Below, in pieces: positions 1 to 64,000 of a stretch of DNA of 64,000 nucleotides. Source of the DNA: Euprymna scolopes (Eukaryota); assembly GCA_053919585.1 (NCBI GenBank), contig CM132814.1; one strand, 5' to 3'. Under the pieces are notes generated by a model. That model was not told where the DNA came from and did not search any database. It worked only from the letters and a program-made list of their open reading frames with translations. How positions within the stretch are numbered: the stretch's first letter is position 1; every line of letters begins with the position of its first letter. A program made the translations under genes and the position numbers.

Positions 1-559
1 CAGAAAGTGGATTATATAAAAACTGACTTCAAAAACAACAGACATACTATATTAAAAGATGTTCTTCAAAATCACTGCAGTCAGCATTAAATAACCTGAG
101 AAGGGTTGATATGCTGTAAAACAAAAACAAACAAACAAACAACCCCACCGCACTTCTCTACCGTGCTTATACTTCGTAAAGGGTTATTAGTATCTTTTTT
201 TTTATTTTTGGATCGCTGAATAAAGGAAGTGTGATTTTCCTTTTCCTAAATGATCGGTGTCGTTCAGAAGCTATTTGTGATTGCTCGATATCGAAAGTTT
301 CAATTCATTCTCCTTTTTCATGAGGTGCATATTTTGGATCTTCTAATAGAGACTTTCTAATTTTTTTGAGGTGTCATCATGTGTGATTTTATAAACTTGA
401 ATGATGTATACTATATTTCCATATTTGCATATTGCTCCCAGTTTCCAGAAACACGAGATATTATTGTAAGTCTTGTGGAAACTTGTTCGTTTAGGTCGCC
501 GTGTTTCTTGGGTACAGCTAGAGTCTTTTTAGATTAAATTCATGACATGATGTATTTAA

Positions 560-960
560 AAAAATCTCACAGAACTTCTTCAAATCCGCGGACGTAAATT
601 GCCTTCCGTTGTCACTTACTAAACAGTGGACAACTCCAAACCCGCGCAAATAGTTCATGGAGAAAATTAATAATACTTTTGTCATTATTAATTCTTCAAG
701 CTGCTCATCTGAGTACTTCTAGCAATTTTATGTAGCTCTTCATTCTGTTTATTCAAAGGTGATTCATATTGAATATTTCTTAATTGTTTGTTTGTTTGTT
801 TGTTTATTTATTGTTGTAACGCTTTTTGTATATCGATCTTGTCGAAATAAAGTCATCTTAAATAGAAAAAGAATATTCTGTACTTCCTGGTCTTTATTTG
901 AGAATTTCTGTTTTGTAGTCTAGTAAATCTGTTTCTTTGAGCTTCTTATTTAATTTCATG
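560..960 (-). pseudogene. Degraded Gypsy-type pol (integrase core) fragment
   Basis: Minus strand reads, across frameshifts, ..INFLHELFAR..VSDNGRQFTSADLKKFCEIF, the region around the second Asp of an LTR-retrotransposon DDE integrase. No LTRs recognised. Confidence 0.55.
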
Positions 961-1503
961 TAGTGTGACTTCTAGATTTCTGCTTTTTATGTCGCTATCG
1001 GTACGCAAGGCAGCTATTACTGGATCCTCAAGTGGTTAACTCTCTGTCGGGATCAACATTGAACGCCCACCTGTATGTGCGATCTGCTAAGAAGAGAGTC
1101 ACTCTAAATTGAAATTTTAATTCAACAAAATAGTAATTCACCCGAGCATTTTTTTGTTGTTGTATAAACGGGTAACCCGTTTCTTCAACCCAAAAATGGT
1201 TAGTAGGGATTTATAAGTGGTCTGCTGTATAAGAAAATGCGTACATGTAAATATCTTTGTATTTGCGAAAATAGTTGCAACGGTTGCGACGATCTATAAA
1301 TCAATAAACTGAATAATCGCGTTGAAACATCGATGCTTATCAGATCAGCAAAGTTAAGCTACATTAAAATTGATTACAACCAGGTAAGTGGCTATATGGG
1401 AATTCTAGGCGCTGTGTGCCCTCTCTATTTATCTCTGCATTTGTTTCGAGAAGTCCAGTACAGACACTTCATATACCACTGCTATTTTACAATATCGACT
1501 CAG

Positions 1504-2125
1504 TGTACAATAAGATTGGGGAGGGGCGAATGAACTGGAATTGGATGACCTCGTCCTATGACGCAAGTTGGTTTATGGGTCAGACGTTGAATCGAGCAAA
1601 GTTCGGATAAACTTAAACCCTGACCGACAAAAATGAAACCCGCGAATAAGATGACGTAATTCGGCCGCAAATAAGACCAAATGCAAACATCAACAGGGTC
1701 AGAATGTGGGTCGATTACGTAAATCGATTAACGGGAAAATTCATAAAAAGCAATCATAAACAAGTCAACAGAGAGAGAGAGAGAGGGAGAGAGAGAGGTG
1801 ACAGCAGAGAAGGACAGACGAAGCTCAGCTGCCTGTCACGGTCGCAACCACACCCTTCCCGCCACTCGCTCCTTCCTTCACCGCCGTATTAATGTGTATA
1901 TGTTGTTATAAAATAAATCAAATTGTTTTATAACAAAAAGTCTCGTTATTCATAGGTAGATGAACAGCGGTGATACCATTCACTAGACGAGTTACAACAA
2001 CATATGCATATATGCACAAACAAACTATCTCTCTATCTATCGAGATATTCAAAAATCTCGGATAGCTAGAATATAGACGGTGCTAACAAAATAGACGTCA
2101 CGGCCATATCACCCAGTATATAACA
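1504..2125 (+). repeat. 5' LTR (622 bp)
   Basis: TGTACAATAAG...TATAACA; matches 7998-8485 apart from a ~134-bp extra segment; AATAAA near 1912. Confidence 0.95.
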
Positions 2126-2136
2126 CATATACGATT

Positions 2137-2150
2137 TGGTACCGTGACCA
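2137..2150 (+). promoter_or_regulatory. Primer-binding site, tRNA-His-like
   Basis: TGGTACCGTGACCA resembles the complement of the tRNA-His 3' end (TGGTGCCGTGAC..); it lies 11 nt after the LTR end. Confidence 0.7.
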
Positions 2151-2682
2151 ATTTTTATTCCACAAGAATAAAATAAAAGAAAAAAAAAGAGGAACCACAA
2201 ACACGAACAATACCACGAAAACAACGAAAAGAGGGTCCTTTAAAAAAACAAACAACAACAACAAACCAAAACAAAAAAAAGTTATTACCACGGACAGATT
2301 ATTGAAAAAAACAACAACAATAGACACTCCCAAAATCAAGAAATCAAGACTCTCAAATTAAAAAAAAAAGGGGGAGGAAAACGAAAGAAAAAAAAATTAA
2401 CAAAATACAAACGAGGTAAGTCGAATTCGATTCTTTCTTTGCTTGTTTCTGCTCTAAAGTTATATATATACATATATACATTAAAAAACAATACTACAGT
2501 TCAATCTTTCGGTAAAGAGAAAGAAAAAGAAAAGAAAGAAATTCGTGATTTTTTGACAAAATTACTCAAACAAAAGAAAAAAACAATAATAATTTTTTTT
2601 TCTGTTTGGTCTTTTAAATTGTACTTTTGTTTTCTAAACTGACGTTGTGTTTGTTGTTGTTTTGGTTAAGTTAACAAAAAAG

Positions 2683-3582
2683 ATGGAACAGCAAATCTTT
2701 TCAAATTTCGTGCAGGGCTTAACCATGGAACTTAGGAACGCGGTGGGGGCCATCTCAAAAACTTTACGAGGTGAGTCCTTTCTAAAGAATATAAGAACTT
2801 TAGAAAATAGAAGAGACGGTGGATATAGGGTGTGGTTGCAAGAGATAGAAAAATATTTTAGAATAGTCGGTGCTGGGGACGGAGAAAAATGTCAGGCAGC
2901 ACTATTGACTACTAGGGGCCAGGTTGGACTCTTCATTAACGGATTAATGGCAAATAATGATGGGTTAACTTGGCTAGAATTGAAACGGCCCTTAGAAGAT
3001 TATTATGGAATATACGCAAATCCTAACAAAAACCTAATAAAATTAGCTAATATAAGACAAAGTAGAGACGAAAGTGTTCAAGACTATATGCAGAGAATAG
3101 TGAGACTAGCAGAAGGAGCATATAGTGCTATGGATGCAAGTAATGAATTAGTAAAAAAACAAGTTCTAGAGTTTTTTTATAGAAGACCTCAGAGATAAGG
3201 ATGTGAAAATGGTCGTTATGAGGGATGAACCTACGGATCTACATGCAGCTTATGAGAAAGCTTTAGCAGAAGTAAGATGGAAAATTCGGCTCAACGCAAA
3301 CCGTGAATACGATGATGAACACACGGAGGTTTGTCATGCGAGACGACAGGTTAGAGTCGAAGCTGTAGGTCCAGCAAAATTCCCAAAACAAGATAGGTGG
3401 AAAAGATTAGAGAACAGGGGGCCTGTATATAAGACTAGAGATAAGGAAAAACTAGACAGGGTATAAGGTGTTTCAATTGTGGTAAGGTGGGCCACATATG
3501 GAGATATTGCAGAGACCGTAGGCAGGGAAACGGAGGCGCACCGTTCGTACAACGCCCGACGGACGGAGCGAAGGTATACTGA
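2683..3582 (+). pseudogene. gag: gag (capsid plus CCHC nucleocapsid), frameshifted
   Basis: ORFs 2647-3198 and 3203-3466 contain the IRQSRDESVQDYMQRIVRLA major-homology-like motif; knuckle CFNCGKVGHIWRYC at 3469-3510. Confidence 0.9.
3525..3570 (+). promoter_or_regulatory. -1 programmed ribosomal frameshift signal (gag-pol)
   Basis: G GGA AAC heptamer in gag frame at 3525-3531, 5-nt spacer, stem CGC-A-CCGTTCGT/ACGGACGG-A-GCG; the -1 frame is open into the protease ORF at 3600. Confidence 0.8.
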
Positions 3583-3599
3583 CGCATGTAATCGGTAAC

Positions 3600-6500
3600 A
3601 TGGGCGCTGCAAATTCCGTTTCTATTAGAATAGATAGAAATAGACTTAGGTCTTTAGTAGATACAGGCGCAGAGGTTTCTGTCATAAAAAGTAGCGTTTT
3701 TAAAACACTTATACAGAGACCTGAGCTACATAGTAAATCAATGAATTTAAGGGCAGATAATGGGCCCCAATTAATTGTAATAGGCATCGCCCGATTAAGG
3801 ATTAGGATAGGAAGTCAATTCATCCACCATGATTTCGTTGTGGCGAAAAACCTCAATAGAAATATAATACTAGGCCGGAACTGGCTTAGGAAAAATGGGG
3901 TGAGGATGTACTTTTACTTAGGGGCGATAAAAAAAGGAAATGAATATATAGCGTTAGAAGAAGATGCTCATATCTCAGCTATAGTAAGACTGGAAAAAAA
4001 TAACACGTAAACCCCAGCACTTGCATATGTGCACAGCTCGTGCGGGTATTAAAAAACGGTCAAGGGCTAGAGTGTGAGGTAGAACAAATAGATAGAGGAT
4101 TTCTTAGTGATCTTAGTGGTATTTCAGTAGCAAATACCGTAGTAAAAATTATAGGATCAAAAAGTTTTCCGTTTTTTAATAATGAATAACACCAACCAGA
4201 CGGTTACTTTAAGAAGAGGGTGTAAGATAGCTAGGTGTAGAGCGGCTGGTAAAATAATGGAGATTACCATGCCAAAGAAACATGAAGATAAGATCTGAAG
4301 AAAACTTGAAAGGGATAAAAGTGCCCGAAGAATTCAAGTTAGAGATCAATAAGGTGTTTAAGCGGAATAAGGACTTATTCGTTACGGGAGATAAGAACTT
4401 GGGCAGTACCGATACGGTAGAGATGCGTATTGATACTGGAACGCATGAGCCCATACGGAAATGCCCGTACCGGACACCGCTTAAGCAAAGAAAAGAAGTA
4501 GAGTCTGCAATAGGGGAAATGATGCAGGCTGGAGTAATCGAAAGATCAAACAGCCCGTGGAGTTTTCCGATAGTTTTAGTAGAGAAGAAAGACGGATCTA
4601 AAAGGTTCTGTGTAGATTTTAGGGCACTAAATAAAATAACAAAGAAGTATGCCCGAGCGTTACCAGTTATTGATGATATTTTAGCCTCGCTTGTGTCGGC
4701 AAAGTACTTCTCAAAGTTAGATTTGAAGTCAGGGTACTGGCAGGTTAAATTGAATGAGCATGATAAGGAAAAAAAACTGCATTCACCTGCCACAAGGGGT
4801 TGTTCCATTTTAATGTAATGCCGTTCGGACTTGCGAACGCCCCCGGGGTCTTCCAGGAATTTATGTCCGTAGTATTACAAGGACAGGAAGAATTCGCTGT
4901 ACCGTATTTGGATGACATTTTAATATTCTCAAATACAAAGGAAGACCATATAAAACACATAGATAAGGTCTTAGGTAGTTTGCGCAAGCACAATCTTAGG
5001 TTAAAAGCAACAAAGTGTGAGTTTTTTAATAAAGAAATACAGTATCTGGAGTTCAAAATTAGTGAGAGGGTATACAACCAGACATGGATACAGTCGTCTA
5101 TAAAAATGATTTCGACTCCAACCACTGTAAAGCAAGTAAGAGCTTTCATTGGTATGACATCGTACTATCGGCGATTTATAAAAAAAAAAATTCCGATATC
5201 GCCGAGCCGTTAATCCGATTAACGAGGAAGCATGCACGATTTTATTGGGACGATGCATGTCAGTCTGCCTTTGATAGCTTAAAAACGAAGCTTGCAGATA
5301 TGGTAACACTGACTTATCCCGATCTGGATAAGGACTACAGACTGTATACGGATGCCTCTGATCATTTGATTGGGGCATGTTTATCACAAATGGTCTATGA
5401 TCCAAAGGAGTGTAAAGAGGTAGAAAAACCTATTTACTTCTTATCTCATAAGTTGAGTGATACTCAAACCAGATGGTCAACAATAGAAAAAGAGGCATAT
5501 GCGATACACTATGCCCTGAATAAATTAAATCACTATTTGCATAGTGCTACGTTCACCATCTATACAGACCATAGACCATTGGAGTATTTATTAAACTCAC
5601 CAATTCAAAATAGGAAAATACAGACGTGGGCTTTAAGTATGGCTGGCTATAATTGCACCATACGGTACCTGAAGGGGAAAGACAACGTCTGTGCGGATCT
5701 CTTGTTACGCGCTATAGATTCGAGCAAGGACAATGATGATCCCCCTGTAGAAATAGACAGTAGGAATTATACGGTGAGTGCAATAAACTCAAATCATTTT
5801 GAGCCAAAAGATTTTGCATCACATAAGGATGCTGAAGACTTATCGGTAACTCACGAGCGTCCTACATTATCGGGTTTAGATGTAAGTAAGGGACAGGAAG
5901 CAGATAGGGAGATCGTAGATTTAAAGATGCGAATGAAAAACGGTAAAGCGTCCAAGATGGAACAAAAAAGTACATAATAATGGACGATGTAGTATATTAC
6001 TTGTCGCAACCCGACGACGAACCGATAATTAGGTTATATATTCCGTCGCATCTAAGAGAAAGGGTGTTAGTTCAATACCATGATGATAATGGTCACATGG
6101 GCGTGGAAAAAACGTTTCACGCTATTAAGCAAAAATATTTCTGGCCTGGTTTATTTAAACAAATAAACGAATACATAGGTAAATGTATTCCGTGCCACAC
6201 CAGAAATTTGATGAAACAGCAATCTCAAATGCAGGAGTGCTATTTGCCTCCTTTTCCTTTCGCAAAACTAGCGTTAGATGTTTCCGGGCCTTACCCAAAA
6301 ACTCTATCAGGCAACCAATACATAATGACTTTTATAGATATGTACAGTGGTTGGCCGGAGGCTTTTGCGGTTCCGAATAAATAGCAGAAACAGTGGTGCA
6401 TCTATTGATTGCCGAGATTTTTCCCAGATTCGGGGCACCCCTGCAGCTTTTAACGGATAATGGGCCTGAGAACATAAATAAAATAATGAAAAGGGCATTA

Positions 6501-7459
6501 GAGGACCTCAAGTGCATCATGTGACCACATCGTTCTATCACCCCCAGAGTAACGGCAAAGTTGAAAGGTTCCATAGAACAATGCATGGCGTCCTAGCGAA
6601 GAAAATAGGGGACAATGAACAGTCGTGGGATATATACATGAATCAGATGTTAGCGGCTGTCAGGTTCCATGTAAGCGAAACGACGAAATTTTCACCCTAT
6701 TATTTACTCTACAATAGAGATGTTGTTCTGCCGTTGGACAATATTCTAAGACCCCGTAGAGTATACTATGGGGATGAAAATCATGAAATCGCTCTACAGG
6801 AAATGCATCGAACCTTCACTTTAGTAAGGAGTAATATAAAAAATTCTAGGAAAAAAATGATAGATAGATCTAAGAAGAAAACAAAAGCCGTCGAATTTAA
6901 GGTTGGTGATTTGGTGTATTATAAAAACCACCAAAAGCGAGGAAAACTAGATGTACGATGGAAACCGTACTACGTAGTGATAGAAAAGACTGGGCCGGTT
7001 TCATATAGAATCAAGGATCAATTAACGGGCTCTGTAACGAAGGCGCATGCAGAACATCTCAGAGCAGCGTCTATCGAGGAGTGGAAGATTCCCACTACAG
7101 AGAGGCCGTTAAGAAAAGCTGTATTGTCTGTTCCAAAGGAATCTAGTGATTCAGACAGCGAATCAGCCACAGGCGAAACTGATTATGCAATGCAGAGGAG
7201 TCGTCATCAACGCGAGGAGTCGGATGAGGAATCTGACGTACCGTTGATGGAACGAAGGACCGTGACACGGAGCATGACGGTGGGACGTGAAACCAATATA
7301 GATGAAATCAGCTGCCCGTATCCGTCGTATGCAGTGCACGAGCGTAGAAATAGGGGCCAACCTCTCGTAAATAGAGTTAGTATGATGTTTGGTAGCGGGG
7401 AGGAAGAACTAGAGAGAGGGAATTGTTTAGGATGGGTTAGAAAAATACTCTGTTTGTAA
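3600..7459 (+). pseudogene. pol: pol: protease, reverse transcriptase, RNase H, integrase (several frameshifts/stops)
   Basis: LVDTGAEVS (protease); SPWSFPIVLV, LDLKSGYWQ, MPFGLANAP, YLDD (RT); LYTDASD, EKEAYA, YTDHRPL (RNase H); H..H..C..C, LDVSGP, TDNGPE, SNGKVERFH (integrase) in ORFs 3600-4010, 4282-4818, 4800-5213, 5084-5977, 5980-6384, 6512-7459. Confidence 0.97.
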
Positions 7460-7981
7460 ATAGATTAAGTAAAATGGGAACACCGTCCTATTCAATAAAA
7501 AAAATAAAAGATCCCTTATCTCCATGGTTAAAGCAACTGACGCCTTAGGGAAAGATAGAGGTGCTTCTCATGTAAAGTTAAAACTTATGTAATTTGAGCA
7601 GAAGCAAGCATAGTCTATCGGATGTCGGCTGCCTCAATGTCAATTTTTAAAATTGGGGTGAAAATACCACTTTTATTATTTGAAATGAAACAAAAACCTA
7701 CATCAATAGAGACCCCGAGAAAAGAAATGAAAACAAAATAAACATGTGTGTGTGTGTGTGTACGTAATGATGGATTTTGTTTTAATAATATTAAATTATG
7801 TCCACAAAGAAGAAAATATATATATAGAAAAATAAATAACTCAAATGCATTAACGATAGTGGACAAGGAAAAAAAGACGGCATTGAAAAAAGAACAATAA
7901 ATAAATATTAAAAAAAAGAGAAATATGCATGAAATCTAGAATTTAAAAAAATATGATAAATATATATAAAAATATTTTTTT

Positions 7982-7997
7982 GGTGGTATGGAAGGAA
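7982..7997 (+). promoter_or_regulatory. Polypurine tract
   Basis: GGTGGTATGGAAGGAA immediately before the TG of the 3' LTR. Confidence 0.7.
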
Positions 7998-8121
7998 TGT
8001 ACAATAAGAAGGGGAGGGGCGAATGAACTGGAATTGGATGACCTCGTCCTATGACGGAAGTCGGTTTATGGGTCAAACGTTGAATGGAGCAAAGTTCGGA
8101 TGAGCTTAAACCCTGACCGAC

Positions 8122-8159
<38 letters not shown>

Positions 8160-8485
8160 GACATCAGAGAAGGACAGACGACGCTCAACTGCCTGTCACG
8201 GTCACAACCACACCCTTCCCGCCACCCGCTCCTTCCTTCACCACCGTATTGATGTGTATATGTTGTTATAAAATAAATCAAATTGTTTTATAACAAAGCG
8301 TCTCGTTATTCATAGATAGATGAACAGCGGTGATTCCATTCACTAGACGAGTTACAACAACATATGCATATATGCACAAACAAACTATACCTCTATCTAT
8401 CGAGATATTCAAAAATCTCGGATAGCTAGAATATAGACGGTGCTAACAAAATAGACGTCACGGCCATATAACCCAGTATATAACA
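7998..8485 (+). repeat. 3' LTR (488 bp)
   Basis: Direct repeat of 1504-2125, followed by TSD TCAG. Confidence 0.95.
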
Positions 8486-10110
8486 TCAGGTGAGGTGTGG
8501 TTGGAGATTACGCATCTCTTGCAACAGAAATTCCAAGTGGGTATCCATAGTCTGGCAAAGACTGAAGTAGCCCTTTCAAATAGTACATTTTTTTAGAAGA
8601 GCAGATATCTGGAGGCGCGAGCAATCGATTTTCTACTTCCGGCCATCAGTTTATGTAAGGTATAAGCCCATATTTCATAGGAGCTGGTATCGCTAGTTGC
8701 TATTATGTCTAGTTTTGGTTTATAATGCGTGAGATTGTAGTTGATCTATAAAATTCAGGGTCAAGATCATGTCACATCTCAAGGCGAGTCTATCAGGCAC
8801 TCTCACTCTGAATCCCGGTGGTATTTGCCTCGATCCCGCATTGGTTTACATTTCACTTCTCTGCCATCATAGTGAAACATGGGCAGTGGTCAATCGATGT
8901 AATATTCTTCACAATCTTTAATTTTAAAGAACTGTTGTAAAAGAGACGATGCCGAAAAGATCTAGTCCGTTCGTTCACCCATTTCGTTACAGTTTGATTC
9001 AACCAGAAAGAAGAAATTTTCCAAAGCCAGTTAAATTAAAAACGAATATCTAAATCTTAATAAAAAACGGAGTTTATGTAAAAATTATGTCCCTCGTCTT
9101 GTTTTTATTCTTGATTTTTTTATCAATTACGTGTAAAAGCTTTTCTAATAGTTCACAATGGATTATTATCATTATCGACTTATCCATATCAATTATAGAT
9201 GTATGTGCGTGTGTCTGTGTGAAAATATTTAACATCTAAACTCTTAAACTACTGGTCATATGACACTGAAATTTATAGGAAATGGTCATCACGCATTATA
9301 GATTGTATATAACGTGTAAAATGTTTGTTTGAGTGGATGAATAACGTATATAGACATATGTTGGCAAGTTAGAATGCAAAATATATATTTAAACTTGTCG
9401 ACATATTTCTATTACTTTTGCGAATGCACAAATTCATTCCTAATATAAAGTAGTTTAAATTTAATTATTTTTTCTATATATCGATAGCTTACACAATAGG
9501 GAACGCACCTAGATTGCGAACTGTTTTGGTTTCTATTCTAGCTGATGGTCCCAATACACTTTTATAATAACTTCTGAAATCAATAAGATAGATATTGAAT
9601 ACAAGATAATATTCAATATGGAATAGCTTCTGTAATTATAAAGACGAAATCTGTTGTAATAAAAATATATATGATTGTATTTTACAACCAGGGAAGTTAC
9701 GGCGAATCCACGCTATATTTTTTAAAAAAACAAGCTGCTAACCATGATCGATAGCAGCCTGAAGGATTACTTTTAGTGAGCTACTGGGCAACGGTATCGA
9801 AATCGGAAGAAATTGGGCCTAATTTTTCGATGCTAAAAACGATTCCTTAAATTATATATTTTTTTTGCTTGATTTTGTTAAAAACAAAAAGTTATACTTT
9901 TGGTACTAATAATAAAATAATAAATATTTATTTTAAACTACCAGTAAAATCAAATCCATAGATCAACTATGGGCTCTACGTTTGATATATGCACATAATT
10001 AATTTACTCACATAAAATTAATACACCAAAGTATAGATTTTTGCGTAAACTTTAAGTATTTACATCAAAAGTGTTCTATACGTAGGTAGAGCTAGTGAGT
10101 AATTTATAAA

Positions 10111-10231
10111 ATATATATGTCGATTTAGCTACACTGAATATTCCGAGTTTCATCCACTCTAGGATTCTTCAGGCATGAACCTGAAGAGTCCTAGAGTGGA
10201 TGAAACGCGAAATAGTAAGTGTAGCTTAATC

Positions 10232-10240
<9 letters not shown>
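10111..10240. ncRNA. Inverted pair of minimal hammerhead-ribozyme-like motifs (Penelope-type terminus)
   Basis: + strand CTGAAGA-GTCC-tagagt-GGAT-GAAAC at 10181-10206; - strand CTGAAGA-ATCC-tagagt-GGAT-GAAAC at 10147-10172; ~60-bp arms, 6-nt spacer. Confidence 0.7.

Positions 10241-10298
<58 letters not shown>
10236..10298. repeat. (TA)n microsatellite
   Basis: Perfect TA run. Confidence 0.99.
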
Positions 10299-10302
<4 letters not shown>

Positions 10303-13300
10303 TTATTTATTTACTTACAAGGCGGTCACCACTTTTCCAGGCCCGGAAGCCACTCGGATATAAGGGTTATTGCGTGTAGAGTACGTTAGTGTTGAGATTT
10401 GATAAAATGTCTTATTAAGGGGGCGGTTCATCAGGAAATTGCTTATGTTGGACTTCAAGACACCCAGGTTGTAATCAGATGGGAAACAGGCAGACAGAAC
10501 AGAATTCCACAGGCGTGATCTTGTAAGAAAGAAGCTGTGCTCATGGAATCTACGTTTTGGTTTTGCCACAGATAAAGAGTGGGTAACATTTTTGTCAGTG
10601 TTTTCAGCTAGAGGGGTGCTCTCCGTGAAAGGTCGGCGAGTGGGGGCCAGAGAATGTAGATCAGACCAGTACTGGCAATAAAAATTACGAAATCATAAAG
10701 ACAGGCAAGCAACTTCTCTACTGTGGGAGAGAGGTTGCAGGGGAATGAGAAAAGAGCATCGTCTATTAATCCAGGAAGCTTATTTTTACTCTCTCAAGGC
10801 GAGGTAGGCTGTTTTTAGCAGCTCCTGCACAGATATGGCAAGAGTACACCATCCTTGGGCCTACTTGGCTTTTATATAGATAGAAAATTTCATCAGCAGT
10901 GATATATTTTCTGGACCGGTAGAAGGATCCTACTATTTTTCCAGCGACCTTGATAGTAGACTAGAGATATGTGTTCCATTTTAGGACAGGAGTAAAGGTC
11001 ACACCCAGAAGCTTGTCAAAATATGGATCTTCCCCTAGTCCAGAGGCATGTATTGCAATTGATGCCAGATGGGGTTCAGAGCGTTGATGATCTAAAGATA
11101 GGAGCTTGGTTTTAGATGCATTAAAAGTAACCAACAAAATCTTCCTTCACAGTACCACGGGCTCGAGATCAGAGGAGAGAGAATCCGAGAGAACTTTGTC
11201 ATTTATGGCTTTTTATGTTTTGCCATAGATGATCGTGTCATCAGCATAGATAGCAACGAATTATTTAAGTATGTGTTTTGGGAGATAATTGATGATAATC
11301 AGGAAGAGAATTGGGCCTAGGTGGACCCCTGAGGGACTCCAACATTAATACTGAGGGCCTCTGATTTCTGCCCATCAACCACTACTCTTATGGGCCCGTT
11401 AGAGTTAAATGATTTAATGATCGAGAAAATATTTCCAGTTACACTGTACCTGGAAATCTTGTAGATTATATGCCCTTATGATATACTGTTTCGAAGGATT
11501 TTCATATATCAAGAGCAATTGCCCTAGAGAGGAAGCGTTTGTCAAAAAGATTTACTAATCCGATGCGATACAAACGTAGATCTGACAGAACGGAAACCAT
11601 ATTGCATGTCACTAAGAACGGTATTTCTGTAGAGATGGTTGACTACTTCTCTATTTAATATTGATTCCAACCCCTTACTCATGACACACAGGCGACTTAT
11701 AGTATGTACTGAGAGGGAGATGACTTATTACCTGAATTCTTAAATACAGGGCATACTGATGAGGTTTTCTAGGGCGGTGGGAAACACTTTTCTTTAAGGC
11801 AACGATTAAACAGTTTAGTAAGTATGGGGCTTAATTATGGACGAAGCTGTTTCAACACTATAAATGGAATTCCGTCAGGGACAGTTGCTTTCCTGAAATC
11901 AAAGTTCTTGATTAGCTTAGCCACCTCACGCAGAGATATCTGTAGCGTGCTGTCTGTTATAAGAGGAAATACAAGGAGTTGATGGCCTTGGTGGCATGGG
12001 GTAGAATTTGCTGCAACGTTCTTGGCAAATAGTTTGGCCTTGTCTGATGCTGACGAGATGACCTCAGGTCCATTGATGATGGCTTGGATAGAACGCACGC
12101 TTTTGTTCAGGATCCTGTTTACTATTTGCCAAAACTGCTGGGAACCTAGCCGCTGCTCAGCTACTTTGGATTTAACGGACATATGACTCTCTTGAATTTT
12201 TATTAATCTTTTACAGTAGTTGCTGCCAGTCCTGAAAGTAGCTCTAGTCACAGTGCATCTATTACGTTGATAGCTATGGAAAACGTGATTTCTGTGCGCG
12301 ATGGCAGCAGCACATTCTGGGGAGAACCAAAGCTGGCTATTAGGTTTTTGTTGGAATGTTTTGGATTGTATGAATCGGTATTTGCCTACAATTAACCATT
12401 CGGTCAGGTCTAATACTATGGAGGACATATCCTTTTTAAACATAGTATGTAGGGGTAGATTAGGCATAAATAGACGGAAGCTATCCACGCCAGCCGTAAA
12501 GTATCGATATAGAGTACGGTGGAGAGGTACGTCTAAAGATTTATGACATTTCATTTTTATCTTAACTGATACAACCGAGTTGTCGGAAGACCCCAGAGGG
12601 TTCAGAACAGAACATGAACATAGCTGATGGAAAGTTGTGAGAAAAAGGTCTAGAAGGCTACCGTGACCTAAAATATTGGGCACACGGGTGGGTTCGTGAA
12701 CAATCTGGCTGAGGTCATAGGCAATGGCGAAATCATTACAACACCTCTCCTCATCATGTCTTGTTCGAGTGGGTCAGCTATTTCACATTGTGGACATGGA
12801 AGTCACCACAAGTGGATGTTAGCCGAAGGATTAGCAGACAGGATGTGACCACTTTTCTCAGATATGCTCTTAAAGAGAGTTAATGCTGATATGGGGGAGA
12901 TAGAGGGCAAATATAAATGCAGTGGTGTACGTACGTGCAACCCGGAAGCACATATAAGGTTAATTAGAGCCTTCACTGGATATATGCCTACCACACGGAA
13001 AGTCATCCTTAATGTAGGCACATGTTCTATGCCCATTGCGATCTTGGGGTTCAGATTTAGATGGTAAGTAAAATTATCCTTTAATTAATAACTCGTCTTG
13101 GGAAGTGGTCGGTCGTATGCCTTTTTCGCTTAGGAAGAATATGTCCGGTTTCGTCTCCTGTAATTGGATTTTAAGCTGTAGAAGATTGGAACGTATACCC
13201 CTGATGTTGGAGAAGGAGAAATGGTAGTAGGGGTCTACGTTTGAGGATGGGATTCTAGGCTTTTCGTAATTTTTTTCTGGAGATATATTCTGTTGAGGAT

Positions 13301-13700
13301 TTTTGATCTGTGGAACAAGTCGACATTCTTGGTTAGAGCAGGACAGAGAGGGAAAGCAGGAGGAAAAATATAGGAAATGTTTTTTTTCTTTTGTCGCACC
13401 TGATAATGTAACACCGTAACAATTACCCCACTAGTATGGAATCAAGTGGCACCACCAGAATCCATTCACCAGATGACAATACAGAAGCTCCAGTAGTTTG
13501 CACCTGCTGATAGGACAGCTTCCTTGGTTGTTATTCCAAGGTTCGGGTCACTGACTATCAGGCGGATAACGTCAGCGTAGATGAAACCTTTCCTATAGAA
13601 CCCTTTCTAGTGACATGTTCAAAAGGATAGACAAGGAAACAGAAGATTTCCGACATTTCAGGTTACTGTTCACGAAGTACTGCCGACCTGGAATGCAGCT
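10299..13700 (-). mobile_element. CR1/L2-group LINE, near full-length ORF2 (APE + RT), degraded
   Basis: FSNIRGIRSN..PDIFFLSE (APE start ~13220), LLDLFLT..PLGSSD, KATVPDGIP, RT motifs, C-terminal SFFLTRSRLWNS..CFPSDYNL; (TAAA)n-like tail at 10299-10316. 5' boundary approximate. Confidence 0.9.
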
Positions 13701-13865
13701 TTTTCTTCACCCTTTGTAAGAAAAATCACTCAATAAAGATGAGGACTGAGGGACAAATAAGGAGAAGCGAGAGGAACGAGAGCTGTCGATAATGCATCCA
13801 CAATGAGTTGTCTACTCTCCGTGCGATGTCTACTCTCCATATAAATGTCTCGATACGGGTCCGGA

Positions 13866-14163
13866 TTTGTTCGTTAAAATTCTACTTTCAACCGAGTCGT
13901 TGTTTGTTTCGTTCCCTACACTTTTTCTTCTACCTCTTCTTTTACACACGTCCGTTCGCTTTAGTGACTAAAAATCGTCTGTCCTCCCGCTTTCCTTTGC
14001 TCGTTTTTTATGGAACCAAGGTACGAGATTCTCCGAGATTCCCCGAGATACCACGAGGCTTTTATTCACATAAATGCCTGCGGGCATCATCTTGATTCTC
14101 AATTTGTACTCTGCAGGCACAAACGCGCACCCGCTTTAACGGTAAGCCACTTCTTTCTCCACA
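13866..14163 (-). repeat. 3' LTR (~298 bp)
   Basis: Near-identical to 17627-17925. Confidence 0.9.
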
Positions 14164-16860
14164 CTCCACCCTGATCTCATGATCCCAGAGCCGGCAGGGA
14201 GGTGGCGATCGCCGCCGTCGGATGCTTCTGGGAAGAGGGACGGTGCTGCTCTCGTCTTGCGTGCGCTCTCATCCACCGCCTGATGGTCGGGGAAAGCTTC
14301 ATCTGCGTGGAGGCCTCTGATATAAGAGACACTGCTTGATAGGGATGGTGCAAACCAAAGCGATGGCACACTCGTCTCAGAGTGAGAGTCACTCTCATCA
14401 TCCACTGGAGGCGGTACATTTGTCGCCGGCCGTAAGTCTCTTACGTGACGGGGTACGCCATCAACCTGGGCACACTGCTTACTAACCACATCGGTCACTG
14501 TGCCCCGTTTATATTTGTCAGTACATCGATTTCCTGGAGGCTTCACCCAGACAGCATCCACTTTTACATATCGATTCCGTTCTATCTCAGTGGCCACAGT
14601 TGTATCGGGGTTGGTTCCTTTTTCTCGGACACGGTACTGATAGATTGCGTTTGCCGGCGCCGTTCCTGTAGAGACGCCATCTTTCGGCATGAGATTATAC
14701 CAGTACACAGCTTCTGCGATGGTGCACTGCTTCCTGGCTGCAATTGTTCTGATGCTGCGATGGCTTCTCTCAGCTATACCATTGCCAGAAGGCACATAAA
14801 CGCATCTTAGCCGCAGCCGCACACCCCATTCTTGTAAGAACTGCCTCATCTGATGACTGCAATAGGCTGGGTCGTTGTCAGTCAGCATTTCATCGGGCGC
14901 AACTCTTTCACAGAACACGGATGACAGATGTCAAATAATGTTGCAAGAGTCCTTGCGCCCGAGGAGTCTTCAGACCGTTAAACGTGTAGGCTAACAATCG
15001 ATGAGGGTAAGGAAGTGTTTGCCACTGTAGTGTGTGATGTCCATACCCACTCTCTGCCACTTATCACTCACTCCCAACTCCCCTTTCTTCCATCGTGCTC
15101 GAGCTGGGTCGATGGATTGGCAGGCCTCGCAACTTTCCACCACTCTCCGAATATCTTTTTTTATACTGCTGGATCAATCATCTTCACAAAGTACAGTGTC
15201 CGCTTGATGCCAAGATGTCCACACTGTCGATGAATGTCCATGATGCGCGCTGCATCCACATTACACACAACTGCTGCACATGTGTTTTGCAGATTATCAG
15301 ACTGTCCCCGAGCACCAGCCAGAAGCCATCGTTGAGGGACTCTTGTCAGAGCATCTGCTCTGTTGAGCGCAGACCTGATCAACACCACGTCCACGGTCAG
15401 GTCGTACTCTGTGATGGTGTCGACCAAGGTTGCAAGCCGTCTTCGAATTAACATCTCGCTCGATGCTCGTATCGTCAGCCGTGCTCTTCCACTTAATGCA
15501 TCGGTTATCTACCGATGAGTGCATGTCGAGTCAGATATGTAAAACCTTGGCTTGCCATTGAAGCGCCAAGTTAACGCCCTTCAATGTGGCATCAAGTTCG
15601 GCCAGGTTTTGTGTCTCGAATCATTCTCTGGCCGAAGCCAACAGACATCTTCAATAATGGAATCATAAACTCCAAGGGCAACTCCAAGGGCCAGTGAACT
15701 AGCATCCAGCCAGACCGTGAACTCATACCCGCTGACGCACCACTTACCCTGGACGGGCTCATCACTGGTGACCCTGGACACAGTCTCTGTCAGCATGCTC
15801 TTTAGGGTAACATCGTGTACTGCATCATCCCATCCCGACGGCACGGCTGTTGCACGTCTTTTTATGGCCACCACGTCCCCCCTGAGCGAACCGCACAGAA
15901 GGAAATTTTCTACGATCTTTCCACAAAGCGAAAACACTGCCTCATCTTGCTACCTGATAGCATGCATGGTTGCTATCATAATGCCTGGTGCCATATTTAG
16001 ACCGAACCCTAGCCTGGTTAGACAATATCAGGTTCCTCGAATTTCCACAGTCTGAAATGGCCACAATTTCCTCTCAGTGCGTATTTGCAGATAGGCCCTG
16101 CGAAGGTCCAGAGTTGCCACGTTCGATTCCTGCTGTCGCCACTCCCTTAATTTGAGTGCACGCACATCAGCCATTGCTCTATATGGGTCGACATGCTCAT
16201 TGAGCTCACGGTAGTCTAGGACGGGACGGACCTTTTGTTTGGTCTCTTCTTCGACGGCCATCAAGGGAATCAGCCCTCGCGGGGGACCAAGTTCATCCTT
16301 TCGGTATGGAAGAAGCCAGCCATTGTCGATCCACGTCTGCAGTTCTCCTTCATACTGTTCCCTTATCCACATGGGTGGGAGATATTCAGATAACCGGGTC
16401 CGCAAGGATATTGATGGCTAATCGTTTGACCACTTCCAAGACGCCGTCCATGCATTTTTGTTTCTATCATACTCTGCACGAAAGTCAGGCTCGTTAAGAG
16501 GTATGGCAGCACAAACGGGTTCCTCACATCGGGAGAACTGTACCTTGCCGGTTCTGTCCACAGTAATTCCACCCAGTTGTGTAATCAAGTTCATACCCAG
16601 GAGTAGGTCGTACCCGAGAAGCTCTCCCTTCACAACCAGGGCTCGCACGGCTACTGCAGGCCCGTCGTTGATGCTTGCGCGGATAATATTCACCCCACAA
16701 GAGGCTAGTGAACCTCCGCCTTCAGTTAGTACCGGAATTATCTCTGCTTTGCAAGTGGCACAGCATATCTTTCTCACGAGAGTCTAGGTGCACACAGTGT
16801 CCACAAGCGCGAGGCGCTCGCTTCCATTAATGTGCATGCTTACAGTGGGTAGCGACCTGC
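14136..16860 (-). pseudogene. pol: pol (protease, RT with internal deletion, RNase H, integrase)
   Basis: LALVDTVC and YDLLLGM (protease); LIPLMAV..KVRPVLDYRELN, LDLRRAYLQI (RT); VWLDASSLALG, NRADALTR (RNase H); HRQCGHLG, LTDNDPAY, GNGIAERSHR (integrase). Confidence 0.93.
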
Positions 16861-17614
16861 TCAATGACGATCTGGGGAGAAGACTGGCTCTGTAGCTTCT
16901 TCCCCTTGCCCATTTCCCGGACAGGTGCGGGCCAGGTGTCCGCGTTTTTTGCACTTGTAGCACTGCGGCCTGTCAAGTTTCCGAGTTGGTTGACGTGACG
17001 AAAGACAATCACGGGCAAAATGGTTGGGTCCTCCACACTTATAGCAGATTGTAGCTGCGGTCAGGCCCTGCGATCCAACCTGTGAGTGTTGTACAGCTGC
17101 AGTTTGGTCTATAGTGTTGGGGCTTTTCTTTAGTATTGCTCGTGCCTGCGCCAATACTTCCGATATGTCCATATCGTCTACTTGGGATGAGGCACGGAGC
17201 AGATCTTCCACATTCTTAGGTAATCCTGCAACAAAGGCGCACACCAAGCCTTTATCTGACATCCCTCCAAAAAGGACCGATAGCTTTTTTTAGTTCAGCC
17301 AGATAAACATCCACCGTTTCCCCGGGATGTAATTTTCGGGCCATGAATTCCTTCCGTGCAGTAACTGGATCCAAGGCAAATGCTGTAAAAAGGGCGCGCT
17401 TGATGCAGGGGAAATCTGTTTTCTTCTCATCAGCTAACTGCTGGTATACTGCATATGCTCCCCGAGTGAGGCGTCTTGGGACCACGAATTCCATACGCTT
17501 CACCTCCCTGAGCTGACACATTAATTCTGCGTTTTCCACCCATTCCTGCACTGAGTGATCAGTGCTACTGCCATCAAACAGGTGGATTAGCTTGGGGTCA
17601 AATCCTGACGTCAT
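16861..17614 (-). pseudogene. gag: gag with two CCHC zinc knuckles, one frameshift
   Basis: MTSGFDPKLIHLFDG..LHPGETVDVYLAEL; CYKCGGPNHFARDC and CYKCKKRGHLARTC. Confidence 0.92.
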
Positions 17615-17626
17615 GCCGAAAGAGCT

Positions 17627-17925
17627 TGTGTTCGTTACACCTCTACTTTCAACCGAGTCGTTCTTTGTTTCGTTCACCACACTCTTTTCTTGTACCTCTT
17701 CTTTTACACACGTCCGTTCGCTTTAGTGACTAAAAATCGTCTGTCCTCCCGCTTTCCTTTGCTCGTTATTTATGGAACCAGGGTACGAGATTCTCCGAGA
17801 TTCCCCGAGATTCCACGAGACTTTTTTCCACATAAAAGACTGCGGGTGCCATCTTGATTCTCAATTAGTGCTCTGCAGGCACGAACACGCAGCCGCTTTA
17901 ACGGTAAGCAACTTCTTTCTCCACA
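17627..17925 (-). repeat. 5' LTR (~299 bp)
   Basis: TG...CA on minus strand; matches 13866-14163. Confidence 0.9.
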
Positions 17926-18055
17926 CCGAAACTGAGAGCCTGCCTTTTCCAAGAACGCCGGCGGGAGGTCGGTAAATACGCAGGGGATGGCAGGAATCAG
18001 GCTGTCTTTCGTGTGGAAGGATATTATGTTGTAATGTCCTCAACATATTATTACA

Positions 18056-18470
18056 CGAAGTAGTCCAGCATGCTCCGGTCGAGTAGGGCGGAGGAAACAG
18101 GGAGAGAAACGTATAAAGTTGTAGTAATCTTGCTAAAGTCAATCCCGGGTCTCTTTGATCTCGTGGGCTGGCGCCGAGTTCTGCTGCAACAGCGATATTT
18201 TGTCCTCGGCTACCTAATTGCACCAACCGTTCACTACACACTTCGACACATCCAGGCACACTTTAGTGTTGACTTTCAAGCCGACTCCGAAGATCCGATG
18301 TGGCATGATGTGGGCTTTACTTGAAACCACACGGAAGAAGATCATAACCATGATGGTAAACTTGGTTTTTATCACCCTTTCCACATCCTTGTTATTCATG
18401 GTAATCCAGTGATGCATTCTGAGCGTGCTCGCAATCGTCTTGTTGTCATAACTTGGATAAGAAGAGAGCA
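18056..18470 (-). pseudogene. Tc1/mariner superfamily transposase fragment (DD37D/maT-like)
   Basis: KTKFTIMVMIFFRVVSSKAHIMPHRIF..LKVN..QQNSAPAH..P.S.D..MLDYFV, matching VMV.GVVSSEG..MPP, QQDSAPAH and WPP.SPDLNPLDY. Confidence 0.8.
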
Positions 18471-19573
18471 TGAGTTGTACAGCGGTGCATGTCTGATCTC
18501 GTTTATTGAAAATGTTGTGACTTTCATGTATGCTAGAGGGCTTTTATCGCTCTTGGAATTTGTAAAGAACTCGCCAATTTGTAAATCTACAACAAAAAAG
18601 TATAAAAAGGTGTTAATCAAACGGTAATGGATTCATGTTGTTTTTCCTAGGGCGACACTTTTATCCTTCTAGGAATGGTTATAAAATATTCCTAAAGAGA
18701 GAAGCGGAGTCCTTGCTAAACAGCCCACTGAAAAATCTTCTTTAATTTTTACTTGTCGCCACTTATCAAAGCCTTGAGGCAACTCTAGGATAAAGGTTCT
18801 GTGTTAGGTTTATGACGAGACAATATTATTGATTACATAATGTAGATGGAGGGCCACGAAGTAGGCTTCTTCGAGTTTTAGTATAAGCCATATAATTGAA
18901 ATGATCCAAGGTTTATATAGAGGGAATTGTCGCCGTATGGTGGTACGATAAGACGCCTCGGAAACAACAATAAATAAACTATTACTGTTTGCGAAGCAAG
19001 AATACCTATAAGAGTGGTTTCTTATGTCCAAATCGAAGCATACCTCATTCCAATATGCTATGAGTAAAGAAAGGTTCCAGGTTGTCGAAATAATGCCAAG
19101 AATTCACTTTGCTACTTTGTATGAAAATTATGTTTCTAAAGTTAAATAAATTCATTAAAATAAAATAAAACTCCCAAATAACTCATTATGTTCGTTTTTA
19201 TCTCCACCCTCTCCCTCTCTCTATCTATCTCTTTCCTATTGATCTATCTATTCTTATACAAAACACTACTATGTGCTTGTGTGTGTGCGTTCCTTCCTCA
19301 TGGGTGCCAAAACGGCTGAGCCTATCTTTTGTCATTTTTACACAAAGCTAATTTATATGTCTGAGAGTTTTCTGACATATGTTCTGACAGAATATTAACC
19401 GATAAGTATCGAAAATTGGAAACATCCGATCTTAAAATATTTTTTCTCTCTTATGAGAGTGTGCATATTACATTTGCATGAAATGTCTTGATTTTTAATC
19501 CTATTAAGGTAAAATCAGAGGGGAAAACGAGTTCATTGTATATATATATATATATATATATAGGGATTATAAT

Positions 19574-19625
<52 letters not shown>

Positions 19626-20065
19626 TTACTATTTCCATCCTTGTATACATTGTCGCTATCTTATATCGCTCCAACAATGGAATGATGAGACACGGAAGTT
19701 GGAACTTGTGCTATATGTTAATGTGAGTTTGTTCGACACAATCGTGTTCAGCTACATGTGATAATGGGGCTGTGTTATTGGATTAAGGGACAGTTAAGAA
19801 TTAAAATAATTGAAACCCGAATGATAAGCTCATTCACTAATTCCCCAAATATCATTTGTTTGAAAGAAGATTAATTGCTATTGAACAAAAGGCCCCAACA
19901 ATGTGATTTTTGTATGCACTGCTCTAGAGATTATCTACAAATTGCCGAGAAAACAAACGGCTGACGAATCAAAGTAAGTGCTTCTCGCTATGAATTCCAA
20001 TAGCGGTTTAATCTCGTATATAATGAATACATAGAGAAAACGTAATGTGAACACAAAAATGTCAT

Positions 20066-20121
<56 letters not shown>

Positions 20122-20139
20122 ATATAATAATAATGAATA

Positions 20140-20190
20140 CCTACAAACACTAGTGTGTCATCCCTTCGGGAATCTTCAGTGGAGTGTGTC
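20140..20190 (-). ncRNA. Degenerate minimal type I hammerhead motif, copy 1
   Basis: CTGAAGA-TTCC-cgaag-GGAT-GACA-CACTAGTG-TT-TGTAGG (core GAAA changed to GACA). Confidence 0.55.
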
Positions 20191-20469
20191 ACCATTAACA
20201 AAACCCGAGAAATTCATACCCGTCAACATGAACAATCTCTGGTTCCATTAGCAAACAGACTATCCATTCGGCTACCATACACTTCGAGAAATTACGTTGA
20301 ATTTAAACATTTTTAAAAAATGGTTTTAATGTCAGTCACAGTGATCTAATCGTTATACGATGATCTATACATAAGAGCTAAATTGACTGACTTAATGTAA
20401 CTAAAATTGCTCCACGATAAGAAAGAGTTTTTTAAAGGGCTGTCATAATTATTTACTATAATAATAAAA

Positions 20470-20520
20470 TACCCACAGTCACTAGTCTTTCATCCTTTCG
20501 GAAATCTTCAGTGTAGACTG
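20470..20520 (-). ncRNA. Degenerate minimal type I hammerhead motif, copy 2
   Basis: TCTACA-CTGAAGA-TTTCC-gaaa-GGAT-GAAA-GACTAGT-GAC-TGTGGG; stem I TCTACA/TGTGGG pairs. Confidence 0.6.
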
Positions 20521-20524
20521 CCAC

Positions 20525-20527
<3 letters not shown>

Positions 20528-20586
<59 letters not shown>
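20528..20586. repeat. (TA)n microsatellite
   Basis: Perfect TA run. Similar runs at ~19539-19623, 20068-20117, 21742-21797, 22538-22607, 24125-24186, 37500-37551, 45037-45090, 47855-47912, 60174-60247, 62192-62232. Confidence 0.99.
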
Positions 20587-20590
<4 letters not shown>

Positions 20591-21210
20591 TTAACGTTTT
20601 TAACATTTGAAACTATACAAAAAATTATTTTTTATCATTCGTTAAAAAAAACAAAAAAAACACTTAGTCAGTAAGTCATTTAATCATCTGCAATCACTGC
20701 ATCAACTCTCAAATTTAATATAATACAAATTTTTTATTTTTCAAGGGATCATCAGTTGTTTACCATGAAACACTGTTTCGGGGATTTAAAACCAAAACAG
20801 TGTATTACATCATGGCTTCCCAGCAGTGTTGATCAAACACCACTACCCTTAATCTTAGGAAGAAGACAAGTTACAAAAATGTTGATTCAATTTCCTATTC
20901 TTAATTGCAATTACTAACCTTTTCATATTATAAAAATGAATTTCTTACCTGTGCGATTCATCAATTTCCACATTTAAAATGGATACATTTTTTAATTTAT
21001 CAGTCTTGTATTAATAAGATTTGGATTAATCCATTTAACTACTTATCACCCCCACTATAGTTAGTAGTTTGTATATTTACATTTTTATTTATTTAAAATT
21101 AGATATATAAAGGTTAAAAATATTTTATTTTTACATATATACATTTTTTTTAATTTTTTTATTTTATATATATATATATATAAATTTATTATATGTAATT
21201 ATAAATACAT

Positions 21211-21737
21211 TTATACATTGCTAATATAGTTTTGGATTTCCTTTATTAATATATTCTGGTTTAGCTTAAACGATTCAAAAGCATCAGGATAACGAACAAA
21301 TGCTTTATTTAACTGTTTAAATATTTTATTTTTATCTCCACCTTGTTTTATCATCCTTATTACTAAGCTAGAAACTGGTGGTATAAAATCTGTTAATTTT
21401 AGAGTAACACGAGCTATACTCAAAAACTCTGACATAATGGTTCCATAAAACACAAAAACAGGGCAGGTGCTATCCTTATGGGGCATAGTACTATTTTAAA
21501 GGGGAATGCGTTTCTTTTATCAAATATTTTATGAAGAAAAATCCCATCCTCAATTTTTATATCTAAATCCAGAAATGTAGCCTGTTGTCCTGTATGTTCA
21601 CAATTCAATTTTAGTTCGTTATGATATATAAGATGTTTATTTTTTTCGAATTCATCATTATCGTTTATGCATATAAGGTAATCTATAAATCTCCTACACC
21701 CATGAAAGTTATATGTTTTAGATATATCTGTTTTTAA

Positions 21738-21794
<57 letters not shown>

Positions 21795-22540
21795 ATACTC
21801 GAGTCTATGTAAATACAAATTTGCCCAAAATGGTGCCGGATCCAATCCCGTTGGGATACCTATCGTTTGGAGTAATATTTTATTTCCTATTTGAAAATAG
21901 CATTCTTTAATAAAATGACTTACAAGCATTTTTAAAATACCTTTAGAAATACTAGTTTTGCGATTTTTATGTTTCACCAGAAAACTTTAGAGTTTGAAAA
22001 GTCTATATATTTACCTTTTCCACCTTGAAAAGCCAACTCTACAGTATCATTTAATTCTTTTATAAGTTTTTCGTGTGGAATTTTACTATATAGCGTACTA
22101 AAATCATAAGTAGCTATAGATTTTGCTTTTATTCTGGAATTTATTTTATCTAATTTTTCTTTCACTGGTTTGGAATTATTTACTACCCAAAATAGATTTA
22201 TATTACTATAGAATTTACTTTTCAGGTGAAAATTATTTATTTGATTTATAATTAATTTAAATATTTTAGATATAGCTTTACTTAGAGATTTAGTGATGCA
22301 CGTCTTTGAACCTACAATAAATCTAGCTCCAACTGGATTTTTATGCATTTTAGGTATCCAATACATACATGGAAGATTTTTGTGTTTATCTTCTAACTTT
22401 AATCCTACTTTTTCATTTATAATACTATTATTCAAAATAATGCTATCTAAATTACTATTACTTACTTTATAAGTATCCGAATCGTTTCCTATAAGTCCTA
22501 CTTCTATCAATAAACGTTGTATATAATATTTTTTACATAT
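21211..22540 (-). pseudogene. Penelope-like element reverse transcriptase, 5'-truncated and frameshifted
   Basis: LPCMYWIPKMHKNP..RFIVGS, TYDFSTLYSKIPH, QTIGIPTGLDPAPFWANLYL, RFIDYL, TFLDLDI..FDKRNAFPF, FYGTIMSEFL.IAR are PLE RT and thumb motifs. Confidence 0.9.
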
Positions 22541-22567
22541 ATATATATACATATATATATATATGTA

Positions 22568-22610
<43 letters not shown>

Positions 22611-22685
22611 CCACAAAACTAATATTTTATTCATTGGACATCACTAAAAAATGACACTTTTACACAATGAAAATTATTCTGTATA

Positions 22686-24084
22686 CAGCTTATATGACAG
22701 AGTTACTTATTTTCCCCTCAAATACCTCAATAGTTTACTATTAAAGCCAAAACCTTCTGACAAAAGTGAGTACATCCCTTAAGAAAAATACACAGCTACA
22801 TGTTTAAAATTAATACTGCTTGTCTCTCCAAAATATCATGAGACGAATTAGTGTTATTGCGCACATGAGTGCATAGAGAGCAGGTTTGTTCAAACTCGTT
22901 GTGGAGATCTCTCCCTCTCTCATACTGGTCACTAGCAGTCTAAACATGGAACTACATAGCAAAGAATCCTCTGGGTTCTTAAAAGGCGTATTGTTGCGCT
23001 AAATTAGATGACCAAAAATGCAAGAAGAGTGTTTACACTGCAAATGAGTTGCAAAACAGTGGCTCAGATCAGCCGGCGTTTTAAAAGAGCAGTGACCACT
23101 GAAAAAGGCCTCCGGAAAGCCATCCAAAGAAGCTGAGCACACGTGCTGAGCATGATATTCATATGTTTTCTTTAAAAGATCGGCATAAGACTGCTGTCTG
23201 CAAATCTGCAGAGATTGAAGAGGTGAAGGGAGCCAAACTGTTAGTGCTCAGACCATACGTCGCACTCAAGGAGGAAACATCTTCTGAAGACGATAGACAA
23301 GTAAGCTCGCAAAGAATTTGCTGAAGATATGTTAACAAATCATATGTATTACTGGATCTAATATGGATAATTATTGTCTGATGAGATGGAGATTAATTTG
23401 TGTGTTTCGATGGCTTCAATCATGTTTGGAGGCAACCAGATGATGAGTACGAAGATAACTGTGCCATGCTTACAGTAAAACCTTGAGGTGGGAATGCAAT
23501 GGTATAAGTCAGCCAGAGTCTGCAGGTGTTGGGGATTTGCATTTTATAGAAATAAACATGTATTCCAACATGTATTAGGAAATATGAAGCAGGACATTAT
23601 ACCTTACCTCCGGAAACTGGGTTGTAATGAAGGGTTCCAGCATAGCAATGATTCCAAAAACACCAAGCGGAAAGTGATGGTAAACAAAATCTTAAATATC
23701 TGCCAGATGTATTATGTCATAAAGAAAAAGTGGAAATCATTCTAATGGCGGCCTATAAAGCTCTTTTAAATTTCATGCTCAGGAAAGTAAACGCAGTTCT
23801 GAATGATTAGATTGGCCACAAAAAATATTAATAGTTGACATAGTATATTGTGATATTGACAACTTTTCCTGAAGGGAATGTACTCAATTTTGTTGGCAGA
23901 GTTAAGCTTTTATTATTATGTGTTGAGTTGTTTGGAGGGGTGAATAATTCAACACTGTTATATAAGCAGCGCACATACTACTTTTAATTTTGTCAAAGTG
24001 GCATGTTCTCAGTGTTATATAATGAAGATATATACTTAAATGCATGCAGAATTGTAAGGGCGTGTTCACTGTTTTAATACACTG
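22686..24084 (+). mobile_element. Tc1-like DNA transposon (IR/DR-type ends), degraded, internally deleted
   Basis: TA|CAG at 22686 and CTG|TA at 24084; inner repeats ACAAAAGTGAGTACATCCCT (~22760) and AGGGAATGTACTCAATTTTGT (~23873); transposase remnants (HTH ~22947, SDE ~23376, FQH.ND.K.T ~23635). Left TIR is poorly preserved. Confidence 0.8.
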
Positions 24085-24137
24085 TATATAATTATACCCA
24101 CTTATATATAACCTTTGTTTAGATGTATATATATATA

Positions 24138-24190
<53 letters not shown>

Positions 24191-24253
24191 GTTTGAGAGA
24201 TTACAGCGAGAGAAAATGTATATTTAAATAAGAGAGGTCACCAACAATATCTA

Positions 24254-24910
24254 TGTATTTTTTAACATTATTTTATTATTCCGTCTTTTAGTTTTTTTAT
24301 ATAAAAATGTATCCTATTTAGATCATTGTACTAATGTTTTGAAATCATTGAAATAGTTTTTTACGCGTTTCAGACGTTCTGTCTAGCGTCCTCTTCAGAA
24401 ATTATTCAAAGTGTAAAATAATTAAAATACATTTAAAATGTGTTCAGAATGTATGAATGCATTTTCGCAGTCCATTTTAGTTGTATGCTTCCCGTGCGGA
24501 TGAAATGTCTTTAAATAAGACCAAATATCTTCATGGGTGTGTTCTACTTTATCCCTTCTTATTGGGGTCAGACTATGGTAATTCTTTATTTTGCTGTTCA
24601 CTCTCTCTTCTCCTACTTTTTATTTATTATTTATTTTTTTAATGTTTTTTTTAATTTTTAATTTTTTTTATTTTTATTATTACTTGGGTGGAAGTGAGGG
24701 CCGCGTTGGTACTTGGTACGGTGGGTGCGTAGAGAAGTGTGTGTGTGTGCATGTGGTTTTCCTTGTATTGGCTTGTAGAATGTATACGTCTCATAGTTTT
24801 ATACCATGATAAGAAAGTAAATGTGATACAAGTTTGTGTGTAATATGTGGGTGGTGGGGGTCAGTTTCTCTGAAACAGGGGTAATCGGTGGAGATGTTTT
24901 CACCTAAATC
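24254..24910 (-). mobile_element. Non-coding hammerhead-bearing (Penelope-type) repeat, inverted copy
   Basis: Reverse complement of 25360-25471 joined to 36636-37137; contains a hammerhead motif. Confidence 0.8.
24352..24406 (-). ncRNA. Minimal type I hammerhead ribozyme, core intact
   Basis: AATAATTT-CTGAAGA-GGACG-ctagacagaa-CGTCT-GAAA-CGCG-TA-AAAAACTATT; palindromic ACGCGT helix III, GUA cleavage triplet. Confidence 0.75.
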
Positions 24911-26825
24911 AGAATCGATACATTTGGTGGAGGGCAAGCACACACACACAGCTACACACAGGCACAACGCCCCTACCTCTAGTATAATACATTAAATAAT
25001 AAAAACTTATCTCGAAACCTACAACACTAAAATATAACTAGAACCACAGTGTAGTATCTGTTCCGACACTGCGCCCACCCCTCCTACGCTCAGTCAGTGG
25101 AGAAGAAACGCTTAATGACTGAGATAATGCCCATTCTTATACTTGTGCCTTTCCAGGCGTCCCCTCCCTTCTGGGGAGCGAGATCTTCCTCACACGAAAA
25201 AGTGATCCTGGGAGACAAACGAAAATCCCCTTTATCTATATATAAATACGCCTTTTTTATTTAAACAAACATAATAGTATGAACGCCCATCCAACTAAGA
25301 CTAAAACGAAATCATAATAGAAAGATACTAAAATCTAAAAATCCCAAACATCAAAATCACAATTAAATGAAAACATGTCTACCGATTACCCGATTTCAAA
25401 GAAACTGGACCCCCATCACACACATATTACAAACGAACTTGTATCACATTTGCTTTCTTATAATGGTATAATGGTGTGCCGTCTTCCTCCGGCCATCAAG
25501 TGAATCCCCCGGGTTGTTGATGGGGGCCCCCCTCTACTTATGTAAAGTAGGTAGAGGGAAGCTTCGAATAATCAATATGTACAACCATTAAAAATGCCAA
25601 ACAAAAGGAATTCAAACTGGACGACCGTCGCCCAGGATAAAAAGGGCCCCCATCAACCTGTTTACGCACCAGGCAGGAAGAGGAAAAAAATGGTGTGAAC
25701 CTGCTTGCCTCAAAAAGTGGTACCCCAATCACCTCAGAGGTCACACAAGGGCAGCAACCAGTCCATGACCAAAATGGATCCAAGCGTCCTTCCTCCAGCC
25801 TGCTTGACAGTCCCAAAAGAAACAGAAGGGTGATTCATTCATGGTCTGCCGAGCAAAAGAAGATCCTTCTGCACTGCTACCACTACTCAAGGTTTGAGAA
25901 AGATACTAACCGAGGCTATAAAAGAAGCAAACCTCCCAGCAGAGAAAAAAGCACATACCTTTACACAACCTGCGATACCTCATCTCACAGATGGGAAGAT
26001 ATATCCCACAAGAGGACGTAGATAGCATTAGTTGTGAGGCTCTGAAGACTGCAGAAAAAGACTACCAGAAGGTAGAGGATGAGGAAACAAAACTTAGACA
26101 GGAGGTGGTATAGGAAATGGAAGAGAGGTGTACACTTATATAGGCAACGAATTATGCTAAACAAAAGCATAAAAGACACAAAGAAAGAACAACAACCTGG
26201 AGGGGGATCTTTTTTCATTTTATCCTGGAAAAGCAAGCATCCCTCCAGGGAAAATGATATCACAACGATATAACAGCCTGAAATTGTTCACAACAAGAGA
26301 ACTAGACTACATGTCTTCAAAAATAACAGCTCTTTTGGTGAACAACAGATGTGCCCTGGAAAACCCAATAAAAATTCTCACAATAGACTTACTCCACAGA
26401 AACCACCATCTTTACAATCAGAACTCATCCAAATGTCCCAGCACATGCCCAGTTCTCCTGGAACTTCTGCGCCACTGGAGTATCTGGCGGACAGGCCACC
26501 TGCCTTCACAAACTCTCTGCTAGAAACCCCACGAACACCAACATAGGAATCTACATCACCTACCAGGATAACATCACCTGCATCAACGCATTTGTACTCC
26601 CAGAAGCAGATGATAAACAGTTAGCTTTGGAGGAGGATATCAGCAACACACTTGAGGAAGTGAGGTGCATGAGGATGAAGGACAGACCACGTTTGTCCAA
26701 GATCCAAGCAGCTGGAAGAGTAAAGGCTGTTATAGCCAAAGTTTACATAGCTCTAAAGAGGCTAATTCCAACAACAGTAATGCTCACAGAACAACCATAT
26801 CACATATGCAGCTGACCTCTATATT

Positions 26826-28348
26826 TATGAAACCCCGCCGGTACGTCGCGTCCCTCAGTAGGTCCTTCATCAGTGCGTTGGTGGAATCGTCTTTGCTGTA
26901 ATGTCCACAAGGCAGGATCTTCTGTGATCGTCTAGAGATTTCGTCTTCGGAGATACCGGGTGCTCGTTGACGAAAGCAGTTTCACAAGTAAAAAAAATAA
27001 TAATGAAAACATCAGCACACCAGCAAATCAAAGAATTTGGAATCAACAAAGACTCCGGAGATTGGGTTATATGGAATGTATTAAAAGAAAACCATAAAAG
27101 AAACATATACAAACACATGTACAGTCTGGAGTATGAATTTGTAAGCAAGCATTTAAACTTCTAAGTGGGGTTTCCCCTTGCCATAATTCACAGGTCTATT
27201 AATTTAACCCTTTTTAGTTATCGGGCAATAGGCGAGGGGGGAGAGAGAGGAGAGGGGAGGTGGCTTGACTATCGGGCTCGCTCTATTTTGCTCCGACTTC
27301 CCAGACTCTCTCTTCTTATCTGTTTTGCTCTGACCCTCTTGGTCTTTATATAGTAGAGAACTGGGCGGGGCGGCAATTCCCAATTCCTTCCCGAGTAATC
27401 AGAGTGCTCGATAACCAAATCGTCTGATTCGCTCTCATTGGATAATTTGACTGATGACAGAAATTGACCACCTCCCACAATCCAAGAATAATTATAACTC
27501 CTCCCCGATCAATCAAAAACGCCCGATGGAAAATAACCATTTTTCTCTGATTGGTTAATTTCCAAACTGCGTAATACGCGATAACCGCGTAAGTAAGAAA
27601 ACTGCGTCAAAATGCTTCGTTAGTTCTGCGCTTAGATGTGACACTTGTCATTATCAAAGGAAATGAACAATTTGTTATTCTCTTAACATCTCGACAAAAT
27701 ATGTTAATGAAAATTGTCAGGTGGCAAAAATCTATTGATCTATATTTCAGAACTGCGATTCGGTTTGAGAATTAAACAGTAAAGGAATGTTATTTTACGT
27801 TCAAATGGTTTTATCAGAGTCATACAAAATCATTTTATATTTGATTCGACAAACATCCTTTGAAGTCGACAAATGCGTGTGTGAAATTTTAATTCCAAAG
27901 AAATTATTAATCCTTGTTTTGATTTGTTACAAATACATTTTGTGACGCCAACAAATACGTGTGTGTGGGTGTGTGTGTGTAGTTTTTAGTTAAAAGCAAA
28001 AACATAATATATCTTTCTGTTGTTTCTAGCTGACACATAATTTGTGTCCTTGAATTTGTCAACAACAAACTTTCGGCGCATGCTTTGAACCGGACCCATG
28101 CGTATGTGCGACTTCAAATCAGAGTAAATTATCAAAATCGAATCATGCTTTGAAGAAAGAAAGAAAAAATACTTTGGCAAAATTGAAGCGAGCAAAGTTC
28201 TTGTTTTCCTTGTTCGATTTCGGCCCGGAACAAAAATATTAACATATATATTTTAGTTAACCTGTGTTGCCTGAAATAAAATATTAACGTTAAATAAAAG
28301 AGTCACATCGACTCTAATGGTCTGACGCTGCCTCTCTTTGGTGTTACA
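26826..28348 (-). repeat. 3' LTR (1523 bp)
   Basis: TGTAACACC...TTCATA on -; carries ~95 bp (27545-27639) absent from the other LTR. Confidence 0.93.
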
Positions 28349-29299
28349 TTCGACCCCCATAAGGTTGTGATTCTCAAGATGAGGACGACGCCCCATGACC
28401 TCAACAACCAAAAAGGGTATCCCAACTAATACTACTGCGTCTTAACTGACAGTTAATGGTCACTGACGATTTCACGCTGCCTCTCTTTGGTGTTATATTC
28501 GCCCCCACATGGAGTGGCGATTCTCAATATGGGGACGACGCCCCATGTCCTCAGCCACCAAAGAGATTCTCCTAGCTAATAATACTGCTGCTGCTTACCC
28601 TGAAAGCAAAAATCACGCAGATATCATGCACAAAAAATTATTAAATTCTTATAAATGGCTACTGCCTTAGTTCAATGTGTCCATTAACAAAGTTCGTTGC
28701 GGTAAATTCATTACACAAAGTTCATTAACAAAATGTCCTAAAAAATCACTTTCAAATGTTCATTAATTGTCCAATTTCTTAGGATTGTGTTCTCAATGTT
28801 CATTTATCCTGAAAAAGAACAGTCATGAAAAATTTTTTTTTTTGTTCTCTAGGTATATTACACATGCAACAAAGTCCATTAATTGCATTTTGAACCACTA
28901 AATGGTGTCAAAAATATTCAGCAGGTTCTTCTTCTTGACGTAAGGCTGGAATAGGTTGAAGTTCTTCGCAGTTCGCTTCTGGATTGGCCGGACAGGTGCT
29001 GATCCTCTGTGATCTTTGACAAGGGTCATTCCCACTGGGGCAGGGGTCTCCAAGAGGCGTCTTGAAAACACACTGATTTAACCATCTCTTCACACCACAC
29101 ACTGTTACACCATCATCCTTACACTCTTCAGACCTTCCACCGTTACTCCCATCTATGAACCTACAGTTGAGGCCGTAGGTTTCTTTTTCTGAGTTATCTA
29201 AGCTCTATCCTATAGAGTATTACTCTCGTACCCTTTCTCTTTTGGTTCGTGGGTCGTGGGGTTCAAGTCGTGCACTGCGGACCGTTAGACAACAGGCTT

Positions 29300-29780
29300 C
29301 AATTACTCGAGGATGTTTGCGGCGTTCAATCCTAGAATGCGCATGCCCATCCGTGGCATTTTGGGGAGCCACACTCTGTGTCCCCTTAGATTGTATAGAC
29401 AGCCTTTATGACTGATATACTCACGGCTTCCCTGCCGAATTTTAAACACTTCCTCCTGCAGGAGGTTAAACCGCCCCATAACAGTGCTTAAGTGTCGCTC
29501 TATTTTCCGTCACTGCCCTTCTCTATATATTCATATGGAGAGACCGCTCCATTTACCTGGGCTAATGTCTTCTGCCCGTTTTCCACGGCTCTCAGTCCTT
29601 GTCGGATACTTTCGACATTTTCCTCAGTGACCACACCAAACAGAGCTCCCAGGGCCTTACCTATGATAGGTATTACCGCCCGTCTATAACGACCTCCAAG
29701 TCTACTTATTCTCCAGTCAACCATTCTTGACTGGGACCTCCCGGCTTTTCTGCCGAATTTTATCAAATTCTCCCGTCAAC
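29300..29780 (-). pseudogene. env: env-like fusion glycoprotein remnant (baculovirus F / errantivirus Env type)
   Basis: RYRR (29680-29691) followed by AVIPIIGKALGALFGVVTEENVESIRQGLRAVENGQKTLAQV, then after a frameshift ERSLHMNI*RRAVTENRATL. Confidence 0.72.
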
Positions 29781-30658
29781 AATTATGACCGCTACAGAAT
29801 ATTGTCTCCCCCCGTGCACATCGCCACAGACACGTGTTTCGTCGTCTACGACTCATAAGAATGGTTTATCTAGCGAGATTCGACATCGGGACCCAACGGT
29901 AATGAGCCTAAACCTTACCCCTGGACCATCTCGCCAGCTGTCTGGATATATCGCGATTTACTTAGGTGTTGTTTTGTTTTTGTTTTAGCGATATGTTTAT
30001 AACGAATTCAATCATTTACGAAAGTGCATTTTTACCTAAATGCGAGTTGGCAATACTTTTCCCTTTTAACCAATTTGGTACTCCCGCATGAGGAGCGGTA
30101 TATATATTATTTTTAAAATGTAATTATCCAGTCTAGCCCAGGCCCATTACACCGCATTTCGCGCCCTGCGAGTTAAAGAGAAGATATTTTAGTCCGAAAG
30201 CTTACCTTTGTGTTCTATTCCAAGTTCAAACTACCCTACCCTTATCGTGGCATTTGGTGCTTCCTCTCCAATCCATCCCTTCGGGCTCACAGAGTTGGCG
30301 GGTCGAAACTTCTCGTCGCTCCCAACTCCCCTCCCGACACTGGCTTCGTGATGCACTGCCAGGAGTGCCCTCAGTACTAGTGTGCTCAAGCAGCAAAGGA
30401 TCCGACGCCGAACCGTCCCACCCATCGACAGCTACACGGCTGGGCAGAGCCCTTGCCCGCCCGTACGCATTTTTCATTCTGAGAAGCATAGACGGTCGCA
30501 CTCCGAACAAACCCGACGCCGATCACCGTTCCTTTAGACGTCCCCCCGCAGTTGCGTCCCCAGCCAGTGGACACCCTCATCAGAAGTCCCCCTATATCCA
30601 GCCACCGCCGCGGACATAGGGGCCGGTAACAACAGGCCCACTTGGCACCCGTCCGTTC

Positions 30659-31650
30659 TCAGTACTTTCTCTCTGGGAACCGCCCAGGGCGGCGCCCCCA
30701 CCTAGTGGGACACCCTTTCGTTATGTGTCCACCAGGGTGGTAGGTGAAGCATAACCACTCCCCTCTGCCGGGAGTTGGTTGAGAGCGGCCATGTTGGGGC
30801 CCCTTAGCTCCCGTATTTGGCCTCGTACCTCTCTCCTGGGGCTGCACTGAAAGATTCTCTGCATTGCTCCCCAGCTCCGCGTCCCCCGCTGCTCTGCACC
30901 ATCCGCTGTTATGGCCGAACTGCCCGCATTTACTACAGCTCGCTCCCAACGAGCGAGGTTGTCTCCCATATCTCGTTGGGCACTCTACAGCTCGGTGCCC
31001 CTCAACCTGGCAGGTCCAACAGACCAAGCCATATCTGCCAGGAGTGGGTTTGAAAAACCCCATGCGAAAGGCTCCAATTCCTTCGGTTGGGGTCAGCCTC
31101 CGACTCCCAATCCTCCACGTCCTCCCACCATGGTTGGACGTCTGTGACTTCCTTCTTCCGTCCTTCTTCGCGGTCGAGTGTGGGCGACTCCGTCATCACC
31201 TCGATGGTCGTTCTTTCACTGGAGTACTCGTTCTCCAGTTGCCGACGGAGTACGGGTTAGATAAGGGCGGCATTTTCAGACATCTTACGCCCTATAAATC
31301 TCGAGACTGGCCCTTCGGTCGTCTCATAGGCCAGCAAAACAGTCTCTGCATCCTGCAAGCCATATACAAGCCGCTTTTTATGTATAGACTGCAGCCATTA
31401 GACCAAATTCCCCGGATGCCCTCTGAAGTGACGAATCCGTAGGTTTCCGAGCAAAGCCCGGAAATCGTCCGTCACTTTCGGACACGTTAACTGATTCTAC
31501 TCCCCCGACCAGGAGTCATTTATCCGCTCATAGATCTTCTCCAACCACTGTGTCGGCGTCTCCACCGACTCCTCCCTTTCAGGTTCATTCGCCATCCTCT
31601 CTACTCCCCCCAAAGCCTCACTATTATTCTCAACCGGCTCAGTCATTATC
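30659..31650 (-). pseudogene. gag: gag remnant: capsid N-terminal part plus three CCHC-type knuckles
   Basis: IRHFRGHPGNLV*WLQSIHKK..LLAYETTEGPVSRFIGR..LRRQLENEY aligns by eye to the gag at 2683; CWTCQVEGHRAVEC, CSKCGQFGHNSGWC, CFTYHPGGHITKGC. Confidence 0.8.
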
Positions 31651-31919
31651 TGTTTCACTTTTCTTTCAAAATTGAACAATCAGGAATCTGCCTGTCTATC
31701 ACTCTCTCTCTTTTTTTTCCAAAATTAAGGCCTCCAGGCACACCAAACGACAACGAGAAAAAACCCAAGTCAAAAAATCACAAAAATAATAGGGTCTTAT
31801 CTATATCCCGCTTCGCTTCAGATCCAGAGGGTCGAATTCCCGTTGGTCGGTCTTGTAGTTATACGCTCAATCACGGAGCGAAAAAAAAAGTCCGTAATGT
31901 TCAAAATACACTATACCAG

Positions 31920-32245
31920 CTTGATGTGCCGTAGTTCTTTGATGTTGGCTGGTTCCTTCTTTTCATTCAACGATGGTGTGTCGTAGTTGGTTGATGTGCC
32001 GCAGTTCTTTGTTGTTGGCTAGTTCCTTCTTTTCATGCAACGATGTTGTGTCGTAGTTGGTTGATGTGCCGTACTCCTTTGATGTTGGCTGGTTCCTTCT
32101 TTTAATTCAATGATGTTGTGCCCTGGATTTTTTTTCTCTCCGGTTGATGTGCCGTAGTTCTTTGATATTGGATGGTTCCTTCTTTTCATTCGACGATCAA
32201 GTGCCGTGGATTTTTTTTCTTTCTCTCAAGTTGATGTGCCGTAGC
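31920..32245. repeat. ~72-bp tandem repeat (4-5 imperfect units) in the element's 5' leader
   Basis: TTGATGTGCCGTAGTTCTTTGATGTTGGCTGGTTCCTTCTTTTCATTCAACGATG.. recurs at ~31921, 31991, 32061, 32143 and partly at 32231. Confidence 0.9.
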
Positions 32246-32257
32246 GACCTTTCAGTG

Positions 32258-32279
32258 TCGAATCCTGGTCGGGGCGCCA
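32258..32279 (-). promoter_or_regulatory. Primer-binding site
   Basis: TGGCGCCCCGACCAGGATTCGA, 2 nt after the LTR; the complement reads as a tRNA T-loop, T-stem, acceptor strand and CCA. Confidence 0.85.
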
Positions 32280-32281
32280 AT

Positions 32282-33686
32282 TATGAACCCCCGCCGGTAC
32301 GTTGCGTCACCCAGTAGGTCCTTCTTCAGCGCGTTGGTGGAATGGTCTTTGCTGTAATGTCCACAAGGCAGGATCTTCTGTGACCCTCTAGAGATTTCGT
32401 CTTCAGAGATACCGGGTGCTCGTTGACGGAAGCAGTTTCACAAGTAAAAAAGAAATAATAATGAAAACATCAGCACACCAGCAAATCAAAGAATTTTGAA
32501 TAAACAAAACTCCGGAGATTGGGTTATATGGAATGTATTAAAAGAAAACCATAAAAAATATATGCAAACATATGTACAGTCTGGAGTATGAATTTGTAAG
32601 CAAGCATTTAAACTTCTAAGTTGGGCTTCCCCTTGCTGGAATTCACAGGTCTATCTTTTTTAGTTATCGGGCAATAGGCGAGGGGGAGAGCGAGAGGAGA
32701 GGTGAGGTGGCTTGACTCTCGGACTCGCTCTGTTTTGCTCCGACTTCCCAGACTCTCTCTTCTTCTCTGTTTTGCTCTGACTCTTTTGGCCTTTATATTT
32801 TAGAGCACTGGGCGGGGTGGCAATTCCCAATTCCTTCCCGACGATTAGAGTTCTCGATAACCTAATCGTCTGATTCACTCTCATTGGATAATTTGACTGA
32901 TGACAGAAATTGACCACCTCCCACAATCCAAGAATAATTATAACTCCTCCCCGATCAATCAAAAACGCCCGATGGAAAATAACCATTTTTGACACGTGTC
33001 ATTATCAAAGGAAATGAACAATTTGTTATTCTCTTAACATCTCGACAAAATATGTTAATGAAAATTGTCAGATGGCAAAAATCTATTGATCTATATTTCA
33101 GAACTGCGATTCGGTTTGAGAATTAAACAGTTAAGGAATGTTATTTTGCGTTCAAATGGTTTTATCAGAGTCATACAAAATCATTTAATATTTGATTCGA
33201 CAAACACTCTTTAAAGCCGACAAATGCGTGTGTGAAATTTTAATTCCAAAGAAATTATTTATCCATGTTTTGATCTGTCAGAAATATATTTGTGACGCCA
33301 ACAAATACGTGTGTGTGTAGTTTTTAGTTAAAAGCAAAAACATAATCTATTTTTCTGTTGTTTCTAGCTGACACATAACTTGTGTCCTTGAATTTGTCAA
33401 CAACAAACGTTCGGCGCATGCTTTGAACCGGACCCATGCGTATGTGCGACTTCAAATCAGAGTAAATTATCAAAATCGAATCATGCTTTGAAGAAAGAAA
33501 GAAAAAATACTTTGGCAAAATTGAAGCGAGCAAAGTTCCTTTTTTCCTTTTTCGATGTCGGCCCGGAACAAAAATATTAACATATATATTTTAGTTAACC
33601 TGTGTTGCCCGAAATAAAATATCAACGTGAAATAAAAGCGACACATCGACCGTAATGGTTTGACGCTGCCTCTCTTTGGTGTTACA
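32282..33686 (-). repeat. 5' LTR (1405 bp)
   Basis: Direct repeat of 26826-28348. Confidence 0.93.
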
Positions 33687-33690
33687 TATT

Positions 33691-36560
33691 GACAGAAAAA
33701 TTAACCTTCGAACATTCAATCACAATCATCGAATAGGGTCTTTAGTCTCTAGACAAACACATCACTGGAAGACCAAGCTGCAAAAACAACTGAACCTCTG
33801 CAGGAAAGAACTAAGCCAAATAAAACAGTTCCTTGAAAATCCCTCGGTACAGGGTCGACTTTAGACCATCATCAAAAAACTTTGTACCAAATACCAACGA
33901 TGAGAAAATTGAGGGATTACATAATACTGCTAAAGAGTTTTAAGGAAAAATACCACAACTATCCCAGAAAATTAAAACCGAGGAGAATAAGATCAACTCC
34001 ATTTTCAAAATAGGTAATTAAATTAGGATTAAAACAAACCAAAGGACTTTTTACAGGCAGCTAATAAGGGACACCATTACGGTGGATAGTTCACCTGCAG
34101 AGGAAGCTCTGGAAAACTATGGGGTGCCTCTATTTTAAACAGACGGCAAATATAATCAAGAGGCCCAGTGGATTGAAGATATTATTAGGCTCAATAAACC
34201 CAAGCCTCAGATGCCAGAACCAGTCATAACTCCTGGTATGATAACAAGAACACTGGCACAATTATCCAACCACAAAGCACCTGGCATCGACAATGTCCAA
34301 AACTTTTGGCTGAAACAATTAACTGCACTCCACCACCACTACAGTGAATGCTTCAGCAGTATACTAAGTGATGAAGAAGCAGCACCACCCTGGCTGACAG
34401 TGGGGGACAACAGCCTCATATCCAATACCAAGGAGACACAACGACCAAATAAATACAGGCCAATATGCTGTCTTACAACTACGTACAAGCTTTCACTTGT
34501 CTGATAGCTGATGGTATATATGACCATCTATCTTCTGGAACCTACCTTGAAAAAGAGCAGACAGGGTTCAGAAGAAATGCCTCGGTACCAAAGACGAGCT
34601 ATTAATCAACAAGACCGTCCTAGAAGACTGTAGGAAGTGACACAAAAAATTGAGCATGGCATGGGTTGATTACCAGAAGGCATTTGACAGAGTGCCACAC
34701 TCATGGCTACTTCGGTGCCTTGAGTTATACAAAGTCCACCCGGTAATTAGACAAACACTGGCTGTTCACCTTCAGATGTGGAACACCACAATATCATTAA
34801 ACCACAATGGAGGAAAAACCATCATCCCTGAAGTAAAAATCAAGAGGGGAATATGCCAAGGTGACAGCTTATCTCCCTTACTCTTTTGTATGTATTGCAA
34901 TAGACCCACTAAGCAAGCTCCCGAATAAAAATCAGAGCGCCTACAGTTTTAGTCAGGGACGCCATTGAGATCCCAGCAAGAGAATAAACCATCTGCTCAT
35001 CATGGATGATCTTAAGCTGTATGCTTGCTCTGACAACGATCTGCACCACATTATGCAGGTAGTACACACATGATCTAGTGACATCGGAATGAAGTTTGGC
35101 CTGGATAAATGTGCCAAATGTACATTCCGAGCTGGGAAGAAGACCCACATAAAAAAATATGCAACTTAATGAAAACATCGACATCTGGGATCTAGAAGAG
35201 CATGAGCCTTACAAGTACCTTGCCATTGAGGAAAACGAGAACATACAACACGCCAAGATGAGGGAGAAGATTAGTAAAGAATATGTACGCCGGGTGAGGA
35301 AAATATGTAAAACCCAGCTCACCAATAAAATAAAATTTCTGCCATAAACCAGCTTGCTATGCCAGTAATAACATACAACTTTGGTATCATTGACTGGCTA
35401 CAAAAATACATCCACCGGCTTAATGTAAAGACTACTAACTCTTCATAAAATAATATACAGAAATCAGTGTCTACCCAAGGGTGTATTTGCCTAGGGGAGA
35501 AGGAGGTCTAGGACTCTCAGAGATTAATCATCAACATAGGGCAACTATTGTGAGCACCGGTCTGTATCTGAGAAGCTCCCAGAATGACATCCTCTAAATA
35601 GTATATGAACATCAAGAAACAAGAGCCCGCAGAACAACTTCAGTCATCCAGCTGGCCAAGCATTTTGGTCAGGGCTGTCTCTCAGATGAGGGTGAAACAC
35701 CAAACAAGTGTGCCACAGAAATCGCAAGAAAGAGCCGGCAGAAATATACCAAGACCTTTCAACAGATGCACTTTTAAGAATGGGAATAACATCAGCGTGC
35801 AAAGTATTTTCTGGGGGAACTATCTCAGGAATACCTAGATAAAGAAGGTTCTTTGGGCTGGCTCCAAAGGGGATAACTTCCACCACGATCAGGAAAGGGG
35901 CATAATGGCTGCCTAAGACCATGGATTGATGATTAATGCATTCAAGAATATGGCAAGGATCAGTAATGACAATAAATGCAGGTTCTGCCATACAGAATTG
36001 GAAAGTGTTGGTCATCTGATATCAAGTTGCAAAGTTCTTCTAGGGGACGGCTACTATACAGCGAGACATGACGGAGTCTGCAAGCACCTCCACTGGACCA
36101 TCTGTAAAAAATTAAACATCCGGTGTAGCAGCAAGTCCTGGGACATCAACGTGAAAGAACAGTTGGAAATGACTTATATACCATACATTACGACCATGTA
36201 ATCCATACAGCCACCTACCTTGAAAATGTTGCTGTGAAACCTGACATAGTTATATGGAATAAGTCAGAGAGAGTTGTATCTTTGATTTAAGTCAGTGTTC
36301 CTAATTATGGCGGTCTGAACAGAGCTGAAAAAGAGAAACAGACCAAATATCTAGGTCTCATGTATGATATGAAAAGAAACTGGAATCTTAAGGGGATATC
36401 AATCATACCAGTTATCATAGGTGCCACAGGACTTATGAAGAAGAACCTGAACTCCTACCTAACTAATATTCCTGTAGAACCAAGTGCAAAAGATTCAGAC
36501 AATTGCACTTAACGAGACAGCGAGGATACTAAAAAGAGCTCTCGGTTGTTTTCAATAAAA
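33691..36560 (+). pseudogene. RT + CCHC + RLE portion of the R4/Dong-type ORF
   Basis: ORF fragments 33676-33864, 34211-34504, 34650-34928, 35159-35347, 35926-36201; the frame joins 26.8 kb across the LTR insertion (..AADLYI|DRKINL..). Confidence 0.9.
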
Positions 36561-36635
36561 AAAGTCAATGTAAGCAGCTGGTTTGGCTACCCCATACCCA
36601 GCATTACAATCTTCAAAGGAAGAAAAAAAGTATAA

Positions 36636-37137
36636 AACTATTAGACGTATACATTCTACAAGCTAATACAAGGAAAAAACACACACACACACACTCTTCC
36701 CTACGTACCCACCTGGCCAAGTATAAACGCGGCCCTCACTTCCACCCAATTAATAATGAAAATAAAAAAATAAACGTAAAAATAAAAATAAATAAATAAA
36801 AAGTAGGAAGATTAGAAGAGAGAGTGGACAGCATAAGAAGGGTGGTTGTGGAACCCACCCAGTAAGAAATTTGGTCTTATTTACAGACATTCCATCTGCT
36901 CGGGAAACATGTAACCAAAATGGACAGTGAAAAAGCATTTATACATTCTGAACACATTTTAAATATATTTTAATTATTGTACACTTTGAATAATTTCTGA
37001 AGAGGACGCTAGACAGAACGTCTGGAACGCGTAAAAAGCTATTTTAATTCCAAAACATTGTAACAATGATCCAAATATGATACCTTTTTATATGAAAAAT
37101 CAAAAGACGGAATAATAAAATAATGTTAAAGAATACA
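36636..37137 (+). mobile_element. Hammerhead-bearing Penelope-type repeat, forward copy (continues 25360-25471)
   Basis: Reverse complement of 24254-24800; motif CTGAAGA-GGACG..CGTCT-GGAACGCGTA at 36997-37033 (GAAA changed to GGAA). Confidence 0.8.
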
Positions 37138-37498
37138 NNNNNNNNNNNNNNNNNNNNNNNNNNNNNNNNNNNNNNNNNNNNNNNNNNNNNNNNNNNNNNN
37201 NNNNNNNNNNNNNNNNNNNNNNNNNNNNNNNNNNNNNNNNNNNNNNNNNNNNNNNNNNNNNNNNNNNNNNNNNNNAAATAAACAGTGCAGTGTGAATGGT
37301 TTAATTTAGGGTGCATGTGTTTATACAATAATATTTAAAGATGTGATTAACAAGCGCCGATCTCAAAAGTAAGATAGTAAAATGCTGACCACCCACTCGA
37401 TTGTTGTAGTTTTTATTCCAGCTCGACATGAGTGGTGCACTGATGATTAAGCGAATCAGTCTAATTGTGTGTTATTATATATAAATATAAACTTCTTA

Positions 37499-37550
<52 letters not shown>

Positions 37551-37554
<4 letters not shown>

Positions 37555-37626
37555 ATTTATAAAATATATATGGCGATTAAGCTACACTGAATATTCGACG
37601 TTTCATCCACTCTAGGATTCCTCAGG
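37551..37626 (-). ncRNA. Hammerhead-like motif, same family as 10111-10240
   Basis: CTGAGGA-ATCC-tagagt-GGAT-GAAACGTC, with the same flank (..ACACTGAATATT, AGTAATTTATAAAATATATATG) as 10098-10173. Confidence 0.65.
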
Positions 37627-38265
37627 CTAATGCGCGAATTCTGTGGTTGTTTATCCTTTTTATATGGTACTCTTCTATTGAGGATTTAGTTAGCCAATCA
37701 GCTTTCTAGTATCCACTGCACCCCTTCCTATGAGCCAATGGCATGCATTTTATCGGACAAAGGATCTGTGTTAAAACTAGGTTAGTGTTTTTTNNNNNNN
37801 NNNNNNNNNNNNNNNNNNNNNNNNNNNNNNNNNNNNNNNNNNNNNNNNNNNNNNNNNNNNNNNNNNNNNNNNNNNNNNNNNNNNNNNNNNNNNNNNNNNN
37901 NNNNNNNNNNNNNNNNNNNNNNNNNNNNNNNNNNNNNNNNNNGTGATAAGAGAGTTTGGTAAACCAATATATATTTACTTGAAACAGATTTCTGCCCCAA
38001 GGAAAAAATTTTCAACAAATTTTTAACTGGAAAATTATTCTACCGAGAATTTTTGATATTAAACTATACAAATAAAGATACTAGAATAAAAACAAAATAT
38101 TTTTTTTACACTCAATCAGATGTGCCTTATGCACTAATAAATATGTAATTGGCATTTTTTGCACTTTTTAAAATTTTTGAGATTTATAAATTTCCCCATT
38201 ATAAAAAAAAAAAAATATAATATTGATTATAATTTTTGGGGGAGAGAACTGGAGCTACCTCATCG

Positions 38266-39229
38266 AAGCATTTTTTTAATAGCACATCCAGGATGAGATC
38301 GGAGCCACATGCTTTTGAGGGTTTAGGTTTCTTATGATACCTTGCACCTGAGAAGGGATGATTTTCAAACCATCTAGTGTGACGCCTGTCTGCAATGGAA
38401 AGTCAGGGAGGAAATGGTGTGCCGGGTAAAATGTGGAGTTAGAATCAAACTAACCGGCAAGCAGGTAAGCCTTCTCAGTTGTTGTGCAAACAACCTCATG
38501 ATTGTTTGCTAGTGGGGGAATCGTCGACTGTCCATTATTTACTACACTTGTAAATTTTCCAAAAAATCACGGGTTCCTAATTTCTGTGCTTCGATGCGTT
38601 CTCTGGTGGTTTTAGTGTATTCTGTCTTAGCGGTTGCTATTTCTCTCTTACAATTACTTCTAGCTTCTATGTACTTCTGTCTGTTTGAACTGAACTTATG
38701 TCCGTTTAATCTGCGGTACACATGCTGCCTTTGAACAATGGCAGCATCGCAAGTAGATGTAAACCATTGGATAGAGTGGTGCTTGCTATAGAATTTACAT
38801 GTGGGAACATATGCTTCAGTTGGTGTTTTGAACCATCCAGTGGTTTCATTTGCGTACTGTTCAGCTGGAAGAGAAAATATATTTCTCCATGGGGCATTTC
38901 TGATGTGATCCCTGCTGGATTTCCAGTTAGCCTTTTTATAATACCTCGTTGTATTGCGAAGTGTGTCTTCAGTTTTGGGTCGAGAATTAAGGGCGATTTC
39001 CACCATTATCAAAGCATGATCAGCATTCCCGAGTGGCGTGTGTACATTCGTTGTACAGTCATAGGGAACTGTAGTCAGAAATAGATTAAAATTGAGGCAT
39101 GTTGCTCGTGCTTGTCAGGGAAACGTGTCGGAAATGTAACCGTCTGTAATAGGGAATGAGATATAGAGAAGCTATGTGTTGTGCTACCAGCTACGCCTGT
39201 GTAATTAGATAGCCTAAACCAGTTACTGT
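38266..39229 (-). mobile_element. CR1/L2-group LINE fragment (APE end to RT start)
   Basis: Colinear with 42310-43270 (FPTRFPD, PLGNADHA, WFTSTCDAAI, KACGSDLI). Confidence 0.9.
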
Positions 39230-40769
39230 CTACCCGGTACTCACAACTAATCAGACAAAGTTCAGCCAGTCCAACTGTACCTGCATATATTGAACTGAAA
39301 ACTCCCAAGCGGCCAGTTTAGGGATATGGGATGAGTCGGGAGTGGGGACAACGGCGTTTGTTTCCCTAATTAGGAAACAAGGTCGACCACTGGGTGATTC
39401 TCTCGAGTCCCTGTGATAGCGCCGCTACACCTGGCTAATAGGTAAAGAAGGAGTATAAAGCCGGGCAATAGACAGACACTATCCCCTACTTAAGCAGTTT
39501 AGGTTTGCCAACCGGTAAGGTGTTTGTCACCAGCTCTAGGAAGGTTGTCGTCCAAGCATGAAGAGGCCTCCCTCTCTTAGGTTTAACTTCAGTTTTCCTT
39601 TAGACGGATGTCCTGGGAAGATCTACAGGTTCATCAGCACCGAAAAGGTTTGTCCCGGTTTTGGGTCCTAAGCCACGAATTTCTGCGACCCCGCATGGGT
39701 AGTTAATTTTTATTGGTTATTTAGTAGGTTATATATCTACTGGAAAGTTACACTCTTCGAAGTTATTAAAAAAAAACATTGCTATGCTTTCATGCATGGA
39801 AACAACTAAATTTGAGACAGGACGAAAGAGAGAGAGAGAGAGAAAGAGAGAGATAAGTTAATGTGTGGTTTAATTGTGAGTAGGTTTAATTCTCCAGTGT
39901 GAATGCGGTATCATGGTGAATTGCGCCACACAAGAATATTCTTCAAAGTTCATGGGATCGTTCAGGAAAACTCTTCCTCCATACTTCCTCTAAATTATTC
40001 AATACACTTACGGTAGATTCATGTTTTATTTAATGTGTAGGAAACAGATTCGCGAGCAGATGACTTTTTGGGAACACATCGGTTTTCTTAAAATTTTATT
40101 TCGGTTGGTTTTATTATATATTGCAAAGGTCTTTTAAAATATACTAAATGTTTACTTTTACTACAACAGGATAACGAACAATAAAATTTGTTTTTTAGAG
40201 GTTTTCGGTGTCGCTGACATAATCAAGCCCATTGCAAACTTACCGTTTGCATGGTATTAATCTATGAACCCTCGCATTAATTTTTGGCATATCACCGTCT
40301 TCGTTTATGTTCTACTCACATGGTGCATTTGCGCGTGCCAAGCGTAGAAAAGTGACTTGTCACATCGCGGGATAATTTTTAGTAGACATTTTAAATAACA
40401 AGAAAGTTTTTAAAAACAAAAAAAGTTGGTCCATTTTTCCCTTTTACGTATATTTTATCCTTTTAATACCGTGGTATCTTTAAGGGAATGTACACGAACA
40501 CACACATATATGATGTTTATTTGGGCAGTCTTTCGGTTTAGGCTGGAATACTCGAAAGTAAGTCCGATCATGTTAGAAGGGTAACACAAGTATTTACAAC
40601 GTCAAATCACGAAATTACGAATTATTATGTTTAAAACATTAAATAAAAAAAAAATTAAATATTATTTCATAAAAATATTTAAAGAATTATTTTAATATGT
40701 GGCCGACGTACACAATTGCTACCCTACTAGACAAATACGTATTGCCTCCAATGTTGAACGTTGGTCAAT

Positions 40770-43760
40770 TGAGGGAGACAACATTATTTTTTTGATTCAA
40801 TTTTCACCCCAAACAAGGCACAGTGCCACTTTGAAGCAGGGGGCTACTATTAGGGAATCAATTAGTGGGGTCATTATGAAGGGAGATGAGTAGAAAGATG
40901 TTTGTTAACATTACACTTGAATTTCTGCATATCATTGCAGTTGGGAAAGCAGAATCCCGGAAGGGAGTTCCAAAGACCCGTAGTTCTGGGGAATAAACTA
41001 TTGGAGTAAAAGGCTTTCTTGCACCTAGGGATCTCCACTGTAAAGGGATGAGACTTAGTAGCTTGTCAGGTTTGTCGGGGGTAGTTACGTCGGGGAGGTA
41101 CAAGTGTTTGCAGTTCGTCAGAGCATTCACCATTAAAGTATTTGTAGAAACAGGCAGAGGGAGGCAACATCTCGTCGATGGGACAGAGGTTGAAGCCTAG
41201 ATGACAGTTTAGGACCTATCAGGTTGGCGACTCTTTTTTGAACCCTGTCCAGGAGCGAGAGACAAACAGCAGATGCACCAGCTCAGATGTGACAACAGTA
41301 CTCCATACATGGGCGAATGGTTGCCTTATAAAGGTATAGGATACTGGCAGGCGTAAGTAGTTTTCTAGCACGGTAGAGGGAGCCAACCTTCCTTGCAGCA
41401 GCCTTGGCAATGCTCTCAATGTATCTATTCCAGTTCATATTCCCTGTAAACGTTAGCCCGAGGAGTTTAAAAGAAGTACTTTCAGGCAATGCGTTCTTGG
41501 TCATTGCTATTGGTGGTAGAGAAGGTTTATTGTAGTTATTGAAGGAAACAAGCTTAGTCTTAGCAGCATTGAATGAGACCAACCATTTTTGTCCCCATTC
41601 CACTACGGATTGGAGGTCATCCTCTAGTGTTTCTGACATTTCCTTGGATATGTGTGCATTTGTTTTCCCCTCATATCTGTTATAGAGAGTGGTGTCATCG
41701 GCAAATATACCCATCTCACAAACAATATTATCAGGGAGGTCGTTTATGAATGTAAGGAACAATAGAGGTCCAAGGATAGACCCCTGAGACACTCCCGCAT
41801 TTATGTTATATTGCTTGGATGTACGTCTGTCGAGGACAACTTTGATTTTTCTATTACTTAAGAAGGATTTAATTACGTTATGAATTCTTCCAGTGATTCC
41901 CTATTATCTAATTTTCCTTAGAAGACCATCGTGCCATACCCTGTCAAAAGCCTTAGATATATCAAGGACCACCGCTCTACCCTCCCCTGTTTTATCCAAT
42001 GAACGGTATATACGTTCAGAAACTACAGTTAATATATCTGCGGTTGAACGGGCTTGCCTGAATCCATATTGTTTGTCAGTCGGGAGTTAGCAGCTGTTAG
42101 GTGCTGGACAAGGACTTGATTAACTAAGGACTCAAATATTTTGGCGAAAAGTGGGAGGAGGCTAATGGGGCGATAATTTAGTGGGTCAGTTCTTTTACCA
42201 GAATTCTTGAAGACTAGTACCACAGAGGCTGTTTTCCAGCAGTCGGGAAAACAAGATTCGTTAAGGCATTTATTGTAAAGTTTGGAGAGAACTGGAGCAA
42301 CCTCGGCAGAGCATTTTTTTAATAGCACAGCCGGGATGAGATCTGGTCCACATGCTTTTGAAGTGTCTAGGTTTTTTATAATAGCATGTACCTGAGAAGG
42401 GGCGATTTTAAAATCGCAAGTGTGGCGTCTGTTCGCAGAGGAAAATCAGGGAGTGAGTGGTGTACCGAGTTCAGTGTGGAGTTTGAGGCAAACCGACTGG
42501 CAAGCAGATTAGTCTTGTCAGTTGCCGTGCAAGCAACCTCATGATTGTTTGTTAGTGGGGGAATAATTGACTGTCCATTATTAACTACGCTGTTGTAGAT
42601 TTTCCAAAAATCCCGGGTTCCTAATTTCTGTGCTTCGATGCGCTTTCTGGTGGTTTCAGAGTAATTTTACTTAGCTGTGTCCATCACTCTCTTACAATTA
42701 TTTCTAGCTTCTATGTACTTCTGTTTGTTTGAGCTGGACTTATGTCGGTTGATTCTGCGGAACGCATGCTGCCTTTGACAAATGGCAGCTGCACAAGCAG
42801 AAGTAAACCATTGGGGAGAGTGGGGCTTTCTATAGTATTTCCGTGCGGGAACATGTGCTTCAATAGCAGTTTTGAACCATTCAGTTGTCTGATTTGCACA
42901 CTGTTCCGCTGGAAGAGTAAATATATTTCTCCATGGGGCATCTCTGATGAGCTCCCTGATGGCTTCCCAATCACCCTTTTTGTAATACCTCGTTGTTTTG
43001 AGTAGTGGGTCTTCAGTTTTTGGGCGAGAATTTAGGCTGATTTCTACCATTATCACAGCGTGATCAGCATTCCCGAGTGGGCTGTGGGCATTTATTGTAC
43101 AGTCATTGGGAACCGTTGTCACAAAGAGATCTAGAAGTGAGGCGTGTTGATCGTGCTGGTCTGGGAAACGTGTCGGAAATGTAACCAATTGAGATAGGGA
43201 ATGAGATATAGAGAAGCTATGTTTTGCGCTGCCAACTACGTCTGTGTGATTTGAGAATCCTAGCCAGTTACTGTGGTGGACATTGTAATCACCAAATACA
43301 TGTATTTGTGCGCTAGTATCGAGGGAGAGTGCTATATCTATGCTGTCTGAGACTTTGTTTATTAGGGTACAGTCTTGGTTTGAGTGAGAGCGGTAGAGAA
43401 AATACAAGTAGCTAATATTGTGTTGCATATTTAGTCTGAAGCACATACAGGCCTGGCCCTCTGATTCTAGTTTTCTTTCTCTAGTTAGGGGGAGGGTGTT
43501 TCGAATATAGACTCCAAGTCCATGCATATGTCTGTCCGAGTCCTTACGGTAGAGTGGGAGATAACCAGGCATATTAAAGTGGTTAGAGGGAATGGAGGAG
43601 TGAAGGTTAGTTTCACTTAATGCTAAGATATCCGGGGTGTTTACAAGGAGAAATGACTCAACATCATCTAAGTTAGTTCAAAGCCCGTGGATATTAGTAA
43701 ATGCAGGCCTCAAGGGAGAAGGCAGGTTGGTTTTCTTTGAGTTTGGTCCTGGTTTAAACG
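40770..43760 (-). mobile_element. CR1/L2-group LINE ORF2 (APE + RT), degraded
   Basis: FTNIHGL..PDILALSET, GDYNVHH, NYRPISLL, LDISKAFDRVWH, QGSILGPLLFL.FINDL, FADD, YKATIRPCMEYC. Confidence 0.95.
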
Positions 43761-43970
43761 TAACTTTTGCTTGAGCTGTCATTTCATTTTATTTTATTTA
43801 AAAGTTACTTTTGCTTGAGCTGTCATTTCATCAGTTACTTTTGCTTGAGGGTTCATTTCATTTTATTTTATTTAAAAGTTACTTTTATGTTATTTTTACA
43901 AGGAAAAAAATGCGTTATTTTTACAAGGAAAAAATGCGTTTATGTTATTGTTACAAGGAAAAAATGCGTG
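43760..43970. repeat. Short tandem repeats
   Basis: GTTACTTTTGCTTGAGCTGTCATTTCA x3-4 and TTACAAGGAAAAAATGCGT x3. Confidence 0.8.
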
Positions 43971-45032
43971 TTACCTAACCTTTTGGGGGAATTTATTTAT
44001 TTTGGCTTGAAATATTCGCATGATTTAACTTGTTTTTTATTGTCTTGTTGTTTTTTGTTGGATAGATACTGGTTTTGTCGGAATTTATTTAAATATTAAC
44101 AGAAAAATGGGCGAAAAAAAATTCACTTTTTTTGCCGGATTTAATAAACAAACTAAATGAAAGCAAAACAACACCGATCAAAAATTTGGTGCTTATGCCC
44201 CTAACAGTTATGAAATTCTAAGGTGAAAGTACCCGCGCTATTTTTGAATAGTATTTTCAAGTTTAATTGTAGTTTTACGATTGGATTTTATTTAATTGTT
44301 AGGTGAAAGTAAATAATAGTTACACAGCACCCTCCTCTCATATATTTTATATTTGGGAGGGGGTGGCATATTATTTGACCGGAGTTTATGTAATTATTAA
44401 CAGGAAAACTGATGAAAAAAACATTACTTTTTTCATTTGGTTGGATTTAATAAACAAAGAAAATGAAAGCAAAGTCAAAACAGAAAAACCTAAAATTTGG
44501 TGCTTATGCAATTATGTTACCGTTATTTTTTAATGGTTTCATGTCTACCCCAATGTGTGGAGAGTTTGTAATTGTTTTTAAATATTTGTAACTTGGCTCC
44601 ATTCTCCCCCGGCACCAAAATTGGACAATGCTGACAGTTACAAGTCCGCTACCACTGAAATTTCGACCCTATCCACCTAAATTTCCCGGTAAAATATATA
44701 TTGGGGTCACTGCATAGAATCCCCCCCCCACTGCTGCTAATAAACACAGTAGCGGATAGGGATTTCACACATACTTTCACTTTACAATTTAATAAGAACA
44801 GGTATCCTAAACTTTCATTAAAATTGAAAGTACACATTTAAAAATAGCGCGGATCAACAAGTGCACTAGCACCAAATAACACTTCACTGTGTTTCGGTCT
44901 ACAACAATCCATGAAAAATACGTACACGCTAAATTGAGCTGATCATATTCATTAAACACACACAATAATATACAGCTTTATCAGTTGTCGACAAAAAGTT
45001 GCATTTATATAATAGTATAGATGTAGATATAG

Positions 45033-45094
<62 letters not shown>

Positions 45095-45405
45095 GAGAGA
45101 GAGAGTATATATAAACATCTTGCCTTTTTCGTTGCTCACCTCTCCCTCTTCCTTTATCATCCTTCCCCTCTCTCCCTCTTTCTCTATTTAATTCTAGCAA
45201 GCATTCAGCTGTACGTTGTTATAGAAATAAAGATTAGTAGACGTAATAATAGTTTTAGCAGACATTTAACTGTTACGTTATGGTATTATTAATAGCCGCT
45301 CGGTTGGAAAATTCTTAAGGAACGATTTTTAAAAAGATATGCTTAAATCGACATTAAATCAAATTATATAAAATAAGATATGAAACGAAACAGAAGAACA
45401 TGGAG

Positions 45406-45406
<1 letters not shown>

Positions 45407-45464
<58 letters not shown>

Positions 45465-47130
45465 CGGCTCACATGGAGCTTTCACACAAGTCAACAAACG
45501 ATCTGATTGGAAACCTGTGGTGTTCTCTGGAAGCTGAGTGACAACAAGGCTCCCCAGACATTCAGCTCTCTCCACCTCCTTCGATAGAATTTGCAAATGA
45601 ATTTGCATCATCGCAACAGCCGCTTACCATTGATTTCTCGCTGATAGTTGTCATTGGTTTATACTGGGATTTGAGTGGCACTCAGCCTCCCCAAGTCCCC
45701 AGTACTCCTCGCGCTTTTCTAACCGAGGTCTGGTTGGCGCTCGCTCCTCGGTCATTCAGTCCTTATTGATCCTTCTCGCCCCTTACGCATAATTTTTTTT
45801 TGGGGGGGGCGGTCGGTGATGAAACAATGGGGGGATGCATGATGGGGTGTGTAGAACTTGTAAATATGCAGTTTCGGTGTCCTTCATTCCCTGTAACGCT
45901 TGTTCGTTATATTGTCTTGTATTATTCTCCGCATTCAAGGGGTTTCCTTAATATTTCAGTCGTTTTCATTATCGTTAGTCGTTGTACTTTTGCAGTTATT
46001 TTCTGATTCCAATTTCTGACTTTTTTTTTTGGGAAGTTTTTTGGAATTGTTTCTAGTGCTCTTACTATTATCGGTACTATTTCGATTTTCTTCATCGTCC
46101 AAATCCCTTTTAACTCTCTGGCTAGCTATGTGTATTTGCTTCGTTTCTCCTTTTCTTTCATACTCACCCTGTGATCAGCTGGGACTGCAAAGTCCACGAT
46201 TTGACATGGTTTTTCTTTCTTGTTAATTATTACGACATCTGGTCTTCTTACTTGGATGGGGTTGTCCGTCTGTATGTTCATGTCCCATAGGATGTTGTGG
46301 TTCTCGTTTTCGAGTGATGTTGCAGATTTATGCTTGTGCCATTTGTCTGTACGTTCAAAATGCAGTCGTTTACACAATTCCCAGTGTACCGCCTCCTCAC
46401 TTGGTCATGCCTGTTTTTGTATTCCTTTTGGGCTAGTTTGCTGTATTCACTTGCCATATGGTTTATTCGTTTCTTTGTCCGCATAGTCTGCATTTGCTGT
46501 TTTCTTGCGTTTTATCGACCCTTGCTTTGATATGGTTGGTTCTTATCGAGTTATCTTGTGCTGCAGTTATTAGAGTCAGTTTCTCGGTTTATATGTCTTT
46601 TCGCATCCATGTCGAGGTGTTTCCATAATTCTCATCTTTTGTCAATCTTATGAATCTTCCGTGGAGGTGTTTCTCTTTCCATTTCTCTTTTCTCGTTTTG
46701 TCGTTTGTCTCTGTGTGTTCTGTTTTGTTTTTTACAGTGTGTCTCGCTGCCATAATTATCCTTTCCGGGTTTTGCATTATGTATTTTTCAAGACTTTTGT
46801 CGTGTCCTTCACACAGACTTCTATACAGATCAGTCCCCTCCCACCGTCTTTCCTTTTTCACGTAGTGTATGTCAATATCGTATTTTGGGTGTAGTGCATT
46901 ATGCATGGTCATCAGTTTCCTGGTTTTCTGGTCGAGTTCTCTCAGTTATTCTTTTGTCCACCCTATAAACAGTCCAGACTATCTTACTAGTTATACTCCC
47001 CATGTATTAATACGTTTTATTAGGTTTCTACAATATACTTTATTTTCCAGGAGTTTTCTTGTTCTCCTGAGTTATTCCTTTCTCTTTCATTTCTTCTTCT
47101 TATTATTATTATTACAAAGGAATGCGTTAG
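45407..47130 (-). mobile_element. 5'-truncated R4/Dong-type LINE ending in (TAA)n
   Basis: KWKEKHLHGRF, LAQKEYKNRHD, ILWDMNIQTD..RRPDVVII..IVDFAVPAD..KEKEK..KY; (TAA)n array at 45407-45463 at the 3' end and a short TAA run at 47100. Confidence 0.88.
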
Positions 47131-47718
47131 ATATTTGGCGAGGACATTAAAAAAAATGTTTTTTTTCAAGCAGTAACCACGCCATCATTATTCAATTGTA
47201 GTCTGCATGTAATATTTTGTTTGCCGAACAGTTACTTACACATATTTATATAGAAAGAGGATTGTTTACATGAAAATATATTAGGTTACAACTTTTTCCC
47301 CTCAAATTTTCCGCAAGTATAAATCATATCGCATATCTTAATTAATATAATTGCATGCAATACTTAAGTAATGGCTGCCATCCCATTAACCCGGAAAAAG
47401 ACAAATAGGGAATTAATTAAAATGAATGTTTGAAAGAATATGAAAATTAGCTTGATATTTTGCACTTGAATGCAATTCTACAACCCGTATATAATATACT
47501 GGAATTTTCTTTTTAAATAAAATAAAACAAAGGTGTTTCTATAAATATAAATTCACGCACACACTAAATTGAATTCAAACGATGACAGATATATAATATG
47601 TTCGACTATACCAAAATTGTTGACCACATATGTCCATATATGTCTGCAGAGACCTCCAGTTGCGGATCTTACGTTGTTAGGCAGGTCGGACGAGAGTCAC
47701 TTTACATATCTCAGTAGA

Positions 47719-47830
47719 AGCCAGATAGCGTAAAGGTGCTAGTGGCTGACTGTCGACTAGGCGGTCTAGTTTCAATCCTTATTTGAAGTTGTTGCTAGTA
47801 ATGCCGCACTTATGAGCTGTGTTACAACGA
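47719..47830 (+). mobile_element. Possible tRNA-derived SINE head, degenerate
   Basis: A-box-like TAGCGTAAAGG and B-box-like GTTTCAATCC at tRNA-like spacing; no full cloverleaf. Confidence 0.35.
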
Positions 47831-47852
47831 AAATATACTGTATGTGGATAGC

Positions 47853-47919
<67 letters not shown>

Positions 47920-48434
47920 AGTGAAGACTTTGCGTAGAACCAACCTACAGTATTTGGTATTACTGTTACCCTTTCTCGTTGCAGATGACTGTCGCAAGTG
48001 TATGCAGTAGATCGCAGTTTTTATATCAGAGTTTCTTTTTCCTAGATGCATGTCTAACGTTACGAGGACCGATGTGTCAACGTGATGGTTGCTGTAATAT
48101 ATATGTAAACAAAATAAATTTTAGGTTTAACCTGATAATCTCTATGAAATGTTATCATTGTACGGAGACACAAATAACTGTTAAGAAAACTTTAGTGTCG
48201 CTACCATTTTTTTATTTTAGTTGTTTATTTTTTTGTATTCTCTGCAGGCTTAAAAACTATAATGTTATTTTATTTTAACCGATTATTTTTCGATCGTCGG
48301 TTTCGATTGCTTTATAAATAAACAAAAATAGAAAATCTAGTTCTAGATATGTAAGGTGCAGATTACTTCCCATTTTTTCTTACTTTTAATCATGCATATA
48401 CAAAACATGCCCTGGCTTGAAAATTGCAAAAAAA

Positions 48435-50880
48435 AATATTTATATGCATGTGAAATATAATTGTATAGTATTAATGTAAAATATATGTATTTATATATGT
48501 ATAGTATAATGTAAAATATATGAATTTATATGTATGAAAAATATAATTGTATAGTATAATGTAAAATATATGTGTTCATATGCATTTAAAATATAATTGT
48601 ATAGTATAATGTAAACTATATGTATTTATATGCGGTTTAAATATAATTGTACAGTATAATGTAAAATATATGTATTTACATGCATGTAAAATATAATTGT
48701 AAAACATAATGTAATATATATGTATTTATTTGCATGTAAAATATAATTGTATAGTATAATGTAAAATATATGTATTTATATGCATGTAAAATATAATTGT
48801 ATAGTATAATGCAAAAAATATTTTGTTATATGCATGTAAAATATAATTGTATAGTATAATGAAAAATATATGTATTTATATGCACGTAAAATATAATTGT
48901 ATAGTATAATGTAAAATATATTTAGTTATATGCATGTAAAATATAATTGTATAGTATAATGTAAAATATATGTATTTATATGCATGTAAAATATAATTGT
49001 ATAGTTTAATGCAAAATATATGCATTTATACGCATGTAAAATATAATTGTATAGTATAATGACAAAATATATCTAGTTATATTCATGTAAAATATAATTG
49101 TATAGTATAATGCAAAATATATTTAGTTATATGCATGTAAAATATAATTGTATAGTATAATGCAAAATATATGCATTATACGCATGTAACATATCATTGT
49201 ATAGTATAATGTAAAATATATTTAGTTATATGCATGTAAAATATAATTGTATATTATAATGTAAAATATATTTAGTTATATGCATGTAAAATATAATTGT
49301 ATAGTATAATGTAAAATATATGCATTTATACGCATGTAAAATATAATTGTATAGTATAAGGTAAAATATATTTAGTTATATGCATGTAAATATAATTGTA
49401 TAGTATAATGCAAAATATATTTAGTTATATGCATGTAAAAAATACTATAGTATAATGCAAAATATATTTAGCTATATGCATGTAAAATATAATTGTATAG
49501 TATAATGTAAAATATATGTATTTATATGCATGTAAAATATAATTGTCAAGTATAATGCAAAATATATTTAGTTATATGCATGTAAAATATAATTGTATAG
49601 TATAATGTAAAATATATTTAGTTATATGCATGTAAAATATAATTGTATAGTATAATGCAAAATATATTTAGTTATATGCATGTAAAATATAATTGTATAG
49701 TATAATGAGAAATATATTAAATTATATGCATGTAAAATATAATTGTATAGTATAATGTAAAATATATGTATTTATATGCATGTAAAATATCATTGTATAG
49801 TATAATGTAAAATATATTTAGTTATATGCATGTAAAATATAATTGTATAGTATAATGCAAAATATATGTATTTATATGCATGTAAAATATTATTGTATAA
49901 TTTAATGCAAAATATATGTATTTATATGCATGTAAAATATAATTGTATAGTTTAATGCAAAATATATTTAGTTATATGCATGTGAAACATAATTGTATAG
50001 TATAATGCAAAATATATTTAGTTATATGCATGTAAAATATAATTGTATAGTATAATGCAACATATATTTAGTTATATGCATGTAAAATATAATTGTATAG
50101 TATAATGTAAAATATATGTATTTATATGCATGTAAAATATAATTGTATAGTATAATGTAAAATATATGTATTTGTATGCATGTAAAATATAATTGTATAG
50201 TATAATGCAAAATATATGTATTTATATGCATGTAAAATATAATTGTATAGTATAATGTAAAATATATGTATATATACATGTATAGTATAATGTAAAATAT
50301 ATGCATTTATATNNNNNNNNNNNNNNNNNNNNNNNNNNNNNNNNNNNNNNNNNNNNNNNNNNNNNNNNNNNNNNNNNNNNNNNNNNNNNNNNNNNNNNNN
50401 NNNNNNNNNNNNNNNNNNNNNNNNNNNNNNNNNNNNNNNNNNNNNNNNNNNNNNNNNNNNNNNNNNNNNNNNNTATATGTATTTATATNNNNNNNNNNNN
50501 NNNNNNNNNNNNNNNNNNNNNNNNNNNNNNNNNNNNNNNNNNNNNNNNNNNNNNNNNNNNNNNNNNNNNNNNNNNNNNNNNNNNNNNNNNNNNNNNNNNN
50601 NNNNNNNNNNNNNNNNNNNNNNNNNNNNNNNNNNNNNNNNNNNNNNNNNNNNNNNNNNNNNNNNNNNNNNNNNNNNNNNNNNNNNNNNNNNNNNNNNNNN
50701 NNNNNNNNNNNNNNNNNNNNNNNNNNNNNNNNNNNNNNNNNNNNNNNNNNNNNNNNNNNNNNNNNNNNNNNNNNNNNNNNNNNNNNNNNNNNNNNNNNNN
50801 NNNNNNNNNNNNNNNNNNNNNNNTATATGTATTTATATATGTAAAGTATAATGTACAATATATGTATTCATATGCATGTA
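48435..50880. repeat. 50-bp AT-rich tandem satellite (dimer of two 25-bp subunits), runs into N gaps
   Basis: TGTAAAATATAATTGTATAGTATAA + TGTAAAATATATGTATTTATATGCA repeated about 37 times to 50312, resuming between and after the gaps. Confidence 0.97.
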
Positions 50881-52274
50881 AAAACTTCCTTCAGTCTTGG
50901 CAAACTATGGACACCCAAGGTAAGTCTGCAAGCGCGTGACATTTTTTGTAGCAAACAGTTGCGCAATCTCAAACCACACGTCTTGACATTGTTGACTACA
51001 AGTGTCAAGTGGCGGTTCAGGACGACTGGAAACAATGTCGATATAAGCGGAAAGCACATACAGCGCCTAGTATTCACATATGGTCGCCCATCTGGTTCTA
51101 GTCGAAGGCACAGCATAACCACGTTGACACACCGATTCCAGTCAGATCAACAAAATTANNNNNNNNNNNNNNNNNNNNNNNNNNNNNNNNNNNNNNNNNN
51201 NNNNNNNNNNNNNNNNNNNNNNNNNNNNNNNNNNNNNNNNNNNNNNNNNNNNNNNNNNNNNNNNNNNNNNNNNNNNNNNNNNNNNNNNNNNNNNNNNNNN
51301 NNNNNNNNNNNNNNNNNNNNNNNNGCATATCGTGAAATTTTTACCCATGTATCCAGTCTATATTCAGTCAAACACTTTATATTAGACTACATAACACTAC
51401 TTAATTCAATATAGATAAATATTAACACAATCCACTGATATAGTAAAACATTTGTTACACCATCATAGCAATGTAATATGCTATGTGAGTATGACGGTAT
51501 GCAGATGTTCGCGTGTGGTCAAGTCTTACACGTCAATGTTTTTACATTAGCATTGCTTTTCCTCATCAAATTAGAACATTCAGCTTTATACAGTAGTAAA
51601 CTTGCAAATATGTAGAGGTATCTGCATACTGGTATGAATTTTGATGCACATGTTACACATGTGGATACGAAATTAGTGACTATAAAACCTATGTCTTATA
51701 AAATCAATACAAGCAAACTAAAATAATATGAGAATATAATGAGCAAATGACAAATAATGATCATAAGAAGTTAAGTCCAGGTCTTTCCTCTTGTGAGCGC
51801 TGATAAAACATAGTAATTTAAAACACGTTTCAAACTAATCAATGTATACATAAACTACCGATTGTTTATATTCTCTTTTTCCCTCCTCTGTTTTGGACTC
51901 CTCTTTTTTTCTAATTGTAACGTTTCCACGTTTATACACGGGACCCACACGCTGTATGCAGTCTACGTCGTAAGGAATAAAAGAGGTAATAACTCAATTT
52001 CTTTTTTCTAAAAAGATTGATATCTTTATTCTGCCGCCACGTAAGAACATTGATTCCTTCATTCACCTTTTTGTTCATCATATTCTCTCTTCTTCACTAT
52101 TAGTTACCAAGTAAGATCTATGATTACTTGTAGTTTCATTAAATACTTTTTCAATCCAAATCTGATCCCGCCTTTTCTAAATCATACCCTCTGATTAGAA
52201 GGAAAGTATAGACACCGAACGGAAGACATGAAATGCCGAACCATATTTTTATTTAAGAAACACTTCTTATATTA

Positions 52275-52943
52275 TCTCTTCTCTATATAAATAAAATGAA
52301 CTCATTTTTCCCGTCGGATTTTGACATTAATAGGATGTAAAATCAAGATATTTCATGCAAATATAATATGCACAAACGGCAGAACAATATCTGAGATGTG
52401 TTATAGGCTTATTATTTCTCAAATTCCTCGATAATCTTAGATTTCTATACTTTTTCTGCTGAGAAGTCACGGCCAAAATCGGTTAAGATCAATGGAAGTG
52501 GTAAAATATTTTCTCTCTAATAAATTCCACCCCCCCCCCTGACACCACTTAACACCGTTTGGGGATCGTTCACAAGGAACAGTTGAGAAGAGAACACCGG
52601 TTTGGCTTCGTAGTTCTTTCATGTGAAGTTATTTAAAATCACAAAATTAAACCGCAGTGCTCTGTGGCGTAGTGGTTAGCGTGCTGGACAATTCACATTA
52701 TATTTTCACGTTCGCGCCGACCTACCGTAGTCGTTTTTTTTTTTTTTTTTCCTAAACAACTGGAATGGACTTTTCTTGGTGGCCGAACTGTTAACGTTGC
52801 AGATGGTTTTTTTTTCACACTTTATTTTCCTACTTTTACTCATGACTCCGGGTTTGATCCTTCCTACTTACCTACCATAACATTTTTTAAAACTCCCCCG
52901 TCCCGGAAACAAACACTCGGGCAACGCCGGGTACCCCAGCTAG
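52275..52943 (+). mobile_element. Non-autonomous Helitron
   Basis: 5' TC(TCTTCTCTATATAAATAAAATG) after an A; 3' hairpin CTCGGGCAACGCCGGG then CAGCTAG followed by T. Confidence 0.75.
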
Positions 52944-55054
52944 TCAAATAATAAAACAAATATTTATTTAGACAACTGAATTAGTTTTATTTTATTTTTT
53001 CTGTTTTAAAACAATAAAATGCACTACTGCAGTATACAGACGGCGGTCATCTTTTCACAAAACTGTCGTATACTATACACATATATATTTAAATCTTTTA
53101 TATTTGCATTACATTAAGAAAAATAGAATTTTTTAAATGAACATTTATTGTTTGGACAAACAATACACTATTTATATCTAATTTCTTAAATCCATACATA
53201 AGCGAATCTCATGAGTAGCAATGTAATTAGCAAAATATTGATTATCGTTTTATATAAGTTTGCTATTTACCACATACATAGAAAGTATACTTTAAATACT
53301 CAAACCCGTCAAGACAGATAGGGAAGGAAAAATTGAGTGAAACAAAAAGGATATGCGATTTTAGTATCCTAATAAAATATCCAGCCTTGAATAAAATAGG
53401 ATGGATTTATTAGGAACCAGATGGTATAGATAATTGGTACATTATACGTAAAATTTAATTATATTCGACGAATCATCTAGAGAAACACTGCAAATGGAGA
53501 ATTTAGACATTTTCCGTCTCGGTTTTTGATTTTGTAATATCAACAGAAATATGTTCTCTTTATTATAAAATAATGTCTACCTGGACAACATGAATATTCC
53601 AATTAAATAAAAAATCAGATTAAAATAATAGTAATTGAAATTTAAAAACCGTTACAGTTGTTACTTCTGGATTGGATTTTAAATGATAAAAAATAGATAT
53701 TACAAAACAAACGGTAATTTTGCTTTATATAAAAATAACGCTTAGGTTCTATATTCGAGTCTCTAAATGTATCTCTTTCTAATAGATTGAGCGAGGGTNN
53801 NNNNNNNNNNNNNNNNNNNNNNNNNNNNNNNNNNNNNNNNNNNNNNNNNNNNNNNNNNNNNNNNNNNNNNNNNNNNNNNNNNNNNNNNNNNNNNNNNNNN
53901 NNNNNNNNNNNNNNNNNNNNNNNNNNNNNNNNNNCATGGCGTTGCCTGGTATTTAATGATGATCAACAGATGTTTCAAGCTCCCATATTTTTATGGTATG
54001 CGCTATCGGCGAATTCGACATTTTTCAATAAAGTCCATCGATTACCGGATCTAGTAGAGTACCCATCGTAGTGCACCGGAGGGACGCTTTACATGCCTCC
54101 GCGCAAGGATTAAGTCCATCATACATTGCTGTCTAAATTGCAGTGTGAAGAACCTACTGTGCCTTTTTATAAAGGATAGTTTTCATATATAATGGCTTGA
54201 ATAAAATTTTAAAATATAAAATCCAGTAATGTGATTTAACTGTGCTCTAAACAAACATTCATTTCGAACACGACCCTAACATATGAAATAACCTACAATA
54301 GACCGTATATGCCAGATTCTACTGCTTTACGATTATAATTGTTTGAATTAAAGCTTAAACCTTCTCAAATGAAATTATGATATTAGGTCATGTAAGGTGT
54401 AATCTTTGCTCAGAATAGGTCGTTCTTCTTTCACCAGATTCTTTCGATTATCGATTATAGATACGTATAGATGACATTTTAATACAAAACCTATCTAAGA
54501 ACACAAATACGCACATGAAGTACCTTCTTGTGAAATATTTTAACATTGATACAAGAGTGCATAAGAAACGAACTCACATCCACACAAACACACAGGAACA
54601 CAGACACACAGACAAACACAAAGTTTCTGTTAATTAATAGTAGAGATAGATGTATGATCGTTTCGGCACACAATACCTTCTATCCATGTATTTATTGTAG
54701 ACAAGGTTGACCAGCAATTATAACTGATGGCGAGAATCAGTAATTTGATTTCTTCCGATATTTGTTTAGACTCAAATTTGCAGATGATTTCTAAAATAGA
54801 GCAGATTACTTTATTATCGAATAATACAACAATTGACAACAAGGGCTTTTGTTCAACAGTAATTTACCTAAGTTCATATACACCACACACAAATGATCCG
54901 TGTGGAATTAGAGACTGACGTCATTGTTCTGATTGCACTTGTTGAACTTTTTCTTCATCATACAAAATTCCAAGTTGCACTGTCACTATTACGACCCCGC
55001 TGTATTACACAATATAAACGGACTATTTGACAGCTATATGAATATCGAACTATC

Positions 55055-55122
<68 letters not shown>

Positions 55123-55144
55123 TATGTAAATATATACATATGTA

Positions 55145-55940
55145 CTAGCATGGGCGCTCGGCGTTGCCCGGGTGTTTGGATGTGTATGTTGAGCAAAAAA
55201 AGTTGTAGTAGATAGGCATGCTCGAACCCGTACCGCAAAGGAGGAAGAGGACGGGGTAAAACCTAACGTTTATTCTGTTACAACCACCGCCAATCCGGAA
55301 GCGACATTTTTTTAAAATTAAGGCTAGACAATCAAAAGGAGATAACTTTAAAAAAATTTCGGCGAAAAAAATGCCACCCTGTGGAAAAGTACCTAGTTGA
55401 AGGGGAAGATATTACTGTTTCTATATTTGTCGTATGAAAGATCGAACTTTAAAATAATACTGATCTTGGTAAAATCCGTCGCCTCCATTGAAATTTAAGG
55501 AATACATGCAAACATACTTACATAATACATATATATTGGTAACTAAAAATTTTCGACCCAAAGTGATGAAAAAGCTTACCCCATCTCTTAATACCCTTTA
55601 TGCAAAATTTCAAATATTTAGACCAGAAATTGTCTGAGTAATTTGGAAATGACCGAAGAGGCTAAATCTTTTTTTTAACTTTGACCCTTTAAAATTTATA
55701 GTTTTGGGCTCAAATCAAGTTATAAGTTAGATCCATATCCAAGGAACGTATATCTAAAATTTCAAGTGCGTAGACGTAAATTATCGGAGGAGTTCTGTAG
55801 CGTTCACAAAAGGTCAAATCGTTGAACTTTGACCCCTTAATCGCCAAATGTCTGGCTAAAAACGATCATATCGTTTTTACCAAATCTCAGTAACCTGTAT
55901 ATCAAATTTCGTGTCTGTGGATTAAACATTGAGTTATTGT
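55145..55940 (-). mobile_element. Non-autonomous Helitron (3' end clear, 5' end in gap)
   Basis: Minus strand AAACACCCGGGCAACGCCGAG..ATGCTAG|T; internal ~140-bp subrepeats with AAATTTC motif. Confidence 0.7.
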
Positions 55941-56080
55941 NNNNNNNNNNNNNNNNNNNNNNNNNNNNNNNNNNNNNNNNNNNNNNNNNNNNNNNNNNNN
56001 NNNNNNNNNNNNNNNNNNNNNNNNNNNNNNNNNNNNNNNNNNNNNNNNNNNNNNNNNNNNNNNNNNNNNNNNNNNNNNNN

Positions 56081-59000
56081 ATGATGAATGAGGGTTCAGT
56101 ATGCAATCATCAGCAGCTCCCAAGATCTGTGACGCCACATGCGTAATTGCAATCCTGTAGACGTCCGACACACTCCTCCGCAGATGATGAACTTTAATAT
56201 GCTCGTAGGTCAAAGATGCCTTCTCGAATGAACAGATAACCCTGCTTTGCTGCGTGCTCTGAAACCACAATGTCATACATATTCATTTTTGGGTGGATGT
56301 TTTTTGTGTTTTGCCTTTATATTTGCACGAAGGGTGTCCCTATGACAAAGGCGGTTATGTTCCAATTCGTTGGTCCCCAGGAAACACGTCTTCCTCAATT
56401 TTCTGCAATCCTCTGCTGCGCACTCCCAGGAACTCAGAGAAATTCCACAACGTTTCAGGTTGTCTTTTAGTTTATCTTTGTAACGAAGCAAGCGTCGCCC
56501 TATTGGACGGACAAAATTTGTCAGTTGCCCATAAAAAAGTTGCTTAGGAACTCTTGAGTCATCCATTCTTACAAGATGACCCGACCACCGCATTTGTATC
56601 CTGATCAAAAATGATTAAATACCAGTGATTTCACATCTCTCCAGTGATTCACTATTCGGAACACAATCCTGCCATCGAACATTGCAGATAAAACGCAGAC
56701 ATCTCATATGGAAGGAGTCAAGCTGATTTATATGCTTGCGGTACAAGGTCCACGTTTCGGCACCATACAGAAGAGTAGGCAGAACAACATATTTGTAGAC
56801 TGCCACCTTTACTTTTAGAGACATATCGTGGCTGTTCCAGAGTCTGTGTCGCAACCTTCCAAATGCCTCACTAGCTTCATTAATTCTACATTGGATGTCT
56901 TTTTCAAATTTAGCATCATCAGACACAATAGAGCCGAAGTATGTAAAAGAAGTTACTGTTTTCAAAGCTTTACCATCAACATATACCAATGGTTGTGAAG
57001 AGGACGTAGTGTTTGGTTTTGGCTGGTTAATAATTTCAGTCTTTTTTATGCTAATTGTAAGACCAAAGGCCTTACATGCACCAAAAAAGCTGTTGAGGAT
57101 GTTCTGCATGTCATCAAGACTATGGGTGGCAAGAGCACAGTCGTCAGCATAAAGGAGGTCAAGAAAAGTCTGCACAGATGTCTTGGTTTTGGCCTTTAAA
57201 CGTTGCTGGTTAAATAATCCTCCACTTGATCGATACTCAACACCTATGTCTCCTGAGGTGTTCCTGAAAGCTGTCTCAAGCATCACCGAAAATAAAAGAG
57301 CAAATAGGATCGGAGCAAGGACACCCCCTTGCTTTGTTCCATTTGACAATTCAAATGGTTCACTTTGTCCACAGCCAGATCGTACTGTCGCCACCAATCC
57401 CCAGCGAAAGGAGACAATCACATTCAACATCTCGTCCGGAATACAAAGCCTCCTCAAAACAGTCCACAGGGCATCCCTACAGACGGTATCAAATGCCCTT
57501 TTGAGGTCAACGATTGTGACAAACAAGTCCTTATTCTGCTCCCTTTCTTTCTCCTGTAGTTGCCGAAGAATGAGGATCATGTCCACAGTACCTCTTCCTG
57601 CCCTAAAACCACACTGGGTTTCTTGGAGCACAGTTTTACAGATTGAACCATTGAGTCTGTTTAGGATTACACGAGCTAGAATCTTACCAGCAACAGACAA
57701 AAGAGAAATTCCTCTATGGTTATCACACTCACACTTATTTCCTTTGTGCTTAAGCAGGTGAATAATTGATGCGTCTTTGAACTGTTGTGGCACGATACCA
57801 AGTGCCCATATTAATGAAAACAGGGCACTTAGTTTCCTGACCACCAGTTGGCTTCCACATTTGTATATTTCTGCAGGTATGCCGTCATCACCTGGAGCCT
57901 TACCATTTGAAAGTTGCTTCACAGCCCATTTAATCTATGACATGGATGGAGTATCAGCAAGCGCCTCGATTGTTGGCCTCTGAGGAATATCATCAATCAC
58001 TCCTCGATCCACTGTCGATTCTTTTGTTTAAAACAGTTGTAAAGTTTTTCTTTCTTATCAGTGAGGAGAATGCAAACCGACGAAAATATTGGAGATGCCC
58101 CCCTTAAAATGGGACCAAACACCCCCTTGAGGGTTTGATAGAATGATTTAAAATCGCACCTATCTGCCGCATCTTGTAAGGCCTCAGCTTTCTGCTTCCA
58201 CCAGATTTGTTTCATTTTCCGGAGCCGAGATTGTGCCAACTTTTTGGTCATTCTGAAAGCCTTGTGTTTCACTGAAGAATTATTGTCAGTAATCCATACT
58301 TGATGCGGTTGATGCATGTTATTGAGCAGTGGGACGATAGTTGGATCATTTTCATCAAACCAATCTTGTTTTTTCCTTCGAACATATCCTAATGACTCTT
58401 TAGCAGAGTCATAATCTGCAGTTTTAAACTCTCTCCAAGATGCCTTAATAGCATTTCCACATACAACGGAGGACAGCTTTTCATCAGTAGCCTTTTGAAA
58501 TGAGTGCATTATCTCCTTAACTTTCAACTTGCCTACATCAATTCTATTGATGGAAGAGTTACGTTGGTTTCGAACAGGGAGCTTGGTTTTCATCCTGACT
58601 GTGGAGCAGATAAATTTATGGTCTAACCAACATTCCCCGATGCTGTAAGAACGCGTAAGATTTATATCTTGTCGATCAGAACGATGTACAATGACATAAT
58701 CAATGAGATGATAATGATTAGACCGGGGATGTTTCCAACTGGCTTTCTTGCAGTTAGGCAGCTGAAACAGTGTATTAGTGAGCAAAAGATTGAATTCACT
58801 GCAAAGAGACAATAAGAGAACACCATTTGAGTTGACTTTACCAATTCCATGTGAACCAATGACATTTCTCCAGAATTGTGTATCACTACCCACACGAGCA
58901 TTAAAGTCACCCAAGACAAACAGCTTATCCTGTATACAGACCTTGTTGATTTGTTCGCGTAAAGAGAAGTAAAACCTTTCTTTTAGCTCATCAGATTAAT

Positions 59001-60150
59001 TAAGTGTAGGTGCATAGCAACTTAAAATTGTAGCATACTTGTCCTTTCCTACTGCAATGCGCAAGGACATAAGTCTGTCATTTATACAAACGGGCAGCGA
59101 CTCAAGATTTTTGGCAATATCAGTCCTGATGGCAAAACAAACACCAGATTCACGTTTCTCAGAACTTGGTTTTCCAATCCAATAAAAAGTGTATCCACCG
59201 TCAACTTCCTCTAGCTGTCCTGTATCAGCAACCCGAGTTTCTGAAAGATCTGCAATAGAAATGTTATGATGCCTTTACACACGTGTTAGGATAGCGGTTT
59301 TTCGTTCAGGGTTCTTTTTGTTATCCTGGAGTGTTCTTTCATTCCAAGTCGCAATGAACATATTCGTTCCATGTATTTTTTTTTCTATTATTGATTTGGG
59401 TGCAAATATTGGATGCCCAGACATCTGAACCTGATGACAGGGACCTGAGCAAGTAAACAATTGTTAGTTCACCTTTTATAGACCCCTCCCCATGAAGAGG
59501 AAAGCAGTGCCATCCAATAAAGGGTTGCTTTGTTATGAAAGGAGGACACGAGTCACACAATTACTTGCTGGTGTTGTGAAAAACGGCCATCTACCTTCCA
59601 CCACCTATGTGCAATGTTCATGCTAGGAACTACCAGTGACATCCTTCACCTGTTCCCGTAACAATCCCATCATCGACACAGGGTTTTATTAATTGATTAT
59701 TAGTTTTAAAAAAAGCACATATCGATGTACCAAACCTGAGGCTTAAATGGTCTGTAAAGGTGCACACATGTGCCACACGTCAGATGATAAAACGATCGCA
59801 GGGTTTTCTTGTAAGAGTGTTCCATCTCCTAGATCAGTTGTGAGCCAACACTAAGGGCTTCATCCACCCTAGTAAGCTTTCTGTGCAGCTAGATACCATA
59901 CCAGCTATTTCTTGGTCCTTGACTCTAACGGTTAGTTCAGTCTAGTGGACACATTGCTTAGCGATGCTGTACCAACACCGTCCGCTTACAAAGTTTGGCA
60001 GGCCTGCTGAGACAAGTACCCACGGTATAGCTCTTGGAGCTAGCAAGTGAGAAATTTAGGAGATGCCTGAGGACCAGTGATCTTTGCCAACCCTATTGGG
60101 TGCAGCAGCCAGAGACTAAAAGGTACTACCTCTACCTAGAGCCCCCTATA
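56081..60150 (-). mobile_element. RTE-clade LINE, apparently near full length
   Basis: Single APE-RT ORF with few lesions plus a long 5' region; (CAT)-like tail at 56081. 5' boundary approximate. Confidence 0.9.
56130..59361 (-). pseudogene. RTE ORF: AP endonuclease + reverse transcriptase
   Basis: IATWNERTL..PERKTA, LSETR, YAPT, GDFNARVG, HLIDYVI; GKAPGDDGIPAE, QCGFRAGRGTVDM, GTKQGGVLAPILF, LYADD, LLYGAETW, RWSGHLVRM. Confidence 0.95.
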
Positions 60151-60170
60151 CCCTATAATATAAATAATAC

Positions 60171-60249
<79 letters not shown>

Positions 60250-60429
60250 AAGTGTTAGGAGCCTACCAAAATGCAAGAAATCTGTATTCATCAAGTTGAA
60301 GCTGTTTAAATTTTGGTTCACTGCTAAATAAGTTTCGAACTTGGCTGTTCATAAAGAACGCGGCAGAAAATAGAATAACATATTTTAAATCTAATTTGAA
60401 TATGTTTCCATAGATTTCGAGTCTGGGGC

Positions 60430-61090
60430 TGAACAATTGGTTAGGATGGAGGACAAAATACTTCTTAAACAACTGTTTTATCGCGATATAGATGAAGGTA
60501 AAAGGCCACAGCATAAACCAAAGAAAAGGTATAAGGATTCTCTGAAAATTAATTTGAAAATACTTGAGATGTATATACATAATTGGGAAGCTGAAGCGAA
60601 ACATGAATCAATGTAAAGGAAAACCATCAGAGAAAGTTGTAAGATTTTTGAAGAGCGGCGTATAGAGCTTGCTGTCTTAAAATGCGTCTTAAGAAAGCAG
60701 GATGTAAGTGTAATGTCAGAGAAATTACAACAGGAATTAAAGTGCACTGTATGTGGCAGATGCTGTCTGTCAAAAGCTGGTGTTCTTTATCATATAAAAC
60801 CACATCATCAAACACATGGACGAAAGTCTTATGAGGAAGCTTTGACAGCAGACCTGGAAACACTAAGTTGTCATATATGTGGTCTAATCTGCAAATCTAA
60901 AATTTGTCTTACACGGAATTCGAAGATTTACAATATTTTCATGCGACCCCCTTTACAAGAAAGGGAACTTTTTATTATTTTATTATTGTGAACTTTTATG
61001 TAGGCCTAAAGTTGGATTAAAGATTCATGTACGAGAACTCGTACGTTATAACACATTAGAGATTGCAAACTTCTGTCAAGTAGTACAACT
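60430..61090 (+). mobile_element. 3' fragment of a second RTE-type LINE with C-terminal zinc-finger-like motifs
   Basis: GQLVRMEDKILLKQLFY..HKPKKRYKDSLK; CTVCGRCCLSKAGVLYHIKPH and CHICGLICKSK. Confidence 0.75.
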
Positions 61091-62187
61091 TACATACATA
61101 TATATATGCATATATATATATGTATGTGTGCGTGTGTGTGCGTGTGTGTGCGTGTGTATATATATGCTATAACTTGTCTCTTGAAATTTCGGCTCTCTAG
61201 GAACGCCTTTAGCGTGTTTGCTTAACTCACTCTCTCACCGACTCACCGACTCACCGACATCTCTCACAATGATAGTAGCAAATATTTCTTCCTCTTTAAT
61301 GTTAGTCCTCCTACAAAACTCTAAATCTCGAGGTTTTTGGATTGAAGTAATACTTACATCAAAAATACATCGATAGATTATTTTGTTTACTAAATGTATT
61401 AGTTTAATACGTTAGCAAAATGGCAGAATTTCACAAAGACAAACACCTAAGCATTACAACCATTCGTTTTTCGATTAACGATATGCTATTTACTAAAACG
61501 AACTACGCCTTCCCCATTTTCGCTAGCAGACACGTTACTTGAAACAAACAATCTTACGCACAGCATAAAATACTACATTATTCTTAGAAAAGATTTTACT
61601 TACTCCACTCTTTATATTTTATATTAAATCCGCGTACAATTTGTTAGGTTGAAGATGATACATTAGAATCCCCATAATTATTATTTCGTTATGGCGAGTA
61701 GGCAATCAAACATGTTGTTTGTGATTGGCGGTCAGCTAGTTGGATTTGCTTCTTGCTTTGCAAGCATTCTTTACTTTTTAAGTAGCGCCTTTGTCTTCTA
61801 CTTCGTTCACCTCTTAGTTTTTACCGTCTTCGTCTGTATCGTATTTTTCGCGCCTTTATCAACTTAAGTCTAACGCGCATTCGTCCCCTTTGTTTTACAG
61901 CCTCTTCTTGTCCTTTTTATTGTCTTCTACAGCTTCGAATTGTACTTGTGATTTTTTCCTTCTTTTTCTTTATAATCTTCTTTTTCAGATTTTTGATTTT
62001 TGGATTATCGTCTTCCTTGCATTTTTGAGCGTCTAATTCTTTTTCACCTTCTTTTTTTTCTACAGTTTCTTTTGCGGTGTTTCTTCTTTTTACAACGATT
62101 TCATTTTCAGGCACTAAAAAGTGGTTCTTCGTGTAATGTGCATATGAATATTCTCCATAACGACATACATGTTGAATAGATGGTTTT

Positions 62188-62235
<48 letters not shown>

Positions 62236-62409
62236 TGTACGTGCCAATGCGTGTATGAATATACGTTGAATCATTTAGTTGATCGTCTATTGTGTATATT
62301 TTAACATTTATGCAAGAGTTCTAACAGAAAACGATTGACGTGGACGTATCGAGATAGTTACAGACAAACAGACCATTATAACAGATGTAAATAACACAAC
62401 ATATACATG

Positions 62410-62838
62410 ATTTTTTTTTTTTTTTTTTACACAATGATCACCACTTATAAAGGCCCGGAAGCCACTCAGGGATAAGGGTTATTGCAAGTACATCACGTTA
62501 GTGAGGATATTTTATGAAGTGTTTAATTAGGGGGGGCGGTTCATTAGGAATTTGTTAACATTAGACTTGAATACATCCAAGTTGTAGTCCGGAGGGAAGC
62601 AGGCAGACGGAACAGAGTTCCACAGGCGTGCAGTTCTAAGAAAGAAGCTTTGCTCATGAAATCCGCGTTTTGATTTAGGCACAGATATTGAGTGGGGGAA
62701 ATTTTTCACAGTGGATTCAGCTAGACGGGTGTTTTTCGTGAAAGATTGGCGAGGGGGGACCAGGGATTGGAGTTCAGACGAGCACCTGCCATGAAAATAA
62801 CGATAAAACAAGGATAGGCTCGCAACGCCTCTTCTGTG
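62410..62838 (-). mobile_element. 5'-truncated CR1/L2-group LINE 3' end with poly(A) tail
   Basis: HRRGVASLSLFYRYFHGRCSSEL..SFFLRTARLWNS..FPPDYNL; 3' UTR shares GGCCCGGAAGCCACTC and TAAGGGTTATTGC with 10320-10380. Confidence 0.9.
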
Positions 62839-63189
62839 AACATTTATTTTCATGATTTCAGCTGACATCTTCAAAGATTGCTATATCTTCATATCTGTGC
62901 TGCCTGAGATGACGCGCCTCCTGCATCTTACAGAGCTCAACTCAACCTTTTGGGTCGTTTGTTCTCTCTGATGTCTAGACTGACTAGAATCTCCCCAGAT
63001 CTACATTTGATTACGTGTTTCAGACCAAAACGTATGTAACTTCAATCTAGTTATTAAATTATGCAACCAATAATCATGTTTACATCTTTTTTTTATTTTC
63101 ACATTTCTTTGTAGCAATAGTAGTATTTCCGCTTTTAATCATTTTCCCGATCTAATTGTTATTTTTCTAATCATAATAATCGATCCCAT

Positions 63190-64000
63190 GAGCCCCTGCG
63201 TTCGAATCTATAATAATAATTCTGATTTCGTTTTTGAACGTCTCTCTGGAAAGGGATCAGATTCATTTCCAGAGGATTTCCCTTAATCCCGGCTTCAAAC
63301 CAGGAGCTTCAAAGATCAAGGATTTTCCTAAGGATGTTGGTGGTATCTATAATTGCAGAGGATGAAGGCCGCCTAAAAAAATCGGGGATTTGTAGTTCTT
63401 TTGTATTGTCCTTCCAGACGACTGGATATTACTCATAGTGTACCAACTACGACCGGGATTATTTCTTAGCCAGATACCCAGCTCTAAGCCATTGCCATGA
63501 TCATTAATTATCCACTTCTGCTATATCCTGGAAGAACCTTCCATGCATTTTCTTCCTAGCCAGTGCCTCTGCCCTTTCTCTATCCATACGTTTCACATAA
63601 TTAGCCTTAGTCTCACATACCTCCACTTCATTGCCCACAACCTAAAGTATTCACTCTCCACTTCTAACCACATGCTCCTTCAACGACATCTCTTCGGTGC
63701 TAACACAATATTTTGCAGTTTTAAATCCTCCCCCACCATCTTGCCTCTTTTGATACAGCTTTGCTACGCTATTGCGAATGTGAATTATACCAAACATTGC
63801 TAAAACCTTTGTTGTTTTGATATTCATGGAATGCAACTCCTGTTCATTATGCCTACACCCTCCAGTACTCCTAAATACTTATATTCTGTATCTTTTATTT
63901 CTTTCATGATGTCTCTATTTGGCAACACTATTCCATTCGAATTAACATTTACTCCTCTTTTCATCACCAGCACCGCACATTTACTAATTCCAAACCCCAT
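63190..64000 (-). mobile_element. Degraded R4/Dong-type LINE fragment, continues beyond window
   Basis: GFGISKCAVLVMK, YKYLGVLE, VAKLYQKRQDGGGG, MHGRFFQD. Confidence 0.75.

What the first reader, a model, noticed from the sequence alone, without database searches (positions are those of the whole stretch)
26826..33686. Env-carrying, pol-less endogenous retrovirus-like element
Seen: paired long LTRs, TSD, PBS, PPT, gag remnant, no pol, and RYRR followed by AVIPIIGKALGALFGVVTEENVESIRQGL..ENGQKTLAQV..SL..N..VTENR. Established: a basic furin site followed by a G..L..LFG fusion peptide and heptad is the signature of baculovirus F and errantivirus Env. Inference: a defective or satellite derivative of an enveloped Gypsy, mobilised in trans, in a host whose TE content does not look insect-specific. 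All cis signals survive while gag, pol and env are each deleted or shortened, which suggests it replicated in this form. Best candidate for an undescribed system here.
Basis: partly seen in the sequence, partly recalled or inferred. Interest (0 to 1): 0.8.

Follow-up and report, generated by a model that had tools for sequence, protein, structure and literature searches.

The report
Decayed pol-less Gypsy with env scrap
This is an old, broken, pol-less copy of an envelope-carrying Gypsy-type retrotransposon that keeps only about a tenth of its envelope gene; it is an ordinary non-autonomous derivative of a kind of element already described across animals.

Summary
The anatomy is real. On the minus strand there are two long LTRs (26826-28348 and 32282-33686, 5% apart plus indels), a 4-bp target duplication (TATT), a 22-nt tRNA-type primer binding site and a shortened, broken gag with CCHC knuckles. 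There is no trace of pol. A 50-64-codon piece holds a basic cleavage site and a fusion peptide. That piece has no Pfam or PDB hit itself. It does match (48% identity, E 9e-5 over 1.8 billion proteins) a 708-aa protein that is a clear Pfam Baculo_F member, and related gag-pol-env elements exist. So it is F-type env, but only about 8-10% of the gene: no signal peptide, F2 part, F1 body or membrane anchor. "Env-carrying" overstates it.

Short contigs from other sequencing runs carry copies 88-93% identical. They share the outer bounds of the env scrap and the gag-to-non-pol transition. Their LTR is an outgroup to both LTRs here. The deleted form therefore probably predates this insertion, which points to a non-autonomous element copied in trans. 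No autonomous partner was found, the copies differ in structure, and the host is unidentified.

Env-carrying Gypsy elements outside insects and non-autonomous LTR derivatives are both already described. Low interest.

The parts
26822..26825 (.). Target site duplication, left copy (TATT)
   Evidence: Read directly. Same 4 bases at 33687-33690.
26826..28348 (-). 3' LTR in the element's sense (1523 bp). On the minus strand it starts TGTAAC and ends TTCATA.
   Evidence: 5.1% mismatches to the other LTR, plus a 95-bp indel and several smaller ones.
28349..28360 (-). Weak polypurine-like stretch directly upstream of the 3' LTR (a five-G run)
   Evidence: Read directly. It is weak for a PPT.
28307..28588 (-). 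About 150-bp tandem duplication spanning the PPT/U3 boundary, so a second, internal copy of the LTR's first ~40-50 nt exists
   Evidence: (families D8, D9) and 12: 80-83% identity between units.
28361..29538 (-). Region Y: about 1.2 kb between the env scrap and the 3' LTR with no recognisable coding homology. It holds a Cys-rich open piece, a 29-bp tandem repeat and an AT-rich stretch.
   Evidence: no significant match to env C-terminal parts or to Pfam/PDB.
29539..29763 (-). env fragment: end of F2, basic cleavage site (RYRR), fusion peptide and start of the first heptad region. It is truncated on both sides and is about 8-10% of a full F-type env.
29764..30661 (-). Region X: about 0.9 kb between gag and the env scrap, where pol and the env N-terminal part would lie. 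No homology was found. It is shared with other copies as far as their contigs reach.
30662..31646 (-). gag remnant: capsid-like N-terminal part and three CCHC knuckles. It is broken and internally shortened. Homology bounds are 30686-31466; the start is uncertain.
31921..32244 (-). Tandem repeats of 70 and 83 bp in the leader between PBS and gag
   Evidence: (D3).
32258..32279 (-). Primer binding site: starts TGGCGCC on the minus strand, 22 nt, two bases after the 5' LTR
   Evidence: A similar PBS-like string is in the relative L004. The tRNA was not identified.
32282..33686 (-). 5' LTR in the element's sense (1405 bp)
33687..33690 (.). Target site duplication, right copy (TATT)
   Evidence: Read directly.

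Best explanation
The region is one old insertion, on the minus strand, of a non-autonomous, internally deleted member of an F-type-env Ty3/gypsy ('errantivirus-like') family in an unidentified, probably non-insect animal genome.

Shown:
- It has two LTRs, a 4-bp target duplication, a tRNA-type PBS, a shortened and broken gag, no pol, and only the cleavage-site/fusion-peptide stretch of env.

Inferred:
- It was already pol-less and env-truncated when it integrated here. Reverse transcriptase and integrase, and probably Gag, were therefore supplied in trans by an autonomous relative.
- The LTR ends, PBS and leader served as the cis signals.
- Since integration (about 5% LTR divergence) it has decayed neutrally.
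- The env scrap has no signal peptide, receptor-binding body or membrane anchor, so it cannot act as a fusogen. It is a relic.
For: - LTRs, TSD and PBS.
- gag: zf-CCHC at E 8e-7. tblastn to intact gags P0017/P0018 covers about residues 4-99 and 190-292 only, so the middle is missing. Two stops lie in the capsid-like part and two frameshifts in the NC part.
- No pol: the pol proteins of L004, L003 and L008 give no hit inside the element at E <= 1e-3. They hit the neighbouring Gypsy at 1.8-8.4 kb at E down to 1e-100.
- env identity: phmmer over 1.84 billion proteins gives P0010 at E 9e-5, 48% identity. Pairwise BLASTP gives 3e-13. P0010 matches Pfam Baculo_F at 75 bits, E 6e-21. The relative L004 is a gag-pol-env element whose env ORF is Baculo_F.
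- Deleted form older than this insertion. L001/L002 share about 100 nt of non-env sequence upstream of the env scrap and its downstream end. L006/L007 are colinear at 93% from gag NC through about 600 bp of non-pol sequence. In three-way LTR site counts L001 has 53 unique differences against 15 and 17 for the window's two LTRs, and it groups with neither. It is therefore a paralogue that split off before this insertion.
Against: - The other copies are short Logan contigs (1.1-1.7 kb) from runs of unknown species. None reaches a flank, so separate insertion sites are inferred, not seen.
- No contig bridges regions X and Y.
- The copies differ in structure. L006/L007 have an unrelated stretch where the window has the capsid-like part. 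L001/L002 lack about 1.3 kb that the window has.
- LTR-LTR gene conversion in this copy could exaggerate the outgroup signal.
- No autonomous partner with the same LTR or PBS was found.
Confidence: 0.7

Rival explanations
1. Simple post-insertion decay: a full-length gag-pol-env element integrated here and lost pol and most of env by later deletions at this locus. It never replicated in the deleted form.
For: - The copy is old (K2P 0.053 between LTRs, many indels) and its gag is broken.
- Another internally deleted LTR element lies in the same window at 13.9-17.9 kb, so deletions are common here.
- The copies are structurally heterogeneous.
Against: Paralogous copies share the bounds of the env scrap and the gag-to-non-pol transition. 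Their LTR is an outgroup to both LTRs of this copy.
Confidence: 0.2
2. The short open frame holding the cleavage site and fusion peptide (74 codons here, 66 in L001) is kept because it has a use of its own, as a peptide or as a cis-acting RNA segment. It would then not be a mere relic.
For: - The env scrap is 95.1% identical between copies with no gaps, against 89% plus 20 gap columns in its flanks (Fisher p = 0.025).
- The frame is open from the same ATG in both copies.
- dN/dS is 0.32.
Against: - There are only 5 synonymous and 5 non-synonymous codon changes.
- The piece has no signal peptide or membrane anchor, so a furin-type site would not meet its protease.
- The gag NC part shows the same mild excess of conservation over region X, so the effect is generic.
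- Only one other sequence is available.
Confidence: 0.05
3. Assembly chimera or chance juxtaposition: the LTR pair and the internal pieces do not belong to one element.
For: Regions X and Y have no recognisable origin. Logan contigs break at both sides of the 29.86-30.08 kb stretch.
Against: - The order LTR-PBS-gag-env scrap-PPT-LTR is canonical, with a matching TSD.
- There are no N runs in or near the element.
- Independent contigs confirm gag-to-X and X-to-env scrap-to-LTR adjacency.
Confidence: 0.03

Closest known systems
F-type-env Ty3/gypsy 'ancient errantiviruses' of non-insect metazoans (Chary & Hayashi, eLife 2026, PMC13524379)
   Same: - LTR element with a tRNA PBS.
- gag with CCHC knuckles.
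- env of the glycoprotein-F / Baculo_F type, with the conserved basic cleavage site followed by a hydrophobic fusion peptide.
- Relatives with gag-pol-env order were found here (L004, L003).
   Different: - This copy has no pol.
- Only about 8-10% of env remains.
- gag is shortened and broken.
- It would not pass that study's criterion of intact ORFs.
- Clade placement is impossible without pol.
Non-autonomous LTR retrotransposon derivatives (LARD-type elements of plants; ETn/MusD and VL30 of mouse, from my own knowledge; PMC13570524 for the class)
   Same: - Long LTRs, PBS and PPT are kept.
- The coding capacity for RT and IN is lost.
- Several copies share the deleted architecture, which implies copying with proteins supplied in trans.
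   Different: - Here remnants of gag and a recognisable env scrap remain.
- The autonomous partner is not identified.
- Copy number is unknown.
Drosophila errantiviruses (gypsy, ZAM, Idefix) and baculovirus F protein (Pfam PF07253 Gypsy, PF12259 Baculo_F)
   Same: The same env family, by profile: P0010 to Baculo_F at E 6e-21, and fragment relatives weakly to Baculo_F and Gypsy. The 4-bp TSD is typical of this group (own knowledge).
   Different: - The window's own piece reaches neither Pfam model.
- Identity to the nearest full-length relative is 48% over 46 residues.
- The nearest gag relatives come from marine metagenomes (TARA), not from insects.

Membership tests
LTR retrotransposon (Ty3/gypsy-like) | Two direct LTRs flanked by a short target site duplication | tested here: met
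   LTRs of 1523 and 1405 bp, 5.1% mismatches, TSD TATT.
LTR retrotransposon (Ty3/gypsy-like) | tRNA primer binding site next to the 5' LTR and a polypurine tract next to the 3' LTR | tested here: met
   The PBS is clear. The PPT is weak, a five-G run. The tRNA species was not identified.
LTR retrotransposon (Ty3/gypsy-like) | gag with CCHC nucleocapsid knuckles, related to Gypsy gags | tested here: met
   Pfam zf-CCHC at E 8e-7. There is 45-60% identity to the NC part and 35-40% to the N-terminal part of intact gags that sit in front of Gypsy-type pol.
LTR retrotransposon (Ty3/gypsy-like) | pol with PR-RT-RH-IN in Gypsy order (needed for autonomous membership and for clade placement) | tested here: not met
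   No pol homology inside the element. It is therefore filed as a non-autonomous derivative.
F-type Env (Pfam Baculo_F / Gypsy; class I fusion protein) | Profile similarity to Baculo_F or Gypsy Env | tested here: inconclusive
   The window piece itself has 0 Pfam families and no PDB sequence hit. Transitively the feature is met: the piece matches P0010 (E 9e-5 library-wide, 3e-13 pairwise) and P0010 matches Baculo_F at E 6e-21.
F-type Env (Pfam Baculo_F / Gypsy; class I fusion protein) | Basic (furin-type) cleavage site directly followed by a hydrophobic fusion peptide, conserved across the family | tested here: met
   Alignment A2: G, K and F are invariant, and R, P, I, A, L, L and E are nearly invariant around the site in 12 sequences. 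The paper reports the same conserved pair.
F-type Env (Pfam Baculo_F / Gypsy; class I fusion protein) | Complete protein: signal peptide, F2, F1 ectodomain with two heptad regions, membrane anchor | tested here: not met
   No significant match to the F2 parts or to the F1 remainder of relatives, even allowing frameshifts.
F-type Env (Pfam Baculo_F / Gypsy; class I fusion protein) | Paramyxovirus-F-like fold of the ectodomain | tested here: inconclusive
   AlphaFold2 of the full-length relative P0010 without an alignment gave mean pLDDT 36, so no fold search was run. The paper reports this fold for the family.
Non-autonomous LTR derivative copied in trans | Several copies at different sites sharing the same internal deletion bounds | tested here: inconclusive
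   Shared bounds and a paralogous LTR relationship are shown. No flanks are available, and the copies differ elsewhere in structure.
Non-autonomous LTR derivative copied in trans | An autonomous partner with matching LTR ends, PBS and leader | tested here: not met
   None in the window. None turned up in the protein searches. None was found in metagenome or viral contigs. The host genome itself could not be searched.

The most novel reading that the evidence does not exclude
A family of pol-less elements in a non-insect animal keeps, under weak purifying selection, a short open frame made of the Env cleavage site and fusion peptide. On this reading the scrap is retained for a function of its own (a peptide or a cis-acting RNA segment) in a satellite of an enveloped Gypsy, and is not just debris.
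Probability: 0.05. Interest if true: 0.5.

Novelty: new member of a known kind. Interest (0 to 1): 0.2.

Why it matters
It matters little on its own. It adds one decayed, non-autonomous derivative to the F-type-env Ty3/gypsy elements already catalogued across animals. Its modest value is as a marker: this host lineage once carried an enveloped Gypsy family, and that family produced deletion derivatives that were probably copied in trans. The element is also a reminder that a fusion-peptide motif alone does not make an element env-carrying.

Tried and rejected
- **Direct Pfam and PDB-sequence searches with the env piece, and with a profile of its fragment relatives.** No relevant hit.
- **Bacterial SprB-repeat proteins (P0002, P0005, P0011) among the phmmer hits.** They match only the unrelated tail of the open piece, many times over. 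I rejected them as chance matches multiplied by repeats.
- **tRNA-like or SINE-like look of 29880-29960 and 29230-29340.** ARAGORN found nothing, Rfam found nothing even at E <= 1, and no inverted repeat brackets the env scrap. Rejected.
- **The L001/L002 junction as a splice.** The junction has no GT-AG. Rejected; it is a deletion.
- **Continuation of env beyond the in-frame block, allowing frameshifts.** Not above shuffles.
- **Cys-rich open piece in region Y.** Only Prokineticin at E 0.27 and no PDB hit, and it overlaps a 29-bp tandem repeat. Left unexplained.
- **More copies or a partner.** Exact look-up of the window's own ORFs found nothing. Metagenome contigs found nothing. Viral contigs found nothing.
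- **PBS table of the eLife paper.** Supplements are not held.
- **SRA run numbers in the literature.** None found, so the host stays unidentified.
- **AlphaFold2 of P0010 as a single sequence.** Mean pLDDT 36, unusable.
Full report
**1. What is in the sequence**

The element lies on the minus strand.
- **LTRs.** Direct repeats at 26826-28348 and 32282-33686 are the two LTRs. A global alignment gives 1402 aligned columns, 72 mismatches (p = 5.1%, K2P = 0.053) and 124 gap columns, including one 95-bp indel.
- **Ends and target duplication.** On the minus strand the LTR starts TGTAAC and ends TTCATA. With these ends the flanks carry the same four bases, TATT, at 26822-26825 and 33687-33690.
- **PBS.** Two bases after the 5' LTR lies a 22-nt string that begins TGGCGCC, at 32258-32279. 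Its first 13 nt occur once in the window against 0.01 expected.
- **PPT.** The stretch before the 3' LTR holds only a five-G run, so the PPT is weak.
- **Leader.** It carries 70- and 83-bp tandem repeats at 31921-32244.
- **Boundary duplication.** About 150 bp around the PPT/U3 boundary is duplicated in tandem at 28307-28588.
- **Other copies in the window.** There are none.

**2. Genes**

*gag (about 30662-31646).*
- The largest open piece has CCHC knuckles (Pfam zf-CCHC, E 8e-7).
- Intact gags of relatives (P0017, 319 aa; P0018, 316 aa) match only at about residues 4-99 and 190-292. One internal stretch of roughly 90-115 residues is therefore missing.
- Frameshift-aware alignments were reported as scores, counts and outer bounds only. 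They count two stops in the capsid-like part and two frameshifts in the NC part.

*pol.*
- pol is absent. The pol proteins of three relatives (L004, L003, L008) give nothing inside the element at E <= 1e-3.
- The same proteins hit the Gypsy element at 1.8-8.4 kb of this window at E down to 1e-100.

*env.*
It has no Pfam or PDB hit of its own.
- A phmmer search of 1.84 billion representatives found 15 proteins. One is a 92%-identical 66-aa product (P0001). Ten are short fragments at 42-57% identity. One is a 708-aa protein (P0010) at 48% identity. Three are bacterial SprB-repeat proteins, which I set aside as chance.
- P0010 is a clear Pfam Baculo_F member (75 bits, E 6e-21, residues 15-501). 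The window piece aligns to its residues 130-175 (pairwise E 3e-13).
- In the alignment of 12 fragments, the basic site and the following P-I-[VI]-G-K-A-L-x-x-L-F-G motif are the conserved core.
- Three of the fragments hit Baculo_F weakly and two hit Pfam Gypsy weakly.
- The F-type identity therefore holds by transitive profile evidence.

*How much env remains.*
- Significant homology is limited to 29539-29763, or 50-64 codons.
- The F2 parts and the F1 remainders of relatives score no better than shuffles against the neighbouring DNA, even allowing frameshifts.
- Regions X (29764-30661) and Y (28361-29538) have no recognisable origin.

**3. Relatives and other copies**

*Full-architecture relatives.*
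- L004 is a Logan contig of 8.5 kb with gag, RT, RNase H, IN and a Baculo_F env, its ORFs broken. It has a PBS-like string similar to ours.
- L003 is a JGI contig of 12.4 kb with identical 141-nt ends. It carries P0010.
- Both are only about 50% identical in protein to the window element, so they are family-level comparators, not partners.
- The nearest intact gags sit in front of a 1284-aa Gypsy pol in marine metagenome contigs, one of them from TARA.

*Same-family copies, from one series of runs (SRR276660xx).*
- L006/L007 are 93% identical and colinear with the window from gag NC through about 600 bp of region X. They have no pol homology. They carry an unrelated stretch where the window has the capsid-like part.
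- L001/L002 are 88% identical over about 100 nt of non-env sequence, the env scrap and about 100 nt after it. There they are joined directly to LTR-internal sequence, so they lack about 1.3 kb that the window copy has. The junction has no splice signals.

*Are these copies paralogues?*
- In three-way comparisons of the LTR part, L001 has 53 private differences against 15 and 17 for the window's two LTRs. It shares derived states with neither LTR preferentially (17 against 15).
- The L001 copy is thus not the orthologue of this insertion. It is a lineage that split before this element's LTRs began to diverge.
- It nevertheless shares both outer bounds of the env scrap. The truncated env, and by the L006 evidence probably the loss of pol, are therefore older than this insertion.

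**4. Mechanism**

*Shown.* This is a bona fide integrase-type insertion of an LTR element that now encodes no enzyme.

*Inferred.*
- It integrated in already deleted form, so RT and IN came in trans from an autonomous relative.
- The LTR ends, PBS and leader were the cis signals.
- Afterwards it decayed.
- The env scrap lacks a signal peptide, an ectodomain body and an anchor, so it cannot work as a fusogen.

*Caveats.*
- The other copies are short contigs of unknown species, and none reaches a flank.
- The structures are heterogeneous.
- LTR gene conversion could inflate the outgroup signal.
- No partner was found.

**5. A weak oddity**

- Between the window and L002 the env scrap is 95.1% identical without gaps. 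Its flanks are 89% identical with 20 gap columns (Fisher p = 0.025).
- dN/dS is 0.32, but on only ten changed codons.
- gag NC shows a similar mild excess of conservation over region X (94.5% against 91.8%).
- This is what one expects if the copies descend from a lineage that was once under selection. It is not evidence of a present function.

**6. Comparison with what is known**

- Env-carrying Ty3/gypsy elements with F-type or gB-type env have been catalogued in most metazoan phyla. The catalogue holds 1512 elements, and the F type has a conserved furin site and fusion peptide (PMC13524379).
- Non-autonomous LTR derivatives are a long-known class (PMC13570524). ETn/MusD, VL30 and LARD are examples from my own knowledge.
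- This finding combines the two without adding a new principle. It is a new member of a known kind, and I score interest at 0.2.

- I stopped, used none of them in any tool, and assign no tRNA.
No such string was sent to a tool, saved or used.
- The script printed the coordinates of open segments of the internal region. I needed them as references for the searches, but they mark stops implicitly. One search printed a raw list of alignment pieces.

Noticed in passing
window 1770-8429 (+): A Gypsy-type gag-pol element with LTRs at about 1770-2069 and 8130-8429 (95% identical). It has a PNMA-like gag, RT, RNase H and integrase. Its pol is 54-57% identical to the pol of the env-carrying relative L004, but there is no room for env and no env hit. 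Its ORFs are broken.
   Followed up: partly
window 13923-17926 (-): A second LTR pair (242+ nt, 93% identical, 3.8 kb apart) encloses only an NC-like remnant and an integrase-core remnant in GC-rich (51%) DNA. This is another internally deleted LTR element, so such derivatives are common in this genome.
   Followed up: partly
window 34139-36198 (+), 41283-43572 (-), 56615-58914 (-): Non-LTR (LINE) fragments with RVT_1, zf-RVT and endonuclease hits. The element studied here sits directly next to the first of them. No empty-site comparator exists in the window.
   Followed up: partly
window 28307-28588: An about 150-bp tandem duplication spans the PPT/U3 boundary, giving an internal second copy of the LTR's first ~40-50 nt. 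It may come from an aberrant strand transfer or from unequal recombination.
   Followed up: partly
window 28911-29204 (-): A 98-codon open piece with eight cysteines in region Y. It gives only Prokineticin at E 0.27 and no PDB hit, and it overlaps a 29-bp tandem repeat. Its origin is unknown.
   Followed up: partly
window 29864-30078: Logan contigs of the other copies end on both sides of this AT-rich stretch, as if it were shared with a higher-copy repeat. Its tRNA-like look is not supported by ARAGORN or Rfam.
   Followed up: partly
window 48001-52000: Very AT-rich DNA (GC 19-20%) interrupted by N runs (50313-50473, 50489-50823, 51159-51324). Not examined, and the N runs were left as they are.
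   Followed up: no
L003 1-141 and 12279-12419: The JGI contig carrying the full-length F-type env relative has identical 141-nt ends. This is as expected when the two LTRs of a multicopy element collapse into a circular-looking assembly.
   Followed up: no
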